From a virus (lineage: Duplodnaviria > Caudoviricetes), in IMG/VR virus record IMGVR_UViG_3300001336_000012, positions 1 through 57,722 of that record: a stretch of 57,722 bases of DNA, one strand, 5' to 3'. The position numbers and the translations under genes are program-made. This document shows, piece by piece, positions 1-57,722 of this stretch. Below the pieces are notes generated by a model. That model had not been told where the DNA came from, did not search any database, and saw only the letters and a program-made list of their open reading frames with translations. The first letter of the stretch is position 1, and each line of letters opens with the position of its first letter.

Positions 1-1
1 G

Positions 2-73
2 TTTGAGCTTAACAATTGGTTTAAGCTATTAAGAAAACAAAAAGAGCTTGAAGCAAAAAGAAATGCAGAATAA
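2..73 (+). CDS. 3' end of a truncated ORF, possibly a tail assembly chaperone
   Basis: Open frame FELNNWFKLLRKQKELEAKRNAE* ending just before the tape-measure RBS; function inferred from position only. Confidence 0.45.
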   Translation, partial: FELNNWFKLLRKQKELEAKRNAE

Positions 74-92
74 TAATAAGTAAGGTGATTAT

Positions 93-626
93 ATGGCTGA
101 AAGAATACCAAAGACATTAGCAGACTTATCTAAAGTAATGGGCACCACCGAAATGACCGCAGAATATCTGGGTAAGTTTTTTTCGGCTGCTTCAGAAACA
201 AGATTAGATAAAATTGTAAAAAGAATAAATGATCTTTATAAAACTGAGCAAGAACGCGCGGAAGTTTATAAAGTTATTGCTAAAAAACTTGGCGAACATT
301 TAGATTACAATACAAAAATTGGTAAGCTTGTTCAGGAAACACTTGATAAAGAAGAAAAAATTACTAAACAAAAAGAACAACAAGCTGCGCAAGAAGAAAA
401 AATAAAAAAACAATATGAAAACTATGCAAAAGTTTTAGAAAATGTAGCTAATGTCACGCTTTCTAAAATATTAGAACAGAACCAACATATAACGAAGCGT
501 TTGAAGCAACAAGAAGAATTAATAAAGAAGTTGGACAGTCCATTGCTAATGCTCGTGAGATGGTTGAAACACAAAATGCGCTGCTTACTCGTGGTGGTTT
601 CCGTGGTATTAATATTGGGGATCTGA
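93..626 (+). CDS. Tape measure protein, N-terminal part (apparently frameshifted)
   Basis: RBS AAGGTG; helical, charged sequence; after ~480 the -1 frame reads as the natural continuation into ORF 560..2050. Confidence 0.6.
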   Translation: MAERIPKTLADLSKVMGTTEMTAEYLGKFFSAASETRLDKIVKRINDLYKTEQERAEVYKVIAKKLGEHLDYNTKIGKLVQETLDKEEKITKQKEQQAAQEEKIKKQYENYAKVLENVANVTLSKILEQNQHITKRLKQQEELIKKLDSPLLMLVRWLKHKMRCLLVVVSVVLILGI

Positions 627-2050
627 CAAACCTCTCAGGCTCTGTTCTTATGATGACAAGAGCATTGGGTGATTTTCCTAATGAACTATTTATTAGTTTA
701 CAGCAAGGGTACAGACAATTTGGTGCACAGACAGATCAATTTGTTACACAATTAGGAAATCAAATTAATGCATTCTCTAATACCTTTGGCGTACAAATTG
801 AAATGCTATCACAAACTGTATCATTTATGGTGCAAGAAAATGCATTTCTTTATAGAAACAATATGCAAGCACAGGCAAGAGCAAATCAAAACCTTATTAG
901 AGCTGCAGCATTATCCGGGCAAATGGGTATATCTTCTGCTGCATTTGTATCTGACTTAGCAAGTACATCGCAATTTGGCACTATGTCAGAGATGGCTGAA
1001 ATATATCAAGGCGGTGCATTATTGCAAGGCTTTGATACAAGCCAGTTTCAACAATTAATGCAAGGTGGTGATGCTGCAAGTGCAACAGAAATGCTACTTT
1101 CAAGTGTTGGCCAAACTATTAATTCAATTGATGATCAATATCTAAGAGCAGAATACATGCAAAGAATTGGTGGGTCATTTGGTTTAAGCCGCGATGACAT
1201 ATTAATGATTGCAGCTAATAGTGAAAACTTAGGACAATATTCGGCAGAGCTTGCTGAAAAAATGGCAGACGTCGATAATTCAATGCTTGATGAGCTTAGC
1301 GATCTTAAAATGTCTGTTAGTGATAGACTTGATAACTGGTGGTCTAATACTAAAACCTCAGAAAATTTAGGTAAAGTATTACAAGATGCCGGACTTGTTG
1401 GTGTAAGTGGATCACTTAGATTGATTAATGCTCAACTCGGGCTTATCACAGGACAAAGCTTAAGTGGCGGAAAAATGGCAAGTTCTATTGCAAGTAGATT
1501 TATGGGTGGCGGACAAAGCAATGTACCTATGACATTAGCAAATGCACCTTGGCAACAGGGTGGTGCTACAGCAGGCCCGTCTGCTATGACTAGACTTGGT
1601 TTTGGTGCAGCAGGTATTGCTGGTGGTATTGGTACAAACATCCTGGGTAGAAATATACAAACAAATACAGGCCTTACTGATGCACAAGCAAATATTGGTG
1701 GTGGTGCCCTAAACATTTTAGGTGGTGCTGCTGGTGGTGCTGCAACAGGCTTTGCTATAGGTGGTGGTCCTGTTGGTGCAGTTATTGGTGGTATTGCAGG
1801 AGCATTAGGTGGTATTGCTAATACTATTGATGCCGCAGCTGATAGAAGAAGTGCTATGGAACAACTCGAAGATGAAAAAAGAGCTGCAGCAAGAAGTAGC
1901 CAACAACAAGTATTAACGGGCGATCCAATTGTAGATGCTATTAATAGCATGAACGCAAACTTAACAAATGTCCTAAATGATAACTTCAAAGAAAGCATTC
2001 AAATGTCCTTTGTCCTTGACACAGCAAATAGAACAGATGCAGGGAGGTAA
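560..2050 (+). CDS. Tape measure protein, main/C-terminal part
   Basis: Ala/Gly/Gln-rich helical protein with GGPVGAVIGGIAGALGG segment, directly upstream of baseplate genes; frame open from 467. Confidence 0.7.
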   Translation: MVETQNALLTRGGFRGINIGDLTNLSGSVLMMTRALGDFPNELFISLQQGYRQFGAQTDQFVTQLGNQINAFSNTFGVQIEMLSQTVSFMVQENAFLYRNNMQAQARANQNLIRAAALSGQMGISSAAFVSDLASTSQFGTMSEMAEIYQGGALLQGFDTSQFQQLMQGGDAASATEMLLSSVGQTINSIDDQYLRAEYMQRIGGSFGLSRDDILMIAANSENLGQYSAELAEKMADVDNSMLDELSDLKMSVSDRLDNWWSNTKTSENLGKVLQDAGLVGVSGSLRLINAQLGLITGQSLSGGKMASSIASRFMGGGQSNVPMTLANAPWQQGGATAGPSAMTRLGFGAAGIAGGIGTNILGRNIQTNTGLTDAQANIGGGALNILGGAAGGAATGFAIGGGPVGAVIGGIAGALGGIANTIDAAADRRSAMEQLEDEKRAAARSSQQQVLTGDPIVDAINSMNANLTNVLNDNFKESIQMSFVLDTANRTDAGR

Positions 2051-2055
2051 TGTAA

Positions 2056-3291
2056 ATGGCTAGAACAAAAGCAGAATTTACACAAACACCTTGGACAACA
2101 AATCAATCTTATGTAAAAGACAGATTAACTAAACTTTCTATTGAAACACTTAATCAAATAGAAACCTTATACATTTATAATATAAACACAGAGCAAGAAA
2201 TAAACTTAAAATTAGTTCCAGACCAAATGGCAGAAAGCTACAGCCCTAAAATTGTAACGGTATCTCCATTTGGTGTTGTCACGCCTATTAACTTTTATAC
2301 AGGTGGAAATGAAAAAAGCATTTCTTTTAATTTTAGAATGCATGAAGATTTGCAAGGCATTGGTGGATCTATTTATAATACAGTGCAATTACTTAAAGAT
2401 ATGGCAAAACCTATTTATAGAAATGCAACACTACTTGAACCACTTGTCTACTTTCAATTAGGTGAACAATTTGTAGGCATGGGTCATATATCAACAACCT
2501 TTAACTATAATAAACCGTTTAGAGATGGTCGCTACACTATGGTTGAAGTATCTATGACATTTGTATTTCATGAGCAGTTTGAAGATGATCCAATTGTTAT
2601 TAATGACAATTATATTGCAGAGCTTTCACCATTTGCAATTACTTCACCATTAACTGAAACAAGTGCATATGTTGATGACTTTATTTTGTTTCAAGCAGAC
2701 CCAGATTATTTTATTACACAAGTATTTGGTAGTCAAAAATTTAAAACATACTTTAATACAATTACTACGTCAGTTAATGAATATATACTTGAATCAACAA
2801 ATCAAGGTTGGAATGCAGAAGAAAGAATAGAGTTTAATCAAAGCTTAGAGTCAACTGTTATTTCTCCATTACTTGAAGGCAGTGATGTTGAAGCAAATGA
2901 ATTTTTTTCTAATCCATTTGCATTAAGCTTAATTGAACTATTTTATAATTTAAGAGAAACTATGTTTTCAACAAGAGATACTTCTATTAATGTATTTATT
3001 GAGCGCTTTATAAATTTAAAAAATGCATTAGACGCATTAAGAACAGAATATGAAACATCATATAGAACAAGGGCTGCAGGTAGTGCAGGAACTGAAGACG
3101 TCATTGAAGATGGTATTGGCTGGTATTCAAGAATAGTAGGAACAGATAGTTTAACAGGATTGCCAAGAACCAGGGTAGTACAAATGTCAGATACAGAAAA
3201 AACAGCATTTGTTGAATTGCTAAACTTCTATGAAAATATTATTAATTCTCAAATTTCATTATATGAAGGATTAAGAGGAGCTGGTAATTAA
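2056..3291 (+). CDS. Tail tube-like baseplate protein (tube initiator)
   Basis: N-terminal P-x-x-x-x-E-S-Y...G...P...YTGG..K.ISF pattern typical of tube-fold baseplate proteins; position after tape measure. Confidence 0.55.
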   Translation: MARTKAEFTQTPWTTNQSYVKDRLTKLSIETLNQIETLYIYNINTEQEINLKLVPDQMAESYSPKIVTVSPFGVVTPINFYTGGNEKSISFNFRMHEDLQGIGGSIYNTVQLLKDMAKPIYRNATLLEPLVYFQLGEQFVGMGHISTTFNYNKPFRDGRYTMVEVSMTFVFHEQFEDDPIVINDNYIAELSPFAITSPLTETSAYVDDFILFQADPDYFITQVFGSQKFKTYFNTITTSVNEYILESTNQGWNAEERIEFNQSLESTVISPLLEGSDVEANEFFSNPFALSLIELFYNLRETMFSTRDTSINVFIERFINLKNALDALRTEYETSYRTRAAGSAGTEDVIEDGIGWYSRIVGTDSLTGLPRTRVVQMSDTEKTAFVELLNFYENIINSQISLYEGLRGAGN

Positions 3292-4313
3292 TGTTAGAAA
3301 GACTATACTTTATTTATAATTATGGTGCTGAAAATATTAATGAGCAAGTTGTCATAGATATACCACGGCTCATTCCTGATTCAGTACAATATAATTATCA
3401 GCCAAACTTTCAGTCACAGAGTACATTAGGAAGACGTTCGCCAATTTTTCTTTATACTGGCGGATCTAAAATGTCATATGGTTTTTCTTTAAAACTGCAT
3501 GAAGATATTTTAGACAGCGTTTTAATTACAGAAAATGGGACAACTACAAAACCGGATTCTATTGTTGCATTAGTGGACAAGCTTAAAATGTTAGCATACC
3601 CAATGACACAAAACGACGGCACAATTTCTTATCCAAAAATATACTTTGAAATTGGTGAGCTTTCAGGCTATGGCATTGTTGAAGTGAGTGCGCAATGGGA
3701 AAAACCCTATCGTAATCTAAGATATATACAAGCAAATGTTTCTTTTAGTGTAACTGTTGAAAAAGAAATAGAACCCCCAGCAGTTATATCAAGAGAAGAA
3801 TCTTTAGATTTTGCAGGGCTTGTCTATGACTATAAGATTAATTTAAATTTAACGCAAGAAGAAGCAGAACGTCTCGTACAAAATTTTGGACCTGCATATA
3901 ATGGCACAGTTGAAGATTTAATTAGAGCAGGCGACGTAACTCAATTTACAAAAACAATTAAAGAAGAAATTGCAATAGAAAGTTATAATTATCAAATTGA
4001 GCGGTTAAAAAATCTTAACGTCCTATTTACAACAGAAGCAGGCCAAAACATTGCTGAAGACTTTGATCTATTTAATGAAATTACAAATGGCAACTTTGAC
4101 TTTACAAAACTATATACAGAAGATCAAACAGATGCAAAAATTATTAAAGATATAAAAGATGAGTTTAGAGATTACTTAGACTACTATTATGATGAAGTTA
4201 GTACAGATATGACTCGAGATGAATACTACTTAGTATTAGACAGCGTCTTTACGGTATTAGAAAACCTACAAAAATATGCAGAGGAGATATACGGTTATGG
4301 CCAGAGCAGTTAA
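3291..4313 (+). CDS. Tail tube-like baseplate protein, paralogue of 2056..3291
   Basis: IPDSVQYNYQPNF...LGRRSPIFLYTGGSKMSYGFSLKLHED aligns by eye with the preceding ORF (YTGGNEKSISFNFRMHED). Confidence 0.55.
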   Translation: MLERLYFIYNYGAENINEQVVIDIPRLIPDSVQYNYQPNFQSQSTLGRRSPIFLYTGGSKMSYGFSLKLHEDILDSVLITENGTTTKPDSIVALVDKLKMLAYPMTQNDGTISYPKIYFEIGELSGYGIVEVSAQWEKPYRNLRYIQANVSFSVTVEKEIEPPAVISREESLDFAGLVYDYKINLNLTQEEAERLVQNFGPAYNGTVEDLIRAGDVTQFTKTIKEEIAIESYNYQIERLKNLNVLFTTEAGQNIAEDFDLFNEITNGNFDFTKLYTEDQTDAKIIKDIKDEFRDYLDYYYDEVSTDMTRDEYYLVLDSVFTVLENLQKYAEEIYGYGQSS

Positions 4314-5514
4314 TGTCCTATTAGATGTAGGAGACAAACGATATGATATTAATAAAATGGGCCTAATTAAACTGGAATTTAATAGATTTTTAGGTTCAAC
4401 ACAATCTGCATCATCAGGTGTTTTAAGTGATTTGACAATAACTATGTTTGATCAAACAGGTGACGAGCTTCTTTCAATTTTGCAAGCAAGCCAAAATAAT
4501 CTTAAAATTAGCTATGGATTTGAAAATAATTTGTCACAACCATATAATTTAAATCTACTTAAATTTAATTCAACCTTTAATAATTTAGGTGCTATGGTAT
4601 CAATTGGTGCCATAGGTTCACAAATCAATAGAAAATTTCCAGCAGAAGTTTATCCACCAGGTACAAGCTTTAGAAATATAATATTAAAAATGGCAGAAAG
4701 AAACGGCTGGTATACAGGATCTGAGGGAAGCACAGACTTTGTTAATGTCAATGTACTATTAGATAGAGCATTATATAAAAGCCCAGATGAAACCGATATG
4801 CAATTCTTAGAATCTAAGCTTATCCCACTTGCTAATCAAAGTGCAACCAATACAACAAACTCATCACAAACAACTTTTTTTGATTTTCAATTAGTTCAAG
4901 TTGAAGGTCGTCTCTCTTTGTTTTTTAGAGAATATTCAAGCAGAGGAACTAAAAGAAGAATATGGAAATACGAATATGGTTCTTCGTCTAATAACTCTAT
5001 TATATCGTTGACAAACTTTATTGATTTTTCATTTTTAATTAACGGGGTATCTATTAAAATTCCTATGGTAGCAGAAGATGCAATTATTAGAGATGAAGAT
5101 AGCTTAGAATTAGAAATACAAGATACCATTAAAAATAAGCTTGAGGATATATCAAAATTTATTCGAGACAATAATTTACCAGAAATTGATCCTGCAAACT
5201 TTTTATGGAATGTTGAAGTTATACCTGTTGAAGATACAGGAAATGTAGAAATAGAAGATATTATATTAAATGAAATACAAAAAGTTATTAATGCAATTAG
5301 TACAATTGAAATAGAAGTAATTGGTAATCCTAAAATTATGCCAACAGATCTTATTGATTTAACGGTTAAAAATAAAGACGGCGATTTAAATATTATTTCT
5401 TCATCATCAAGCAGTGGTAGCTACTGGCGAGTTATTACAATTAAAGAACAAATTGGTATGGACGGTTATACAACTCGTATGCAATTAGTGCGTGAAGTTG
5501 TTAACTTTATTTAA
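4297..5514 (+). CDS. Baseplate hub protein (gp27/late control D-like)
   Basis: C-terminal IEVIGNPKI...SGSYWRVITIKEQI..DGYTTRMQL hub signature; start moved to 4297 (GAGGAG RBS). Confidence 0.7.
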   Translation: MARAVNVLLDVGDKRYDINKMGLIKLEFNRFLGSTQSASSGVLSDLTITMFDQTGDELLSILQASQNNLKISYGFENNLSQPYNLNLLKFNSTFNNLGAMVSIGAIGSQINRKFPAEVYPPGTSFRNIILKMAERNGWYTGSEGSTDFVNVNVLLDRALYKSPDETDMQFLESKLIPLANQSATNTTNSSQTTFFDFQLVQVEGRLSLFFREYSSRGTKRRIWKYEYGSSSNNSIISLTNFIDFSFLINGVSIKIPMVAEDAIIRDEDSLELEIQDTIKNKLEDISKFIRDNNLPEIDPANFLWNVEVIPVEDTGNVEIEDIILNEIQKVINAISTIEIEVIGNPKIMPTDLIDLTVKNKDGDLNIISSSSSSGSYWRVITIKEQIGMDGYTTRMQLVREVVNFI

Positions 5515-5525
5515 GGAGTTTTAAA

Positions 5526-5996
5526 ATGGCAAACTTAATGACAAATATTTATATTGCTTATGTTGATGAAATTATTTATAAAGACAATTTACCAACCCTT
5601 GAATTAAGAGTTAGGGTACCAAGCATTCATGGTACTAATGAATTAAATGGTTTAAAAAAAGAAAACTTACCAGTTGCTAAACCCATTATTCCCTTAGGGT
5701 TTAACTATAAAATAGATACACTTGAAAAGGCACTACAAAATATTAATAAAGTATTTGTAATGTTTGAAGCAGGTGATTTAAATAAGCCCGTCTACTTTGG
5801 GCTTAAGGGTAATCAAGATTTATATGAAATACCAAATGATCGAACCGTTGATGTCATTGAGCAAGGAGCATCTGAGCCACCCGTAATTTTAAGCTCAAGA
5901 GAAAACAGAACATTTGCACAGGCAGAAGATCCAGCTACACAAGTGTTTGTAGCAAATGGTGACCTTTGGTTTGATACTTCTGAAAATGAAAGTTAA
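5526..5996 (+). CDS. Baseplate spike OB-fold protein (gp5/gpV-like)
   Basis: LRVRVPSIHG and VFVMFEAGDLNKPVYFG motifs. Confidence 0.75.
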   Translation: MANLMTNIYIAYVDEIIYKDNLPTLELRVRVPSIHGTNELNGLKKENLPVAKPIIPLGFNYKIDTLEKALQNINKVFVMFEAGDLNKPVYFGLKGNQDLYEIPNDRTVDVIEQGASEPPVILSSRENRTFAQAEDPATQVFVANGDLWFDTSENES

Positions 5997-6007
5997 GGAA
6001 TGATAAT

Positions 6008-6400
6008 ATGGCAAATAGAAAAATAAAAAATTTAAATGGACATGTCAATGATACTGATTTTATTCGAGCACAATATACAGTAGCATATGGTGTAAGAAAT
6101 AATAGTCGCTATAAACATATTGATGAAATACTGCTTAGCGATGGCAAAAATATTAAATCAACATTAGGACCTATTGATCTAAGCATTTATCCCTTTGAAG
6201 GCACAAACATGTATACAGTAACAAATGCAGACGAAAACAGAATAGATATTATTGCAACAAAGGTTTATGGCTCTGCGGCTTTCTACTGGGTGCTATGCTA
6301 TATCAATAATATTGAAGATCCCCTAAATGTTCCAGCAGGTACTATTTTATTCACCCCGCCCATAAGCAGTTTAAAAAGATTTCCAAATCCACTTTCGTAA
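6008..6400 (+). CDS. LysM-like baseplate wedge protein (gp53/tail X-like)
   Basis: RIDIIATKVYG...YWVLCYINNIEDPLNVPAGTILFTP. Confidence 0.75.
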   Translation: MANRKIKNLNGHVNDTDFIRAQYTVAYGVRNNSRYKHIDEILLSDGKNIKSTLGPIDLSIYPFEGTNMYTVTNADENRIDIIATKVYGSAAFYWVLCYINNIEDPLNVPAGTILFTPPISSLKRFPNPLS

Positions 6401-6410
6401 GGAGTAGACA

Positions 6411-6776
6411 ATGATAATAGGCGTAGACTACAAAGATATATTTAATAATTCAAAAGCAACCAAGCTTAATTATGGCATTGATATGATTCGTGCAGAGCTT
6501 GAACTATTACTTGGCTTTAAAAAATATTCATTATTTTTTGGAAACGAAATGGGGCTTGACCTTGAAAAGTATTTAGGGTTAAGAAATAGAACTGCAACAT
6601 TTAACTTAATTAAATCAGATATTGAAACGCTCTTTGCAAAGTATAGAAGAGTAAAATTAAAAAGAATTGAAATGTCCTTTAATGAATCAAAGAATGAAGT
6701 TGTTGTAAATGTTACTGTTGCAATGTCTGGCAGAACTTATAACAATATTACAATACCAATCAAGGTACAAAATTAG
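6411..6776 (+). CDS. Baseplate wedge/sheath initiator (gp25-like)
   Basis: Size, position, FFGNEMGLDLEKYL motif. Confidence 0.65.
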   Translation: MIIGVDYKDIFNNSKATKLNYGIDMIRAELELLLGFKKYSLFFGNEMGLDLEKYLGLRNRTATFNLIKSDIETLFAKYRRVKLKRIEMSFNESKNEVVVNVTVAMSGRTYNNITIPIKVQN

Positions 6777-6779
6777 GAG

Positions 6780-8339
6780 TTGTCTATGGATCAAATACAA
6801 ATTATTGAAAAAGTAAAAAGCGCAATTTATGAAAAATTGTCATATACAAATCAAGATTATAATTCAATTATAGCAGAGCTAATTGAACTATTACCACAAA
6901 TTTCACCAAACTGGAATAACGTTTCTGAAGCAGACATTGTCTTTATTATGTTATCACTTATGGCAGCACATAAAGATATTCTAAACTATATGATAGATTA
7001 CAGAACATTAGAAGGGTATATGTCAACCGCAAAAGAAAGAGCATCATTAGTTAGGATTGCAAACTCTTTTGGTTACAAAATTCCAAGCTATAGAGCATCA
7101 AGGGCAACACTAAGAGTAGAGTCTGCAACGGCTGCAAGCGGTTCTGAAATTGCAGCAACTGAGCCATTTACATTACCATCATGGACACGGCTATTAGATG
7201 AAGATGGCATTAGCTGGGCATACATTGGTGATGATAAAACCGTTTCTATTGAAGATACTATTAATGTCTATCAAGGCATTCCAACAAGTATTAATATATC
7301 CATTGCTAATATTGATAATCAGACAAAAACACATATTGTCTCTAACCAAAGCATTGCTATTGGAAATAATGCGGACAACTTGAGTTTGTCTAAACTATTA
7401 ATTACAAAAGATGGTGAAGATGACGTCATTTTTACAGAAGTTGACAATGTTTATACTGACAACAGTGGCTCTGATCTTATTTATCAATTAGCAGTAGATC
7501 CTCAGGGCATTACATTTATTAAATTCTTAGACACATTTAATAAAGCAGACTACGATGGATTTGAAGCAAACTTCTTTTATGTTTTAACTCAAGGCCAAAA
7601 CATTACTTCAATTAGTAATTCGGTTGCAGTATTAGAAGATGCAAATAGTGAAAACTATAATGTTAACTTTGGCGTGCCAACAGGCGGTGCTAACTTTGTT
7701 TTAGGTGCAAGACCATTTGCAGCATCTGAAATTAGAGAAGGCTTTAAACAATATTATGCAGGTATTAATTCGCTTGTTACACTTAATGACTACAAAAGTT
7801 TTATTTTAAATAGACAGCGAGCAGTGCTTGGCATTAAAAAATGTCTTGTCATTGATGCTCAAACAAGCACGTTACCAGGTTTAAATGGAAATGTTGCATT
7901 TACAGATTCACCTGGCATTTATGTGCTTAAAGAAAATAATATGGCATTGACAACAGAAGAAATTAATGCGTTAAGAGCAGAAGTTGCTAAGTTCAAAGTA
8001 ACTGGAGTAATTCCAAGTTATAATGGTGAAGCTGCAGGAGCAGCATTAACAGCAGTGCCTATTGGAATTGAAATTAATAAAATACCAACTGAATCAGCAA
8101 ATGCTTTTAAAAGCTTAATTGCAAATTATATTAATAGCAAAGAAATTGGCACATCAATAACTTCTTCAGAAATTTATAGCCTTATTCAAAACAGTGAGTT
8201 TGCGCCTAACTTTGAAGACGGCATTGCAGTTAGACTTGTAATTTTAAATCAAAGTTCAAGTGATACAAAAGTTTCAATTGCTTATAATGAATATTGGACA
8301 TGTGATACTGACGATATTGAAGAAAACGTTAACTTATAG
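6780..8339 (+). CDS. Baseplate wedge subunit (gp6/J-like)
   Basis: YTNQDYNSI...WNNVSEAD...TAKERASLVRIANSFGYK; TTG start with AGGAG. Confidence 0.8.
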   Translation: MSMDQIQIIEKVKSAIYEKLSYTNQDYNSIIAELIELLPQISPNWNNVSEADIVFIMLSLMAAHKDILNYMIDYRTLEGYMSTAKERASLVRIANSFGYKIPSYRASRATLRVESATAASGSEIAATEPFTLPSWTRLLDEDGISWAYIGDDKTVSIEDTINVYQGIPTSINISIANIDNQTKTHIVSNQSIAIGNNADNLSLSKLLITKDGEDDVIFTEVDNVYTDNSGSDLIYQLAVDPQGITFIKFLDTFNKADYDGFEANFFYVLTQGQNITSISNSVAVLEDANSENYNVNFGVPTGGANFVLGARPFAASEIREGFKQYYAGINSLVTLNDYKSFILNRQRAVLGIKKCLVIDAQTSTLPGLNGNVAFTDSPGIYVLKENNMALTTEEINALRAEVAKFKVTGVIPSYNGEAAGAALTAVPIGIEINKIPTESANAFKSLIANYINSKEIGTSITSSEIYSLIQNSEFAPNFEDGIAVRLVILNQSSSDTKVSIAYNEYWTCDTDDIEENVNL

Positions 8340-8354
8340 TAAAGGAGTACTTAT

Positions 8355-9887
8355 ATGGCAGTAAGACAATATGTAGAAACAAATTTTACTGAAATTGAGC
8401 AAAACTTATTTGATTATGCAGTTGGCTCCTTTCCAGAAAGCGTATTAGTACAAGACGGTGAAGAGTCTGAGGATATACTTGCACTTATTGCAACATTAGC
8501 AAAAGTTATTGGCTCAAGCAAAGAACTTATACTTAATTTAAAAACAGCACATAGCTTAGATGAAATTTTTCAAAAAATTGACAACGATTATTTAGCTGAT
8601 AATAATAAAAAGTTATTATTACCTTTTGTCTTAGATCTTAAGTATCATCGTCTACCACAAAATATTGAAACAGATGAATTATTAGATAGGCTAGTAGATG
8701 AAAAGTATTTTGTTCTTGATAACTATAATCTATATAAAAATAGAGGAACGTTGACAGCAATTACTCAGCTAATTAAAAAATGGGAAGCTTACTTAGATCA
8801 AGAAAATTTGATATATACATTGTATGAGCTTAAAGATGAAGTCAATATTGTTATAGATGGGCTAGAAGAATTTGCGGATTTTGCTGGTGGTAATTATACT
8901 TTTAACTTTAATGATGAAACGATAGAAACAACATTTTTAAGGCAAGATCTTATTATATTTGACATGCTTATGTCAATTAAACCGTTAGGGGTTAATTATA
9001 ATATTCTCTTAAAGTATTTTGCATTTGCTATTGAAAATACAATTAATGACAGAGCTATTAGAGAAGGCTCATTACTAAATGCAGAAATTAGACTAAGTGA
9101 TGCTACATTAAGTAGTTTAGTAGTTACGCAAATAAATGCAGCCACAAATGAAAGTAATAATAATATAGAGGTGTTTGTAACAAATCCTTCATCTGTTTCT
9201 TCGTTAGATGCTTATATAGCAGATTGGAATGACAACAGCATATTTGACCAAGGTAAGTTTAATGAAATTAAAGAAGGCTGGATAATTCCAGATGGGTCTG
9301 GAGTAGGGCATACACAAAATACAGAAGAAAAATTTAATTATATATTTGCTACAACGGAAGAGCTTTTTGAAATAACCGCAGACAATGATACAAATGCAAT
9401 TGTTACAGGGTATAAATGGCAAGAAGTAACAGAAAGCGACTATAATATTGCAAATAATAAATTATCTATAATTGAAAATGTTTTTACTGATGAAGATTTA
9501 ATTAAGCCAACCATTTACGACGCGCAAAATTATGCTGTTCCAGATTATAATTTGTATAATCAAAACGTTGGATCTACTGTTTTAAAATATGTTAAAAGAA
9601 AATTTGGTATAAATAATCAATTAAGAACAACTTATTTTAAGCTTATTGAAATTACTCCTGGAGGCTTCCCCGGAGCACTTAATGAAGAAAAGTATGGCTA
9701 TTTTAAATACCAAATAGCAGAAAATTTTACATATCAAAAAATAAACTTAGGACCTGGGCAAGCTAAAACATTTACTTATCAGTCTACAGATCCAAATTAT
9801 AATTATCAAACTTCATATCTAGCAGTATATGTAACACGACCAAATGATACTAGTATTATAAGCGTTTTATCTTCAGGTCAATTATGA
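8355..9887 (+). CDS. Baseplate wedge subunit (gp7/I-like)
   Basis: LYKNRGTLTAI motif and IKPLG; follows the J-like gene. Confidence 0.6.
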   Translation: MAVRQYVETNFTEIEQNLFDYAVGSFPESVLVQDGEESEDILALIATLAKVIGSSKELILNLKTAHSLDEIFQKIDNDYLADNNKKLLLPFVLDLKYHRLPQNIETDELLDRLVDEKYFVLDNYNLYKNRGTLTAITQLIKKWEAYLDQENLIYTLYELKDEVNIVIDGLEEFADFAGGNYTFNFNDETIETTFLRQDLIIFDMLMSIKPLGVNYNILLKYFAFAIENTINDRAIREGSLLNAEIRLSDATLSSLVVTQINAATNESNNNIEVFVTNPSSVSSLDAYIADWNDNSIFDQGKFNEIKEGWIIPDGSGVGHTQNTEEKFNYIFATTEELFEITADNDTNAIVTGYKWQEVTESDYNIANNKLSIIENVFTDEDLIKPTIYDAQNYAVPDYNLYNQNVGSTVLKYVKRKFGINNQLRTTYFKLIEITPGGFPGALNEEKYGYFKYQIAENFTYQKINLGPGQAKTFTYQSTDPNYNYQTSYLAVYVTRPNDTSIISVLSSGQL

Positions 9888-9923
9888 TCAGGTCAATTAT
9901 TATAATATAAGGAGTAAAAAAAA

Positions 9924-10457
9924 ATGACAGGAAAAATTAATCAAGCGTTTAGACGGCGATTATTAAAAAAATTTATGCAAGATACTGATATTGAAAATGT
10001 TTATCTTATTTTTTCATTAGATAGCGATCGTCAATTGGCAAGTAACGAAAATACAACCACCTTGCCTATTACAGCAGTTCATGATGGTTCATCTAATATT
10101 AGTGCAAAATATGCAGTAAGACTTGACACAAATAATAAAATGCAGTATGCTAAAGAAAAAGAAGATGGAGATTCAGGAACAACAATTAGTATTAGTGGAT
10201 TTGACTATATTGTTTCTGATACATATTCAAGTACAGAATTTTGGACAAATGCGTATTTTAATACAGCCTTAGCAGATACAGATACTGATTTTAATATTGT
10301 TTCTATAGTAATTAATTTAGATTCAACAGATGAAGAAATTACTACATTTACGAATGCATTATTTACAGACGCAGAAATTGTTATGATGACAAAGCCTGCA
10401 ACAAAAAACTTGCAAGACATAGAAAACAACCAGTTTCCAGGTTTAATTAAATTTTAA
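9924..10457 (+). CDS. Probable baseplate structural protein
   Basis: Good RBS; acidic; last gene of baseplate cluster. Confidence 0.4.
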   Translation: MTGKINQAFRRRLLKKFMQDTDIENVYLIFSLDSDRQLASNENTTTLPITAVHDGSSNISAKYAVRLDTNNKMQYAKEKEDGDSGTTISISGFDYIVSDTYSSTEFWTNAYFNTALADTDTDFNIVSIVINLDSTDEEITTFTNALFTDAEIVMMTKPATKNLQDIENNQFPGLIKF

Positions 10458-10473
10458 GTTAAGGAGGTAAAGT

Positions 10474-12489
10474 ATGCGTAATACAGCTTTGCCCGTTCAA
10501 AAAGCAGACTTTTATGAGTTGCTTGATAATGTTAAAGATATATTTACAAAAGATGAATTAGAGCAGATACGCTTAGCATATGAACAAATGGCAGCAGCAG
10601 GCAAGCAAGAAGCAGAACTGCTTAGACCAATTATTCCAATTCGTAAATGGCTCAGCGATCCTTATTATGTAGGGCCTGATGTTGAAAACATATATCCATA
10701 TTGGAAAGAGCAGATTGCACAAATTTTTGAATCTGAAACAAGAATTAATCAGGTTATACTAACAGGTGCCATTGGTACAGGTAAGTCGACAACTGCTGTT
10801 CTTATTATAATGCGTGTTATTTATGAGCTATCATGTTACAAGCATATTTCAGCACTCTTTAATTTATTTGGGGTATCTCGTATTGCGTTTGCATATCTTT
10901 CTGTTACAAAAGAACAAGCACAGAATACAGGGTTTGCACTTTTAATTGAATGGCTTGACTCCATTCCTTACTTTAAAGAAAAGTTTAAAAGAAAATCTGG
11001 TATAGATTCAATGGCAATTTGGCCTGAAGAAAGACTCATTGTCACCTTTGGTTCTGTTGCTAACCATTTTATTGGTATGAACTTAATTGGATCAATACTT
11101 GATGAAGCAAACTTCTTTTCAGGTAGATCAAAAGAAGATTCAGATTATACCATGAATTCAAAAGTAGCAGGCCTTTATACACAGATCATAGCTCGTGCTG
11201 AATCTCGCTTTATTGTCAATGGTATTAATCATTCAATATCTATCCTCGTATCTTCTTCAACGGTAGCTTCTTCATTTACTGAAGAACGCATTGAAAAAGC
11301 AAAAGATGATCCACACACATACATACTATCACCGACCATTTGGGAAGTTAAGCCTTGGAACTATAAAGGTAAAAAGTTTCCTGTCTTTGTAGGTGGTGAT
11401 AACTTAGATCCATTTGTCTTAAAAGATTTAGAAGACTTTAATACAATTTTACAAATGAAAGGCAAAAAGCCTTTAATGGGTATTTCATTTGAAGATGCCT
11501 ATCAATTATTACCAGATGACACTAAACAAAAAATTATTATGGTGCCCGAAGAGCATAGGCAATCATTTCAAGGTGACATCATTATTGCACTGCAAGATAT
11601 TGCAGGCTATTCTGTCTCTGCTGCCAATAAACTATTTAGCTCTAATGCGGCATATCAAAGATGCCTAACAAATAACTTACACCCATTTAGTAGAGAAGAA
11701 CTAATAGTGTCTACTACAAATGAGCAAATGCAAGATGGCTTTTTACCAATTAAATCATATCTTTATAATGGCATACGATTTGATAAGCTTAATATGAAAC
11801 GTTACATGCACCTTGACTTAGCTTTAACAGGAGATAGCCTTGGCATATCGATGTGCTATATCAGTGGCTGGAAGTCTATCTATAAACAGGATTCAAATTA
11901 TTCAGATGAAGATTTTGATACAGGATTAATTGACAACGAAATCAAGATACCCATTATAGAGTATGATTTTATGTTAAAGGTAAATCCACCCAAAAAACCA
12001 AATAAGATAGCACTTTCAAAAGTTCGAGACTTTATTGTCTACCTTAGAAATGAAATGGGTATCAAATTTGATATTATTACAGCTGACCAATTCCAAAGCG
12101 CACAGTTGTTGCAGGAATTAGACGAGCTTGGCTTTAACACAGGGTATCTTTCTGTAGATAGAACGCCCGATGCCTATTTAGCCTTTACAAATCTTATTTA
12201 TGAAGAAAGAGTTAAGTTTTATGATTACAAGCCATTTAAAAAAGAATTGTTCAATGTTGTCTACTATCCTGCTAAAAAGAAAGTAGATCATACTTCGGTT
12301 GGATCAAAAGACGTTGCTGACTCCGTGGTAGGTGCAGCATTTAATGCAATTAAATCCGTAGACAAAACTGATGTAACAGAGCAATCATTGATCGATATAT
12401 TTGTTAGTTCTAATAAAAATGGCGGTAATCAAAAAGAAGCAATTGAAGATGCATTAAGTAATCTGTTGTCAATACTAAAAGAAGGGTAG
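10474..12489 (+). CDS. terL: Terminase large subunit
   Basis: Walker A GAIGTGKS, Walker B ILDEAN, nuclease motifs HLDLALTGD, ADQFQS, KDVADS. Confidence 0.92.
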   Translation: MRNTALPVQKADFYELLDNVKDIFTKDELEQIRLAYEQMAAAGKQEAELLRPIIPIRKWLSDPYYVGPDVENIYPYWKEQIAQIFESETRINQVILTGAIGTGKSTTAVLIIMRVIYELSCYKHISALFNLFGVSRIAFAYLSVTKEQAQNTGFALLIEWLDSIPYFKEKFKRKSGIDSMAIWPEERLIVTFGSVANHFIGMNLIGSILDEANFFSGRSKEDSDYTMNSKVAGLYTQIIARAESRFIVNGINHSISILVSSSTVASSFTEERIEKAKDDPHTYILSPTIWEVKPWNYKGKKFPVFVGGDNLDPFVLKDLEDFNTILQMKGKKPLMGISFEDAYQLLPDDTKQKIIMVPEEHRQSFQGDIIIALQDIAGYSVSAANKLFSSNAAYQRCLTNNLHPFSREELIVSTTNEQMQDGFLPIKSYLYNGIRFDKLNMKRYMHLDLALTGDSLGISMCYISGWKSIYKQDSNYSDEDFDTGLIDNEIKIPIIEYDFMLKVNPPKKPNKIALSKVRDFIVYLRNEMGIKFDIITADQFQSAQLLQELDELGFNTGYLSVDRTPDAYLAFTNLIYEERVKFYDYKPFKKELFNVVYYPAKKKVDHTSVGSKDVADSVVGAAFNAIKSVDKTDVTEQSLIDIFVSSNKNGGNQKEAIEDALSNLLSILKEG

Positions 12490-12526
12490 TCATAGATTAC
12501 TGCATTTCGCACTATATAACATGTAA
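12490..12526 (+). promoter_or_regulatory. Phage promoter TCATA-N15-CACTATA
   Basis: tcata 12490, cactata 12510; one of ~10 copies. Confidence 0.7.
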
Positions 12527-12550
12527 TTCTATATTTAGAGGAGGAATCTA

Positions 12551-13177
12551 GTGAAAACACACAAAGCAATATTGAAAAAAATAGAAGAGTGGGAAGGTAA
12601 CCCAATGCTTGTTGCTGGAATGTATCGGCTATTTGCATACTTACCATGGAGTTTAGTACCAGAAAAGTACAAAGAGTTTTTCCCAGAAGATGCAAAGGAA
12701 GCTTGGTTAAAAGATGATGGAACCTATACTGAGGAAGACTTAAAGCAAGACATAGAGTCTGAAATTGCCGCAATACTAAATACAATCGCAAAAAGAAATA
12801 TAACAAATGCGTTTGGTATTGTTCCTATGATGCTTGCCGATTTATTTATAATGAACAAAAGAATAGGATCCGTGCAGGGTAAACTATTTAAAGTTATTAA
12901 TAATTATAAAGAAAATGTGGTTTTAGATAGGCAATTAGCAGAACAATACGCAATGTTTGAAATATTTGATGTCCTAAAAGAAATTGTTAAAAAAGTAGGC
13001 ATTAAAAATACCATGCTATTTGATATTGATAAAGCGTTTGATCAAGTAGTAGAAGCATCTCAAAAAGTTAACCAAGATGTTTCTAATGTAACGATGACAC
13101 CAGAGATACATGAAAAAATTGAAGAAGCTCTTAAAAAAGAAAAAGAGGAAAACAAAAAAGATGAAGCCAACTTATAA
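12551..13177 (+). CDS. Hypothetical protein
   Basis: GTG start with GGAGG RBS. Confidence 0.7.
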   Translation: MKTHKAILKKIEEWEGNPMLVAGMYRLFAYLPWSLVPEKYKEFFPEDAKEAWLKDDGTYTEEDLKQDIESEIAAILNTIAKRNITNAFGIVPMMLADLFIMNKRIGSVQGKLFKVINNYKENVVLDRQLAEQYAMFEIFDVLKEIVKKVGIKNTMLFDIDKAFDQVVEASQKVNQDVSNVTMTPEIHEKIEEALKKEKEENKKDEANL

Positions 13178-13769
13178 AATATCGGCGTCTCTTTTAAATA
13201 GCTATTTTTATTACTTAAACAATCCATCAAACAAAAATTATGAAGGCTTTGTCAATCGACTTAAAAATGTATTTGAAACCAATTTCTTTTTAGAAAGAGG
13301 TAATCAATTTGAAGCAGATGTCTTTGAAGGTAAGCATGACATAATGTCTGAGCTCGTCAAAGACTTACCAAAACAAGTTTGGGCAAGCAAGACAATTGAA
13401 CGAGAAGATTATAATATTCGTATTGCCGGAATTATGGACGTCATTGATGAAGATAAAAAAAGAATATACGATATAAAAAGAGTGTCTAAGTTTACAAAAG
13501 ATAAATATGATAATTCTACACAGCATCTCATTTATTTTTATTTAAGACCAGAAATGACAGACTTTTATTACTTAGCAGGTGTTGGTCGCAATGAACTTGA
13601 AAGAAAAGAAGTTGCACATTATAAAAAACCAGATGACAAAAAAGTAGAGGAAACTGTATTGCATATTATTGATAACTTTTATAAATTTTTAAAAGATAAT
13701 AATCTTTGGTCAGTATATACTGAAAATCAGCAAGCAAAAATTAAAACTTCTCAGGAGGAAGGTAAATGA
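13161..13769 (+). CDS. PD-(D/E)XK exonuclease (Cas4/RecB-like fold)
   Basis: ISASLL..Y, ERGNQFE, GIMDVI...IYDIK, Q..IY motifs; start moved to MKPTYKIS. Confidence 0.7.
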   Translation: MKPTYKISASLLNSYFYYLNNPSNKNYEGFVNRLKNVFETNFFLERGNQFEADVFEGKHDIMSELVKDLPKQVWASKTIEREDYNIRIAGIMDVIDEDKKRIYDIKRVSKFTKDKYDNSTQHLIYFYLRPEMTDFYYLAGVGRNELERKEVAHYKKPDDKKVEETVLHIIDNFYKFLKDNNLWSVYTENQQAKIKTSQEEGK

Positions 13770-14926
13770 ATAATCAAGAAAAGTTAGAAACATTTATCAT
13801 AGAAAATGCGGATAGCTGTCGTCTTTTAGATGGTCGCATATCATGGAAACAATTAATTGCACTTATTGAAGAGCGGTTTCCAAATGAAAATACAAATAAA
13901 GAAAGAATTCGTAGTTTATATAGAAAACACTTTGATGAAAAGTATAAAGGGCATCAAAATATAAAAGAAACTAAAGAAACAATTAATAGGGAAAACTTAC
14001 CAATTGAAAAAGCAATTATTAAATTAATTAAAAAGAAATTTTCAGTTAATAGTTTAGCAAATGCTTTAGATGTTACAGAAGAAGAAGTATTGCAACTTGT
14101 CTTAGATCTGCAATTCCAAGGGCATGATATTGTGATGTGGACCGAAGATGGCATACGCTATATTCAAGGAAGCTTAAAAAATAGATATAAAGCAGAGCCT
14201 ACAGAGCATAGGTTAAATAAAAATGGTGAACAAATTAAAATTGCAGTTTTTAGTGATACGCATATTGGTCATAGACAATCTGCAAAAAAAGAAGTTCAAT
14301 ACTTTATTAATGAAGCATACAGACAAGGTGTTCGTGATATATTCTTTGCGGGTGACTTGGTTGAAGGACACTACATGGCAATTAGACCTACCTCAATTAA
14401 AGAGTTAGAAGCTATTGGTTTTGATGATCAAATTGATTTAGCTTCAGAAACTCTACCTGTGCTTGAAGGTCTTGCCTATCATATGATTAGTGGTAACCAT
14501 GATGGCACATTTGCAAGAAATGCATTTGCAAATCCTATTAAGACATTAGCAAGAGAAAGAAAAGACATTAATTATTTAGGGCATAACTTTGCTAAGATTT
14601 GGCTCAACGATCTTATTGATATTACATTGGTTCACCCAACCGATGGTGTTGGTCAGAATTACAGTCTTAAAATGAGACAGCATATTGATCGTGCTAGAAC
14701 TGAAAAGTTATCTAAGTTTATTTTTATGGGGCATTACCATAAGTTTGACCATACTTATTACAAAGGTATTAATGGTTTTATTATGCCATCGTTTGTCCAC
14801 TACTCACATTTTATGGATGATAAAAACCTTGCATCAATTGTTGGCGGCATTATATTGACAATTAATACAAATAGTAAAGGCCAGTTAGCTTCGTTTTTAC
14901 CAGAGTACTTCTTTTTTGAAGATTAA
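13766..14926 (+). CDS. Calcineurin-like metallophosphoesterase with N-terminal HTH-like region
   Basis: DTH, GDLVEG, GNHD, GHYH motifs. Confidence 0.85.
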   Translation: MNNQEKLETFIIENADSCRLLDGRISWKQLIALIEERFPNENTNKERIRSLYRKHFDEKYKGHQNIKETKETINRENLPIEKAIIKLIKKKFSVNSLANALDVTEEEVLQLVLDLQFQGHDIVMWTEDGIRYIQGSLKNRYKAEPTEHRLNKNGEQIKIAVFSDTHIGHRQSAKKEVQYFINEAYRQGVRDIFFAGDLVEGHYMAIRPTSIKELEAIGFDDQIDLASETLPVLEGLAYHMISGNHDGTFARNAFANPIKTLARERKDINYLGHNFAKIWLNDLIDITLVHPTDGVGQNYSLKMRQHIDRARTEKLSKFIFMGHYHKFDHTYYKGINGFIMPSFVHYSHFMDDKNLASIVGGIILTINTNSKGQLASFLPEYFFFED

Positions 14927-14959
14927 AAACATGCGAAACACATATTATATAGTGTAAGG
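14921..14959 (+). promoter_or_regulatory. Neck-gene promoter, copy 1
   Basis: gattaaaaacatgcgaaacacatattatatagtgtaagg, nearly identical to 50022-50059. Confidence 0.7.
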
Positions 14960-14983
14960 CATTATTGTAAAGGAGGCGTTTAA

Positions 14984-15679
14984 ATGGCCTTAATGACACG
15001 ACAAAACTTAATTCAAGCGGTAAAAGATGAACTTCAAGCAGGTGTTGTCAACCTTGAATTAAGTGATAACATCATAGAAAGAAACTTAGACCGTGCTTTA
15101 ATGTATTCAACAGATTATTTTAACTATACAGATTATGTTACGTTATCTGTAAATAAAACTACAGGATCCAGCGGGTGGGTTCCTTTAACGGACATTGATC
15201 CAAATGGTATACCAACGATTACACAAGTTTGGCCAACCGTAAACGTTATGAACATTGATGCCGCATTACTTGGGCTTGGTTCTATTTATGTTAACATGGG
15301 TATGGCACTTAACCCGCAGCTTATGGCATATTCAAGTATGTTAAATAAGTTAACACAGCTCGAAGGTATCTTAGGTCGTAATGCTCGTGTTGTTGGTGAT
15401 AAACTTTATTTAGATCATTACTGGACAGAGGTTACTATTGAGTACATTCCAGAAACCGTTACAGTTGAAAACATCAATGAAGGCTCTTGGATTCGTTTTT
15501 TAATAGAATATACAACTGCACTATCTAAAAGACAGCTTGCCCAATCTCGTGGCAAGTATGTGGTTGCATCAAACCCAGCAACAACAAATGCCGCAGAATT
15601 AATGTCACAAGCAAATGACCGTATGGCAGAGCTAGAAGAAGAACTAAAACAAAAAGGTGTCTTATTGGCACGACGATAA
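14984..15679 (+). CDS. Neck/head-tail adaptor (T4 gp13-like)
   Basis: VKDELQAGVVNLELSDNIIERNLDRAL and FLIEYTTALSKRQLAQSRGKY resemble gp13-family motifs. Confidence 0.75.
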   Translation: MALMTRQNLIQAVKDELQAGVVNLELSDNIIERNLDRALMYSTDYFNYTDYVTLSVNKTTGSSGWVPLTDIDPNGIPTITQVWPTVNVMNIDAALLGLGSIYVNMGMALNPQLMAYSSMLNKLTQLEGILGRNARVVGDKLYLDHYWTEVTIEYIPETVTVENINEGSWIRFLIEYTTALSKRQLAQSRGKYVVASNPATTNAAELMSQANDRMAELEEELKQKGVLLARR

Positions 15680-15689
15680 TATTAAGTAT

Positions 15690-15990
15690 GACGCATGCAT
15701 AATTAACTATAACCAGCTAATTCTGGTTAAATTAACTTAAATAAGCTAACATTATAAACCTCCTATTTTATATAAACTTTATTCAATGCGTTTAATGAAA
15801 GGACAATATTGCAGCAAAACCTTTCACCCTTCCTCCTATTGATAGCTAAGGATTAATGTATCTTTAGCTATCTCCCTTGGGGTCTTAAATGTTATAATAC
15901 GAGAGGTAGACGCTTATTTCCTAAGAGTCCAGTTATTCTTAAAGTAACGGCTACCAAATAATTTTATTGAAGCATCTACCTCCCTTATTA
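15690..15990 (+). ncRNA. Candidate structured sRNA with C-rich anti-SD-like motifs
   Basis: Four stems and four CCUCC/CUCCC motifs in a 330-nt gap; strand uncertain. Confidence 0.45.
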
Positions 15991-16012
15991 TAATAAACAA
16001 AGGAGAATTTAA

Positions 16013-16543
16013 ATGAATCAAGAAACAAAAGAATTCATTGAATTCTTAGATAAAAGCTATGGACAAAAAGAAGTTTATATGTGGTCAACATATATTTTAC
16101 CTAATGGTAACTTCTTAAACCCAGAAAATAATGAAGATGTAGATACAGATATGTTAGACTACGAGCATTCAGATTTTTTTGACTATTTGCCATTGGATCA
16201 ATTTATTACAATGGGTGAAGACAATTTAATGCAATATGCAATTAAAATGAATGTCACTTATCCGTATATTATATTACCAAAAAATAGAATTACTGCAGAA
16301 CAAACAAATGCAATAAAAAAGATAATTTATAATTCAGACCGATTTATTTATAATATAGAAGACATTGTAGAAAGAATTGCTAATTGGTCTAACGAAGCGA
16401 TTGATGATATTCCAAGCATGTTATATCAACCACTACTCGTAGAGCACGAAACTATGGGAAGCAAAATATTTGATTTAATGCAGTATTCAGCAAATGATAT
16501 TATAAAAGAAATAATAAGAGCATATTCAAGAGGTACTTTTTAA
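16013..16543 (+). CDS. Hypothetical protein
   Basis: AAGGAG RBS; YILPNGNFL...EH motif. Confidence 0.7.
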   Translation: MNQETKEFIEFLDKSYGQKEVYMWSTYILPNGNFLNPENNEDVDTDMLDYEHSDFFDYLPLDQFITMGEDNLMQYAIKMNVTYPYIILPKNRITAEQTNAIKKIIYNSDRFIYNIEDIVERIANWSNEAIDDIPSMLYQPLLVEHETMGSKIFDLMQYSANDIIKEIIRAYSRGTF

Positions 16544-16564
16544 ATAATTTAAAAGGAGTTAATT

Positions 16565-17173
16565 ATGGTTAAAAGCGAAGTTAAACAGTTATTAAATAAC
16601 AGACAAGCAAACTTTCAATTTGTTTTAAAGGGCGTAGGTGACTACGTAAGGTCACTTACAGTGTTTGCACCTACAGTTAATAAGATTATTAAGAAAGCTC
16701 AAACAAAGCAAAATTTGGCATCAATGGATCTATTTGTTTTCTTTTATGAAGAAATGAAAGATTTAGTAGAAGGCACTAAGTATTGCCCAAATAAATATAG
16801 TGCACAAATGCTTTTAAAAAGTGTTTGGGAACATGTGCAATTACAAACCTTCATAGTGCAACAAATTAGAAAAGGTTATGTCTTACTTGAAGAACCTGAA
16901 GATATTGAAGTTATTGAAGAAAAGCCAAAGAAAAAAACTAAAAAGAAAGAAACACCAGAAGAAAAAAAAGAAAGATTAAAAAGACAAGCTGAAGCAATGC
17001 GTATTGCAAAAGCTAAAAAATCGGGTAAAGATCCGGAAGTAACTAAGAAAGAAGAACCAGCAAAGCAACAAGCACCACAGCCAACACCACAGCCAACACC
17101 ACAGCCACAGCAAAAAGAATTAACACCAGAGCAGCTGGAACAATTACAGATGCTAAAAAATCTAAAAATATAG
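16565..17173 (+). CDS. Hypothetical protein with K/E- and P/Q-rich tail
   Basis: AAGGAG RBS; PQPT repeats. Confidence 0.7.
   Translation: MVKSEVKQLLNNRQANFQFVLKGVGDYVRSLTVFAPTVNKIIKKAQTKQNLASMDLFVFFYEEMKDLVEGTKYCPNKYSAQMLLKSVWEHVQLQTFIVQQIRKGYVLLEEPEDIEVIEEKPKKKTKKKETPEEKKERLKRQAEAMRIAKAKKSGKDPEVTKKEEPAKQQAPQPTPQPTPQPQQKELTPEQLEQLQMLKNLKI
17073..17108 (+). repeat. 12-bp coding tandem repeat (caccacagccaa) x3
   Basis: Encodes APQPTPQPTPQP. Confidence 0.8.
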
Positions 17174-17190
17174 AAAGAGGGTATAAACAA

Positions 17191-17661
17191 ATGGCCAGAT
17201 TTTTAAGACTTACAAAATTTTATTTATTAAGCTTTACCTGGGGTCTACCTTGGACATTAATTGGTTTAGTAATATTTGGAATTTCGTGGGTCTTTTTCCA
17301 TGAGGACATGGAAATAAGACTTATTGAAGGAAGAATATCAGTTAGATTTACAGAGCAAAGATTTGGTGGTGTCTCGTTAGGCATTGTCTATTTTGTCGAT
17401 AAAAGTAATAGTTACAGGTTACATACACATGAATTAGGACATACCATTCAAAGTATGTATTGGGGACCGCTGTTTATTTTTGTCATAGCAATTCCATCAT
17501 TTATTAGATACCATTACAGAAACTATCTTAGAAAAAAAGATATAAACAAATGGCGAAGCCTTCCACACTACGATGCCATCTGGTTTGAAGGTCAGGCAAC
17601 TGAATTTGGTATAAAATATTTTGGATCACAAGTAGAAGCATTTATTGCAAAAGGAAAATAA
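17191..17661 (+). CDS. Membrane protein with HExxH zinc-metallopeptidase motif
   Basis: Hydrophobic segments; HELGH and downstream WFE..A. Confidence 0.65.
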   Translation: MARFLRLTKFYLLSFTWGLPWTLIGLVIFGISWVFFHEDMEIRLIEGRISVRFTEQRFGGVSLGIVYFVDKSNSYRLHTHELGHTIQSMYWGPLFIFVIAIPSFIRYHYRNYLRKKDINKWRSLPHYDAIWFEGQATEFGIKYFGSQVEAFIAKGK

Positions 17662-17664
17662 CAA

Positions 17665-18834
17665 ATGTTAACTTCAAATGACTATACAAAAATAAGCCAG
17701 CTTATTGACCAAAATACAGGTAATCAAATTAACAGTAGCTTCCCTATAGTACATGAATTAATCGCTGATGGAAAAGCCAGTATTGATCAACTAATACAAA
17801 GTTCTGAAAGACAGATAGAAATTTCTAATGGTGTTATTGAAACAGAAGAATCGTATGAACAACAAACAAGAGATGGGTTAGTTGAAATTACACCACAAAA
17901 TGCTGAAGAGTATTTAGTACAAGGAATGTATTTATTGGCAGCGTCGCTTGCTTATAAAGTGTTGCTTGAAGAATCATTTTTAGATTCAATTTCGCCAGCT
18001 ACACTTAAAGATTCTGTCAGAAATTTAATTAAAAAGCTTTCCCTTGAAAATAAAAAGTTACTTGGTAAAGAAGATTATTTAGATCAAAACGAACCCGAAG
18101 TATCAGTTACAAATTTAATTTATAATTCAGAAAAAATGGTAGATGCTTTATATGATGAGCTTTCTAAAAATAAAAAAAGTTTAATTGATTATTTAAATAA
18201 AGAATATGAATTAGGTAAGTATATAACTAAATTTAAAAACGAAAAAAGTTTAAAAAGTTTTACATCTATTATACAAGATGAGTCACACATTTATTTTGTG
18301 CGCCATGTTATAGAAGAAATTGTAGAAATTGCTAATAAATACAAAAATATAGATGCGTATTTAAATGCACTTTTAATACATGATGTAGTTGCATATTATT
18401 CATATTATGAAAAAGATGAAAGCCCTATTGATACTTCAAACAATAATGAGGGTGCAATTATTTTACCAAACAAGAATGCGCTTTTATACGAAGTTCATAG
18501 AGGTGCATTTCATCAGAGCTACGTGCACAAAAAATTATTAATGGTTTCTTTATTGCTTGCTTCTAAAAATCAGCTTAAAAAAATAAGTGATGTTGGGTTT
18601 AGTATTAAACATGATTTAGTATACACAGTTTACACTAATTTTATTTCAAGTTTTTTTACTCAAGAAAAATTAAGCTTAACACAAATAGAGCAAATGCTAG
18701 CGGGAGCATACACAGAAACTAAAGACATAATAAAAGATTTTCTTTTAATTAAGCAAAAGCAAGAAGCAAAAGAAGAATTAAACCCAGGAAAAATATACAA
18801 TAATCCCGAAAATATTATTTTAAAAGGCTGGTAG
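17665..18834 (+). CDS. Hypothetical protein (possible virion protein)
   Basis: 389-aa ORF in a tight operon. Confidence 0.65.
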   Translation: MLTSNDYTKISQLIDQNTGNQINSSFPIVHELIADGKASIDQLIQSSERQIEISNGVIETEESYEQQTRDGLVEITPQNAEEYLVQGMYLLAASLAYKVLLEESFLDSISPATLKDSVRNLIKKLSLENKKLLGKEDYLDQNEPEVSVTNLIYNSEKMVDALYDELSKNKKSLIDYLNKEYELGKYITKFKNEKSLKSFTSIIQDESHIYFVRHVIEEIVEIANKYKNIDAYLNALLIHDVVAYYSYYEKDESPIDTSNNNEGAIILPNKNALLYEVHRGAFHQSYVHKKLLMVSLLLASKNQLKKISDVGFSIKHDLVYTVYTNFISSFFTQEKLSLTQIEQMLAGAYTETKDIIKDFLLIKQKQEAKEELNPGKIYNNPENIILKGW

Positions 18835-18838
18835 TATA

Positions 18839-19213
18839 ATGATAATTAATAAAAACAAATTAAACGAAGTTCATAAAATTTTAAGAAGCTTTAGCTATGT
18901 GCCTAAAAATTCGCTATTAGAAAGCAAAAAAGTTTCTTTACCAGATTATATTGTTGCCTATTTAGAGAATAAAGAAAATGGTAATATAAAGCTATCTCCC
19001 GTATACGAAACAAGCTATGCAAAGTACTATGTTGAATATTACAATAATAGTTTTATGTTTGTTAGAGAAATAAAAGACGAAGATAGAGAAACAAGGTTAG
19101 TTTTGTCCGTAGATGATCTACCACTTATTAAAGATATACAAAATATTACTTTAAAAGATGTTAAAGCCTTAGTTAAAAAAATAGAAAAAGAAGAAAAAAG
19201 ATTTGGTTTATAA
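18839..19213 (+). CDS. Hypothetical protein
   Basis: Tight operon packing. Confidence 0.65.
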   Translation: MIINKNKLNEVHKILRSFSYVPKNSLLESKKVSLPDYIVAYLENKENGNIKLSPVYETSYAKYYVEYYNNSFMFVREIKDEDRETRLVLSVDDLPLIKDIQNITLKDVKALVKKIEKEEKRFGL

Positions 19214-20616
19214 TGGCTAAAAATTTAACTACAATTAACGAGGCTCAATCAAAAGCCTACTTACAATCAATAGAAAAAATTAAAAGCGCTTTAATAAAAG
19301 ATATGGGGCTATCTAACGTTGAAGCAAGCTATGTTACTAATTTTTATACAGCTATTAAAGAAAGCAATTTATTTACGTCTAACTACTTTAAAGATTTTGA
19401 TGTTGAAGGCGAAAAATTTAATTTAAATGATATTCAAAAGTTTACAAAATACCCAGAGTCATTTTATGATGTTGTTATGCATGTTTTTCATAGCAAAGAT
19501 TTTTCAGAAGACTACGATATAAAATTTGATGGGGTGGATGTTCAACTTCATAAAAAAGAAAAAAAGCTTAAGAAAAAAAGTTTTTCAGAAGAAACGCCTT
19601 ATGATAAATTTAAAGTTGCAGAAGACGAAAATTATTATACATTTTTATTAACTAACTATAGCTTAGCAAAAGAAATGAGAACATTTTATCACACAATGTA
19701 TCCAAAAGATAAAGATATTACTGCCTTTGAAAAAATGTTCTATGCGGATTACTGCATTTGGAGCACCAAAGCAAAAAGCTATTTTAAAAATCAAAAGCAT
19801 AGTAATAGTGATGTTTGGTTAATGACATTTTTAAAACAAAACCCAGCAGAAATGCTAAGAAAACATTTTAATGTTGATTCGTTAAAAGGTAATAAAAAAA
19901 CAGAGGAATTTCTTTATAAGCCCGACAAAGGAGAATTTTATGATTTTAAAAATCAGCTTGGAGAATTATACTTAGCTAAAGCAGATGGATCAATTGGTTC
20001 TGGTGCTAACTACGCGTATCATAACTATTCTAATAGTCCAGCTTCTGGTGTTGAAGAAACCGCATTAAACATACCTATTTCGTACAGTTATGAAGAAGCT
20101 GCACAAAAAGCAGCAGAAATTATAAAAAATGAAGACGAAGGCGAATCAACTATAGTTATTGAAGACGGCGTTTTAGTATCTTATGATTCTAAAGCTAAAA
20201 TTGCTAATATTCCTAATGGCGTATCAACAATTGCAAAAGACGCGTTTAAAAATTTAAATAATCTAGTACAAGTGTCACTTCCTATTTCAGTTAAAAAAAT
20301 TGAGTCTGGTGCATTTTCTTCGCTGCCAAAATTGCAAATTGTAAAAGTGCATAATACATTAGAAGTTATTGAATCTGGTGCATTTGAAAACTGCAAAATT
20401 TATAATATGACAATGTTAGACGCACTTAAAGATAGTTTAACATGGCGTGATCTTAGATTTAATTCTGGTATGTTTTTTGCAATAGGCGTAATAGACAAAC
20501 AAAAAACTGGTATAACTATATTAAAGCCTTCTCAGCTTAGATATGCACCAAGAGATATGTTAAAAGCAATGAAAAAAATGCAGGCTATTGCAAGCGGTGA
20601 TAAAAATGAAAAATAA
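19213..20616 (+). CDS. Protein with C-terminal BspA-type leucine-rich repeats
   Basis: IPNGVSTIAKDAF, LPISVKKIESGAF, VHNTLEVIESGAFENC. Confidence 0.75.
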   Translation: MAKNLTTINEAQSKAYLQSIEKIKSALIKDMGLSNVEASYVTNFYTAIKESNLFTSNYFKDFDVEGEKFNLNDIQKFTKYPESFYDVVMHVFHSKDFSEDYDIKFDGVDVQLHKKEKKLKKKSFSEETPYDKFKVAEDENYYTFLLTNYSLAKEMRTFYHTMYPKDKDITAFEKMFYADYCIWSTKAKSYFKNQKHSNSDVWLMTFLKQNPAEMLRKHFNVDSLKGNKKTEEFLYKPDKGEFYDFKNQLGELYLAKADGSIGSGANYAYHNYSNSPASGVEETALNIPISYSYEEAAQKAAEIIKNEDEGESTIVIEDGVLVSYDSKAKIANIPNGVSTIAKDAFKNLNNLVQVSLPISVKKIESGAFSSLPKLQIVKVHNTLEVIESGAFENCKIYNMTMLDALKDSLTWRDLRFNSGMFFAIGVIDKQKTGITILKPSQLRYAPRDMLKAMKKMQAIASGDKNEK

Positions 20617-21172
20617 AAAAGAAAGCTTTCGCATAAAAAGAACAACCTATAACAGATTAGATGCCTATTCAATTGAAGGAAACGCTATAATAATTGACGG
20701 CGACAAAGAAGATGTTGAAAAAATAACATTATTTGAATTTCCCGAAGGCCCTGAAATTGTAAAAGGCAATTTTGAAAACTTTGAAAGCTTAGAAGCTATT
20801 ATTTTATCTTCTACCATTAAAACCATTTTAAATGCTAACTTGTTTAAAAATAGTTCAATTAATAGTATTGATATGAGCAAATCTAAAATAGAAAATATTG
20901 ACAGCGGTTTATTTACAGATATGCTTAATATTGAAGAAATAAAACTACCAGAAGCTGTAAAAAATATTGGTAGTGCATTTAATGGGTCTGGTATTGAAAG
21001 TATTTATATTCCGCATACCGTTGAATATGTTGTGCCAAAAGCATTTGACAATTGTCCATTCTTACAAACAATTTATACAGATGACAAACAAAAGCTAATA
21101 TATATGTTAGAAGAATCACTCATTGATAAACTAGATAGATTAAAAATAAAAATAATAGAAAAGGAGCATTAA
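20606..21172 (+). CDS. BspA-type leucine-rich repeat protein
   Basis: LPEAVKNIGSAF, IPHTVEYVVPKAFDNCPFL; start moved to ATG 20606. Confidence 0.75.
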   Translation: MKNKKESFRIKRTTYNRLDAYSIEGNAIIIDGDKEDVEKITLFEFPEGPEIVKGNFENFESLEAIILSSTIKTILNANLFKNSSINSIDMSKSKIENIDSGLFTDMLNIEEIKLPEAVKNIGSAFNGSGIESIYIPHTVEYVVPKAFDNCPFLQTIYTDDKQKLIYMLEESLIDKLDRLKIKIIEKEH

Positions 21173-21177
21173 ACAAT

Positions 21178-22269
21178 ATGCCAAAAGATTTATTAATTAA
21201 AACCCTGCTTGAAGCAGAACAGAATAAAGAATACGAAATAGGATCCTATTCTCAGTTAGTTAGTGCATTAGCAGGTAATGACTTAGCAGATATTGAGGTA
21301 TTATTAGAAGAATTAAAACAAATGTCTTTTATTGAAGACGAAGATGTTCTTTATTCCAAATTACCCATGGCTGTTTTTTATAAGCAACTGCCTGTAATTT
21401 CAGAAGCTGACGTCCTTGTTAAGGTTGTCCTTATGCAACAAGGTGATGGTCTTATTTTAATTGTGCCAGAAAATGTTGTTCAAGCATATGAAGACTTAGT
21501 AGAAAACCCAGACCTTGTTACAGAAAAAAATAATAATGTTTCACTATATGCAGAAATTTATAATTTTGATTCAACAGATGAAAAATTGCACGATCTCATT
21601 AAAGAAACATATATTAATGCAGGCAACGGTATTAAGCCATTTGACTTAACAGATGAATTATTGCAAGATAAAGAAGATAGCCAAGACTCTGAAGAAGAGC
21701 CAGAAGGCACAGACATGATCGGCGATGACGACTTTGACTTTGATGAAATTGTAGATGAATTGCCAGAAATGGAAGACTTTGAAGCAAATGAATCTGCGTA
21801 TAAAAAGTTTAAAAAACAAAGTAATTATTTAGAAAACCTAATTAAAAAACTTAATAAAAAAGCAAATGAAAATATTAAAAAGAATGTCCGCACTAAGTTT
21901 ATACATAAAGTGCTTGTCATTGAAGTTGACAATAAAAACATTTATAGACAATATGAAAACATTCCAGCAGTTGCTAAAAAATTATTAACAAACTTTGGTG
22001 AAGCTATTAGAGTAAATACAGGTACACAACTGGTAGATTCATTTTCAAAAGATGGTAAACGCTATTTTGTAGTTGCAGAAAATTTAGCAAACAACTACTG
22101 GTATGTTGTTAAAGAAGATATGGATCAACTAAATGAAAATGAAGAAGCTTATATTTCGCCTAAAGCACCTATTAAACTTAGAAAATCTTCTATTAGAAAA
22201 GAATCAAGAGCCGTTATTCCTTATAAATTAGGTAAAAAAATTATATTTGTAAGCAAAACTTTAAAATAA
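21178..22269 (+). CDS. Acidic hypothetical protein (possible prohead core protein)
   Basis: D/E-rich centre, LLEAE/ANESA motifs; function inferred. Confidence 0.55.
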   Translation: MPKDLLIKTLLEAEQNKEYEIGSYSQLVSALAGNDLADIEVLLEELKQMSFIEDEDVLYSKLPMAVFYKQLPVISEADVLVKVVLMQQGDGLILIVPENVVQAYEDLVENPDLVTEKNNNVSLYAEIYNFDSTDEKLHDLIKETYINAGNGIKPFDLTDELLQDKEDSQDSEEEPEGTDMIGDDDFDFDEIVDELPEMEDFEANESAYKKFKKQSNYLENLIKKLNKKANENIKKNVRTKFIHKVLVIEVDNKNIYRQYENIPAVAKKLLTNFGEAIRVNTGTQLVDSFSKDGKRYFVVAENLANNYWYVVKEDMDQLNENEEAYISPKAPIKLRKSSIRKESRAVIPYKLGKKIIFVSKTLK

Positions 22270-22272
22270 TTG

Positions 22273-22301
22273 TTTACATATATCAATTAACAGGCTATAA
22301 T
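22273..22301 (+). promoter_or_regulatory. Host sigma-A/70-type promoter
   Basis: TTTACA-N17-TATAAT upstream of the sigma-like gene. Confidence 0.75.
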
Positions 22302-22329
22302 AAAAATATAAAATTTTAAAGGAGACACT

Positions 22330-23052
22330 ATGGCTAGCAAACTAAGAGAAGAAGAAATTGTATCTGTTGCTTATGAAATGGCAGAAAAAATGTATAATAT
22401 TCGCAGGCAAGAGTTTGTAAGTTTAAGAGTTGATAAAGATGATTATTTGCAAGATGCTGTCATGTATATTTTAAATCTATATAAAAGCAAGTATATGAAG
22501 CTTTCAAATAATATAAAACCGCATGGTATGATTTTTAGAATGCTTGGAAGATTCACAAAAAATGTATTTCAAAAAAATGCAAGAGATGTTTCAAGGTATC
22601 AGCTAACATTAGATAGACCCATGGGTGATGATAGCAATACAACAATTGCAGATCAACTACCCAGCAATTTTAAAAGTAATCCTGAAGAATTAATGCTTGA
22701 TGAAAAAGACTTTGAAATGGGTAAAAAAATTGTTAATGAAATTATTGAAACCCTTGATGTTGTTCCGTATAAAACAACAAAGCATACCTATACAGGTGAA
22801 CACCCAATCTTAGGAAAAAATTTAAAGCTTTCTGAGTATAACATTGGACGGCTATTAATGTTAGGTGTTGATGAGTATGGTATTTTGCATGTTTATAATT
22901 CATACGCAAAAAACATTGGTGCAGATTCTCGAGCCACCTTTGTGCATAGAAAAACAAAAAATGCTATAAGAAAGATTGCAAACATTATAAATAACGAGCT
23001 TCCAGAAGAAGAATCAAAAATTGCTAAAGCATATATTTTTAAAATAATGTAA
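22330..23052 (+). CDS. RNA polymerase sigma factor-like protein
   Basis: DKDDYLQDAVMYILNL (region 2-like) and LTLDRPMGDDSNTTIADQL (region 3.2-like). Confidence 0.6.
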   Translation: MASKLREEEIVSVAYEMAEKMYNIRRQEFVSLRVDKDDYLQDAVMYILNLYKSKYMKLSNNIKPHGMIFRMLGRFTKNVFQKNARDVSRYQLTLDRPMGDDSNTTIADQLPSNFKSNPEELMLDEKDFEMGKKIVNEIIETLDVVPYKTTKHTYTGEHPILGKNLKLSEYNIGRLLMLGVDEYGILHVYNSYAKNIGADSRATFVHRKTKNAIRKIANIINNELPEEESKIAKAYIFKIM

Positions 23053-23056
23053 AATT

Positions 23057-23088
23057 AAGGCTTGCTCAGTCATACGGTCAAGTCTTTT
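23057..23088 (+). terminator. Intrinsic terminator overlapping promoter
   Basis: aaggcttg/caagtctt stem plus short T run. Confidence 0.5.
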
Positions 23089-23107
23089 ACACTATGTAAT
23101 ATGTAAG
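23070..23107 (+). promoter_or_regulatory. Phage promoter TCATA-N15-CACTAT
   Basis: tcata 23070, cactat 23090. Confidence 0.7.
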
Positions 23108-23127
23108 TAAAAGTTTAGGAGGTATCT

Positions 23128-23667
23128 ATGAACATATTTTATATTCATGAAAATCCAGTAATTGCAGCAAAGGCTATGACAAATAAACATGTTGTTAAAA
23201 TGATTTTAGAGTCTGCACAATTGCTCTGTACCGCACATCGTGTATTAGATGGTGTCCAAATAATCGTTAAGTCTAAAAATGGACATAACCTTAAAAAATG
23301 GCAGCATAATAATAAATACTACGATGAATTGCTGTATAAGTCAACACATGTTAATCACCCTTCTGCAATTTGGGTTAGGGAAAGCAGCAAAAACTATAAT
23401 TGGCTATATCAACATTTTATTGCATTAGGCAATGAATACAAAAACAGATATGGCAAAACGCACAAATCTATAGCAGAGCTTAGATTTCTTTTAGCATCGC
23501 CTCCAAAAAATATTCCGCATATTGATAAAACACCTGTGCGTGTTGCTATTACAAACACTGAGTGGCATAAAAAAACGCCTGTTGAATCTTACCGTACTTA
23601 TTATCTTAATGAAAAGATTAATACAAATGAAGATTTACAAAGATACAAAGAAGTTATTGGAGTTTAG
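23128..23667 (+). CDS. Pyrimidine dimer DNA glycosylase/endonuclease V-like protein
   Basis: MNIFY...KHVVKMILESAQLL...THVNHPSAIWVRES..NY.WL family signature. Confidence 0.75.
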   Translation: MNIFYIHENPVIAAKAMTNKHVVKMILESAQLLCTAHRVLDGVQIIVKSKNGHNLKKWQHNNKYYDELLYKSTHVNHPSAIWVRESSKNYNWLYQHFIALGNEYKNRYGKTHKSIAELRFLLASPPKNIPHIDKTPVRVAITNTEWHKKTPVESYRTYYLNEKINTNEDLQRYKEVIGV

Positions 23668-23670
23668 ACT

Positions 23671-23955
23671 ATGTTAGATATTTTATATATTTTGTTAGTT
23701 ATTACTATTGGTTTAATCGTAAGTACGTTAATATTTGGTATATTCATATATTTAAAACATGCAATCGGAAATTACTTTTTTGGTCGCTGGGTTTATTTTG
23801 AAACAGGAATTTATCAAAATATAGAAACTGGAGATGTCATTATTGTTCAAAACGATCAAATGAAATTGGTTGAGCATGGGCTTCACAAAGGCCAGTATGT
23901 TAAAATAGACAATGATTATGGAGTTTATTTTTACGATAAAATTAACGAGGAATGA
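23671..23955 (+). CDS. Small membrane-anchored protein
   Basis: N-terminal hydrophobic helix. Confidence 0.6.
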   Translation: MLDILYILLVITIGLIVSTLIFGIFIYLKHAIGNYFFGRWVYFETGIYQNIETGDVIIVQNDQMKLVEHGLHKGQYVKIDNDYGVYFYDKINEE

Positions 23956-24191
23956 TTAATATGGCTTATGACAAGTATCAAGCCGATGAAAAAGATAAAA
24001 AATTTGGTATTTTTTTAACAGGCGAAATTGTCAAAATTTATAAATGGGGCGATACAGATGAAAAGAATCGCCAAAAAGTTCACTTTATAGATAAGTATGG
24101 CAAAGCATGGTGGGAATACGCTGATCGATTTTTAAAGTTTGATGACTCAAAATTAAAGCTAAGACTACACTATAAAAAATCATTAAAATAA
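23952..24191 (+). CDS. Hypothetical protein
   Basis: ATGA overlap with previous gene. Confidence 0.6.
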   Translation: MINMAYDKYQADEKDKKFGIFLTGEIVKIYKWGDTDEKNRQKVHFIDKYGKAWWEYADRFLKFDDSKLKLRLHYKKSLK

Positions 24192-24206
24192 AGTATAGGA
24201 GTTTAT

Positions 24207-24572
24207 ATGTTAAATAAGTTACAAAAAGCAGATAAAGATACAAATGATCTTATTAATCAAGTAAAAGACTATTTATTTAGTATTGGCATCCGAACAAGCA
24301 GAGAAAGAGCTTGGGACATATTTCAAACGGTACATCAGCTACCGTATTTAATGTTGATTGAAAAAAACCCAGAAATAGCGTATCAAGGCATCGGTCAGCA
24401 CATTTCACATAATAAACATGGTAATCAATTCTTAGCCATTAAAAATGTGGGACGCTTTGAATTAAAAGGTGTATCGTCTAAAAAAGAGCAAAAGAAAAAA
24501 GCAGCCGTAAAATTTATGCCATCAGCAGAAATGAAAAAGTTAGTTGCTGAAAAAGTTAAGGTAAAAGAATAA
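24207..24572 (+). CDS. HU/IHF-like DNA-binding protein
   Basis: IKNVGRFEL...AVKFMPSAEMKKLV resembles the HU C-terminal motif. Confidence 0.6.
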   Translation: MLNKLQKADKDTNDLINQVKDYLFSIGIRTSRERAWDIFQTVHQLPYLMLIEKNPEIAYQGIGQHISHNKHGNQFLAIKNVGRFELKGVSSKKEQKKKAAVKFMPSAEMKKLVAEKVKVKE

Positions 24573-25990
24573 TGGCATACACTGAATTTGTTTATAAAAA
24601 CTGGGTTGACAAAAAAGAACCACTGGCTAATTTTCCTTTTGATTTTGACGCTAAAAAACTTGCAGATACACCAGAGCATGATTTTGAATTAGACACTATA
24701 TTACCTACAGATGATTATGATGATTTAGAAATTAAAAATAAAAAAGCTAAAGAAGCAAATGAAAAGTTAAAACAAGATGTAAAAGAAGCACTGATTAATG
24801 TTGTTGACTTTAACAAAATAAGTATTAAAGATAAAACATATATTGCAAAATTAAATATCTATAAATTAGATGGTAAAAAACGAGAACTAATTGAAACAAG
24901 ATACTTAGAAATCTATATTAAAGATACAGGCTATAAGTATATTTTAATTAACAGCGTAGAGCAGCTTAAAAAAATATTAAGTGTGCCATTTAAAAAAATA
25001 GCATTTGATACTGAGACAACTGGGTTAGATCCAGAAGCAGATCATATTGTTGGTGTATCATTTTCATTCGGTAATAAGACAGGCTATTATTTTGCGGTTG
25101 CACATGCAGAGCAATTTAAAGAGTATAACCTTGGCTTAGAATCTTTAAAAATATTTTATGAAGCAATGACAAAAGCTGAACGTGTTTATATGTTTAACAG
25201 CCGATTTGATATGCGCATGATGGAATATACAGATGATAGCTTTGATATGTCAAAAGTAAAAACACATGATGTCCAGGTAAGTGCATGGTTTGCCGATCCA
25301 GATTTTAGACAGCACAGTCTTAAATATTTAGAAAAGCATTTCTTAGGGTATTATAGACCCGATCTTTCAGACACACTTAAAAGCAATAAGTTAAAAAACT
25401 TTGACCTTAGTATTATTTCTCCTAAGAATATTTTATTTTATGCAGCTCAAGATGCATTATCTACTTATGACTTAGGCGAAGAAACATACAAATACCATGA
25501 AGAATTTCGCAAATCAGGAATAATAGATCAAACACTATTATATCCATTAATGAAAATGGAAAATCATAGTATGCGTATTGACACACTTTATTTAGAAGAA
25601 CAGCTCGCACATATTATGCCAAGGCTTGAAGAACTAAATGAAAAGCTACATAACGAAGTAGGCAATGTCAACTTTAACAGTCCTAAGCAAAAGCAAGAGC
25701 TATTTAAAAGCTTTGGGCTTCATACAAATGTTGAAACAAAAACAGGTGCAATGGCAACAGGCACAAAAGAAGTTGAAGAAATGATTGAAAATCTTGAAGC
25801 AAAAGGTAAAAGTTACCCAAGCTGGCTAAAGTATTTAGGTGAAAGAGCCAAGCTTGAAAAGCTGCAATCGACATTCTTTAATAGCTTATTGCAACAAGCA
25901 AAGTTAAACAATGGTCGTGTTAGAATTAATTATAGAAATACACAGGCAGCAACTGGCCGCATGTCTTCAGGTGCAGACAGAGGCGAATAA
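24572..25990 (+). CDS. polA: Family A DNA polymerase, N-terminal half (3'-5' exonuclease + thumb)
   Basis: Exo I FDTETTGL, Exo II FNSRFD, Exo III YAAQDA, NFNSPKQ; ends at ATGRMSS. Confidence 0.9.
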   Translation: MAYTEFVYKNWVDKKEPLANFPFDFDAKKLADTPEHDFELDTILPTDDYDDLEIKNKKAKEANEKLKQDVKEALINVVDFNKISIKDKTYIAKLNIYKLDGKKRELIETRYLEIYIKDTGYKYILINSVEQLKKILSVPFKKIAFDTETTGLDPEADHIVGVSFSFGNKTGYYFAVAHAEQFKEYNLGLESLKIFYEAMTKAERVYMFNSRFDMRMMEYTDDSFDMSKVKTHDVQVSAWFADPDFRQHSLKYLEKHFLGYYRPDLSDTLKSNKLKNFDLSIISPKNILFYAAQDALSTYDLGEETYKYHEEFRKSGIIDQTLLYPLMKMENHSMRIDTLYLEEQLAHIMPRLEELNEKLHNEVGNVNFNSPKQKQELFKSFGLHTNVETKTGAMATGTKEVEEMIENLEAKGKSYPSWLKYLGERAKLEKLQSTFFNSLLQQAKLNNGRVRINYRNTQAATGRMSSGADRGE

Positions 25991-26005
25991 AACTTAGGAG
26001 GTAAC

Positions 26006-26245
26006 ATGGCAGGCACAGATTTTTCATTTAAGCAATTTAAAAATAGTTCAGAATTAATAAATGCGGTTAGCTCATTAGAAGATTTAATATATGAATTAAC
26101 ACTTTCAAATTATGACTATACAATAAAAGGAACACACACATTTGAATTCAATGGCTTCATGATTGATTTTAATGTTAGTAAAGATTCTATTAGTTCAGTA
26201 CAAATTACAAATATAAAATATGATGAAGAAGGAGTTATAAGTTAA
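26006..26245 (+). CDS. Hypothetical protein
   Basis: AGGAGG RBS. Confidence 0.65.
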   Translation: MAGTDFSFKQFKNSSELINAVSSLEDLIYELTLSNYDYTIKGTHTFEFNGFMIDFNVSKDSISSVQITNIKYDEEGVIS

Positions 26246-26656
26246 ATGGAAATTAAGTTAATTAGTTTTGGAGGTCAAGCACCAAGCAGAGCACACTATA
26301 ATGATGCAGGTGCAGATGTCCACATTTCAAAAAGTGTAGTACTACCACCGCAACAAATTACTAAAATACCGTTGGGCGTTGGCCTTGAACTACCTGATGG
26401 CTACGTTGCGTTTATATTTCCAAGAAGCGGTATGTCCGCAAATAAAGGTGTGACAACTGAAATTGTTCCAATTGATTCTGGCTATCGTGGAGAAATTCAT
26501 GCAATTGTCTTTAATGCAAATGACCATGAAGTAAATCTTGAAAAGGGTACTCGTGTAGGTCAGTTAGTTGTCTTTCCAATTGCAATACCAAAGTTTACAT
26601 TTGAAGAAGGCGAGCAAAGAAATACGAAAGCATTTGGAAGTTCTGGTGATAAATAA
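26246..26656 (+). CDS. dut: Trimeric dUTPase
   Basis: AGAD, PRSG, IDSGYRGE, RVGQLV, FGSSG motifs. Confidence 0.9.
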   Translation: MEIKLISFGGQAPSRAHYNDAGADVHISKSVVLPPQQITKIPLGVGLELPDGYVAFIFPRSGMSANKGVTTEIVPIDSGYRGEIHAIVFNANDHEVNLEKGTRVGQLVVFPIAIPKFTFEEGEQRNTKAFGSSGDK

Positions 26657-27567
26657 TGTCCGTCATATTCTTTGGGGATCCTCATTTTGATGCACAGACA
26701 CCTGTTTCAAGAATAGACAACTATGCTGAAGCATCTTTGCAAAGACTAAAAGATATATTGTCATTAGCAAAACAAAACCAAGTACAGCATGTAATGACAA
26801 CGGGTGACTTTTTTGATAAGTATGAAGTATCATTTACTTATTTAAATGAAATTATATCTGTTCTAAAAGACTTTGAAAAAGAAAATATAATTGTATGGTC
26901 TTTAATTGGAAATCACGATTTACCATATAATAACATGTCTTATTTTAAGAACACGCCTCTTAATACCTTGTTTACAAGTGGTTTGGTGCGACATTTAAAA
27001 AAATTTAATGAATTTGAAGACTTTAATGTCTATGGTATTGATTTTACTAATGCTGAAGCAATTAAAGATATGCAAGTAGATAAAAGCAAGACAAACATTT
27101 TAATTATGCATTATGCGACAGAAAATACAGTACCTGGCGAATCTATTAATGAAGGTCTTGAAAAGTTCGACTTTGTCATCTCCGGTCATGATCACATGTA
27201 TTACCCACTATTAATATTAGACAGCGGGACAAAGGTATTTAGACCAGGATCATTACTTAGGCGAACAAAAGAAGCATACAACTTAACCAGAGATATCGTC
27301 ATTTGTCTATTTAAAGATAAAGCCATGACAGAAGTAAAGCTACCTAATGTAAAACCAGCAGCAGAAATATTTAGAAATGAAGCATTTGAGACAGCAAAAT
27401 TAAATCTGTATGATAATAAGTACAACGAATTATTTAACAAAGATTATTTTGAAGACAATGCAAGCGACATACTTTCAATATTAAATAGCAATATATTGCC
27501 AGTTACGGTTAATAATGATAGTAAAGAAGCAATAAAGCGCTACTTAAAATCTCAAGGCATCACTTAG
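26656..27567 (+). CDS. sbcD: Mre11/SbcD-like nuclease
   Basis: GDPH, GDFFD, GNHD, GHDH, PGS motifs. Confidence 0.85.
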   Translation: MSVIFFGDPHFDAQTPVSRIDNYAEASLQRLKDILSLAKQNQVQHVMTTGDFFDKYEVSFTYLNEIISVLKDFEKENIIVWSLIGNHDLPYNNMSYFKNTPLNTLFTSGLVRHLKKFNEFEDFNVYGIDFTNAEAIKDMQVDKSKTNILIMHYATENTVPGESINEGLEKFDFVISGHDHMYYPLLILDSGTKVFRPGSLLRRTKEAYNLTRDIVICLFKDKAMTEVKLPNVKPAAEIFRNEAFETAKLNLYDNKYNELFNKDYFEDNASDILSILNSNILPVTVNNDSKEAIKRYLKSQGIT

Positions 27568-27577
27568 GAGGGTTATT

Positions 27578-27706
27578 ATGCGTCCCAGCCAACGCAAATT
27601 AAACAAGTGGAGAAAAGGAAGTCCTAAAAAGCACCGCTCTTACGCCGAAAAGCGTGGGCGTCGTTTTAAGCATATCAAAAAAGAGATAGAAAAGTATAAG
27701 TCATGA
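27578..27706 (+). CDS. Small basic peptide (42 aa), not in ORF track
   Basis: GGAGGG RBS; MRPSQRKLNKWRKGSPKKHRSYAEKRGRRFKHIKKEIEKYKS; ATGA overlap with primase start. Confidence 0.65.
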   Translation: MRPSQRKLNKWRKGSPKKHRSYAEKRGRRFKHIKKEIEKYKS

Positions 27707-28395
27707 GTATAGAAGAGTTATATAAGTTAGGACATTTGATTCCTGAAAGTTTAAAAAATAAAAATAAGTATACCTGGTTGGCATATAATAATCTAATTGA
27801 AATAAAGTATTTAGATGTTAATGATATATTTAAGCATAAGACACCTATAAATAACTTTGTTGTTGAGCATGGATCTGTATTGCTTATTCCTAATATCATT
27901 AATGGTAAGCTTGCAGATCTAACAATTAAAGCATTAAATTCTAAGCATATCTTAAAGTTTAATAATGTCAATCTACCATATAACATTGGCAATTTAGAAA
28001 ACTTTAGATATGGAGATCCTTTAATTATTGTAGAGGGCATTGCAGATGTTGGTGGTTTTAAATTAATAGATCCAAAAATACCTGTGGTTGCACTTAGAAC
28101 AAACAGCATTAGTAAAGATGCATATAAAGTATATGAAAGTATTACAAATAATATTATCTTACTTTTGGACAACGACAAAGCGGGCAACACACAAATTGCA
28201 AAGTTACAGCTTAAACTTAAAGAGATTGGCATTCATAGCACAGTTGTTAATCAATATAATACAATTAAAGATACGGGTGACATCGCTGATTTATTTATGC
28301 AATATGAAAAAACAAAAGATAAAGCCATTCTTTCAGAACTAAATAACATAAATATTTACTATAAAGCGCAAATTAATTTAATTAAGACAGCCTAG
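27703..28395 (+). CDS. DNA primase, TOPRIM part lacking zinc-binding domain
   Basis: IVEGIAD, LLLDNDKAG, KDTGD. Confidence 0.8.
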   Translation: MSIEELYKLGHLIPESLKNKNKYTWLAYNNLIEIKYLDVNDIFKHKTPINNFVVEHGSVLLIPNIINGKLADLTIKALNSKHILKFNNVNLPYNIGNLENFRYGDPLIIVEGIADVGGFKLIDPKIPVVALRTNSISKDAYKVYESITNNIILLLDNDKAGNTQIAKLQLKLKEIGIHSTVVNQYNTIKDTGDIADLFMQYEKTKDKAILSELNNINIYYKAQINLIKTA

Positions 28396-28418
28396 ATAAT
28401 CATACGGGCTGTCTTTTT
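28384..28418 (+). terminator. Intrinsic terminator overlapping promoter
   Basis: aagacagcc/ggctgtctt stem plus T run. Confidence 0.65.
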
Positions 28419-28437
28419 ACACTATATATAGTGTAAG
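28400..28437 (+). promoter_or_regulatory. Phage promoter TCATA-N15-CACTATATATAGTGTAAG
   Basis: Contains perfect 20-bp palindrome ttacactatatatagtgtaa (28417-28436). Confidence 0.75.
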
Positions 28438-28457
28438 TTAAAAATATGGGAGGCTTT

Positions 28458-28982
28458 ATGATTACACAAAAGTTGTTAAATGAAATGAGCAGAAAGTATT
28501 TAAATGAGTTAAAAAGCAAAGGTCGTACATTTAATCCAATTAGATTTGAATTAAAGTCTAGAAAATCATCAACCGTATTTGGTACAGCATACTTATCTTA
28601 TAAAAGATTAGGTTATGATCGTATTACTATTAATAAACATTTAACAGACATGGAAGAGTTTAAAAATACTTTGCTACATGAGATTGCACATTTAGATTTA
28701 GAAGCACGAGGCCATGGACATAGCTATGAATGGAAAAGAGTTGCAAATATGTATAGTCAATGGTTTAATACAAACATTACAACAACCAGTGATAAAGAAA
28801 TTAAAGTTCCAGGCATGGTAGAAGTTAAAGTTATATGGGCAGACAAATGTCTTAAAATTAATAAAAACTTGCCAAGAGAGTATTCAAGAAAGTACAGTGG
28901 CATTGGTTATGCAAAAAACTTTGTAAAAAAATATCAATCAATTGGTTTTATTGAATCATACAAAATTGTGGAGGTTAATTAG
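28458..28982 (+). CDS. SprT-like metallopeptidase
   Basis: TLLHEIAH...GHGHSYEWK; start moved to 28458 (GGAGG). Confidence 0.75.
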   Translation: MITQKLLNEMSRKYLNELKSKGRTFNPIRFELKSRKSSTVFGTAYLSYKRLGYDRITINKHLTDMEEFKNTLLHEIAHLDLEARGHGHSYEWKRVANMYSQWFNTNITTTSDKEIKVPGMVEVKVIWADKCLKINKNLPREYSRKYSGIGYAKNFVKKYQSIGFIESYKIVEVN

Positions 28983-28983
28983 T

Positions 28984-29175
28984 ATGGCAGGATTAGAAGG
29001 AAGAAAATTTAGAGTTAATGATAGCAGAAGTGAATTAGATACCAAAATAGTTACCATTGATTATGCTGACGGCGAATATGTATTTTATTCTTTAGAAGAC
29101 GGTCAAAAATTTGAAACAACTATTGCACATTTAATTTATAGAATTTCACAACGCATTTGGATTGCAATAAAATAA
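28984..29175 (+). CDS. Hypothetical protein
   Basis: GGAGG RBS, start MAGLEG. Confidence 0.6.
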   Translation: MAGLEGRKFRVNDSRSELDTKIVTIDYADGEYVFYSLEDGQKFETTIAHLIYRISQRIWIAIK

Positions 29176-29190
29176 TTTAGGAGGAATAAA

Positions 29191-30198
29191 TTGGCGAATA
29201 AAAAAGAATATAAAAAATCATTCTTTATTGAAATGAACATGCAAAACCCGCCAAAGCCAAGCTCAATGAATTGGTATGTTCGCAAAGCAGACGCTAATTC
29301 TTTTCCTGAATATACCGTTTGTGGGTATGAGTTTACTGAAAAACAAATGCCCGACTCGCTTGGTATAGCAGAAGGGTTTTCGCCTAAGTTAAATTTTAGG
29401 CGAGCCTTTTTACCAGAAGAAGGGCATTACTGGGTATCTCGAGATTTTTCTGGGCAAGAGCTTAGAATTATGGCAATACTTTCAGAAGAAGAAACATGGA
29501 TTAAAGCATTTAATAATGATGAAGATATTCACAAAGCAACCGCAGTTACTATTTGGGGTGAAGAAAACTACACTAAAGATATGAGACGTGCTGCAAAAGC
29601 AATTAACTTTGGGCTTTTATATGGTACAGGTCCAGATTCATTAGCAAAACAAATTGATGTCACCGTTAAAAAAGCACAGGAATACATTGATACATTTTTT
29701 CAAAAGCTTCCAAAGATTAAAACTTTTATGGAAAAATGCGAAAATGAAGCATTAAAAAATGAAGAAATTGAAAATATGTATGGACGCAAAAGAAGATTAA
29801 AAAGCTATATATACTCAAATAGAATGAATGAAAATGTATTAATGAACTCAGGTAAAAGAAAAAGTTATAACTTTCCTATTCAATCTATGGGTGCAGAAGT
29901 TACAAAGCTTGCACTTATTAATGTCTATAATTCTTTAATTAATTTACCAGAGTATAAAGGCAAAGTTTATTTTATGAATACCATTCATGACGAAATAAAC
30001 GTTAGTGTTCAAAAAGATATTGTCAATGAAGTAGTTAAAATAATGGGCGATCTTATGAATCATCAACCCGCAGATCAGCCTGTTGCAATTATTACAGGGC
30101 TTGAAATTGGTAATTCAATGGGGTTAACATGGAAGTTTAAGCAAGATCCTGAAACATTAGAACTAACACCAGAGTATGAACCAATAGAAAATAGTTAG
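29191..30198 (+). CDS. polA: Family A DNA polymerase, C-terminal half (palm/fingers)
   Basis: NMQNPP, motif A DFSGQELR, motif B RRAAKAINFGLLYG, motif C TIHDE; TTG start with AGGAGG. Confidence 0.9.
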   Translation: MANKKEYKKSFFIEMNMQNPPKPSSMNWYVRKADANSFPEYTVCGYEFTEKQMPDSLGIAEGFSPKLNFRRAFLPEEGHYWVSRDFSGQELRIMAILSEEETWIKAFNNDEDIHKATAVTIWGEENYTKDMRRAAKAINFGLLYGTGPDSLAKQIDVTVKKAQEYIDTFFQKLPKIKTFMEKCENEALKNEEIENMYGRKRRLKSYIYSNRMNENVLMNSGKRKSYNFPIQSMGAEVTKLALINVYNSLINLPEYKGKVYFMNTIHDEINVSVQKDIVNEVVKIMGDLMNHQPADQPVAIITGLEIGNSMGLTWKFKQDPETLELTPEYEPIENS

Positions 30199-30206
30199 GA
30201 GGTCGT

Positions 30207-30593
30207 ATGCAATTAGAAGAAATGACAAAGTCAATTGAAGAATTTGCAAAGCAAGTCAATGATTTTACACATGTAAATAAATTAAATGATCTTAAAGATT
30301 TTAGTAGGTTGCAAGAAAAAGAAAACATTGGATCAGATTATAGACAGGCACAATGGTATTTTGAAAATGTGTCAAGCTTTAAGGCAAAATATTTTAGTCT
30401 TAAAGCATACTTTACTAAAATGCTGGCAGAAAACTCTGAAAGAACCACCGTTAGAAAAGTAGAAAACATGCTTTCATATTTAGATGAACAAATAAAATAT
30501 TTAGATATTATTATGGCATCTGCTAAACAACGCATTAAGTTTTATGAAAGTGTTATTTATTTAGTAGGTAATTTTAATTACGGGAACTATTAA
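30207..30593 (+). CDS. Hypothetical helical protein
   Basis: AGGAGG RBS. Confidence 0.65.
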   Translation: MQLEEMTKSIEEFAKQVNDFTHVNKLNDLKDFSRLQEKENIGSDYRQAQWYFENVSSFKAKYFSLKAYFTKMLAENSERTTVRKVENMLSYLDEQIKYLDIIMASAKQRIKFYESVIYLVGNFNYGNY

Positions 30594-32122
30594 TGTCTGA
30601 CTATACTTTAAAAAATAAAAAGGGCTATGTCTTAAAGCCAGAACAAAATGAAATTGTAGAAGCATTATTACAAAATGACTTTTACTTTAACTTTGCACAA
30701 ACAGGCTTTGGCAAAACATTGACAACGTTGACGGCAGCAGTACATACTGCAAATAATAGAAAAGATGAAGACATACACTTCGTCCTATTACTTCCTAATA
30801 GTGCTGTTAAAGCATTTGTAGATACAATTTCAGGACAGCTTGGTTTAGATTATAATATTTATACTGCGACTAATACACGGGCAAAAGAAAATGCGAGATT
30901 TCATATCTTTAACTATTCAACACTTGGCAAAAATTTATTTGAAAAAAACAAACCAATGTTAAACCCTTATTTCAATTATTTAAAAGAACTAAAACAAAAG
31001 CATCAAAATCTTTGGCTTATTGCAGATGAAGCACATGCATTGCAAGATCCTAATACAATTCAATATAAGACAGTAAGTGTCATTAGACCATGGTTTGTTG
31101 GCATGTGGTTTATGACAGCAACACCCATATTAAACAACTTAGATGGATTCTTTTACATGGTTGACCTCGTTAAACCTGGGTTCTTTAAAAATATTTATTC
31201 ATTTAAAAATACATTTGAAGAGCTTGAAAAAAAGACAATATGGAAAACAATGCGAGGTGGTCATAAAAAAGCAATTAATACTTATGAAATTGTAGGCTAT
31301 AAAAACTTAGATCTACTTGCAGAAAAAACAAATGAGGTTGGCATTGTCCGAGCAAAGACATATGACATAGAGTTTAATTATCGTGAAACAGAGCTATCTA
31401 ATTTTATGAAACAGTATTATAAATGGGCAGCAGAAGGCTTATTTAGTGGAACTAATAAAAAGGGTAAAGGATCTAAAACAAGTAAGCAAGAGCATGCAGG
31501 TGCAAGATTACATGACTTGCAAAGAGTTGTCTCTAACTCACATAAAGATTTTAAAGCATTAGATAAAAACAAATTAACAGAAAAAGAATTGCTATTAATT
31601 AAGACAATAGAAGAAGTCATTGAAAGAAACGAAGCGGTGTTAGTTTATTTTAGCTATTTGGAAACATTAGAAAGAATTAAGTATATATTGCAACGCATTA
31701 AAAATAAGTTTGATATTCCAACAATACATGAAATATCGGGTAATATTAATCAAGCAAAAAGAAAAATGGTTGAATCGGGTATTAAACCCCGTGATGTTGT
31801 CCTCATTACTTCTGCAGGCACAGAATCAATTAATTTGCAAAAAGCAAATAATCTTGTATTCTATGAAACACCATTTCCGCTTAGAGAGTTTATTCAAGCA
31901 TGTGGTCGCATAGCCAGAACAAATTCAACCTATGAAAAGTTTAATGTCTATGTCTTAGAAGCAAAGGGTACAATCGATACCTATAAAAAGAATAGAATCA
32001 TTAGCAATAGTACAGCTATTAAAGCAGTATTAGGAAGCAGCAATATCTTGCCAACAGAAATATTAAATATTAATTTGGCAGATAAAAATGCTATGAAAGA
32101 TGAATATTTATGGTGGAAGTAG
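30593..32122 (+). CDS. SNF2-like SF2 helicase
   Basis: QTGFGKT, DEAH, TATP, INLQ.AN, QACGRIAR. Confidence 0.88.
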   Translation: MSDYTLKNKKGYVLKPEQNEIVEALLQNDFYFNFAQTGFGKTLTTLTAAVHTANNRKDEDIHFVLLLPNSAVKAFVDTISGQLGLDYNIYTATNTRAKENARFHIFNYSTLGKNLFEKNKPMLNPYFNYLKELKQKHQNLWLIADEAHALQDPNTIQYKTVSVIRPWFVGMWFMTATPILNNLDGFFYMVDLVKPGFFKNIYSFKNTFEELEKKTIWKTMRGGHKKAINTYEIVGYKNLDLLAEKTNEVGIVRAKTYDIEFNYRETELSNFMKQYYKWAAEGLFSGTNKKGKGSKTSKQEHAGARLHDLQRVVSNSHKDFKALDKNKLTEKELLLIKTIEEVIERNEAVLVYFSYLETLERIKYILQRIKNKFDIPTIHEISGNINQAKRKMVESGIKPRDVVLITSAGTESINLQKANNLVFYETPFPLREFIQACGRIARTNSTYEKFNVYVLEAKGTIDTYKKNRIISNSTAIKAVLGSSNILPTEILNINLADKNAMKDEYLWWK

Positions 32123-32159
32123 TCATAAAAATAAACTTATGCACTATATATAGTGTAAG
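32123..32159 (+). promoter_or_regulatory. Phage promoter TCATA-N14-CACTATATATAGTGTAAG
   Basis: tcata 32123, cacta 32142. Confidence 0.75.
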
Positions 32160-32180
32160 AAAAACAAAGGAGGAAGCAAA

Positions 32181-32447
32181 ATGAAGATTGTAAAAGGCGT
32201 TGTAAGTCAAGGCACAGGCGACAAAACATTGATGTACGATGAAGAAACTGGGCAATACTTTTTAGTTAGCTCGGTTGAACAGCCAAAAGAAACGCTCATC
32301 TTTAAAAGTGATGAGTATGGTTCATTTGTTAGTTACAGTGAAGTTTGGGGTACTTATTCAATTGATCATGATGATGTAGTTAAATTATTAGTTACTGGAA
32401 GATTGACAAAAGATTATTTCTATAATATGGAGGAAACCTATGAGTAA
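32181..32447 (+). CDS. Hypothetical protein
   Basis: AGGAGG RBS. Confidence 0.7.
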   Translation: MKIVKGVVSQGTGDKTLMYDEETGQYFLVSSVEQPKETLIFKSDEYGSFVSYSEVWGTYSIDHDDVVKLLVTGRLTKDYFYNMEETYE

Positions 32448-32619
32448 ACTTGATTATAAGCAATTGTCAAATAATTTGTTAGATATTTTAATTGATACCA
32501 TGTATAGTATTGATATTGTTTGTGCAACGCTTTATGACCAAGGTTATACAGAAGATGAACTAATTGAAATGGGATTTGAAGAAGAAACTATTAAAAAAAT
32601 AAAATCGGAGGAAAAGTAA
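32440..32619 (+). CDS. Small hypothetical protein (59 aa), not in ORF track
   Basis: GGAGG RBS; MSKLDYKQL...KSEEK fills the gap exactly. Confidence 0.65.
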   Translation: MSKLDYKQLSNNLLDILIDTMYSIDIVCATLYDQGYTEDELIEMGFEEETIKKIKSEEK

Positions 32620-32622
32620 TTT

Positions 32623-32988
32623 ATGTTTATTAAAGATATTTTAGCATTACCAGAGTGGTTTTTATTTGTTGAGTTATTTGTTTATGCGGGTATTATTGTT
32701 GTCGGCATTATTCCAACGTCTATTCGATTAGTAAGACGTAGAAGACAACATGCTAGATTGGCAGAAATTCAAAACATGATATTTACACGGGCACAAAAGA
32801 AGGCAGAAGAAATTAAAAAAGAGATAAGTAGACAATACTTAGATCCAAATGAAAAGCGTAGACAAACGGTTAAAGAAAAGTATGGCGTTGATTATGCATT
32901 TCAATATAATGCAAATGAAAAACGCAGACAAACAATGATTAAAAAGTATGGCGTCGAATATGCATTCCAATTAAAAAATGAAAATTAA
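32623..32988 (+). CDS. Membrane-anchored protein with two KYGV repeats
   Basis: TM helix, then NEKRRQTVKEKYGVDYAFQ and NEKRRQTMIKKYGVEYAFQ. Confidence 0.7.
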   Translation: MFIKDILALPEWFLFVELFVYAGIIVVGIIPTSIRLVRRRRQHARLAEIQNMIFTRAQKKAEEIKKEISRQYLDPNEKRRQTVKEKYGVDYAFQYNANEKRRQTMIKKYGVEYAFQLKNEN

Positions 32989-33961
32989 AGTAAAAAATTA
33001 TCAAGCCATTAAAGAAGCAGACCTAACCTTTGAACCCGGAGTTACCGTTATTGTTGGTAGTAGCAATAACGGTAAAAGCTCTATCATTCGGGCAATTGAA
33101 GCTGCCATCAATAATAAAGGTGGCAGCGATTTTATTAACTATGACGCAGACGCCTGTGATGTTATCATAGAAGATAATGGGCATGTTATTCAATGGCACA
33201 AAGAAAGAAAGTCAGCAAAGTCATATTATCAGCTTAATAATGAAAAGCTAAATAAGATCGGACAAAAGCAAATAGAAGAAGTTGGCGTTATGTTAAACAT
33301 GCCAGAGATTGTTGTCAATAATGATAAGTTTAGATTAAACTTTTGGAAACAACTGGACTTTCCGTTTTTAGTAGGAAAGACACATTATCAATTGTTTGAC
33401 TTTATTTCTAAGTCAAAAGACCAAGAGCTAATGGCAAATCTTTTAGATATGACAGACGAGCAGGCTAAAAATTCTAAGTCTGAGCTCTCTGATATTAATG
33501 CACAGATAAATACGAGGATTCAAGATATAAATGCGGTACAGGCTGAAATACAAGACCTGAGCAAGTATGAGCAGTTTGATATTGAAAAGTTTAAAAAGCT
33601 TTCAGATATTTCCAGTAGTATCGATTACAAAATTTATAAGTATGGATCTGCAAATGAAAAGTATGACGAATTAAAAGCTAATATTGATACCATTAATGCA
33701 ACTATTAACAAAAAGCAAAACATGTTAGAAAGCGCTAAAACTTTTATTAATGAAATAGGACAGCTAAATAATCAAATACAAAAAATAGAAAATGTCCTAA
33801 TGCAAATAGAAAGTAATAATCAAAAAGTAAAGGCAGCAAAAGAAACACAGCAAAGACTTGAAGCAAAGCAATTGTCATTAAAAAAAGAGCTTCAGACATT
33901 TGACGTATGTCCATTTTGCCATCAACCATTAAATAATAATCACGGAGGTTTACATGAGTAG
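32978..33961 (+). CDS. sbcC: SbcC/Rad50-like ATPase, N-terminal part to zinc hook
   Basis: IKVKNYQAI, Walker A GSSNNGKSS, Q-loop, coiled coil, CPFC hook. Confidence 0.85.
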   Translation: MKIKVKNYQAIKEADLTFEPGVTVIVGSSNNGKSSIIRAIEAAINNKGGSDFINYDADACDVIIEDNGHVIQWHKERKSAKSYYQLNNEKLNKIGQKQIEEVGVMLNMPEIVVNNDKFRLNFWKQLDFPFLVGKTHYQLFDFISKSKDQELMANLLDMTDEQAKNSKSELSDINAQINTRIQDINAVQAEIQDLSKYEQFDIEKFKKLSDISSSIDYKIYKYGSANEKYDELKANIDTINATINKKQNMLESAKTFINEIGQLNNQIQKIENVLMQIESNNQKVKAAKETQQRLEAKQLSLKKELQTFDVCPFCHQPLNNNHGGLHE

Positions 33962-34205
33962 TAATGATTTGCAACAAAGATTCCAAAGTATATCAGATGA
34001 AATTGAAAATTTAAACCTTCAAAAAGCACGAGTTGAAGCAAACTTAGAAACAATAGCAAAAGAAAAAGAAATTTTGAGACAGCAGATTATAGAGTTAGCT
34101 AATGTCAATACTGTTGAAGAAGCAGAAAATGTATTAATAAAGCTAAAAGAAAAGCTAGATATGCTTTCAAAAGAAGCTGAGGCTATTTTAAATGCCAACT
34201 TATAA
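33954..34205 (+). CDS. Coiled-coil protein between the SbcC halves
   Basis: Heptad-rich; own GGAGG RBS. Confidence 0.65.
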   Translation: MSSNDLQQRFQSISDEIENLNLQKARVEANLETIAKEKEILRQQIIELANVNTVEEAENVLIKLKEKLDMLSKEAEAILNANL

Positions 34206-34851
34206 TGACATCATTAATGCCTTTAAAGAAAAAGAATCATTAGCTAACTACAAAAAAGAAACACTTAAAAAATACCTTAACGATAAAGAACAACTAATTA
34301 AAAATAAAGAAGAACTGACAGACAGACTTGAGAAGTTTGATAACCTTATGTTTACATGTAAACTTATTATTGAAAAGATTACTTTTAATAGTAAGCATAA
34401 GTTAGAAAAGTTTTTATCATATGCGTTTCAAAACATATTTACAGATCGGCACTATGCGATTGAGCTTACTTTAAAAGAAGATACTAAAAAAGCAGGGCTT
34501 GAAATCACTTTAATTGAAGGTGATAAAAGGCAAGAAATTACTGAATCCGTAGGTGGAGGGATCATTTCTACCTTAGGACTTTTGCTTCAGATCTATTACA
34601 TTGAAGTTTATGGGCTAAATAAAATTATGTTTATTGATGAAGGTTTAAAAGAAGTATCAACAGGACAGATGATTAATGGAAGAGAAGATACTAACTACTT
34701 AAAAAATATTCTTAACTTCTTAAAATGGCTATCAGAAGAAAAACAATATAAGTTTATTATTGTAACACATGACACACATGTTAAAGAATTTGCAGATAAA
34801 ATATATGAAGTAAATAAAGGAAGTGTTACAAATGTCTCTACAACTGCATGA
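34192..34851 (+). CDS. sbcC: SbcC/Rad50-like ATPase, C-terminal part
   Basis: Signature-like SVGGG, Walker B MFIDEG, H-loop IIVTHD. Confidence 0.85.
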   Translation: MPTYNDIINAFKEKESLANYKKETLKKYLNDKEQLIKNKEELTDRLEKFDNLMFTCKLIIEKITFNSKHKLEKFLSYAFQNIFTDRHYAIELTLKEDTKKAGLEITLIEGDKRQEITESVGGGIISTLGLLLQIYYIEVYGLNKIMFIDEGLKEVSTGQMINGREDTNYLKNILNFLKWLSEEKQYKFIIVTHDTHVKEFADKIYEVNKGSVTNVSTTA

Positions 34852-35194
34852 AATAATTTTACTTAGCGTTGCTATTACATTAACCGTGTCATTTTTTATA
34901 TTTAAGTTTAGAAGCTGGATCCTTGGCAGACTTATATTGACAACACAAATTTACACCTTAAATAAAAATTCTGCATATGTATGGGGGTATAGACATAGCT
35001 TTTTAAATGGCAAGCATATGGAATTGACATTATTAGAAAATGATGACAAAACATACATTGTCAAAGAAGTCGTCTATTATAATTATAAAAAAGATGTTGC
35101 CATATCGGTTTTTAAAGATGGCATTGCTGTTCAAACAATTGATTTAAGAAACGTTATTTATCATCAAATTTTAGATATAGAAGAGGTAGAGTAA
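34832..35194 (+). CDS. Membrane-anchored hypothetical protein
   Basis: N-terminal TM helix. Confidence 0.6.
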   Translation: MSLQLHEIILLSVAITLTVSFFIFKFRSWILGRLILTTQIYTLNKNSAYVWGYRHSFLNGKHMELTLLENDDKTYIVKEVVYYNYKKDVAISVFKDGIAVQTIDLRNVIYHQILDIEEVE

Positions 35195-35490
35195 TGGGAA
35201 TTTACATGGCACTAAATGATTCATCACGCATTATTTATTATTTAAAGAAAGAAGTAACTTACTTTATTGAAATGTCACTTAGCGGGCATTCAATAACATT
35301 TCAGGTATTAAATGAACCCTGGACATTTGAAGAAATTAATAAGTCTGGCTGGGAGTTTAAACCTATTTCAAACAAAGAGTTTAATGAATATGTCTTACCA
35401 ATTAAAGGTATTATTGATTATGATTTATTAAATTTAGAAAAGAAAAAGCTAAAAAAAGTAAAAGACTTTTCAACATTAGTTGACAGATAA
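35194..35490 (+). CDS. Hypothetical protein
   Basis: TAATG coupling, GAGG RBS. Confidence 0.65.
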   Translation: MGIYMALNDSSRIIYYLKKEVTYFIEMSLSGHSITFQVLNEPWTFEEINKSGWEFKPISNKEFNEYVLPIKGIIDYDLLNLEKKKLKKVKDFSTLVDR

Positions 35491-35496
35491 TTGCTT

Positions 35497-35520
35497 AAAG
35501 CGGTCATACGGCCGCTTTTT
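35497..35520 (+). terminator. Intrinsic terminator overlapping promoter
   Basis: aaagcggtc-atac-ggccgcttt plus T run. Confidence 0.65.
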
Positions 35521-35540
35521 ACCACTATATATAGTGTAAG
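35504..35540 (+). promoter_or_regulatory. Phage promoter TCATA-N14-CACTATATATAGTGTAAG
   Basis: tcata 35504, cacta 35523. Confidence 0.75.
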
Positions 35541-35560
35541 TTAAAATTATAGGAGGCCGT

Positions 35561-35773
35561 ATGACCCGTTACATTAAAGTTTTTGATTCGCTTTATGCAT
35601 TGCATTTTCAAAAAGAAGACGAGGCAATAGTTATGCTTGCTTTAATGACATATCCAACAGTGCAAGAATTTGAAGAGTTTTGTAAAGCATTTAAAATTAA
35701 GTTTGATTTAGAATATATCTCAGAATATTGTAATCGTTCAATCGTTATGAATGATGCTGTATTTAATTCTTGA
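35561..35773 (+). CDS. Hypothetical protein
   Basis: AGGAGG RBS. Confidence 0.65.
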   Translation: MTRYIKVFDSLYALHFQKEDEAIVMLALMTYPTVQEFEEFCKAFKIKFDLEYISEYCNRSIVMNDAVFNS

Positions 35774-35785
35774 AAGGAGAAAAAC

Positions 35786-36010
35786 ATGGTAAATCCAAAT
35801 TTTAAAGCAATTCATGATGGTAATTTTAAAAAGTATCATCTTTCAGAAGAAAAGTTTAAAATGTTAAAAGCAAAAAGAGCAATTATTATTGGTGCATTTA
35901 TTGATGAAGATCCCGTTGTCTTTTATACAGATGACCCTAACACAAATCTCGTAGACTTTATTTTAAAAAGCAGCGAAGATTACAATGATATGTTAAGAGC
36001 TAAAAAATAA
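35786..36010 (+). CDS. Hypothetical protein
   Basis: AAGGAG RBS. Confidence 0.65.
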   Translation: MVNPNFKAIHDGNFKKYHLSEEKFKMLKAKRAIIIGAFIDEDPVVFYTDDPNTNLVDFILKSSEDYNDMLRAKK

Positions 36011-36030
36011 TAATACAGGAGTGTTTAATT

Positions 36031-36222
36031 ATGGAAGTTTATTTAGAGCAAGTTTTATCACTTATGACAACACACAATGAAGTTAAAATACAAAATGAAA
36101 ATAGGGTTATATTTATTGGTCCAGCATCAATTGCATTTGAATCTTTATCTGAAGAGTCCTTAGCTGAAGAAGTTATTTCGGTAAGTGCTACCGATAAAAA
36201 CAAGGTTTTAATTAAAATATGA
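36031..36222 (+). CDS. Hypothetical protein
   Basis: AGGAG RBS. Confidence 0.6.
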   Translation: MEVYLEQVLSLMTTHNEVKIQNENRVIFIGPASIAFESLSEESLAEEVISVSATDKNKVLIKI

Positions 36223-36407
36223 TGTTCTTGCATAATAAATATGGCCTTTTTTATGTTGACAAAGAAGAGCAAAAGTATTTTTACAAAAGCTATTCAAGTT
36301 TAGATGCAGTTTATTATGCAATAGAACATGACCAAGATTTTTTAAACTTAGAAAAAACAAAAGTAATTGTCATTGAATTGGAGGAAAACTATGAGAATTA
36401 TAATTGA
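36219..36407 (+). CDS. Hypothetical protein
   Basis: ATGA overlap. Confidence 0.55.
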   Translation: MMFLHNKYGLFYVDKEEQKYFYKSYSSLDAVYYAIEHDQDFLNLEKTKVIVIELEENYENYN

Positions 36408-36846
36408 TGGTAATGACGGCGTAGGTAAAACATGGCTTGCTAAGAAATTACAGCAAGAATTAGATATTACCAGCTACATACATTTAACATACAAAGATCC
36501 AAAAGATTATTACTTTTATTCAAGCATGCTTAAAAAACATGATGTCGTATTTGATCGCAGCTTTATGGACGAGCACATCTATTCTGAAGTATTAGGTAGA
36601 CAACCTGAATTCCCCGAAGAAGTCGAAAGAATGTTGTATCAGCAAGTAAAAGATGCCGGCTATCGAGTAATCATTTGCCATACAAAAAATAAAAAGCTTA
36701 AAGAAAATGAACATAAAGAAATAAAAATGTTTGAAGAAAAGATTGACACCTACTTTAAAAATATTGCATTAAAGCATGGCTACTATTATTTTGATCCAAT
36801 TAATGGTAATTATGAAGCATTATTAAATGAATTAAAGGAGAAATAA
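36391..36846 (+). CDS. dNMP (thymidylate-type) kinase
   Basis: IIDGNDGVGKT P-loop, FDRSF..E.IY; start moved to 36391. Confidence 0.8.
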   Translation: MRIIIDGNDGVGKTWLAKKLQQELDITSYIHLTYKDPKDYYFYSSMLKKHDVVFDRSFMDEHIYSEVLGRQPEFPEEVERMLYQQVKDAGYRVIICHTKNKKLKENEHKEIKMFEEKIDTYFKNIALKHGYYYFDPINGNYEALLNELKEK

Positions 36847-37650
36847 ATGGAGTATAATTACATTGAGCTTGGTAAAAAGATTTTAAAAGAAGGCATTACA
36901 GAAAATACTCGTATTGGTCCTACACTATCTTTGCATAATCAAATGCTTTCGTTTGATCTTCAGTTTGGCTTTCCACTAATGACAACAAAGCATGTTGGTC
37001 AAAAAAGCATTATTACAGAAACTTTATGGTATTTAAAGGGGACAACAAGTATTGACTACTTAAAAGAAAATGATGTGCATGTTTGGGACAAATTTGCAGA
37101 CGCTAACAATGACATTGGTAAAACCTACTCATGGCAGTTTAGAAACTTTAATGGTGTTGATCAGGTTAAAGATGTCATTAATAGATTAAATGTAGCAGAT
37201 AAGACCACAGATAGACGTGCCATCATTAATCTGTACAATGTCAATGAATTAGAAGAGATGTCTATTCCACCTTGCATTACTACCATTCAATTTAATGCAT
37301 ATTGGATTGATAATAAAAAATATGTAGATTCTTCAATCTATCAAAGAAGTGGTGACTTCTGCCTCGGTGTACCATATGATATTGCTGAAATGGCTTTACT
37401 GACAACCATTATTGCAGCGTATGCAAAAGCAACACCAAAAAATATGACTGTCTTTTATTCCAATGTCCATGTCTACAAAGCACACATTAAGACATTAGAA
37501 AAGCAATTATTAGAAGAACCTACAGCTTTTCCAGAATTATCTTACGATCATTTAGAAATATTAAAAAGAGAACCAGAAGATTTAACACCAGATCTTTTCT
37601 ATTTATCAGGTGTCCGTAAACGCAAAAAGTTTGACTACGAGTTATTCTAA
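36847..37650 (+). CDS. Thymidylate synthase homologue, probable dCMP methyl/hydroxymethyltransferase
   Basis: ThyA motifs TTK, E.LW, RR, PPC, QRSGD, HVY, but GVPYD (Asp) instead of GxPFN and PPCI instead of PPCH. Confidence 0.8.
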   Translation: MEYNYIELGKKILKEGITENTRIGPTLSLHNQMLSFDLQFGFPLMTTKHVGQKSIITETLWYLKGTTSIDYLKENDVHVWDKFADANNDIGKTYSWQFRNFNGVDQVKDVINRLNVADKTTDRRAIINLYNVNELEEMSIPPCITTIQFNAYWIDNKKYVDSSIYQRSGDFCLGVPYDIAEMALLTTIIAAYAKATPKNMTVFYSNVHVYKAHIKTLEKQLLEEPTAFPELSYDHLEILKREPEDLTPDLFYLSGVRKRKKFDYELF

Positions 37651-37651
37651 A

Positions 37652-37682
37652 TCATAAGTTACATATTCTTTCACTATATAAA
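37652..37682 (+). promoter_or_regulatory. Phage promoter TCATA-N15-CACTATA
   Basis: tcata 37652, cacta 37672. Confidence 0.7.
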
Positions 37683-37704
37683 CTAAATTCGTTAAGGAGG
37701 AATT

Positions 37705-38820
37705 ATGGCAAGAAAGAAAGAAGTTAAATCAGTTGATCCAAAAGAGTTAAATAAGTTTTTAGGTGATTATCTATTTGAAGAACCAGAAACACTTGAAGAT
37801 GGCACAATTAAAACCGCAAGATATGAGACAGGCATTATTATGTTTGACCTGTTACTTAATGGGGGTTTGCCAAAAGGCAGGGCTATTGCAGTTGGTGCCG
37901 AACCTGGTGTTGGTAAAACTACACTTTTAATTCAAGCATGTGGTAACATTGTAGAAAGGTATAACAAAAAAGCATACTACTTAGATGTTGAAGGTGGCGC
38001 AACGTATGAATTATTTGAAGCCATGGGCTTTGCAAATCTGCTTTATAATCCTAATACTAATCCAGATGGTAAGCTTTATTTATTAAGTGTTAAGACAATA
38101 CAGGACATTTCACGCATTATTAAAAAGGTTGCACCCGATGAAGAAACCGCAGTTATTGTCATTGACTCAGATACACAGGTAACAGATCAATTAGCAATTG
38201 ACGATGAAATATTAGGTACTGGCAATAATGCTGTTGGTAGTAATGCTCGTATGTGGTCAAAAGCATCCAGACCTTTAAATGCAATCATTAGTAGCTCTAA
38301 TGCTTCCCTATTGGTTGTACATCAAGCTCGTGTTAATTTAACTGGATTTATGCCTAAGATTGAATCTGCAGGTGGTAATGCACTTAAACATTTAGTATCT
38401 GTTGAAGTATGGGGTAAAAGAAAAGCATGGATCGGACCTGGCAATGTTTGGGTTAAAAAAAGACAGGAAGCTATTGGATCCTATGTTAAGCTGACAACAG
38501 AAAAGAATAGGCTTACTAAACCATTTGCAACTGTTGAACTCCCAATATTCTTTGGACGTGGTGTATCAAACAAATGGGCGTATAAACAATGGCTTGAAGA
38601 TAATACAACCGTAGATCAAGCAACAGGTGAAGTGGTCCAAATGCTTAATAAAGCAGGCGCAGGTTACTATACATTGACATTACCATCAGGACCACACAAA
38701 TGCCGTGGTGATGAAGATATGTGGCAAATGATTGATGAGCACTACGAAGAGATTGTCAAATATGTACAAAATAATGGTGGCTTTAAAGTTGCCTTATATG
38801 GAGAAGGAGATGAAGAATAA
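37705..38820 (+). CDS. recA: RecA/UvsX-like recombinase
   Basis: TGIIMFDLLLNGGLPKGR, AEPGVGKTT, YLDVEG, VIDS, GGNALKH, KNR. Confidence 0.9.
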   Translation: MARKKEVKSVDPKELNKFLGDYLFEEPETLEDGTIKTARYETGIIMFDLLLNGGLPKGRAIAVGAEPGVGKTTLLIQACGNIVERYNKKAYYLDVEGGATYELFEAMGFANLLYNPNTNPDGKLYLLSVKTIQDISRIIKKVAPDEETAVIVIDSDTQVTDQLAIDDEILGTGNNAVGSNARMWSKASRPLNAIISSSNASLLVVHQARVNLTGFMPKIESAGGNALKHLVSVEVWGKRKAWIGPGNVWVKKRQEAIGSYVKLTTEKNRLTKPFATVELPIFFGRGVSNKWAYKQWLEDNTTVDQATGEVVQMLNKAGAGYYTLTLPSGPHKCRGDEDMWQMIDEHYEEIVKYVQNNGGFKVALYGEGDEE

Positions 38821-39059
38821 TGTTAGAACAAATATTAAGCACTTTTTTAGAACCTGAATTTTTGAGGTTGGCAGCACTTAATTTTTTATATCTTATTAGT
38901 GGTTTTGGACTTATCTATTTTTTGTTTGATAATCTGACAGCAAATAATATTCCAACTAACTTAAGAGGTTATTCTCAAGGTATATTATTTAAAGCCATTA
39001 TAATGCTTGTTACGTTATTTTTAATTAGCATATCAATTACTTACTTTATGGTCTATTAA
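38820..39059 (+). CDS. Small two-TM membrane protein
   Basis: Two hydrophobic helices. Confidence 0.6.
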   Translation: MLEQILSTFLEPEFLRLAALNFLYLISGFGLIYFLFDNLTANNIPTNLRGYSQGILFKAIIMLVTLFLISISITYFMVY

Positions 39060-39246
39060 GTTTTAGACATCTCTTTTGGCGGCTAAGAAGAAAGAGATTA
39101 TTGGCTAAGGCAAGTGTCTATTTATAGATAATCTTTAGCCTCGACTGTTATGTGATAAAGCGCAAGCACTGTTTAAAGACAGCGTAAGTCTTGCGCCATA
39201 AGTTAACCGTTTAAATAAGTTAGCCCGCTACTGCGTACAACTCATC

Positions 39247-39297
<51 letters not shown>

Positions 39298-39360
39298 GAA
39301 TAAACTATATAATTATATTTATTTAATTAATAATATATAATTAGCATAAAGGAGTTATTA

Positions 39361-39939
39361 ATGCAAAAAGATCTTTTAATACAAAAGTATAAAGACTTTA
39401 TTTTAGAAGATAAAGATAAGTTTAAAAATGAGCTTGAGTTTATCTATAATAAAATACAGTTTAAGAATTTAAATAATAGCCCCTTACTTATTTATAGTCA
39501 AAACAAAAGAAACGCTTTATACTATATTCTAAGTATGCACTATGCATTAAAGAAAGATCGTCTGCTAAATTATGCAGTTGTCACAGGGCAGACGTTAAAT
39601 AATCAACACTTTGCAACTGCACAAACAAAAGATGCGGAATTACATGAGCGTGTCTATTATTCAGATATAACGTTTGTCTCATTAAGTCAATATGATTATA
39701 CCAATGAATATTTAGAAAGTCAGATCATTGACCTCATCGAATTTAGAAAAGCAAACGGAAAGATGACGATCATATCTTATGATGTTATGACGTCTACACA
39801 AAACTATATTACTTTGACAAAGAAACTGCATGCTTACTTTTTAAACAATGAATTCCAGATTGTTGACATTACATCTAATCGACCAGGTGCAGTATTTGAT
39901 AAGCAAAGCGGACAACCAAAAAAGAAAAGAATATTATAG
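39361..39939 (+). CDS. Degenerate DnaC/IstB-like helicase loader
   Basis: EYLESQIIDLIEFRKANGKMTIIS resembles the DnaC C-terminus; precedes the helicase; no Walker A. Confidence 0.5.
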   Translation: MQKDLLIQKYKDFILEDKDKFKNELEFIYNKIQFKNLNNSPLLIYSQNKRNALYYILSMHYALKKDRLLNYAVVTGQTLNNQHFATAQTKDAELHERVYYSDITFVSLSQYDYTNEYLESQIIDLIEFRKANGKMTIISYDVMTSTQNYITLTKKLHAYFLNNEFQIVDITSNRPGAVFDKQSGQPKKKRIL

Positions 39940-39948
39940 GAGGTTATC

Positions 39949-41364
39949 ATGAAGAATACCATTTGCAATACATTACTTTCAGTTGTTGAAACAAAAGATG
40001 CAAAGTTTATTGAAAACAAAGTTAAGACAATTGAATCTGAATTATCTTTAAACGAAGTAGAGCATAGTATTATTAAAGATATTAAAGATAACCTCTATAT
40101 GTCTAATCTTATTTCTAAAGAGTTTATTTCAGAAAAGTATCCTTACTATGTTGAAAACGATGAAAACGTCTTTCCTGTCATTCTTTCAAAAGAAGCCATT
40201 GACTCTGCAATTATTGATATTAGGTTAAGACAACTTAAATCAAGCTTAGCAAAAGACATGTTAAACTTTGGCAGCAAGATTGCAGACCTTAGCCCTTCAG
40301 ATATTAAAGCTAAGTTTAATGACTTCTATTCAAATATTCTCCTTGAAAATAGAAATGTATCACCAAAGAATGCAGTAATGAAAAAGGAAACACCTTATGA
40401 AGACTTAATTAAAAATGCAGGTGGACTTTCATTAGTAATTCCTAAAATAGAAGAGCATGCTGGAAAAGCAACTAAAGGATCCATTGTCTCTATTTTAGCA
40501 TTTACAGGGGAATTTAAATCAACCTATGCGGTCAATGTTGCATATCAAAATGCAATGGCCGGAGAAAACGTCCTCTATTTATCATTAGAAGGTCCCACAG
40601 AAAGTTTAGTCTCTCGTCTCGTCCTCTATCATATTGCGCAGACAGTTAAATCTAAGGATCGTCTAATTGATGCTCGTGTCTTAAGAGATGGTCAATTAAC
40701 AGAAGTGCAAGCAAAGTTTTATAATGATAAGCATAACGAGCTCATTGATGCATTAGATGGTCATCTTATTTTATGGGGTGAAAATGACATTAACTACAAA
40801 AACTTTACTGAAATGACCGAGACACTTAGACTTGCTGAAAAAAAGTTTCAAGAAAAAACAGGTAAAGGCCTTGATGCAGTAGTGGTTGATCAGCTTGCAC
40901 TTTTAAAGTATGAAGAAGCGGGCGGCAAAAAGTATACCTATGATGGTGCAATTATGAACGACTGGGTATCCTATTTTAGACAGCAGTCACTTAACTTCTT
41001 AGATGAAGCAAAAGAAATCGTCGTCTTCATGGTATCACAGACATCAAGGAATGCATATGCAGAAGCATCTAAAGAAAAGAATAGAGGCCGCTACACCTCT
41101 TCATCTGCATCAGATTCACATGAGTTAGAGCGAGCAAGTACAACCATGATTACTTTATGGAAAGGTAAAGACAATTCAGATGACACAGTCCTTATCAATA
41201 TTCCAAAAGCAAGAAATGGTTATTCACCAAGAGATCCAATTCAAACACAAGCATATGGGCAATACTTTCATGTAGGACCGCTTAAGTTTAATGACAACGA
41301 AGCCATTACATCAGAGCAGTTTGATGGAAAGAATATTACAATTGAAGATCTATTTAAGTTTTAA
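39949..41364 (+). CDS. dnaB: DnaB-like replicative helicase
   Basis: AFTGEFKST, VLYLSLEG, VVVDQL, VSQTSR, KARNG. Confidence 0.85.
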   Translation: MKNTICNTLLSVVETKDAKFIENKVKTIESELSLNEVEHSIIKDIKDNLYMSNLISKEFISEKYPYYVENDENVFPVILSKEAIDSAIIDIRLRQLKSSLAKDMLNFGSKIADLSPSDIKAKFNDFYSNILLENRNVSPKNAVMKKETPYEDLIKNAGGLSLVIPKIEEHAGKATKGSIVSILAFTGEFKSTYAVNVAYQNAMAGENVLYLSLEGPTESLVSRLVLYHIAQTVKSKDRLIDARVLRDGQLTEVQAKFYNDKHNELIDALDGHLILWGENDINYKNFTEMTETLRLAEKKFQEKTGKGLDAVVVDQLALLKYEEAGGKKYTYDGAIMNDWVSYFRQQSLNFLDEAKEIVVFMVSQTSRNAYAEASKEKNRGRYTSSSASDSHELERASTTMITLWKGKDNSDDTVLINIPKARNGYSPRDPIQTQAYGQYFHVGPLKFNDNEAITSEQFDGKNITIEDLFKF

Positions 41365-41369
41365 GACAA

Positions 41370-41407
41370 TCATATAAATAGTAAAAGATCACTATATATA
41401 GTGTAAG
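41370..41407 (+). promoter_or_regulatory. Phage promoter TCATA-N15-CACTATATATAGTGTAAG
   Basis: tcata 41370, cacta 41390. Confidence 0.75.
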
Positions 41408-41416
41408 GAGGTTATT

Positions 41417-41656
41417 ATGGAAAGAATAACAAGTTTTTGGATTAGAGGCAGAGAGCATAGAGACGCAGTCGTTAATTCTCTGCTTGAAAGTGGGTATCAG
41501 CTTAGAATTTCTTTAGATAAAGACAGCGAACTACTGACAGGTAAACCTGCATACTTAATTGCAATGGTGCAACCAGAGTTTGATGGCTATTCTTTTGAAC
41601 CAATATCAGAGTTAGATTTGGTCAAAAGACATGACGAAGACGAGGAGGAGAAGTAA
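41417..41656 (+). CDS. Hypothetical protein
   Basis: AAGGAGG RBS. Confidence 0.65.
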   Translation: MERITSFWIRGREHRDAVVNSLLESGYQLRISLDKDSELLTGKPAYLIAMVQPEFDGYSFEPISELDLVKRHDEDEEEK

Positions 41657-41657
41657 A

Positions 41658-41873
41658 ATGGCTTGGGAATTGACAGACCCTATTTATAGTATTGAGAATG
41701 ATAAAGGTGAAGTATTTGTAGGAACTGACGAAGAGTGTATGGAGAAGGTTCATGAATGGTATGGGAATGGTTTAATTGATATACCTCATAGAGATGATGA
41801 CTTAGAAGATGGTTTATTTGAATACTTCGAAAGAAATTCTGAAGAGATTATGGATTTGCAAGAGGGTCGTTGA
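41658..41873 (+). CDS. Acidic hypothetical protein
   Basis: GGAGGAG RBS; start MAWELT. Confidence 0.6.
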   Translation: MAWELTDPIYSIENDKGEVFVGTDEECMEKVHEWYGNGLIDIPHRDDDLEDGLFEYFERNSEEIMDLQEGR

Positions 41874-42006
41874 TGCCACCTCTTTAAAAACAGGTCGCCC
41901 TGATAGACGGCAAGTTCGCAATAGTCTACCATTATATGACGGAACACTTCTCATTGAAGTGTCCATTCGTTGATCGTAGGGACAAATACACAAAACCCTA
42001 CACCCC
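41860..42006 (+). ncRNA. Candidate structured intergenic RNA
   Basis: Five consecutive hairpins in a GC-enriched gap. Confidence 0.35.
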
Positions 42007-42033
42007 TTAAAAAAAATTAGGAGGATAATTAAA

Positions 42034-42375
42034 ATGGGATTAGACCAAAGTTTTTATAATAAAAAACCAAAGACTGACAAAGATAATTACTTAGACATTG
42101 ATGAAAATACTGAAGTCCTTTACTTTAGAAAGTTTCATTCACTACATGATTATATTAGAGGCATTATGGGAAGCGCAAACAATGCAGAAGTTGTTCGGCT
42201 GCAATCTAAAGATTTAAATAAGATTGCAAAGTTTTTAATTGACAACGCTAATTCTTACTGGGCATTTGATGATGATGAAATTGATGACTTACCGCCTAGA
42301 TTTTTTGAAGCTGTCGGTGTATTAACTTATTATGCAAGTAAAAATAAACCATTGTTCTATGTAGGTGACTGGTAA
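42034..42375 (+). CDS. Hypothetical phage protein
   Basis: MGLD...YFRK..LH pattern; AGGAGG RBS. Confidence 0.7.
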   Translation: MGLDQSFYNKKPKTDKDNYLDIDENTEVLYFRKFHSLHDYIRGIMGSANNAEVVRLQSKDLNKIAKFLIDNANSYWAFDDDEIDDLPPRFFEAVGVLTYYASKNKPLFYVGDW

Positions 42376-42376
42376 A

Positions 42377-42640
42377 ATGCAAAGGTTTTATGAAAGGCTA
42401 ATTGCAAACCTACATAATGATAAAGTACTGCATCATATATTTTCTTTCTTTATTGCAATTTCACTGTTCTTTATTTCGGTACCTTTGGGTATTTTAGTAA
42501 CGCTTGCCGTTGGTATAGCAAAAGAAGTATTTGATCATGTGTTTTTAAAAAGATGGTCATGGGGTGATTTATTAGCAGATGTCTTTGGCATACTTGATGC
42601 AGTACTAATTTATTATTTAATTACAGGAGTTATTTTATGA
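42377..42640 (+). CDS. Small membrane protein
   Basis: DK..H, GIAKEVFD, SWGDLLAD..G; hydrophobic. Confidence 0.65.
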   Translation: MQRFYERLIANLHNDKVLHHIFSFFIAISLFFISVPLGILVTLAVGIAKEVFDHVFLKRWSWGDLLADVFGILDAVLIYYLITGVIL

Positions 42641-43194
42641 GTGAAAGACCTTCTTATTTTAATGAACCAATTGTTATGAATGGCTATACCTTTTATAAAA
42701 ATGAGCATGATAGAGTATATGTGCCTGAAGAAAAAAATGCATTTAATAAATTTTTAGATGCTATCTTCAAAAAAATTGCTAAGCCAACAAAAGAGCAAGC
42801 AAAAAATTTTGAACTTATTAGACAATACCCATTCCTTTTACCAAAGAATCGCTGGGACAAAGGGTATAGTTTAGATACTAACTTTGAGTATACTGAGCTA
42901 ACCTGGATGCCAGAAGGCTGGCGCAAAGCATTTGGTAACTATATGCTTAAAGAATTAAAAGACGCTTTAGGTGATTACATATATGAATATATGGTTACAG
43001 ATATTAAAGAAAAATATGGCACGCTAAGATGGTATGACTTTGGTGCACCAGAAGAAGCACATAAAGTTATTTCAAAATTTGAAAGACTAAGTGCTAATAC
43101 ATGTATTGTCTGTGGTAAAAATGCAACACATGTAACAGAAGGCTATATTTTACCACTCTGTGATACCTGCTATGAGGAGAAAGAAAAAAAATGA
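42637..43194 (+). CDS. Hypothetical phage protein with C-terminal zinc ribbon
   Basis: IKEKYGTLRWY, CIVCG...LCDTC. Confidence 0.7.
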   Translation: MSERPSYFNEPIVMNGYTFYKNEHDRVYVPEEKNAFNKFLDAIFKKIAKPTKEQAKNFELIRQYPFLLPKNRWDKGYSLDTNFEYTELTWMPEGWRKAFGNYMLKELKDALGDYIYEYMVTDIKEKYGTLRWYDFGAPEEAHKVISKFERLSANTCIVCGKNATHVTEGYILPLCDTCYEEKEKK

Positions 43195-43376
43195 AAAAAT
43201 CTGATTATGAAAAAGCATTAGATGAATTTTATCAAATAGAAGAAGATGTAGAAGACAAAAATATTTTAATATTTGATGAATTAACTGAAGAAGAAAAAGA
43301 TGATCTAAGGGAGACCATGGGTAATGAATTCAGACATGCAGAAAACCATTTCGCAAAAAATAAGGACTCTGAATGA
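43191..43376 (+). CDS. Small acidic hypothetical protein
   Basis: ATGA overlap, GAGGAG RBS. Confidence 0.55.
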   Translation: MKKSDYEKALDEFYQIEEDVEDKNILIFDELTEEEKDDLRETMGNEFRHAENHFAKNKDSE

Positions 43377-43833
43377 AATACCACTATTTGCAGCAATCAT
43401 AGTTACACTCGAATTTTTATTTTTAGTATTACCAAATATATCGTTAACACCATTAATATTTGCAGTTTATTTTGCAAATAGATCCTATAAGCATTCAGTA
43501 ATGCTTATTACAGTTTATATGGGTGTAGAGGTACTTCAATGGGGCATAAGCCTATGGGTAGCTCCAATGTTTTTAGGCTGGCTTTTATTAGCTGTCCTAA
43601 TTAAACAATTTAAAGCAGTGCCTGCATATATTAAAAGTTTTTTCTTTGCATATTTGTATGGGGCAATGTTTATGCCTTTGACGGTCATTGTCTATAAGGT
43701 TGACTGGTGGGGTTATTTAGTTGCAGACTTTCCGTTTGCAACCACAATGGCAATAACAAATATTTTAACATTTGTCTTACTATTTGATCGTCTCAGTAAA
43801 TTTTTTGCAACATACAATATAAATCAATATTAA
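43324..43833 (+). CDS. ECF transporter S-component-like membrane protein
   Basis: 169 aa, about 5-6 TM helices, LPNI motif in loop 1, DFPF near the end. Confidence 0.5.
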   Translation: MNSDMQKTISQKIRTLNEIPLFAAIIVTLEFLFLVLPNISLTPLIFAVYFANRSYKHSVMLITVYMGVEVLQWGISLWVAPMFLGWLLLAVLIKQFKAVPAYIKSFFFAYLYGAMFMPLTVIVYKVDWWGYLVADFPFATTMAITNILTFVLLFDRLSKFFATYNINQY

Positions 43834-43858
43834 ACAATTACATAAAAAGGAGATTAGC

Positions 43859-44479
43859 ATGAGAGTAGCAGTAGGTGGTATGATTGCTTCAGGCAAAAGT
43901 ACATTAGTAAAAGCATTATCTAAAGAGTTACAAATTCCAAGCATGGACGAATTTGCAGAAAATGATGAGGTATTTAATACTTTACTTGGGTGGCTTTACA
44001 AAGGTGTTGAAGATGTTGAAATGCTTTTACAAGTTTATTTTCTGCATAAGCATTGGAAAACACAAAAAGAACATGATGATGAAGTTGTCATTGATCGGCA
44101 CATGATTGAGCACTGGCTCTTCGCACAAAACAATATTAAAGATAAGACAGTTAAAAACTTTTATAATGGCATATTTAATGCATACATGAATGATGTAAAG
44201 CCAATTGATCTATATATTATATTAGCCATTGATTGGAATACCTTTGTTGAAAGAATGCATAAACGAGGAAGACAGCAAGAAATTGAAAACTTTGATGCAA
44301 ATGAAGATTACTTTAGAAAGCTAAATGCAAACTATGTAAAAATGTTAAAAGCACAATGTCTAATTCATGGCATTAAGTATGAAGTGATTCATGCAGATAC
44401 AGATGACACAGAAGTATTAGCTGCTGCAATTCGATCAATTGACTTCCATAGAAACTTAAAAACATTAAATATTGAATAG
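43859..44479 (+). CDS. Deoxynucleoside kinase
   Basis: GMIASGKST, LQVYFL, IDR, RGRQQE lid. Confidence 0.88.
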   Translation: MRVAVGGMIASGKSTLVKALSKELQIPSMDEFAENDEVFNTLLGWLYKGVEDVEMLLQVYFLHKHWKTQKEHDDEVVIDRHMIEHWLFAQNNIKDKTVKNFYNGIFNAYMNDVKPIDLYIILAIDWNTFVERMHKRGRQQEIENFDANEDYFRKLNANYVKMLKAQCLIHGIKYEVIHADTDDTEVLAAAIRSIDFHRNLKTLNIE

Positions 44480-44485
44480 TAAGAA

Positions 44486-44523
44486 TCATATAAATAGATT
44501 AAGGCCACTATATATTATGTAAG
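44486..44523 (+). promoter_or_regulatory. Phage promoter TCATA-N15-CACTATA
   Basis: tcata 44486, cacta 44506. Confidence 0.7.
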
Positions 44524-44549
44524 CAGTAAATATATTAGGAGGATAACTT

Positions 44550-44801
44550 ATGATTTCACTTGTTGAATATTGTCAAAAGCATAAAATTAAGTTAAGAGAA
44601 GTTAGAGGTGGTGTTGAAGTAAGATATAGTATGAAAAATAATGGTGCGCATATTGATGAGTTTACCAAAAGATTAATACGACCACTTAGAGGTATTGCTA
44701 AGATTACTGACTGGGAATATGTGACAAGCCCAAATACATTTAGTTATAGAGACTGGCCAAAAGTAAAAGTAAAAGCCACATTTAAAGGAGAATTGCAATG
44801 A
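44550..44801 (+). CDS. Hypothetical protein
   Basis: AGGAGG RBS. Confidence 0.65.
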   Translation: MISLVEYCQKHKIKLREVRGGVEVRYSMKNNGAHIDEFTKRLIRPLRGIAKITDWEYVTSPNTFSYRDWPKVKVKATFKGELQ

Positions 44802-45181
44802 CAAAAAAAGAAGTATATGAATTTATTAAAGAGTATGATTTGTTTGTAATGGAAAATACTGAAGAATGGTTTGAAGATGCTGTGCTTGAAACCACAGAAG
44901 ATGAAGACAAAAGACTTAGACAATTAGAATCCGCATTAAACTCTTTTGAAACATTTGATAGTATTGTTGAATCTGAAGTAATGCGGTGGCGTGGTAGATA
45001 CCGTAACAAAGCAGAAGGCTTCTTAGGTCGTGCAAGACAGGTTGAACGTGAAGGTCAAGAAATACTTTTAGATCTTATGGAAGAAGTTATTACAGTTGAT
45101 CGTGGTGATGATTATGATGAAATTGGAAGAGATGAATATCTTGCAGACAGCATGTATGATTTTATGAAAGAAGAAGACTAA
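44798..45181 (+). CDS. Acidic hypothetical protein
   Basis: AAGGAG RBS, ATGA overlap. Confidence 0.65.
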   Translation: MTKKEVYEFIKEYDLFVMENTEEWFEDAVLETTEDEDKRLRQLESALNSFETFDSIVESEVMRWRGRYRNKAEGFLGRARQVEREGQEILLDLMEEVITVDRGDDYDEIGRDEYLADSMYDFMKEED

Positions 45182-45684
45182 TGAACATTAAAGTATGGGA
45201 TAGCACTGAAAAAGTATACGCAGAAAACATTGAGACAATTGATGAAGCCTTTGCTGTTATTGCTAAGTACTTAGAAGACTTGCATTTTAAATCCTATTAT
45301 TATAGGCAAAACCTTTTAGATGATAAGGCAGTTCAGATTGACTACGGATCTCATACGCATTTCTTTTATATGCAAGATCAAGATGGTGAGCATATTTTTC
45401 CAGTTGAGCAGGTATTTTCAAAAGATGAATTTGATTTTGATGAAGGACCAAATTCGTTAGAAGAGCTGTTTGAAAAAGATCAAAAAAGTTATTCACTAAA
45501 AGAAGTAAAGCTGCAGCTGTTTGAATTAGAAAATCTTAAAATAGCAATAGAAGATTTAGAAGATATTCAAAATGAAGTAAGTGATCTTAATCATATACCT
45601 ATTAATAAAGTAAAAAAAGAAACACAAAAAATTGTAAACAAGCTTGAAAAAGTAATGGACGACCTCGAAAAGTTAGTACAATAA
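45181..45684 (+). CDS. Hypothetical protein
   Basis: TAATG coupling; IDYGSHTHFF motif. Confidence 0.65.
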   Translation: MNIKVWDSTEKVYAENIETIDEAFAVIAKYLEDLHFKSYYYRQNLLDDKAVQIDYGSHTHFFYMQDQDGEHIFPVEQVFSKDEFDFDEGPNSLEELFEKDQKSYSLKEVKLQLFELENLKIAIEDLEDIQNEVSDLNHIPINKVKKETQKIVNKLEKVMDDLEKLVQ

Positions 45685-45716
45685 TCATAAATAAAATACA
45701 CTATAAACAGCGTAAC
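45679..45716 (+). promoter_or_regulatory. Degenerate phage promoter
   Basis: cactataaacagcgtaa at 45699; upstream element weak. Confidence 0.4.
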
Positions 45717-45748
45717 AAAAAAAATAAAATAAGTTAAGGAGTTTTAAA

Positions 45749-46312
45749 ATGAGTATTAATGAAGATGACAAAGTAGGAATTATTATTGGAAATACTGCAG
45801 ATCCTGTAGAGCACATTGATAATAATATTAGTCTTACTGAGCAAGAAAAAATTAATCAAAAGGTTTATTATTTTATAGCAAAAAAATTAAATTTAGCTGC
45901 AGCAAGTAGTTGTAATACAAAAAAGCAATGTCTTGTTGATGAATTAGGAAATAGGTATTTATTACATTTAGAAGAACAAAATTATAAAAATTTTGTAAAC
46001 AAAAAAACATGGCCGCTAATTCATAAAAGTATATATGAAAGTGATCAGAAATTAAAAGAATATCTTGGGGGCTATGACAAAATAGTTTTTGCATTTTTAA
46101 ACAAAGAAACAAGAAATATTAAATTAATTGCATCTGGGTTAGATGTTAATAAATTGCTAGAGCTAAGAGAAAAGGCAATAGAGGCTGCTAAAAGTAAAGA
46201 TAAGAAAAAAGCGCTAAAGCCGTTTTTCATAAGTCACTATAATAGCACAGAAGACTTTTATGTTTTAAGCAAAAAAGTTTTAGCAGAAAAAAATTTAATT
46301 AATACCTACTAA
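45749..46312 (+). CDS. Hypothetical protein
   Basis: AAGGAG RBS. Confidence 0.65.
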   Translation: MSINEDDKVGIIIGNTADPVEHIDNNISLTEQEKINQKVYYFIAKKLNLAAASSCNTKKQCLVDELGNRYLLHLEEQNYKNFVNKKTWPLIHKSIYESDQKLKEYLGGYDKIVFAFLNKETRNIKLIASGLDVNKLLELREKAIEAAKSKDKKKALKPFFISHYNSTEDFYVLSKKVLAEKNLINTY

Positions 46313-46770
46313 TGAATAAGCTAACACTAAAACAAATGGAAGACTTGGTTAAAGAAAAGTATAGCTTAACCAAGTCTTTATCTAAATTAAACCCAGATAA
46401 TCAATATCAAGTAGGACAACCGTGCTTTTGCCCATTCCATGAAAACCATAATAGCCCCGCAGCTTCTATCTATGACGACGAAAAAGGTGAAACACTTTAT
46501 TGCTTCTCAGAAAGAAAGTTGTACACGGTTGTCGACGTCTTTAAAGATCTGATGCATTATGACATCTACGATCTTGGCAACAGCCTTTGGAAAAGCATGT
46601 CAGAAGCAGAACAGCAAGCATGGCTTATTTCCCACAATGCATATGATCAAGCATTTGATAAAAAAGAAATTAAGCCATTAAGTAAAGAACTAAGAAAAAG
46701 TATTGAGCTATATAAAAGCAATAAAATAAATTTAAATGAAATGCTTAATGCATATATGTCAAACAGTTAA
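46312..46770 (+). CDS. Stand-alone primase zinc-binding (CHC2-like) domain protein
   Basis: CPFHENHNSPAASIY...LYCFSE. Confidence 0.75.
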   Translation: MNKLTLKQMEDLVKEKYSLTKSLSKLNPDNQYQVGQPCFCPFHENHNSPAASIYDDEKGETLYCFSERKLYTVVDVFKDLMHYDIYDLGNSLWKSMSEAEQQAWLISHNAYDQAFDKKEIKPLSKELRKSIELYKSNKINLNEMLNAYMSNS

Positions 46771-46781
46771 GGAGGTTTTAA

Positions 46782-47105
46782 ATGACTTACGAAAAAGTTT
46801 TGCTTGAAAATGTTACCATTGGTATGAACATTGCTTTACCTGTAAAAGACCAAAGCTTTTATTTAACAAGCGAAGGGGAAGTAAAAAGATTATCAACTGT
46901 TAGAATATTTAATGTTGTTGGCATTCAAAAAAATAATGTCTCTAAAACATTTACAGTAGAAGTGTTAGAAATTAATGCAACACAAAATGTTCAGCCATTA
47001 ATTTTAGATCAAAACGCAGATGTATTTAAAATTAATATGGAGACAGTTATAGAAGACCCAGAAGAAAAAGAAACAAAAGATAATAGAAAAGTTATTAAAG
47101 GATAG
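46782..47105 (+). CDS. Hypothetical protein
   Basis: AAGGAGG RBS. Confidence 0.65.
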   Translation: MTYEKVLLENVTIGMNIALPVKDQSFYLTSEGEVKRLSTVRIFNVVGIQKNNVSKTFTVEVLEINATQNVQPLILDQNADVFKINMETVIEDPEEKETKDNRKVIKG

Positions 47106-47163
47106 CCATTTAGTCCTTTTAAAGGATCAATATGCTTGCAAATGAGCATAGTGTGAGTACTAG

Positions 47164-47200
47164 TTATATATTAAAGCATTAGACACTATATACAGTGTAA
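47164..47200 (+). promoter_or_regulatory. Phage promoter TTATA-N15-CACTATATACAGTGTAA
   Basis: ttata 47164, cacta 47184. Confidence 0.65.
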
Positions 47201-47229
47201 TAAAAAATAAATCATAAGGAGAAATAGTT

Positions 47230-47937
47230 ATGTTTAAAGTTAACACCAACCCAGAAACAGGGAAAACCGTTTCATTGCATCTTTCAGATGTCACATTTAG
47301 TTATTCTTATTTAGTAACACCAAGACCGGAAACAGATTTTAATCCGGGAACTTATGGTACTGAACTCATTATTCATGACCAAGAAACATTTAAAGCAGCA
47401 AAAGATTATTTAAATGAAGTAATGGAGGAAGCTAAAGTAACTACTTGGGAAAATAAAATTCCTAAGAATTTGCATTTGCCAATTCGTAAAGGTAATGATG
47501 ATAATGAATTAGAGGCTGGAAACTTTGTTATTAAAACTTCAAGTAAGCAACAGCCTAAGTTATTCATTCGTAATGAAGATGAAACACGAGCAAGAGAAGT
47601 TACAGAAAATGAACTTGATGAAATTTACGCAGGTATGATCGGTGAAGCCATTATCACATTTAGAGCATATTCTTATAACGGCATCAAAGGCGTTAAAGGA
47701 TATATTAATGCAGTGTGTAAAACAGCTGATGGTACACAGCTTGCTAAAAAAGTTTCATACGAAGATGCATTCTCTGGTGCAACAGATTTTGATGCTGCAC
47801 CTGCACCAAGATCAACACCTGCACCTAAAAAAGAAGTTGCAAGTGATGATATTGATTTAGACAGCATGCTATCACAACAACCAACAACAACAAAAGCAGA
47901 ATCAACCGGATTAACCATTGACGATCTACTTAAATAA
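47230..47937 (+). CDS. ssb: Single-stranded DNA-binding protein (gp2.5/DUF2815-like)
   Basis: VTFSYSYL..P, PIRKG, EIYAG, AYSYNG.KGV; acidic tail. Confidence 0.8.
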   Translation: MFKVNTNPETGKTVSLHLSDVTFSYSYLVTPRPETDFNPGTYGTELIIHDQETFKAAKDYLNEVMEEAKVTTWENKIPKNLHLPIRKGNDDNELEAGNFVIKTSSKQQPKLFIRNEDETRAREVTENELDEIYAGMIGEAIITFRAYSYNGIKGVKGYINAVCKTADGTQLAKKVSYEDAFSGATDFDAAPAPRSTPAPKKEVASDDIDLDSMLSQQPTTTKAESTGLTIDDLLK

Positions 47938-47940
47938 TAT

Positions 47941-48582
47941 ATGATTTATGTAGGGGTTGACCCAAGCTTTACAAAAACGGGTGTTTGTTATTTTGATACA
48001 GAAACAAAGCATGTCATACTAAATGCAATACAAGCACCCGGAACAAATAAAACATATAAAGATGCAATTAGTCGTTCGGGTTATATTGCATTAAATATTC
48101 TTAAACCTATAGATGCCGCAAAAGATGTCTATGTCTTAATTGAAGAGCCACTTATGTCTACTTTTAAGGCATCACGTCTTGGCATTCTATCAGGGGTTGT
48201 TGTTTGGACATTAGCATTTATGCCTTTTATAAAAAAGATATACAGCATTACACCAACCTACATTGCAAGAACCAATAAAGAACTTGCTAAAAAAGAAGGA
48301 CTAAATAAAAAAAGAGCAAGTCAATTTGTAGCATCAGCAATGATAGATGTTTTAAAAAAGCATGGGTATACATTTGAAGTAATAAATGATAAATATAATA
48401 AAGATGGATCCGTTAAAGCACGTAAGGTTAGCCACGATGAGTCTGAAGCTTTAATACTGACATTTACTATGTTACTAAAAAGAAACGCCATAGAGGCTGA
48501 CATATTAGCAGAAATGTTAAATATAAACCCAGGCCTTGAATTAAAAGCACAGCATATACTAATTAAAGGAGAAGTAAAATGA
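47941..48582 (+). CDS. RuvC-like Holliday junction resolvase
   Basis: VGVDPSFTKTG, VLIEE, HDESEA. Confidence 0.8.
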   Translation: MIYVGVDPSFTKTGVCYFDTETKHVILNAIQAPGTNKTYKDAISRSGYIALNILKPIDAAKDVYVLIEEPLMSTFKASRLGILSGVVVWTLAFMPFIKKIYSITPTYIARTNKELAKKEGLNKKRASQFVASAMIDVLKKHGYTFEVINDKYNKDGSVKARKVSHDESEALILTFTMLLKRNAIEADILAEMLNINPGLELKAQHILIKGEVK

Positions 48583-48989
48583 ACGAGAAAACAAATGATC
48601 TTGCATTAATTGAAACAACCGTTACAGACCTTAGATCAATGATTGAAGACTCTGTAAAATTTCAAGCAGTTGTATCACCTGTGTATCAATCAATTTCAGA
48701 TAAAATTTTAAGCATGCTAAACAAGCAAGAGGAACTTGATCATTGGGAAGTTAAAGATCTTTTAAAACTATTAGAACTTTCAAATAAAGCACAGCTTGCA
48801 CCTGTCGAGCAATTAACTAAGTTAGTCCAAAGTGTTACTGCACTTTATGAAAAAGGTAAATTACAAGATCGCGTTGATCAGCTCAAACAAATTGTTGATG
48901 AAATTAATAATAAAAAAGATAATGTCATTGACCACACAGAAGAGGCAGAAACGTTTGAAGACATTGATGGAATTGCCGCCGGGAATTAA
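48579..48989 (+). CDS. Hypothetical helical protein
   Basis: AAGGAG RBS. Confidence 0.65.
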   Translation: MNEKTNDLALIETTVTDLRSMIEDSVKFQAVVSPVYQSISDKILSMLNKQEELDHWEVKDLLKLLELSNKAQLAPVEQLTKLVQSVTALYEKGKLQDRVDQLKQIVDEINNKKDNVIDHTEEAETFEDIDGIAAGN

Positions 48990-48994
48990 ACCCT

Positions 48995-49582
48995 ATGTTA
49001 TTTCAAGCAGAAATTACTCGAGAGGTACTTAATTCAAAAGATAGGCTTGTTGAACAACTGTATGTATTTTTAAATGCATATGTACCAACACGCCTGCGTT
49101 ATGAATCACAAGAAGAACGCGAAGACTGTGTGCAAGACACAATAATGTACCTTTTAAAAAGATTTGACAACTTAGACGACGAAGTCCTTGAAAAAATTAA
49201 CATTGAAAAGTTCTTTTATAATAGAGCGCATAGTTTTATTTCAGGCTATATTAATAAGATTAAAGCAGAAAGAAATGCAAAGAAAAAATATATAGATAAT
49301 GAAATCTATATGAGAAAGCTTGAACGAACTATTGAAAAGCCAATAGAGTTTATAGATGATAACATTTTAGATACTATTATTGAAGGTTACAAGCTAGATA
49401 AAGAAAAGTCAGTCCTACTTAAAGAATTTTCAAATTTTAGATTTAAACGATTAGGGTATGACGTACCAGAACCACCTAACAGAGATATTGATGAAGCAAC
49501 CTTTGACTTATTGGTTACATTGTCGTTTGCAGTCATTGATGAATACATGATAAAAAGCGCAGAAGAAAGAGCGAGTGGGTGA
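48995..49582 (+). CDS. Second sigma factor-like protein (region 2-like)
   Basis: EEREDCVQDTIMYLLKRF...EKFFYNRA. Confidence 0.5.
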   Translation: MLFQAEITREVLNSKDRLVEQLYVFLNAYVPTRLRYESQEEREDCVQDTIMYLLKRFDNLDDEVLEKINIEKFFYNRAHSFISGYINKIKAERNAKKKYIDNEIYMRKLERTIEKPIEFIDDNILDTIIEGYKLDKEKSVLLKEFSNFRFKRLGYDVPEPPNRDIDEATFDLLVTLSFAVIDEYMIKSAEERASG

Positions 49583-49985
49583 TATTATTATAGCTGAAGA
49601 TCATTATACAGTACAGTATACGCTAAAAGAAAATGAATATAAAAAGCTTATTTATATATTATCATCATCTGAAAATTTATATAATGCGTTTCTTATTACA
49701 TTTTTAAAAGAAGTAAATGGAGATATAAATAAAGTTTTAAGAATATTAAATGTTGGGGTTAAAAGCAAGACAAAGATATTTAATGTCTCGCTTCCCAGCT
49801 ATTTAGTAATTTCTATTAAAGAAGCCATTGTCCTTGAAAACTATAAAGAGTACATAAAGAATGATGGATTTATCAGTGCTGTTGAATTGTCTAAGACACC
49901 AAGGTTTAAAATGGCTAATATAGATAGGCAAACCATTATAAGAACCTTTAAAAAATACAATATAGAATATACCTATAAAAAGTAA
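49575..49985 (+). CDS. Hypothetical protein, possible C-terminal HTH
   Basis: GTG start overlapping previous gene; IDRQTIIRTFKKYNI. Confidence 0.55.
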   Translation: MGDIIIAEDHYTVQYTLKENEYKKLIYILSSSENLYNAFLITFLKEVNGDINKVLRILNVGVKSKTKIFNVSLPSYLVISIKEAIVLENYKEYIKNDGFISAVELSKTPRFKMANIDRQTIIRTFKKYNIEYTYKK

Positions 49986-50010
49986 GCCTATCTTTTGGCT
50001 TGCTTTTTTT
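49981..50010 (+). terminator. Intrinsic terminator ending the replication block
   Basis: agtaagcc/ggcttgct stem followed by T7. Confidence 0.75.
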
Positions 50011-50021
50011 ATATATTAGAC

Positions 50022-50059
50022 GATTAAAACACGCGAAACACATATTATATAGTGTAAGG
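50022..50059 (+). promoter_or_regulatory. Neck-gene promoter, copy 2
   Basis: 27 bp identical to 14933-14959. Confidence 0.7.
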
Positions 50060-50074
50060 AAGGCTTGAAAAAAG

Positions 50075-50480
50075 CCTTTGCATAAGTAATGCATTGTCCA
50101 TTAAATAGGTAAGTTAAAAATATATGCATATGTTCTGGCGTGTGTATATATAATTAACAAAGAAACTCCGGAATTCGTTCACGTTGTTCACGGAATCCAG
50201 AGGTAGAAGATCACTGGAGCACTCCTAGACTTTCGCTAAGTGATCCAGTGATCTTAGTCAACTATTATTTTAAGTGTTGCATTGCTTAATAAATACCAGA
50301 TAAGTTACCAGTATATATTGTAATTCCTATTAGCAATGTATACAAGTAACAAACAAATTCGAATACGCGGCCACGGCTCAGCGAGTTCGAATTTCATCAG
50401 GAGCACTCCTAGACTTTCGCTAAGTGATCCTGATGAAAACAGTCAATGAAAAGACAGACAATGCATTACTTATGCAAAGG
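50075..50480 (+). ncRNA. Large structured non-coding element closed by a 24-bp inverted repeat
   Basis: 50075-50098 is the exact reverse complement of 50457-50480; at least six internal hairpins, some with G-U pairs on +. Confidence 0.7.
50216..50430 (+). repeat. 31-bp direct repeat x2 (50216-50246, 50400-50430)
   Basis: ggagcactcctagactttcgctaagtgatcc, identical copies. Confidence 0.95.
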
Positions 50481-50490
50481 AGTGAGATTT

Positions 50491-51105
50491 ATGGCGTTAA
50501 GACAAGCAAAAATATTACCTACATTAGAAGAGAAGCGCTATATTACATTGCAGTTTTTAGAAGCTGCTTATGTATCCGGCAGCGAAGTTAATATTAGACA
50601 AGTTGAAGGATACGGCCTTACAAATCTTTCAGGTGAGCGATTTACATATATGCCACCTGTAAATACTTATGTCATCTTTGATGAAAGACCAAAGCCTTGG
50701 TTATTACAAAAGTATGGCTGGTTTAGAGAAAATGCAGAGATTATTCCAATCGTTGCATATCTACCAACACATTTACTTTATGACAAAGTAACAAACGAAG
50801 TTGTCAATGAAGTATTACTGGACGGTAATCAAACACAGGATTTAGTTAAAAATAATGAATCTACAGATTATATTTTAAAAGATCTTAAGATTACTCGTGG
50901 TGCATTAATTGACATATATTATGACTTTAACCCAGAAAAGAAAAATACATTTTATGTAGCAGACGTTAAAACAGATCTTGTCTCTATTAATTATGTAGCA
51001 AACTTAGTACCATATAAAAATGATAAACCTTCTGAAACACCTGATGATGCAAACAAAGCAAATCAAGCACACTTGAATATTAAAACAGAAGACATGGGAT
51101 TCTAA
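50491..51105 (+). CDS. Neck/head-closure protein (T4 gp14-like, tentative)
   Basis: EAAYVSGSEV...LQKYGW pattern; near portal; AAGGAG RBS favours ATG 50491. Confidence 0.5.
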   Translation: MALRQAKILPTLEEKRYITLQFLEAAYVSGSEVNIRQVEGYGLTNLSGERFTYMPPVNTYVIFDERPKPWLLQKYGWFRENAEIIPIVAYLPTHLLYDKVTNEVVNEVLLDGNQTQDLVKNNESTDYILKDLKITRGALIDIYYDFNPEKKNTFYVADVKTDLVSINYVANLVPYKNDKPSETPDDANKANQAHLNIKTEDMGF

Positions 51106-51107
51106 CT

Positions 51108-51254
51108 ATGAAACTGTACCTAGAAAATAATATATATTATTTAGGTAACTGTATACAAATTGATGATGAGGGTGACTACTTTGGCTTTGACGCAACAGAC
51201 TTTGCCCAAGCAGAAGAAAGAGCACTTGAAAATGACATCTTTATTGATGAATAA
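51108..51254 (+). CDS. Small acidic ORF (48 aa), not in ORF track
   Basis: MKLYLENNIYY...DIFIDE; followed by an overlapping 29-aa ORF 51247..51336. Confidence 0.4.
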   Translation: MKLYLENNIYYLGNCIQIDDEGDYFGFDATDFAQAEERALENDIFIDE

Positions 51255-51341
51255 ATTATTAAATGTTTCATGGGCGTATGATATAAAAACAGATATTCAT
51301 TACATATATGATGGCATAGTAGAAGAGGGATTCTAACTATT

Positions 51342-52136
51342 ATGACAGAAGAATTAAAAAAGCTAATAAAAACAAGAATAGGTTATAGAAACGAAAATGT
51401 TAGTCATTCAGGTAAAATGTTACCAGCAAAGAAAATATTACAATATGAGTACGAAGAATTAGGAAATGAAGACATACTTGACACCTTATACTCTCAAGAA
51501 TTCATAGACGAACCGACCTATGAAAAAGCAATACTTTTCATAGACGAGCTAAACAAAATATATGAAAAAGAATTGTATGGACTGTGGTTGTGCTCTTCAA
51601 TAAAAGATGTTAAAGAAAACTACCCAGATAATTATGAAGATTATACTATAAGTGAAGTAGCAGTATACAAAATACCAAAAGAATATGTTGTTTTATCTGA
51701 TTTAGGTAGTCAAGGTATTTTAATTCTATCCGATAAAGACTCATTTAATAATGGGTATATTAAATCAATAGATGGTGCATATCTATATGACGAAAAAAAC
51801 ACAGACTATTATAGATTAGAATTAAAAGATGACCTTAATAATAACTTAGGTAAATTCTTTAATCCAATCTGGGAATTGATTTATTCAGACGAAGAAAACG
51901 AAGACTTAGAAGAATTAGAAGATTTAGTTATTGAATTACAAAATAAACATGCAGTTGTTGACAAATGGTTTAATGATGTTAAATTTGCATTCACTAAAAA
52001 CTTCTTTGATGAAAATAAAGAATTAATAAATGAAATTTCAAACATTATTGATAGCTTTGGTTGGAAACTTGCTATAACTAAAGTTTCTCCCAAAAACATT
52101 ATCTATACGGACAATGACCAAATAGCCTATAAATAA
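51342..52136 (+). CDS. Acidic hypothetical protein
   Basis: 264-aa ORF; SDLGSQGIL motif. Confidence 0.65.
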   Translation: MTEELKKLIKTRIGYRNENVSHSGKMLPAKKILQYEYEELGNEDILDTLYSQEFIDEPTYEKAILFIDELNKIYEKELYGLWLCSSIKDVKENYPDNYEDYTISEVAVYKIPKEYVVLSDLGSQGILILSDKDSFNNGYIKSIDGAYLYDEKNTDYYRLELKDDLNNNLGKFFNPIWELIYSDEENEDLEELEDLVIELQNKHAVVDKWFNDVKFAFTKNFFDENKELINEISNIIDSFGWKLAITKVSPKNIIYTDNDQIAYK

Positions 52137-52196
52137 AATAATTAAACCTTAAACTATTACCAATATATAGAAATATAAATATAAAGGAGGTTGGCT

Positions 52197-54551
52197 ATGG
52201 CAAACCCAATTACAGAGCTTTTCAGACGCAATAGGACAGTTAAGAATGAAGCTGTTACTGAAAGCCCTGCGCAAGAAAATGAGCAAGGAAACATTGCAAA
52301 CCTATATACAAGCAATAAGACGCTTATTTCTGGTACTGATGTTACAAATAGTAGTGAAGCAAAGCTTGTTTCTCTATATCGGCAAATGGACAACGATGCA
52401 ATTATTTCTGCAGCCCTTGATCTTTATGCAGATAATGCAACGCAAGTAAACCAAAAGACTGGCCATGTGGTTGCAATAGAGTCAACAGATAAAAACTTTC
52501 AAGATGAGATTAATGAATTCTTATGGAAGATTGTTAAGATTGATGATGAAGCATGGCAGATCGTAAGAGACATTGCTCGTGACGGTAAAATCTTTTTAGA
52601 CACTAAAGCATTTAATAACGGGCGTGAATGGTCATTTGTACCTGTAGAAAACCCAGCACTTGTTAAAGCACTTGTTGTTGGACAGAATGAAATTAAATAC
52701 TTTGTTGTCTCACCTGAGGTAGACGAAGAAGAAAACACGGTAGTATCTAAATCGTTTACCTATATGTATAATAAACAGCAAGATCCATCAGGATATCAAG
52801 TAGAACCTAAGGATCGATTCATTGCAGGATTTAATACGCGAGACATTATTGGTAAAATGAAAGTTGCATCTGACTCTAAGTTTAACGGCGAAGAAGTTGT
52901 TGAAGAACTTAAAATTAGATCTGGACGTTCTATCTTAGCACCTGCTGTTCAAACATGGCAAACACTTTCTGCACTTGAAGATGCACTCTATATTAACCGT
53001 CTTACTAAGTCAACCGAATTTAAGATTGTTCAAGTAGATGTCTCAGATAGTAATAACAAGCAAGCAGAACAAATTATTAACGCGGTTAAGAATAGTTTTA
53101 AAAACAGTGAATCGATTGATCAGATTACAGATAGATACCAAAACAGACAAAGCCCTATTCCAATCAACGACTTTATCTATGTACCTGTTAAAGGTGAAAA
53201 GGGTGCAGTCACTGTTACAGATGTGGGTGGATCCGTTGGTGAAATTAATATAAATGATATTGACTACTTCCGTAATAAGCTGTTTGCAGGTCTTGGTGTT
53301 CTTAAAGCATACCTTGGCTTTGAAGAAACAACCCCAGGTGGTCTTGGTGACTCTACCTTAACAAAACTCGATGAGCGCCTTGGAAGACGCGTACTGAGGC
53401 TACAACAAGTCTTAAAATCAGTTGTCCATAGTATTATTCATTATTACTGGACGCATTCAACAACTGCAAGAGCAACAGAAGCAATGCCAGACTTTAACAT
53501 TGTCCTTGGCAAAGTGTCAACAAAAGAAGAAGAAGAAAATCAAGCAAGACTTGAAACTCAAATTAATATTGCTAATTCTATTATTTCGTTGGTGCAACAA
53601 GATCAATTCCAAGAGTTTGTATCTAATGAACGTCTATTCAAATATATCTTTGAAGATGTCATTGGCATTGACACCCATGTTTTTGATAATCAACCAAATA
53701 AAGATGAAATTAGCTTAAGAGTTAAAGAGATTGAAGATCGTCTATTAACTGAAACATTTGATCATGTAAATAAAGTTAGATATAAAGAGAAAAAACATTT
53801 TGATGAGTCTAATTTTATTACAGGTCGAATTGAAAATTTAATGGGTGATGAGGCTTTTACTAAGTTAGATGAGATTCTAAATGAGCATAGTGTGATTTTA
53901 GAGGATGATTTTGGTGGAAAACGCACTTTAAGTGAAGTAATTGAATTTGACGGATTTAAAAAAGCATTTAATGAACTTACCTATGCACAGCTAAAAGATA
54001 GATCTAAATCTAAAGATCCTGCACGACTTAAAAAATCTAAAAACCTGACAGCCAAATATACAGGCTTAGATAAAGATAATAACATTACCTTCCAAGTAAC
54101 TGCTGAAGATCCCGAAGCAAATAAAAAAGCAGGAAGACCTACATCATATACTACTAAGGTTAGACTTAAAGATTTAAAATACTTAATAGATACGAATCAA
54201 GAAGAGGGTCGCGAACTAACCGATGAAGAAATTACTAAGATGGCATTACAAGGTGACGTCGCTGTTTCATGTTCATGTCCTGCTGCTAAATGGTGGGGAC
54301 AACAGTATAAAGGTACACAAGACGACTATGCTTTAGATAAGAATGACATTGCACCAACAGTAAGAATTCCTACACAACCATTATGTAAACATACGATTTT
54401 AACACTTACCGTCTTGCCCTTCTGGTACAATACCATTGTCCGTGATTTAAGAAGCAAAGGGTTGATTGAGCCTAAAGGAAAAAAAGTAGTTAAAAATAAA
54501 GAAGTTAAAGATGATGAAGTTAAAAATGATGAACAGGAGAATGAAGCATGA
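52197..54551 (+). CDS. Portal protein (T4 gp20-like) with C-terminal SWIM-like zinc finger extension
   Basis: YRQMDNDAIISAALDLYAD, LEDALYINRL, DIDYFRNKLFAGLGV; C-terminal CSCP...LCKH. Confidence 0.85.
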   Translation: MANPITELFRRNRTVKNEAVTESPAQENEQGNIANLYTSNKTLISGTDVTNSSEAKLVSLYRQMDNDAIISAALDLYADNATQVNQKTGHVVAIESTDKNFQDEINEFLWKIVKIDDEAWQIVRDIARDGKIFLDTKAFNNGREWSFVPVENPALVKALVVGQNEIKYFVVSPEVDEEENTVVSKSFTYMYNKQQDPSGYQVEPKDRFIAGFNTRDIIGKMKVASDSKFNGEEVVEELKIRSGRSILAPAVQTWQTLSALEDALYINRLTKSTEFKIVQVDVSDSNNKQAEQIINAVKNSFKNSESIDQITDRYQNRQSPIPINDFIYVPVKGEKGAVTVTDVGGSVGEININDIDYFRNKLFAGLGVLKAYLGFEETTPGGLGDSTLTKLDERLGRRVLRLQQVLKSVVHSIIHYYWTHSTTARATEAMPDFNIVLGKVSTKEEEENQARLETQINIANSIISLVQQDQFQEFVSNERLFKYIFEDVIGIDTHVFDNQPNKDEISLRVKEIEDRLLTETFDHVNKVRYKEKKHFDESNFITGRIENLMGDEAFTKLDEILNEHSVILEDDFGGKRTLSEVIEFDGFKKAFNELTYAQLKDRSKSKDPARLKKSKNLTAKYTGLDKDNNITFQVTAEDPEANKKAGRPTSYTTKVRLKDLKYLIDTNQEEGRELTDEEITKMALQGDVAVSCSCPAAKWWGQQYKGTQDDYALDKNDIAPTVRIPTQPLCKHTILTLTVLPFWYNTIVRDLRSKGLIEPKGKKVVKNKEVKDDEVKNDEQENEA

Positions 54552-56344
54552 AACATTTAAAAAATTTAGTCAATGAATCAATGTCCCTTACCGTATTTGA
54601 AATGCTTAACATGTTGCAAGGCTTTTTGCAAGAAAAGTATGGCATTAAGACATTTGGTGCAAAAAGAGATAATGGTTTTATTATGTACATGTCTAAGTAT
54701 GTAACAGATGAAGGTGAAGATAAAGATCTTTCTGAAGCAATTAAGGCATTTGTTGAAAAAGAATGCAGTTTAGAAAATGTCACAGTCCACAAAGATAAGT
54801 ATGGCTATCATATTGAATTTGGTCATAATAAACAAAGTGCTAAGCTTGTTGAAACAACACAAGCACAGGGTACAGGCATGGCTGATGCAAAAGTAACATA
54901 TAAGTGTGCATTTTGTGATGAAGAGCATGAAGGCTTTGGTAATGATCCTTGGCCTGTAGATATGCACTTAGAACATCGTGTTTGTGACAATTGCAATAGT
55001 GAAATTGTTATTCCAGCAAGACTTGAAATGCTTAAAAATAAAAATCGCAATGAAGCAACAGACAGAAAAGATGTCGAAGCCTCTGCATCTAACACCGTCC
55101 TTGATAACAAATTTACTTGGCTCTTTAATGTCTTGGATAAAAATGGTAATGATCTTGAAGAAGGCATTGAATATTTACAAGATGCCATCGACTTGCTCAT
55201 TAAAGATGATGCCGCATTCTTAGTGGCGTTTCCATACATTGATCCAAAACCCAATGATCCAAATGTAGAACTTGTCTTTGCAGATAATCCAGGTCCAGTT
55301 GTCATTTATAACAATGAAGAAGCCACGGTTGCAAAAGGAAGCTTAGAAAGACCTACCAGTGAAACACAACCAAAAGATCAAGAAGAAGCACCCGAAGAAA
55401 CAGAAGAGGAACAAGTAGAAGAAGCAATGACAGAAGATAAAGACAAAGAAAGAAGAATTAAAAGACAGATGGCAGATCTTAGAGATAAAAATAAAGAAAT
55501 TAACAAAGGTCGCATGACAGGCAGCGTTCACAAAAATAAAAAACGCATTGAAGAATTAGAAAATCAGCTTAGAAGATTAAGAATGCAAAAAGGTTCAATG
55601 ACAGAAGCTGCAAGTGAAGATGACTACTACTTACTTGTTTATCAAGGATATGATGGTATGGCAGGTCCTATTTATAAAGATGAATTCAGTACTACTTACT
55701 TTGAAGACATTAACGGACAGCACCCATATTCTGAAAGAGCAGCAATTGCAATTCTTTCACCTAAGAATGATCCAGATGGTGAACCCAACTATGTTTTAAA
55801 TAGAGATAGTTATGAATTTGCAGATGCAGGGTATGCAGAAGCCGTACTTGATCAGTATGTTGTAAAAGTTCATGACATTGTTCTTCCAGGCATTAAGGTT
55901 GATGGCAATGATGAATTTACATTTACAACTAAAGACATTGCAGGCATTAAATTCCAAGTTGAGCAAGAGATTGTTCAACGCTATGGTGTTTCAATGGACG
56001 ACATTGAATCATATGAATGGGAAGTGGATCGCCGTGAAGAACTTTTAGAATCTATGAATGACGATGATGAATATGTTGTTAACATTGACTTACTCAATGA
56101 ATTCTATCAAACATATACCGATGACGATGTAGAACCATTAACCGCAATTAGAAGACTAAAGAATGACATAGAAGAAATGTTATTTGAAAATGATCTTTAT
56201 ATGGGATTTGAGTATGTTGGACAAAGAAGTGTCGACCTGCAATCCTCTGTTGAAGATCGTAGAACTTGCCAAAGAGCAAAACAACTTATCGAATCTTTCT
56301 ATGGTGATATAATGGAAGTCACTGTCACAAGACGTCCCTTTTAA
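54548..56344 (+). CDS. Multi-module acidic protein (possible internal head protein)
   Basis: Zinc ribbon CAFC...GNDPWP...VCDNCN, coiled coil, repeated x-x-E-A/S linkers. Confidence 0.6.
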   Translation: MKHLKNLVNESMSLTVFEMLNMLQGFLQEKYGIKTFGAKRDNGFIMYMSKYVTDEGEDKDLSEAIKAFVEKECSLENVTVHKDKYGYHIEFGHNKQSAKLVETTQAQGTGMADAKVTYKCAFCDEEHEGFGNDPWPVDMHLEHRVCDNCNSEIVIPARLEMLKNKNRNEATDRKDVEASASNTVLDNKFTWLFNVLDKNGNDLEEGIEYLQDAIDLLIKDDAAFLVAFPYIDPKPNDPNVELVFADNPGPVVIYNNEEATVAKGSLERPTSETQPKDQEEAPEETEEEQVEEAMTEDKDKERRIKRQMADLRDKNKEINKGRMTGSVHKNKKRIEELENQLRRLRMQKGSMTEAASEDDYYLLVYQGYDGMAGPIYKDEFSTTYFEDINGQHPYSERAAIAILSPKNDPDGEPNYVLNRDSYEFADAGYAEAVLDQYVVKVHDIVLPGIKVDGNDEFTFTTKDIAGIKFQVEQEIVQRYGVSMDDIESYEWEVDRREELLESMNDDDEYVVNIDLLNEFYQTYTDDDVEPLTAIRRLKNDIEEMLFENDLYMGFEYVGQRSVDLQSSVEDRRTCQRAKQLIESFYGDIMEVTVTRRPF

Positions 56345-56394
56345 GTAATAAGCTATAATTAAAAAAAGAAAAATAAATAAGGAGTGTAAATTAT

Positions 56395-56646
56395 ATGGCA
56401 CTTAATGAATTTCCTGTTGTTCCTTTAACAGGTGCATCAGATGAAACAGTAAGAGTTAATAAGCATACAATTATTGATGTTCGTGTTATCAATGTTGGTA
56501 GAACACAAGCACAAAATGAAAACTGGTATATTCAAGTAAACATGCTTGCTGGTAAATATTATATGTTACAAGATGGCTCTGCACCTTATGCAAGTAGACA
56601 AGATGCAATTGATGCAAGAGATGCTTTCTTAGACACATTTAGTTAA
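56395..56646 (+). CDS. Hypothetical (probable virion) protein
   Basis: AAGGAG RBS. Confidence 0.6.
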   Translation: MALNEFPVVPLTGASDETVRVNKHTIIDVRVINVGRTQAQNENWYIQVNMLAGKYYMLQDGSAPYASRQDAIDARDAFLDTFS

Positions 56647-56648
56647 TT

Positions 56649-56948
56649 ATGAATGGTGCAATATTAAATAGAAACAAAAAAGCATTTTGGGCAGGCCTTG
56701 TCAATATACTAGATGGCTACATTGAAGAAGTACATGACTATGTAGATGCTGAAAATGCTGAGTTTCATCACTCATACTATTTTTCACCCAGAGCATTGAG
56801 ACGCTTAGAAGAACAAGAAGGCATTATTTTCTTTGTCTTTGATGATGGTGATATTCAAATCTGGGAAGATCATGAGTCACCTCAATTAACTAATAAAGAA
56901 AAAGAAGCATTGACAGATGCAATAAAAGAACAAATTACATTAATTTAA
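56649..56948 (+). CDS. Hypothetical protein
   Basis: Tight packing. Confidence 0.6.
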   Translation: MNGAILNRNKKAFWAGLVNILDGYIEEVHDYVDAENAEFHHSYYFSPRALRRLEEQEGIIFFVFDDGDIQIWEDHESPQLTNKEKEALTDAIKEQITLI

Positions 56949-56960
56949 AGGAGTGATAGT

Positions 56961-57524
56961 ATGGCAACTGTAACCTTTGTCTCTAATAGAGGCACAGAAG
57001 TTACATCCCAAGAAGTTACTGTTGGTCAGCTAGTCACTGAACCCAATGTCACAAAGACAAACTATGTATTGTTAGGCTGGTACACAGATGCCAGCTTTAA
57101 CAATAAATGGAACTTTGCAACTGAGACAGTAACAGGCAATATGACATTGTATGCTAAATGGCGTCTTACCATTGCAGCAAGACTAAAACAATTGTTCATT
57201 GGCCTTAAAGATGAAATTGATACTAAGATACCGCTTGCTGAAAAAGGTCAAGCATTAGGTGTTGCAACACTTGATGCAAATGGTCTTGTACCTGTTGAAC
57301 AAATTAATGACACTTTTAATGAGGTACTGCAATTTCAGACAAAAGCCTCTTTTCCAGCAACAGGTGAAGAAGGAAAATTATACATTGCATTAGATACACA
57401 AAAACTATATCGATGGAAGTTAAGTGATACTAAATATAAAGTTGTCTCTAATCAAACATATTTACAAATAACACCACCAAGTGATATGATTGAAGGCGAC
57501 ATCTGGTTTCAAGAAAAACAATAA
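56961..57524 (+). CDS. Virion protein with Listeria-Bacteroides (InlB B/Flg_new) repeat
   Basis: VTFVSNRG...TKTNYVLLGWYTD...WNF....VTGNMTLYAKW; GVATLDANG.VP; FPATGEEGKLY; GDIWF. Confidence 0.8.
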   Translation: MATVTFVSNRGTEVTSQEVTVGQLVTEPNVTKTNYVLLGWYTDASFNNKWNFATETVTGNMTLYAKWRLTIAARLKQLFIGLKDEIDTKIPLAEKGQALGVATLDANGLVPVEQINDTFNEVLQFQTKASFPATGEEGKLYIALDTQKLYRWKLSDTKYKVVSNQTYLQITPPSDMIEGDIWFQEKQ

Positions 57525-57558
57525 AGTTTATATCTCATAGTAAAGGAGATGGCAGGTT

Positions 57559-57722
57559 ATGGCGACAAAGGCAAAATTAAAAAGATATAATGATGGCACC
57601 TGGGAAGAATATTATCCAGAAACATCTGCAGATCAAGTCACTGGGTTAGAACAGCTGATTAACTCATTGATCGATGAAAACACAATTGAATTTACTGCAA
57701 CCATACCTGCAAATGAATGGGA
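57559..57722 (+). CDS. 5' part of a truncated fibre-like protein
   Basis: MATKAKLKRYNDGTWEEYYPETSADQV, runs off the window. Confidence 0.55.
   Translation, partial: MATKAKLKRYNDGTWEEYYPETSADQVTGLEQLINSLIDENTIEFTATIPANEW

Follow-up and report, generated by a model that had tools for sequence, protein, structure and literature searches.

Organization of the locus

Within the window, by which we mean the whole stretch of 57,722 nucleotides that was analysed, a gene for a small kinase-like protein is followed directly by a gene whose product resembles thymidylate synthase (Table 1). According to CheckV the window represents 63% of the genome; its G+C content is about 31% and it contains no tRNA genes. 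The kinase-like ORF is a real gene; its ATG (36391) lies 7 nt downstream of a GGAGG, and its TAA (36844-36846) directly abuts the ATG of the ThyA-like gene at 36847. Scans for promoters and terminators yielded as many sites as in shuffled sequence (25 versus 25.0 and 2 versus 1.7, respectively) and marked no operon boundary.

The translation of the second ORF, which includes YQRSGDFCLGVPYDIAEMALL and EEMSIPPCITTIQF, matches Pfam family PF00303 (2e-66), with residues 4-246 aligned to positions 2-249 of the 266-position profile, and shows 39% identity to E. coli ThyA. The AF2 model of this protein has a pLDDT of 94.9, and its best Foldseek matches are to E. coli thymidylate synthase (TMq 0.88-0.90; 0.88-0.92 for solved thymidylate synthases overall). 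It is thus a full-length ThyA-fold protein and a member of the thymidylate synthase superfamily. Automatic names for the gene and its relatives read 'thymidylate synthase' (phrog_160, JGI's names and TIGR03284). Among the eight NCBIfam thymidylate synthase equivalog models, the protein scores under the cut-off for seven and above it only for TIGR03284 (173.6 versus 108.35).

Table 1. Coordinates of the genes and codons discussed in the text.
Feature	Position	Strand	Evidence
P-loop kinase, 151 aa, predicted kinase for modified nucleotide	36391..36846	+	phrog_761, Pfam, AF2, Foldseek, clade linkage
ThyA-fold enzyme, 267 aa, predicted dCMP C5-methyltransferase (5-methyl-dCMP synthase)	36847..37650	+	PF00303, model, residue signature
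ATT, Ile140, catalytic Cys minus three (E. coli Leu143)	37264..37266	+	alignment
TGC ATT, catalytic Cys143 then Ile144 (E. coli Cys146-His147)	37273..37278	+	alignment
GAT, Asp178, at the E. coli Asn177 position (pyrimidine selector)	37378..37380	+	alignment, invariance among relatives
Family A DNA polymerase, N-terminal part	24572..25990	+	phrog_17 at 2.1e-36, profile positions 568-978
Trimeric dUTPase homologue	26246..26656	+	Pfam PF00692 at 1.2e-22
Family A DNA polymerase, C-terminal part of the same polymerase	29191..30198	+	phrog_17 at 3.4e-65, profile positions 981-1236
206-aa protein of the deoxynucleoside kinase family, second nucleotide-module kinase	43859..44479	+	PF01712 at 2.9e-22; phrog_761 at 4.8e-19

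Active-site residues of the ThyA-like protein

In HMMER alignments with the solved thymidylate synthase of E. coli, 'lgvpydiae' stands over 'lglpfnias' and 'ppcittiqf' over 'apchaffqf', and on the basis of these columns D178 corresponds to N177, I144 to H147, C143 to C146 and I140 to L143. The alignment bears out the original prediction, made from the sequence, that an Asp codon replaces the canonical ThyA Asn and that PPCI replaces PPCH. Two features of the canonical dTMP synthase (EC 2.1.1.45) are therefore missing, Asn177 having become Asp178 and His147 having become Ile144. The full signature is I140/C143/I144/D170/D178, in which Asp170 is the retained equivalent of E. coli Asp169. Much else of the ThyA active site is in place: the catalytic Cys, Glu58, Tyr94, Ser167, His207 and Tyr209 and the phosphate-binding Arg21, Arg126, Arg127 and Arg166 (E. 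coli numbering) are all kept, the signature string REW.YRR..C.RS matches in the same columns as in E. coli, the folate-pocket residues (V79, W80, L172, G173 and Y176) are ThyA-like, and the C-terminal arm beyond His207/Tyr209 is of E. coli ThyA length. In an alignment of 30 relatives with 39-74% identity, the columns of Cys146, Arg21/126/127/166, Ser167, Glu58 and Tyr94 are invariant, and so is D178, which is therefore not noise.

The two altered positions have a published meaning. In the MetaGPA study, positions 177 and 147 best separated cytosine-modified from unmodified viral contigs, and Asp177/non-His147 was put forward as the mark of the modified ones (PMC8670742, section 11). That a change of Asn177 to Asp lets phages methylate dCMP is an established principle, and metaviromes have been mined on this basis before. 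Among the 224 best relatives that we collected, the selector column holds Asp in 84 and Asn in 139; His147 is missing from 75 of the 84 Asp177 proteins versus three of the 139 Asn177 proteins, with the remaining 136 of the latter retaining it.

Two further positions bear on the product. The residue three before the catalytic Cys (Cys-3) is acidic in hydroxymethylases and hydroxylases, and D169N marks the 5-hydroxy-dCMP synthases (PMC13326640, sections 24 and 28). Cys-3 is acidic in all three oxygen-adding reference enzymes (Asp in T4 gp42 and SPO1 gp29, Glu in RB69 gp48) and non-acidic in all four methyl-forming ones (Leu in E. coli ThyA and RB69 td, Asn in the enzymes of phages Xp12 and PaMx74), a rule that is a correlation over a handful of enzymes. 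It is Ile, Leu or Val in all 84 Asp177 proteins, and Ile in the protein described here. Read by the published rules, the combination of residues predicts dCMP as the substrate and a methyl product, neither hydroxymethyl nor 5-hydroxy. The hydrophobic Cys-3, the retained Asp169 and a C-terminal arm as long as that of ThyA all favour methyl, in agreement at the enzyme level with the preference of the original prediction for 5mC over 5hmC.

Relatives and phylogeny

The original prediction had proposed alignment and tree building as a check, and in the resulting tree the protein falls within a well-supported clade. Its 63 members are metagenomic proteins, and every one of them has Asp177. Both Asp177 and the loss of His147 are fixed across this clade. 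Its further fixed changes are the replacement of His147 specifically by Ile, Leu or Val and of Phe176 by Tyr, together with Trp83 to Phe in the subclade that holds our protein, which suggests optimisation beyond a single Asn-to-Asp mutation. In free trees the Xp12 and PaMx74 enzymes lie apart from the clade, on a long branch. An AU test of a tree that unites them with it as one clade gave a p-AU of 0.913, so that the common clade was not rejected, and the idea of an origin independent of the Xp12 type was dropped.

A megablast search of both genes against 50,697 phage records gave no match and tblastn returned only ordinary ThyA genes with less than 60% identity, suggesting that there is no cultured close relative. 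A search of sequencing runs found no RNA run, its only match being an aquatic metagenome that is probably the source sample.

The partner kinase

The product of the upstream gene has the P-loop GNDGVGKT and an invariant DRSF motif. It matches the PHROGs family phrog_761, named 'thymidylate kinase', at 1.2e-10, and the Pfam families AAA_28 (29.7 bits) and dNK (0.0032). The AF2 model (pLDDT 94.3) has as its best Foldseek match B. subtilis YorR (3kb2, TMq 0.75), followed by a deoxyadenosine kinase and a TMP kinase, and its structural likeness is to YorR (PDB 3kb2/2axp) and other dNK/TMPK-type kinases, although at 151 aa it is shorter than either a dNK or a TMPK. A sequence search of the PDB gave nothing significant, the best match (0.027) covering the P-loop only. 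The matches span both nucleoside and nucleotide kinases, and one source labels a relative 'deoxyadenosine/deoxycytidine kinase'. From the model, the protein is a P-loop kinase with a dNK/TMPK-like (NMP/dN-kinase) fold, and the modified nucleotide is its predicted substrate.

The original prediction had called this protein a dNMP kinase. It is a P-loop kinase with a dNK/TMPK-like fold and is no homologue of the T4 dNMP kinase gp1: a profile built from 18 relatives of the kinase had no match with E <= 0.1 anywhere in the T4 genome. A profile search likewise detected no homologue in Xp12 or PaMx74. T4 gp1 may be regarded as a predicted functional analogue.

The linkage of the two genes is specific to the clade. 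Of 15 clade loci, 12 have the kinase gene immediately upstream, and of 35 loci in which the ThyA homologue is of another kind, none does; the loci that carry it include ones whose neighbours are otherwise unrelated. It is the only neighbour of the ThyA-like gene that is conserved across related loci.

Comparison with known systems

The thymidylate synthase homologues of phages Xp12 (Xanthomonas) and PaMx74 (Pseudomonas) are 5-methyl-dCMP synthases, and in these phages cytosine is fully replaced by 5mC; 5mC in phage DNA is thus a known trick. Our protein has in common with these enzymes the ThyA fold, Asp177, a residue other than His at 147, Asp169 and a non-acidic Cys-3, and it also has the WDKF and PYD motifs of the Xp12 enzyme, whose activity is proven. 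The same product is predicted. The identity to the Xp12 enzyme is only 24%, however, and the Xp12 and PaMx74 enzymes have Pro after the Cys where ours has Ile. They differ from ours also by an insertion ahead of the Cys and in their C-terminus. At Cys-3 the two proven methylases carry Asn, with no bulky hydrophobic residue. Their genes are flanked by genes for a pyrophosphohydrolase or HAD hydrolase, dCMP deaminase and DHFR, whereas the gene described here has the small kinase instead.

The same selector change has been engineered. E. coli ThyA N177D and L. casei thymidylate synthase N229D are dCMP methylases, the Asn-to-Asp change shifting activity towards dCMP, according to the work as cited in PMC8670742, section 11. 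In contrast to these single mutants, our protein belongs to a natural clade with additional fixed changes.

T4 gp42, the dCMP hydroxymethylase, also belongs to the ThyA superfamily, has the Asp selector, as the original prediction rightly stated, and acts on dCMP, the substrate predicted here. It depends on a downstream phage kinase, and a similar dependence is predicted for our enzyme. Unlike our protein, with which it shares 22% identity, gp42 has Asp at Cys-3 and a short C-terminus (246 aa), and T4 encodes the dCTPase gp56 and glucosyltransferases near gp42, neither of which was found at this locus. The 5-hydroxy-dCMP synthases RB69 gp48 and DLP3 gp80 are Asp177 ThyA homologues that act jointly with their cognate dNMP kinase, also phage-encoded (PMC13326640, section 24), and in RB69 a small 'thymidylate kinase' gene, gp45, lies in the same cluster as gp48. 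Both enzymes have D169N and an acidic Cys-3, while our protein has neither (Asp170, Ile140), and RB69 gp48 (238 aa) ends early relative to it and to E. coli ThyA.

Proposed function and pathway

The ThyA-like protein is a probable 5-methyl-dCMP synthase, to judge from its residues, and the abutting gene is predicted to encode its cognate kinase. The view of the original prediction that this is a dCMP-type ThyA homologue held in every test run, including those of the Asp177/non-His147 signature and the clade-linked kinase. As a whole, the best explanation of the locus is that a dCMP C5-methyltransferase derived from thymidylate synthase acts together with a kinase to place 5mC in the phage DNA, and we give this somewhat better than even odds (about 0.55).

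From the observed fold, residue signature, clade-wide conservation and kinase linkage we infer the following pathway. Cys143 would attack C6 of dCMP, while Asp178, in place of the uracil-selecting Asn, would hydrogen-bond to or protonate cytosine N3/N4. The methylene of CH2-H4folate would be transferred and then reduced by the hydride of the cofactor, a reaction that in a closed, water-excluding pocket of the ThyA type would yield 5-methyl-dCMP. This nucleotide, probably a poor substrate for host kinases, would be phosphorylated by the abutting 151-aa kinase, and the host NDP kinase would complete the conversion to 5-methyl-dCTP. The family A DNA polymerase of the phage, the presumed user of the modified dNTP, would incorporate it, such that some or all cytosines would be 5mC, possibly with an anti-restriction benefit. 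In a preprint (10.1101/2024.12.05.627091), the Xp12 enzyme and five of seven metagenomic Asp177 homologues gave 5mdC in E. coli with a dNMP kinase, and the other two homologues gave none.

If this explanation is correct, the annotation 'thymidylate synthase' would mask a likely DNA-modification pathway. A low-G+C, aquatic, myovirus-like lineage would join the phages that replace C by 5mC, as would about 60 metagenomic relatives with the signature, and the compact pair of a methylase and a 150-aa kinase could be of use in making 5-methyl-dCTP. It would also raise the question of how dCTP is excluded without a dCTPase.

Other genes of the nucleotide module

The trimeric dUTPase homologue is the only nucleotide pyrophosphatase found in the window, and has a homologue in all three related records. 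By sequence it matches best to PDB chains that are named DUTPase. Aligned over residues 2-134 with a solved chain of this name, it displays usual-looking motifs, which we take to be the standard dUTPase motifs, with no sign of altered specificity. A relationship to the T4 dCTPase gp56 was considered and rejected, there being no similarity (E 28). Beside the gene for the deoxynucleoside kinase family protein lie two ORFs without known function, for which atlas searches gave no link to nucleotide metabolism.

Searches of the window with PF00383, PF03819, PF01503, PF18909 and PF00186 gave no match. Neither the window nor G001, a syntenic relative that is 94% complete, contains a recognizable dCTPase-type pyrophosphatase, other pyrophosphohydrolase or HAD hydrolase, dCMP or other deaminase, DHFR or second thymidylate synthase, and with none of these accessory genes found, there is no visible means of excluding dCTP. 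No second ThyA or ThyX was found in the window or in the three related records. As the original prediction had noted of glycosyltransferases, none was found among the scanned ORFs, nor was a carbamoyltransferase or other transferase family (68 protein queries of PHROGs and 30 Pfam queries of the window), in a window where many ORFs have no match at all and from which 37% of the genome is missing. Four-base palindromes containing C or G are depleted, with a median O/E of 0.72 versus 0.96 for those of A and T only, which runs counter to what full protection of C would predict.

It is conceivable that the Asp177 ThyA homologue and its 150-aa kinase are by themselves sufficient to write 5mC, as a minimal and portable cassette of two genes that needs no dCTPase, deaminase or DHFR. 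Selectivity would then come from the dedicated kinase, and perhaps also from the trimeric dUTPase homologue acting on dCTP, and dCTP would not be destroyed by a MazG- or gp56-type enzyme. Such a cassette would represent a base-replacement logic unlike that of T4 and Xp12, possibly with partial, tunable substitution. We consider this extension of the main reading unlikely.

Alternative explanations

The enzyme could methylate dCMP mainly as a route to thymidylate, with 5-methyl-dCMP or 5-methyl-dCTP being deaminated to dTMP or dTTP, leaving little or no 5mC in the DNA. The deamination would fall to a dCMP deaminase of the host or to a phage enzyme that escaped recognition; dCMP deaminases accept 5-methyl-dCMP. 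At about 31% G+C the demand for T is far above that for C, and the phage and its relatives have no other ThyA or ThyX to meet it; the apparent lack of a dCTP-excluding enzyme and the avoidance of C-containing palindromes also fit. Xp12 is reported to obtain part of its dTTP by deamination of 5mdCTP (preprint 10.1101/2024.12.05.627091). However, the window and G001 hold no deaminase-family gene, a dedicated monophosphate kinase makes more sense if the nucleotide proceeds to the triphosphate, and the host makes dTMP directly, so that the detour has no obvious gain. We regard this as improbable.

A dCMP hydroxymethylase, or a maker of some other C5 adduct, would instead give DNA with 5hmC or a derivative of it. 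Asp177 is common to T4 gp42, the many ORFs without known function could conceal a transferase, and the ThyA fold supports unexpected chemistry such as flavin-dependent 5-hydroxylation (PMC13326640). What makes this explanation improbable is that Cys-3 is Ile and not an acidic residue, that Asp169 is retained and the C-terminal arm is as long as in ThyA, that the model matches ThyA structures at a TMq of about 0.9, that the identity to T4 gp42 is 22% against 39% for E. coli ThyA, and that the PHROGs and Pfam scans found no glycosyl-, carbamoyl- or other transferase family.

Least probable is an enzyme that still works as a thymidylate synthase on dUMP, or on both dUMP and dCMP, with Asp as a tolerated variant: it would be the only ThyA or ThyX of the genome, the encoded dUTPase would supply dUMP, TIGR03284 scores above its cut-off and the ThyA active site is largely preserved, but dTMP, which the host TMP kinase handles, would not call for a clade-specific kinase, seven of the eight equivalog models fall below their cut-offs, positions 177 and 147 track the modification of cytosine in metaviromes (PMC8670742), Asn-to-Asp turns engineered enzymes towards dCMP (as cited there), and Asp177 and the loss of His147 are fixed in all 63 members of the clade.

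The ThyA-like enzyme and its active site

We read the ThyA-like protein as a 5-methyl-dCMP synthase that, together with a small clade-specific kinase, would put 5mC into the phage DNA. The probability of this whole chain is roughly 0.55, and our confidence that the enzyme acts on dCMP is higher. The original prediction, a dCMP-type active site beside a kinase, was confirmed as an observation. The protein shares 39% identity with E. coli ThyA, and its active-site strings are exactly as first described, YQRSGDFCLGVPYDIAE and MSIPPCITTIQF; in HMMER alignments they lie over YQRSCDVFLGLPFNIAS and MALAPCHAFFQF of the solved E. coli TS. The codon said to encode Asp, at 37378-37380, is indeed GAT and specifies residue 178. 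In E. coli numbering, D178 is equivalent to Asn177, I144 to His147, C143 to Cys146, I140 to Leu143 and D170 to Asp169, and Glu58, Trp80, Tyr94, Arg21/126/127/166, Ser167, His207 and Tyr209 are kept. The AlphaFold2 model (30 relatives in the alignment) has a mean pLDDT of 94.9, and Foldseek ranks E. coli TS structures first among its matches (TMq 0.88-0.90, 266-275 aligned columns). The active site of TS is closed by a C-terminal arm. Past His207/Tyr209 the query has 59 residues versus 57 in E. coli ThyA, unlike T4 gp42 and RB69 gp48, in which the chain ends early after this point.

Features of the window and of related loci
Record	Feature	Coordinates	Strand	Matches
Window	Two SbcD/Mre11-like phosphoesterase genes and SbcC-like ATPase	13766..14926, 26656..27567, 32978..33961, 34192..34851
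Window	Pyr_excise (pyrimidine dimer DNA glycosylase) match	23128..23667		Pfam 2.4e-05; phrog_624 1.6e-48, named 'DNA binding protein'
Window	Family A DNA polymerase, two ORFs	24572..25990, 29191..30198		One PHROG profile, positions 568-978, then 981-1236
Window	Small kinase, 151 aa	36391..36846	+	phrog_761 'thymidylate kinase' 1.2e-10; sequence evidence weak
Window	ThyA-like protein, 267 aa	36847..37650	+	Pfam Thymidylat_synt 2e-66, whole domain; phrog_160 'thymidylate synthase' 9.7e-67
Window	ECF-S-like protein, 169 aa	43324..43833		Atlas feature score 0.95; structure TM 0.86
Window	Deoxynucleoside kinase	43859..44479
L014	Upstream ORF of 250-266 aa	8061..8861
L024	Upstream ORF of 250-266 aa	4492..5247
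L029	Upstream ORF of 250-266 aa	215..967
L015	Tandem kinases and PF18909 dATP/dGTP-diphosphohydrolase-family gene, with ThyA homologue	1957..2322, 2925..3398, 4060..4566		PF18909 5.6e-20
RB69 (L075)	gp45	24047..24595		Annotated 'thymidylate kinase'

Conservation and relationship to known 5mC enzymes

Relatives were collected by a word-indexed search (76) and an exhaustive HMMER search (148 more) and were aligned together with the seven reference enzymes named further below. In this set of best matches, enriched for the clade of the query and not a census, the column of Asn177 holds Asp in 84 of 224 proteins, Asn in 139 and a gap in one. Asp169 is retained in all 224, and His147 in 136 of the 139 Asn177 proteins versus 9 of the 84 with Asp177. 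An alignment and tree, named as a check with the original prediction, place the query among the 63 members of one clade (FastTree local support 100; 125 input rows, PaMx74 entered twice), all of them with Asp177 and with an Ile, Leu or Val following the catalytic Cys; the query's own subclade numbers 42. Seventeen sampled members also form one group in an IQ-TREE quick search of 60 rows (SH-aLRT 100), and C143, D170 and D178 are invariant in a 30-sequence clade alignment. Since Asp177 is both clade-wide and invariant in that alignment, it is a fixed trait of the lineage, neither an error nor a polymorphism.

The query shares 24% identity with the Xp12 enzyme and 22% with T4 gp42. Xp12 and PaMx74, phages with proven 5mC enzymes, fall on a separate long branch in unconstrained trees (FastTree and IQ-TREE quick search), which was read at first as an independent origin of the query clade. 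This reading was dropped. A single clade uniting the query clade with Xp12 and PaMx74 was not rejected by the AU test (p-AU 0.913), the constrained tree lying 39.7 log-likelihood units above the best tree of the quick free search, and therefore an independent origin cannot be claimed. The WDKF and PYD motifs common to the query and the Xp12 enzyme are compatible with shared ancestry as well as with convergence.

The adjoining kinase

The kinase originally placed next to the enzyme is a real ORF, with its start 7 nt past a GGAGG and its stop codon abutting the ATG of the ThyA-like gene. Pfam gave AAA_28 barely above the cut-off and dNK at 0.0032, and a sequence search of the PDB gave no significant match. 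The closest structures to its model (18 relatives in the alignment; pLDDT 94.3) are those of B. subtilis YorR (3kb2, TMq 0.75; 2axp, TMq 0.72), followed by weaker matches to deoxyadenosine kinase, shikimate kinase and TMP kinases. Motifs GNDGxGK and DRxF-DE-IYS are conserved in the family. The family profile found nothing in T4, Xp12 or PaMx74 and matched weakly in SPO1 (E 0.0018) and very weakly in RB69 (E 0.08, gp45). RB69 gp45 shares a gene cluster with the 5-hydroxy-dCMP synthase gp48 and is encoded three genes away from it. Small kinases may recur next to ThyA homologues that modify cytosine.

Eight of 19 kinase relatives lie on contigs equal in size to those of clade ThyA proteins, which is a proxy only. 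Of 7 viral-contig and 49 metagenome-contig loci fetched, 52 were searched with both protein profiles (L017-L020 were left out), and 17 contain an enzyme of the clade type, recognised by PYDI and by Ile or Leu after PPC. Second copies (L048, the same as L014, and L033, nearly L016) and L052, with its gene at the edge, were taken out. The kinase lies upstream in 12 of the 15 clade loci (14 loci and the window); in 11 of these 12 it abuts or overlaps, is at most 22 nt off, or is truncated where the contig stops, and in L040 it is 248 nt from the ThyA homologue. The profile search found no kinase at clade loci L016, L027 and L028, and none at the 35 loci whose ThyA homologue is of another type. 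When near-copies (L024-L026; L027-L028) are roughly grouped, 10 of 12 distinct contexts have the kinase, and among neighbours it alone is conserved beyond the closest relatives. The 148-kb phage of L015 has, ahead of its clade-type ThyA homologue, two kinase paralogues in tandem and a PF18909 gene; the latter, not found in the window, encodes a candidate dCTP-clearing enzyme.

Upstream of the kinase-enzyme pair, loci L023-L025 have an ORF of 282 aa that contains a DPPY motif and may be Dam-like. Another ORF, of 250-266 aa, precedes the ThyA homologue by about 1.5 kb in five related loci and is missing from the window; its HYD...DN...FFD.EE.G motifs may be those of an M28-type metallopeptidase.

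Accessory genes and palindromes

In Xp12 and PaMx74 the enzyme gene is flanked by genes for a pyrophosphohydrolase or HAD hydrolase, dCMP deaminase and DHFR. T4 encodes the dCTPase gp56. Six-frame family searches of the window found no dCMP/cytidine deaminase, MazG, PRA-PH or PF18909 pyrophosphohydrolase, DHFR, ThyX or C5 DNA methyltransferase. The reported lack of a glycosyltransferase held, with neither this nor another group transferase detected by PHROGs and Pfam among nearly all + strand ORFs of at least 90 aa. G001, a syntenic relative (86,472 bp, 94% complete) with the same gene order across L014, has a single ThyA homologue, and deaminase, ThyX, PF18909, DHFR, MazG and PRA-PH were all missing in its family searches. 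A weak deaminase-family match (1.1e-7) was obtained in the complete relative G003, and in G002 a PF18909 pyrophosphohydrolase gene precedes the kinase-enzyme pair by about 2 kb. A trimeric dUTPase homologue is present in all four records; that of the window aligns along its length with solved chains named DUTPase and, considered as a relative of T4 gp56, proved unrelated.

C/G-containing 4-base palindromes (n=12) are depleted in the window (median O/E 0.72, versus 0.96 for the four A/T-only ones), with low values for CTAG (0.23) and ACGT (0.56) and a high one for GATC (1.43). The 6-base GATATC is depleted too (0.19). The depletion of the C/G-containing 4-base palindromes hints weakly that selection still acts on sites with C, but it could have other causes. 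An alternative reading, in which the enzyme methylates dCMP as a roundabout route to thymidylate, we consider improbable, if slightly the likeliest of the alternatives to 5mC in the phage DNA.

Predicted substrate and product

According to the MetaGPA study, positions 177 and 147 differ most between ThyA homologues of cytosine-modified and unmodified viral contigs, the unmodified having Asn177 and the modified mostly Asp, and work cited there switched TS to dCMP by Asn to Asp mutagenesis (PMC8670742). Lee et al. describe Asp177 as giving dCMP preference, a bulky hydrophobic Leu143 as thought to keep water out, Asp or Glu at position 143 in T4-like hydroxymethylases and MilA, and D169N as the mark of newly found flavin-dependent 5-hydroxy-dCMP synthases (PMC13326640). 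A preprint reports 5mdC in E. coli from the Xp12 enzyme and from five of seven metagenomic Asp177 homologues co-expressed with T4 gp1, two of the seven predicted enzymes having failed (10.1101/2024.12.05.627091); members of the query clade may be among those it tested.

We compared a seven-protein panel from annotated records (E. coli ThyA, T4 gp42, PaMx74, Xp12, RB69 td, RB69 gp48 and SPO1 gp29), counting back from the catalytic Cys to the Leu143 position. E. coli ThyA and RB69 td have Leu there, and T4 gp42 and SPO1 gp29 (Asp) and RB69 gp48 (Glu) an acidic residue. The query carries Ile, and its 84 Asp177 relatives carry Ile, Leu or Val without exception. Because of this residue signature and the ThyA-length C-terminus, the query is predicted to take dCMP and to yield a methyl product, neither hydroxymethyl nor hydroxy, by a correlative rule whose limit is that both proven methylases, Xp12 and PaMx74, have Asn and not a hydrophobic residue at position 143. 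A hydroxymethyl or other C5 product seems doubtful. Least likely is a dTMP synthase, still functional or dual.

Enzymes of the predicted 5-methyl-dCMP synthase kind are already known, from Xp12-type enzymes and the Asn177Asp signature, with metavirome mining since 2021. The novelty is modest: an uncharacterised clade lies near canonical ThyA, it is tightly paired with a family of 150-aa kinases not described before, and all the recognised partners for dCTP exclusion or recycling are absent. Literature word searches, with supplements outside their scope, found neither clade nor kinase described.

Other features of the record

The window, an entire IMG/VR virus record (57,722 bp), is linear and 63% complete (CheckV estimate), with a G+C content of 28-35% and all genes on the + strand. 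Because its genes start with those of the baseplate, continue with the replication module and reach the portal, the remaining 37% of the genome probably consists of structural genes. The two polymerase ORFs match consecutive stretches of their profile, and the 3.2 kb between them holds four genes, for dUTPase, SbcD-like nuclease, primase-like and SprT-like proteins. The SbcC-like ATPase is apparently split across two ORFs, with an 83-aa ORF in between. The protein resembling ECF-transporter S components is encoded immediately upstream of the deoxynucleoside kinase gene, and the two may form a phage-encoded uptake-plus-salvage pair, which is a lead only. The Atlas clusters that it matches are mostly from Bacillota, a hint, again only a lead, of a Bacillota host.
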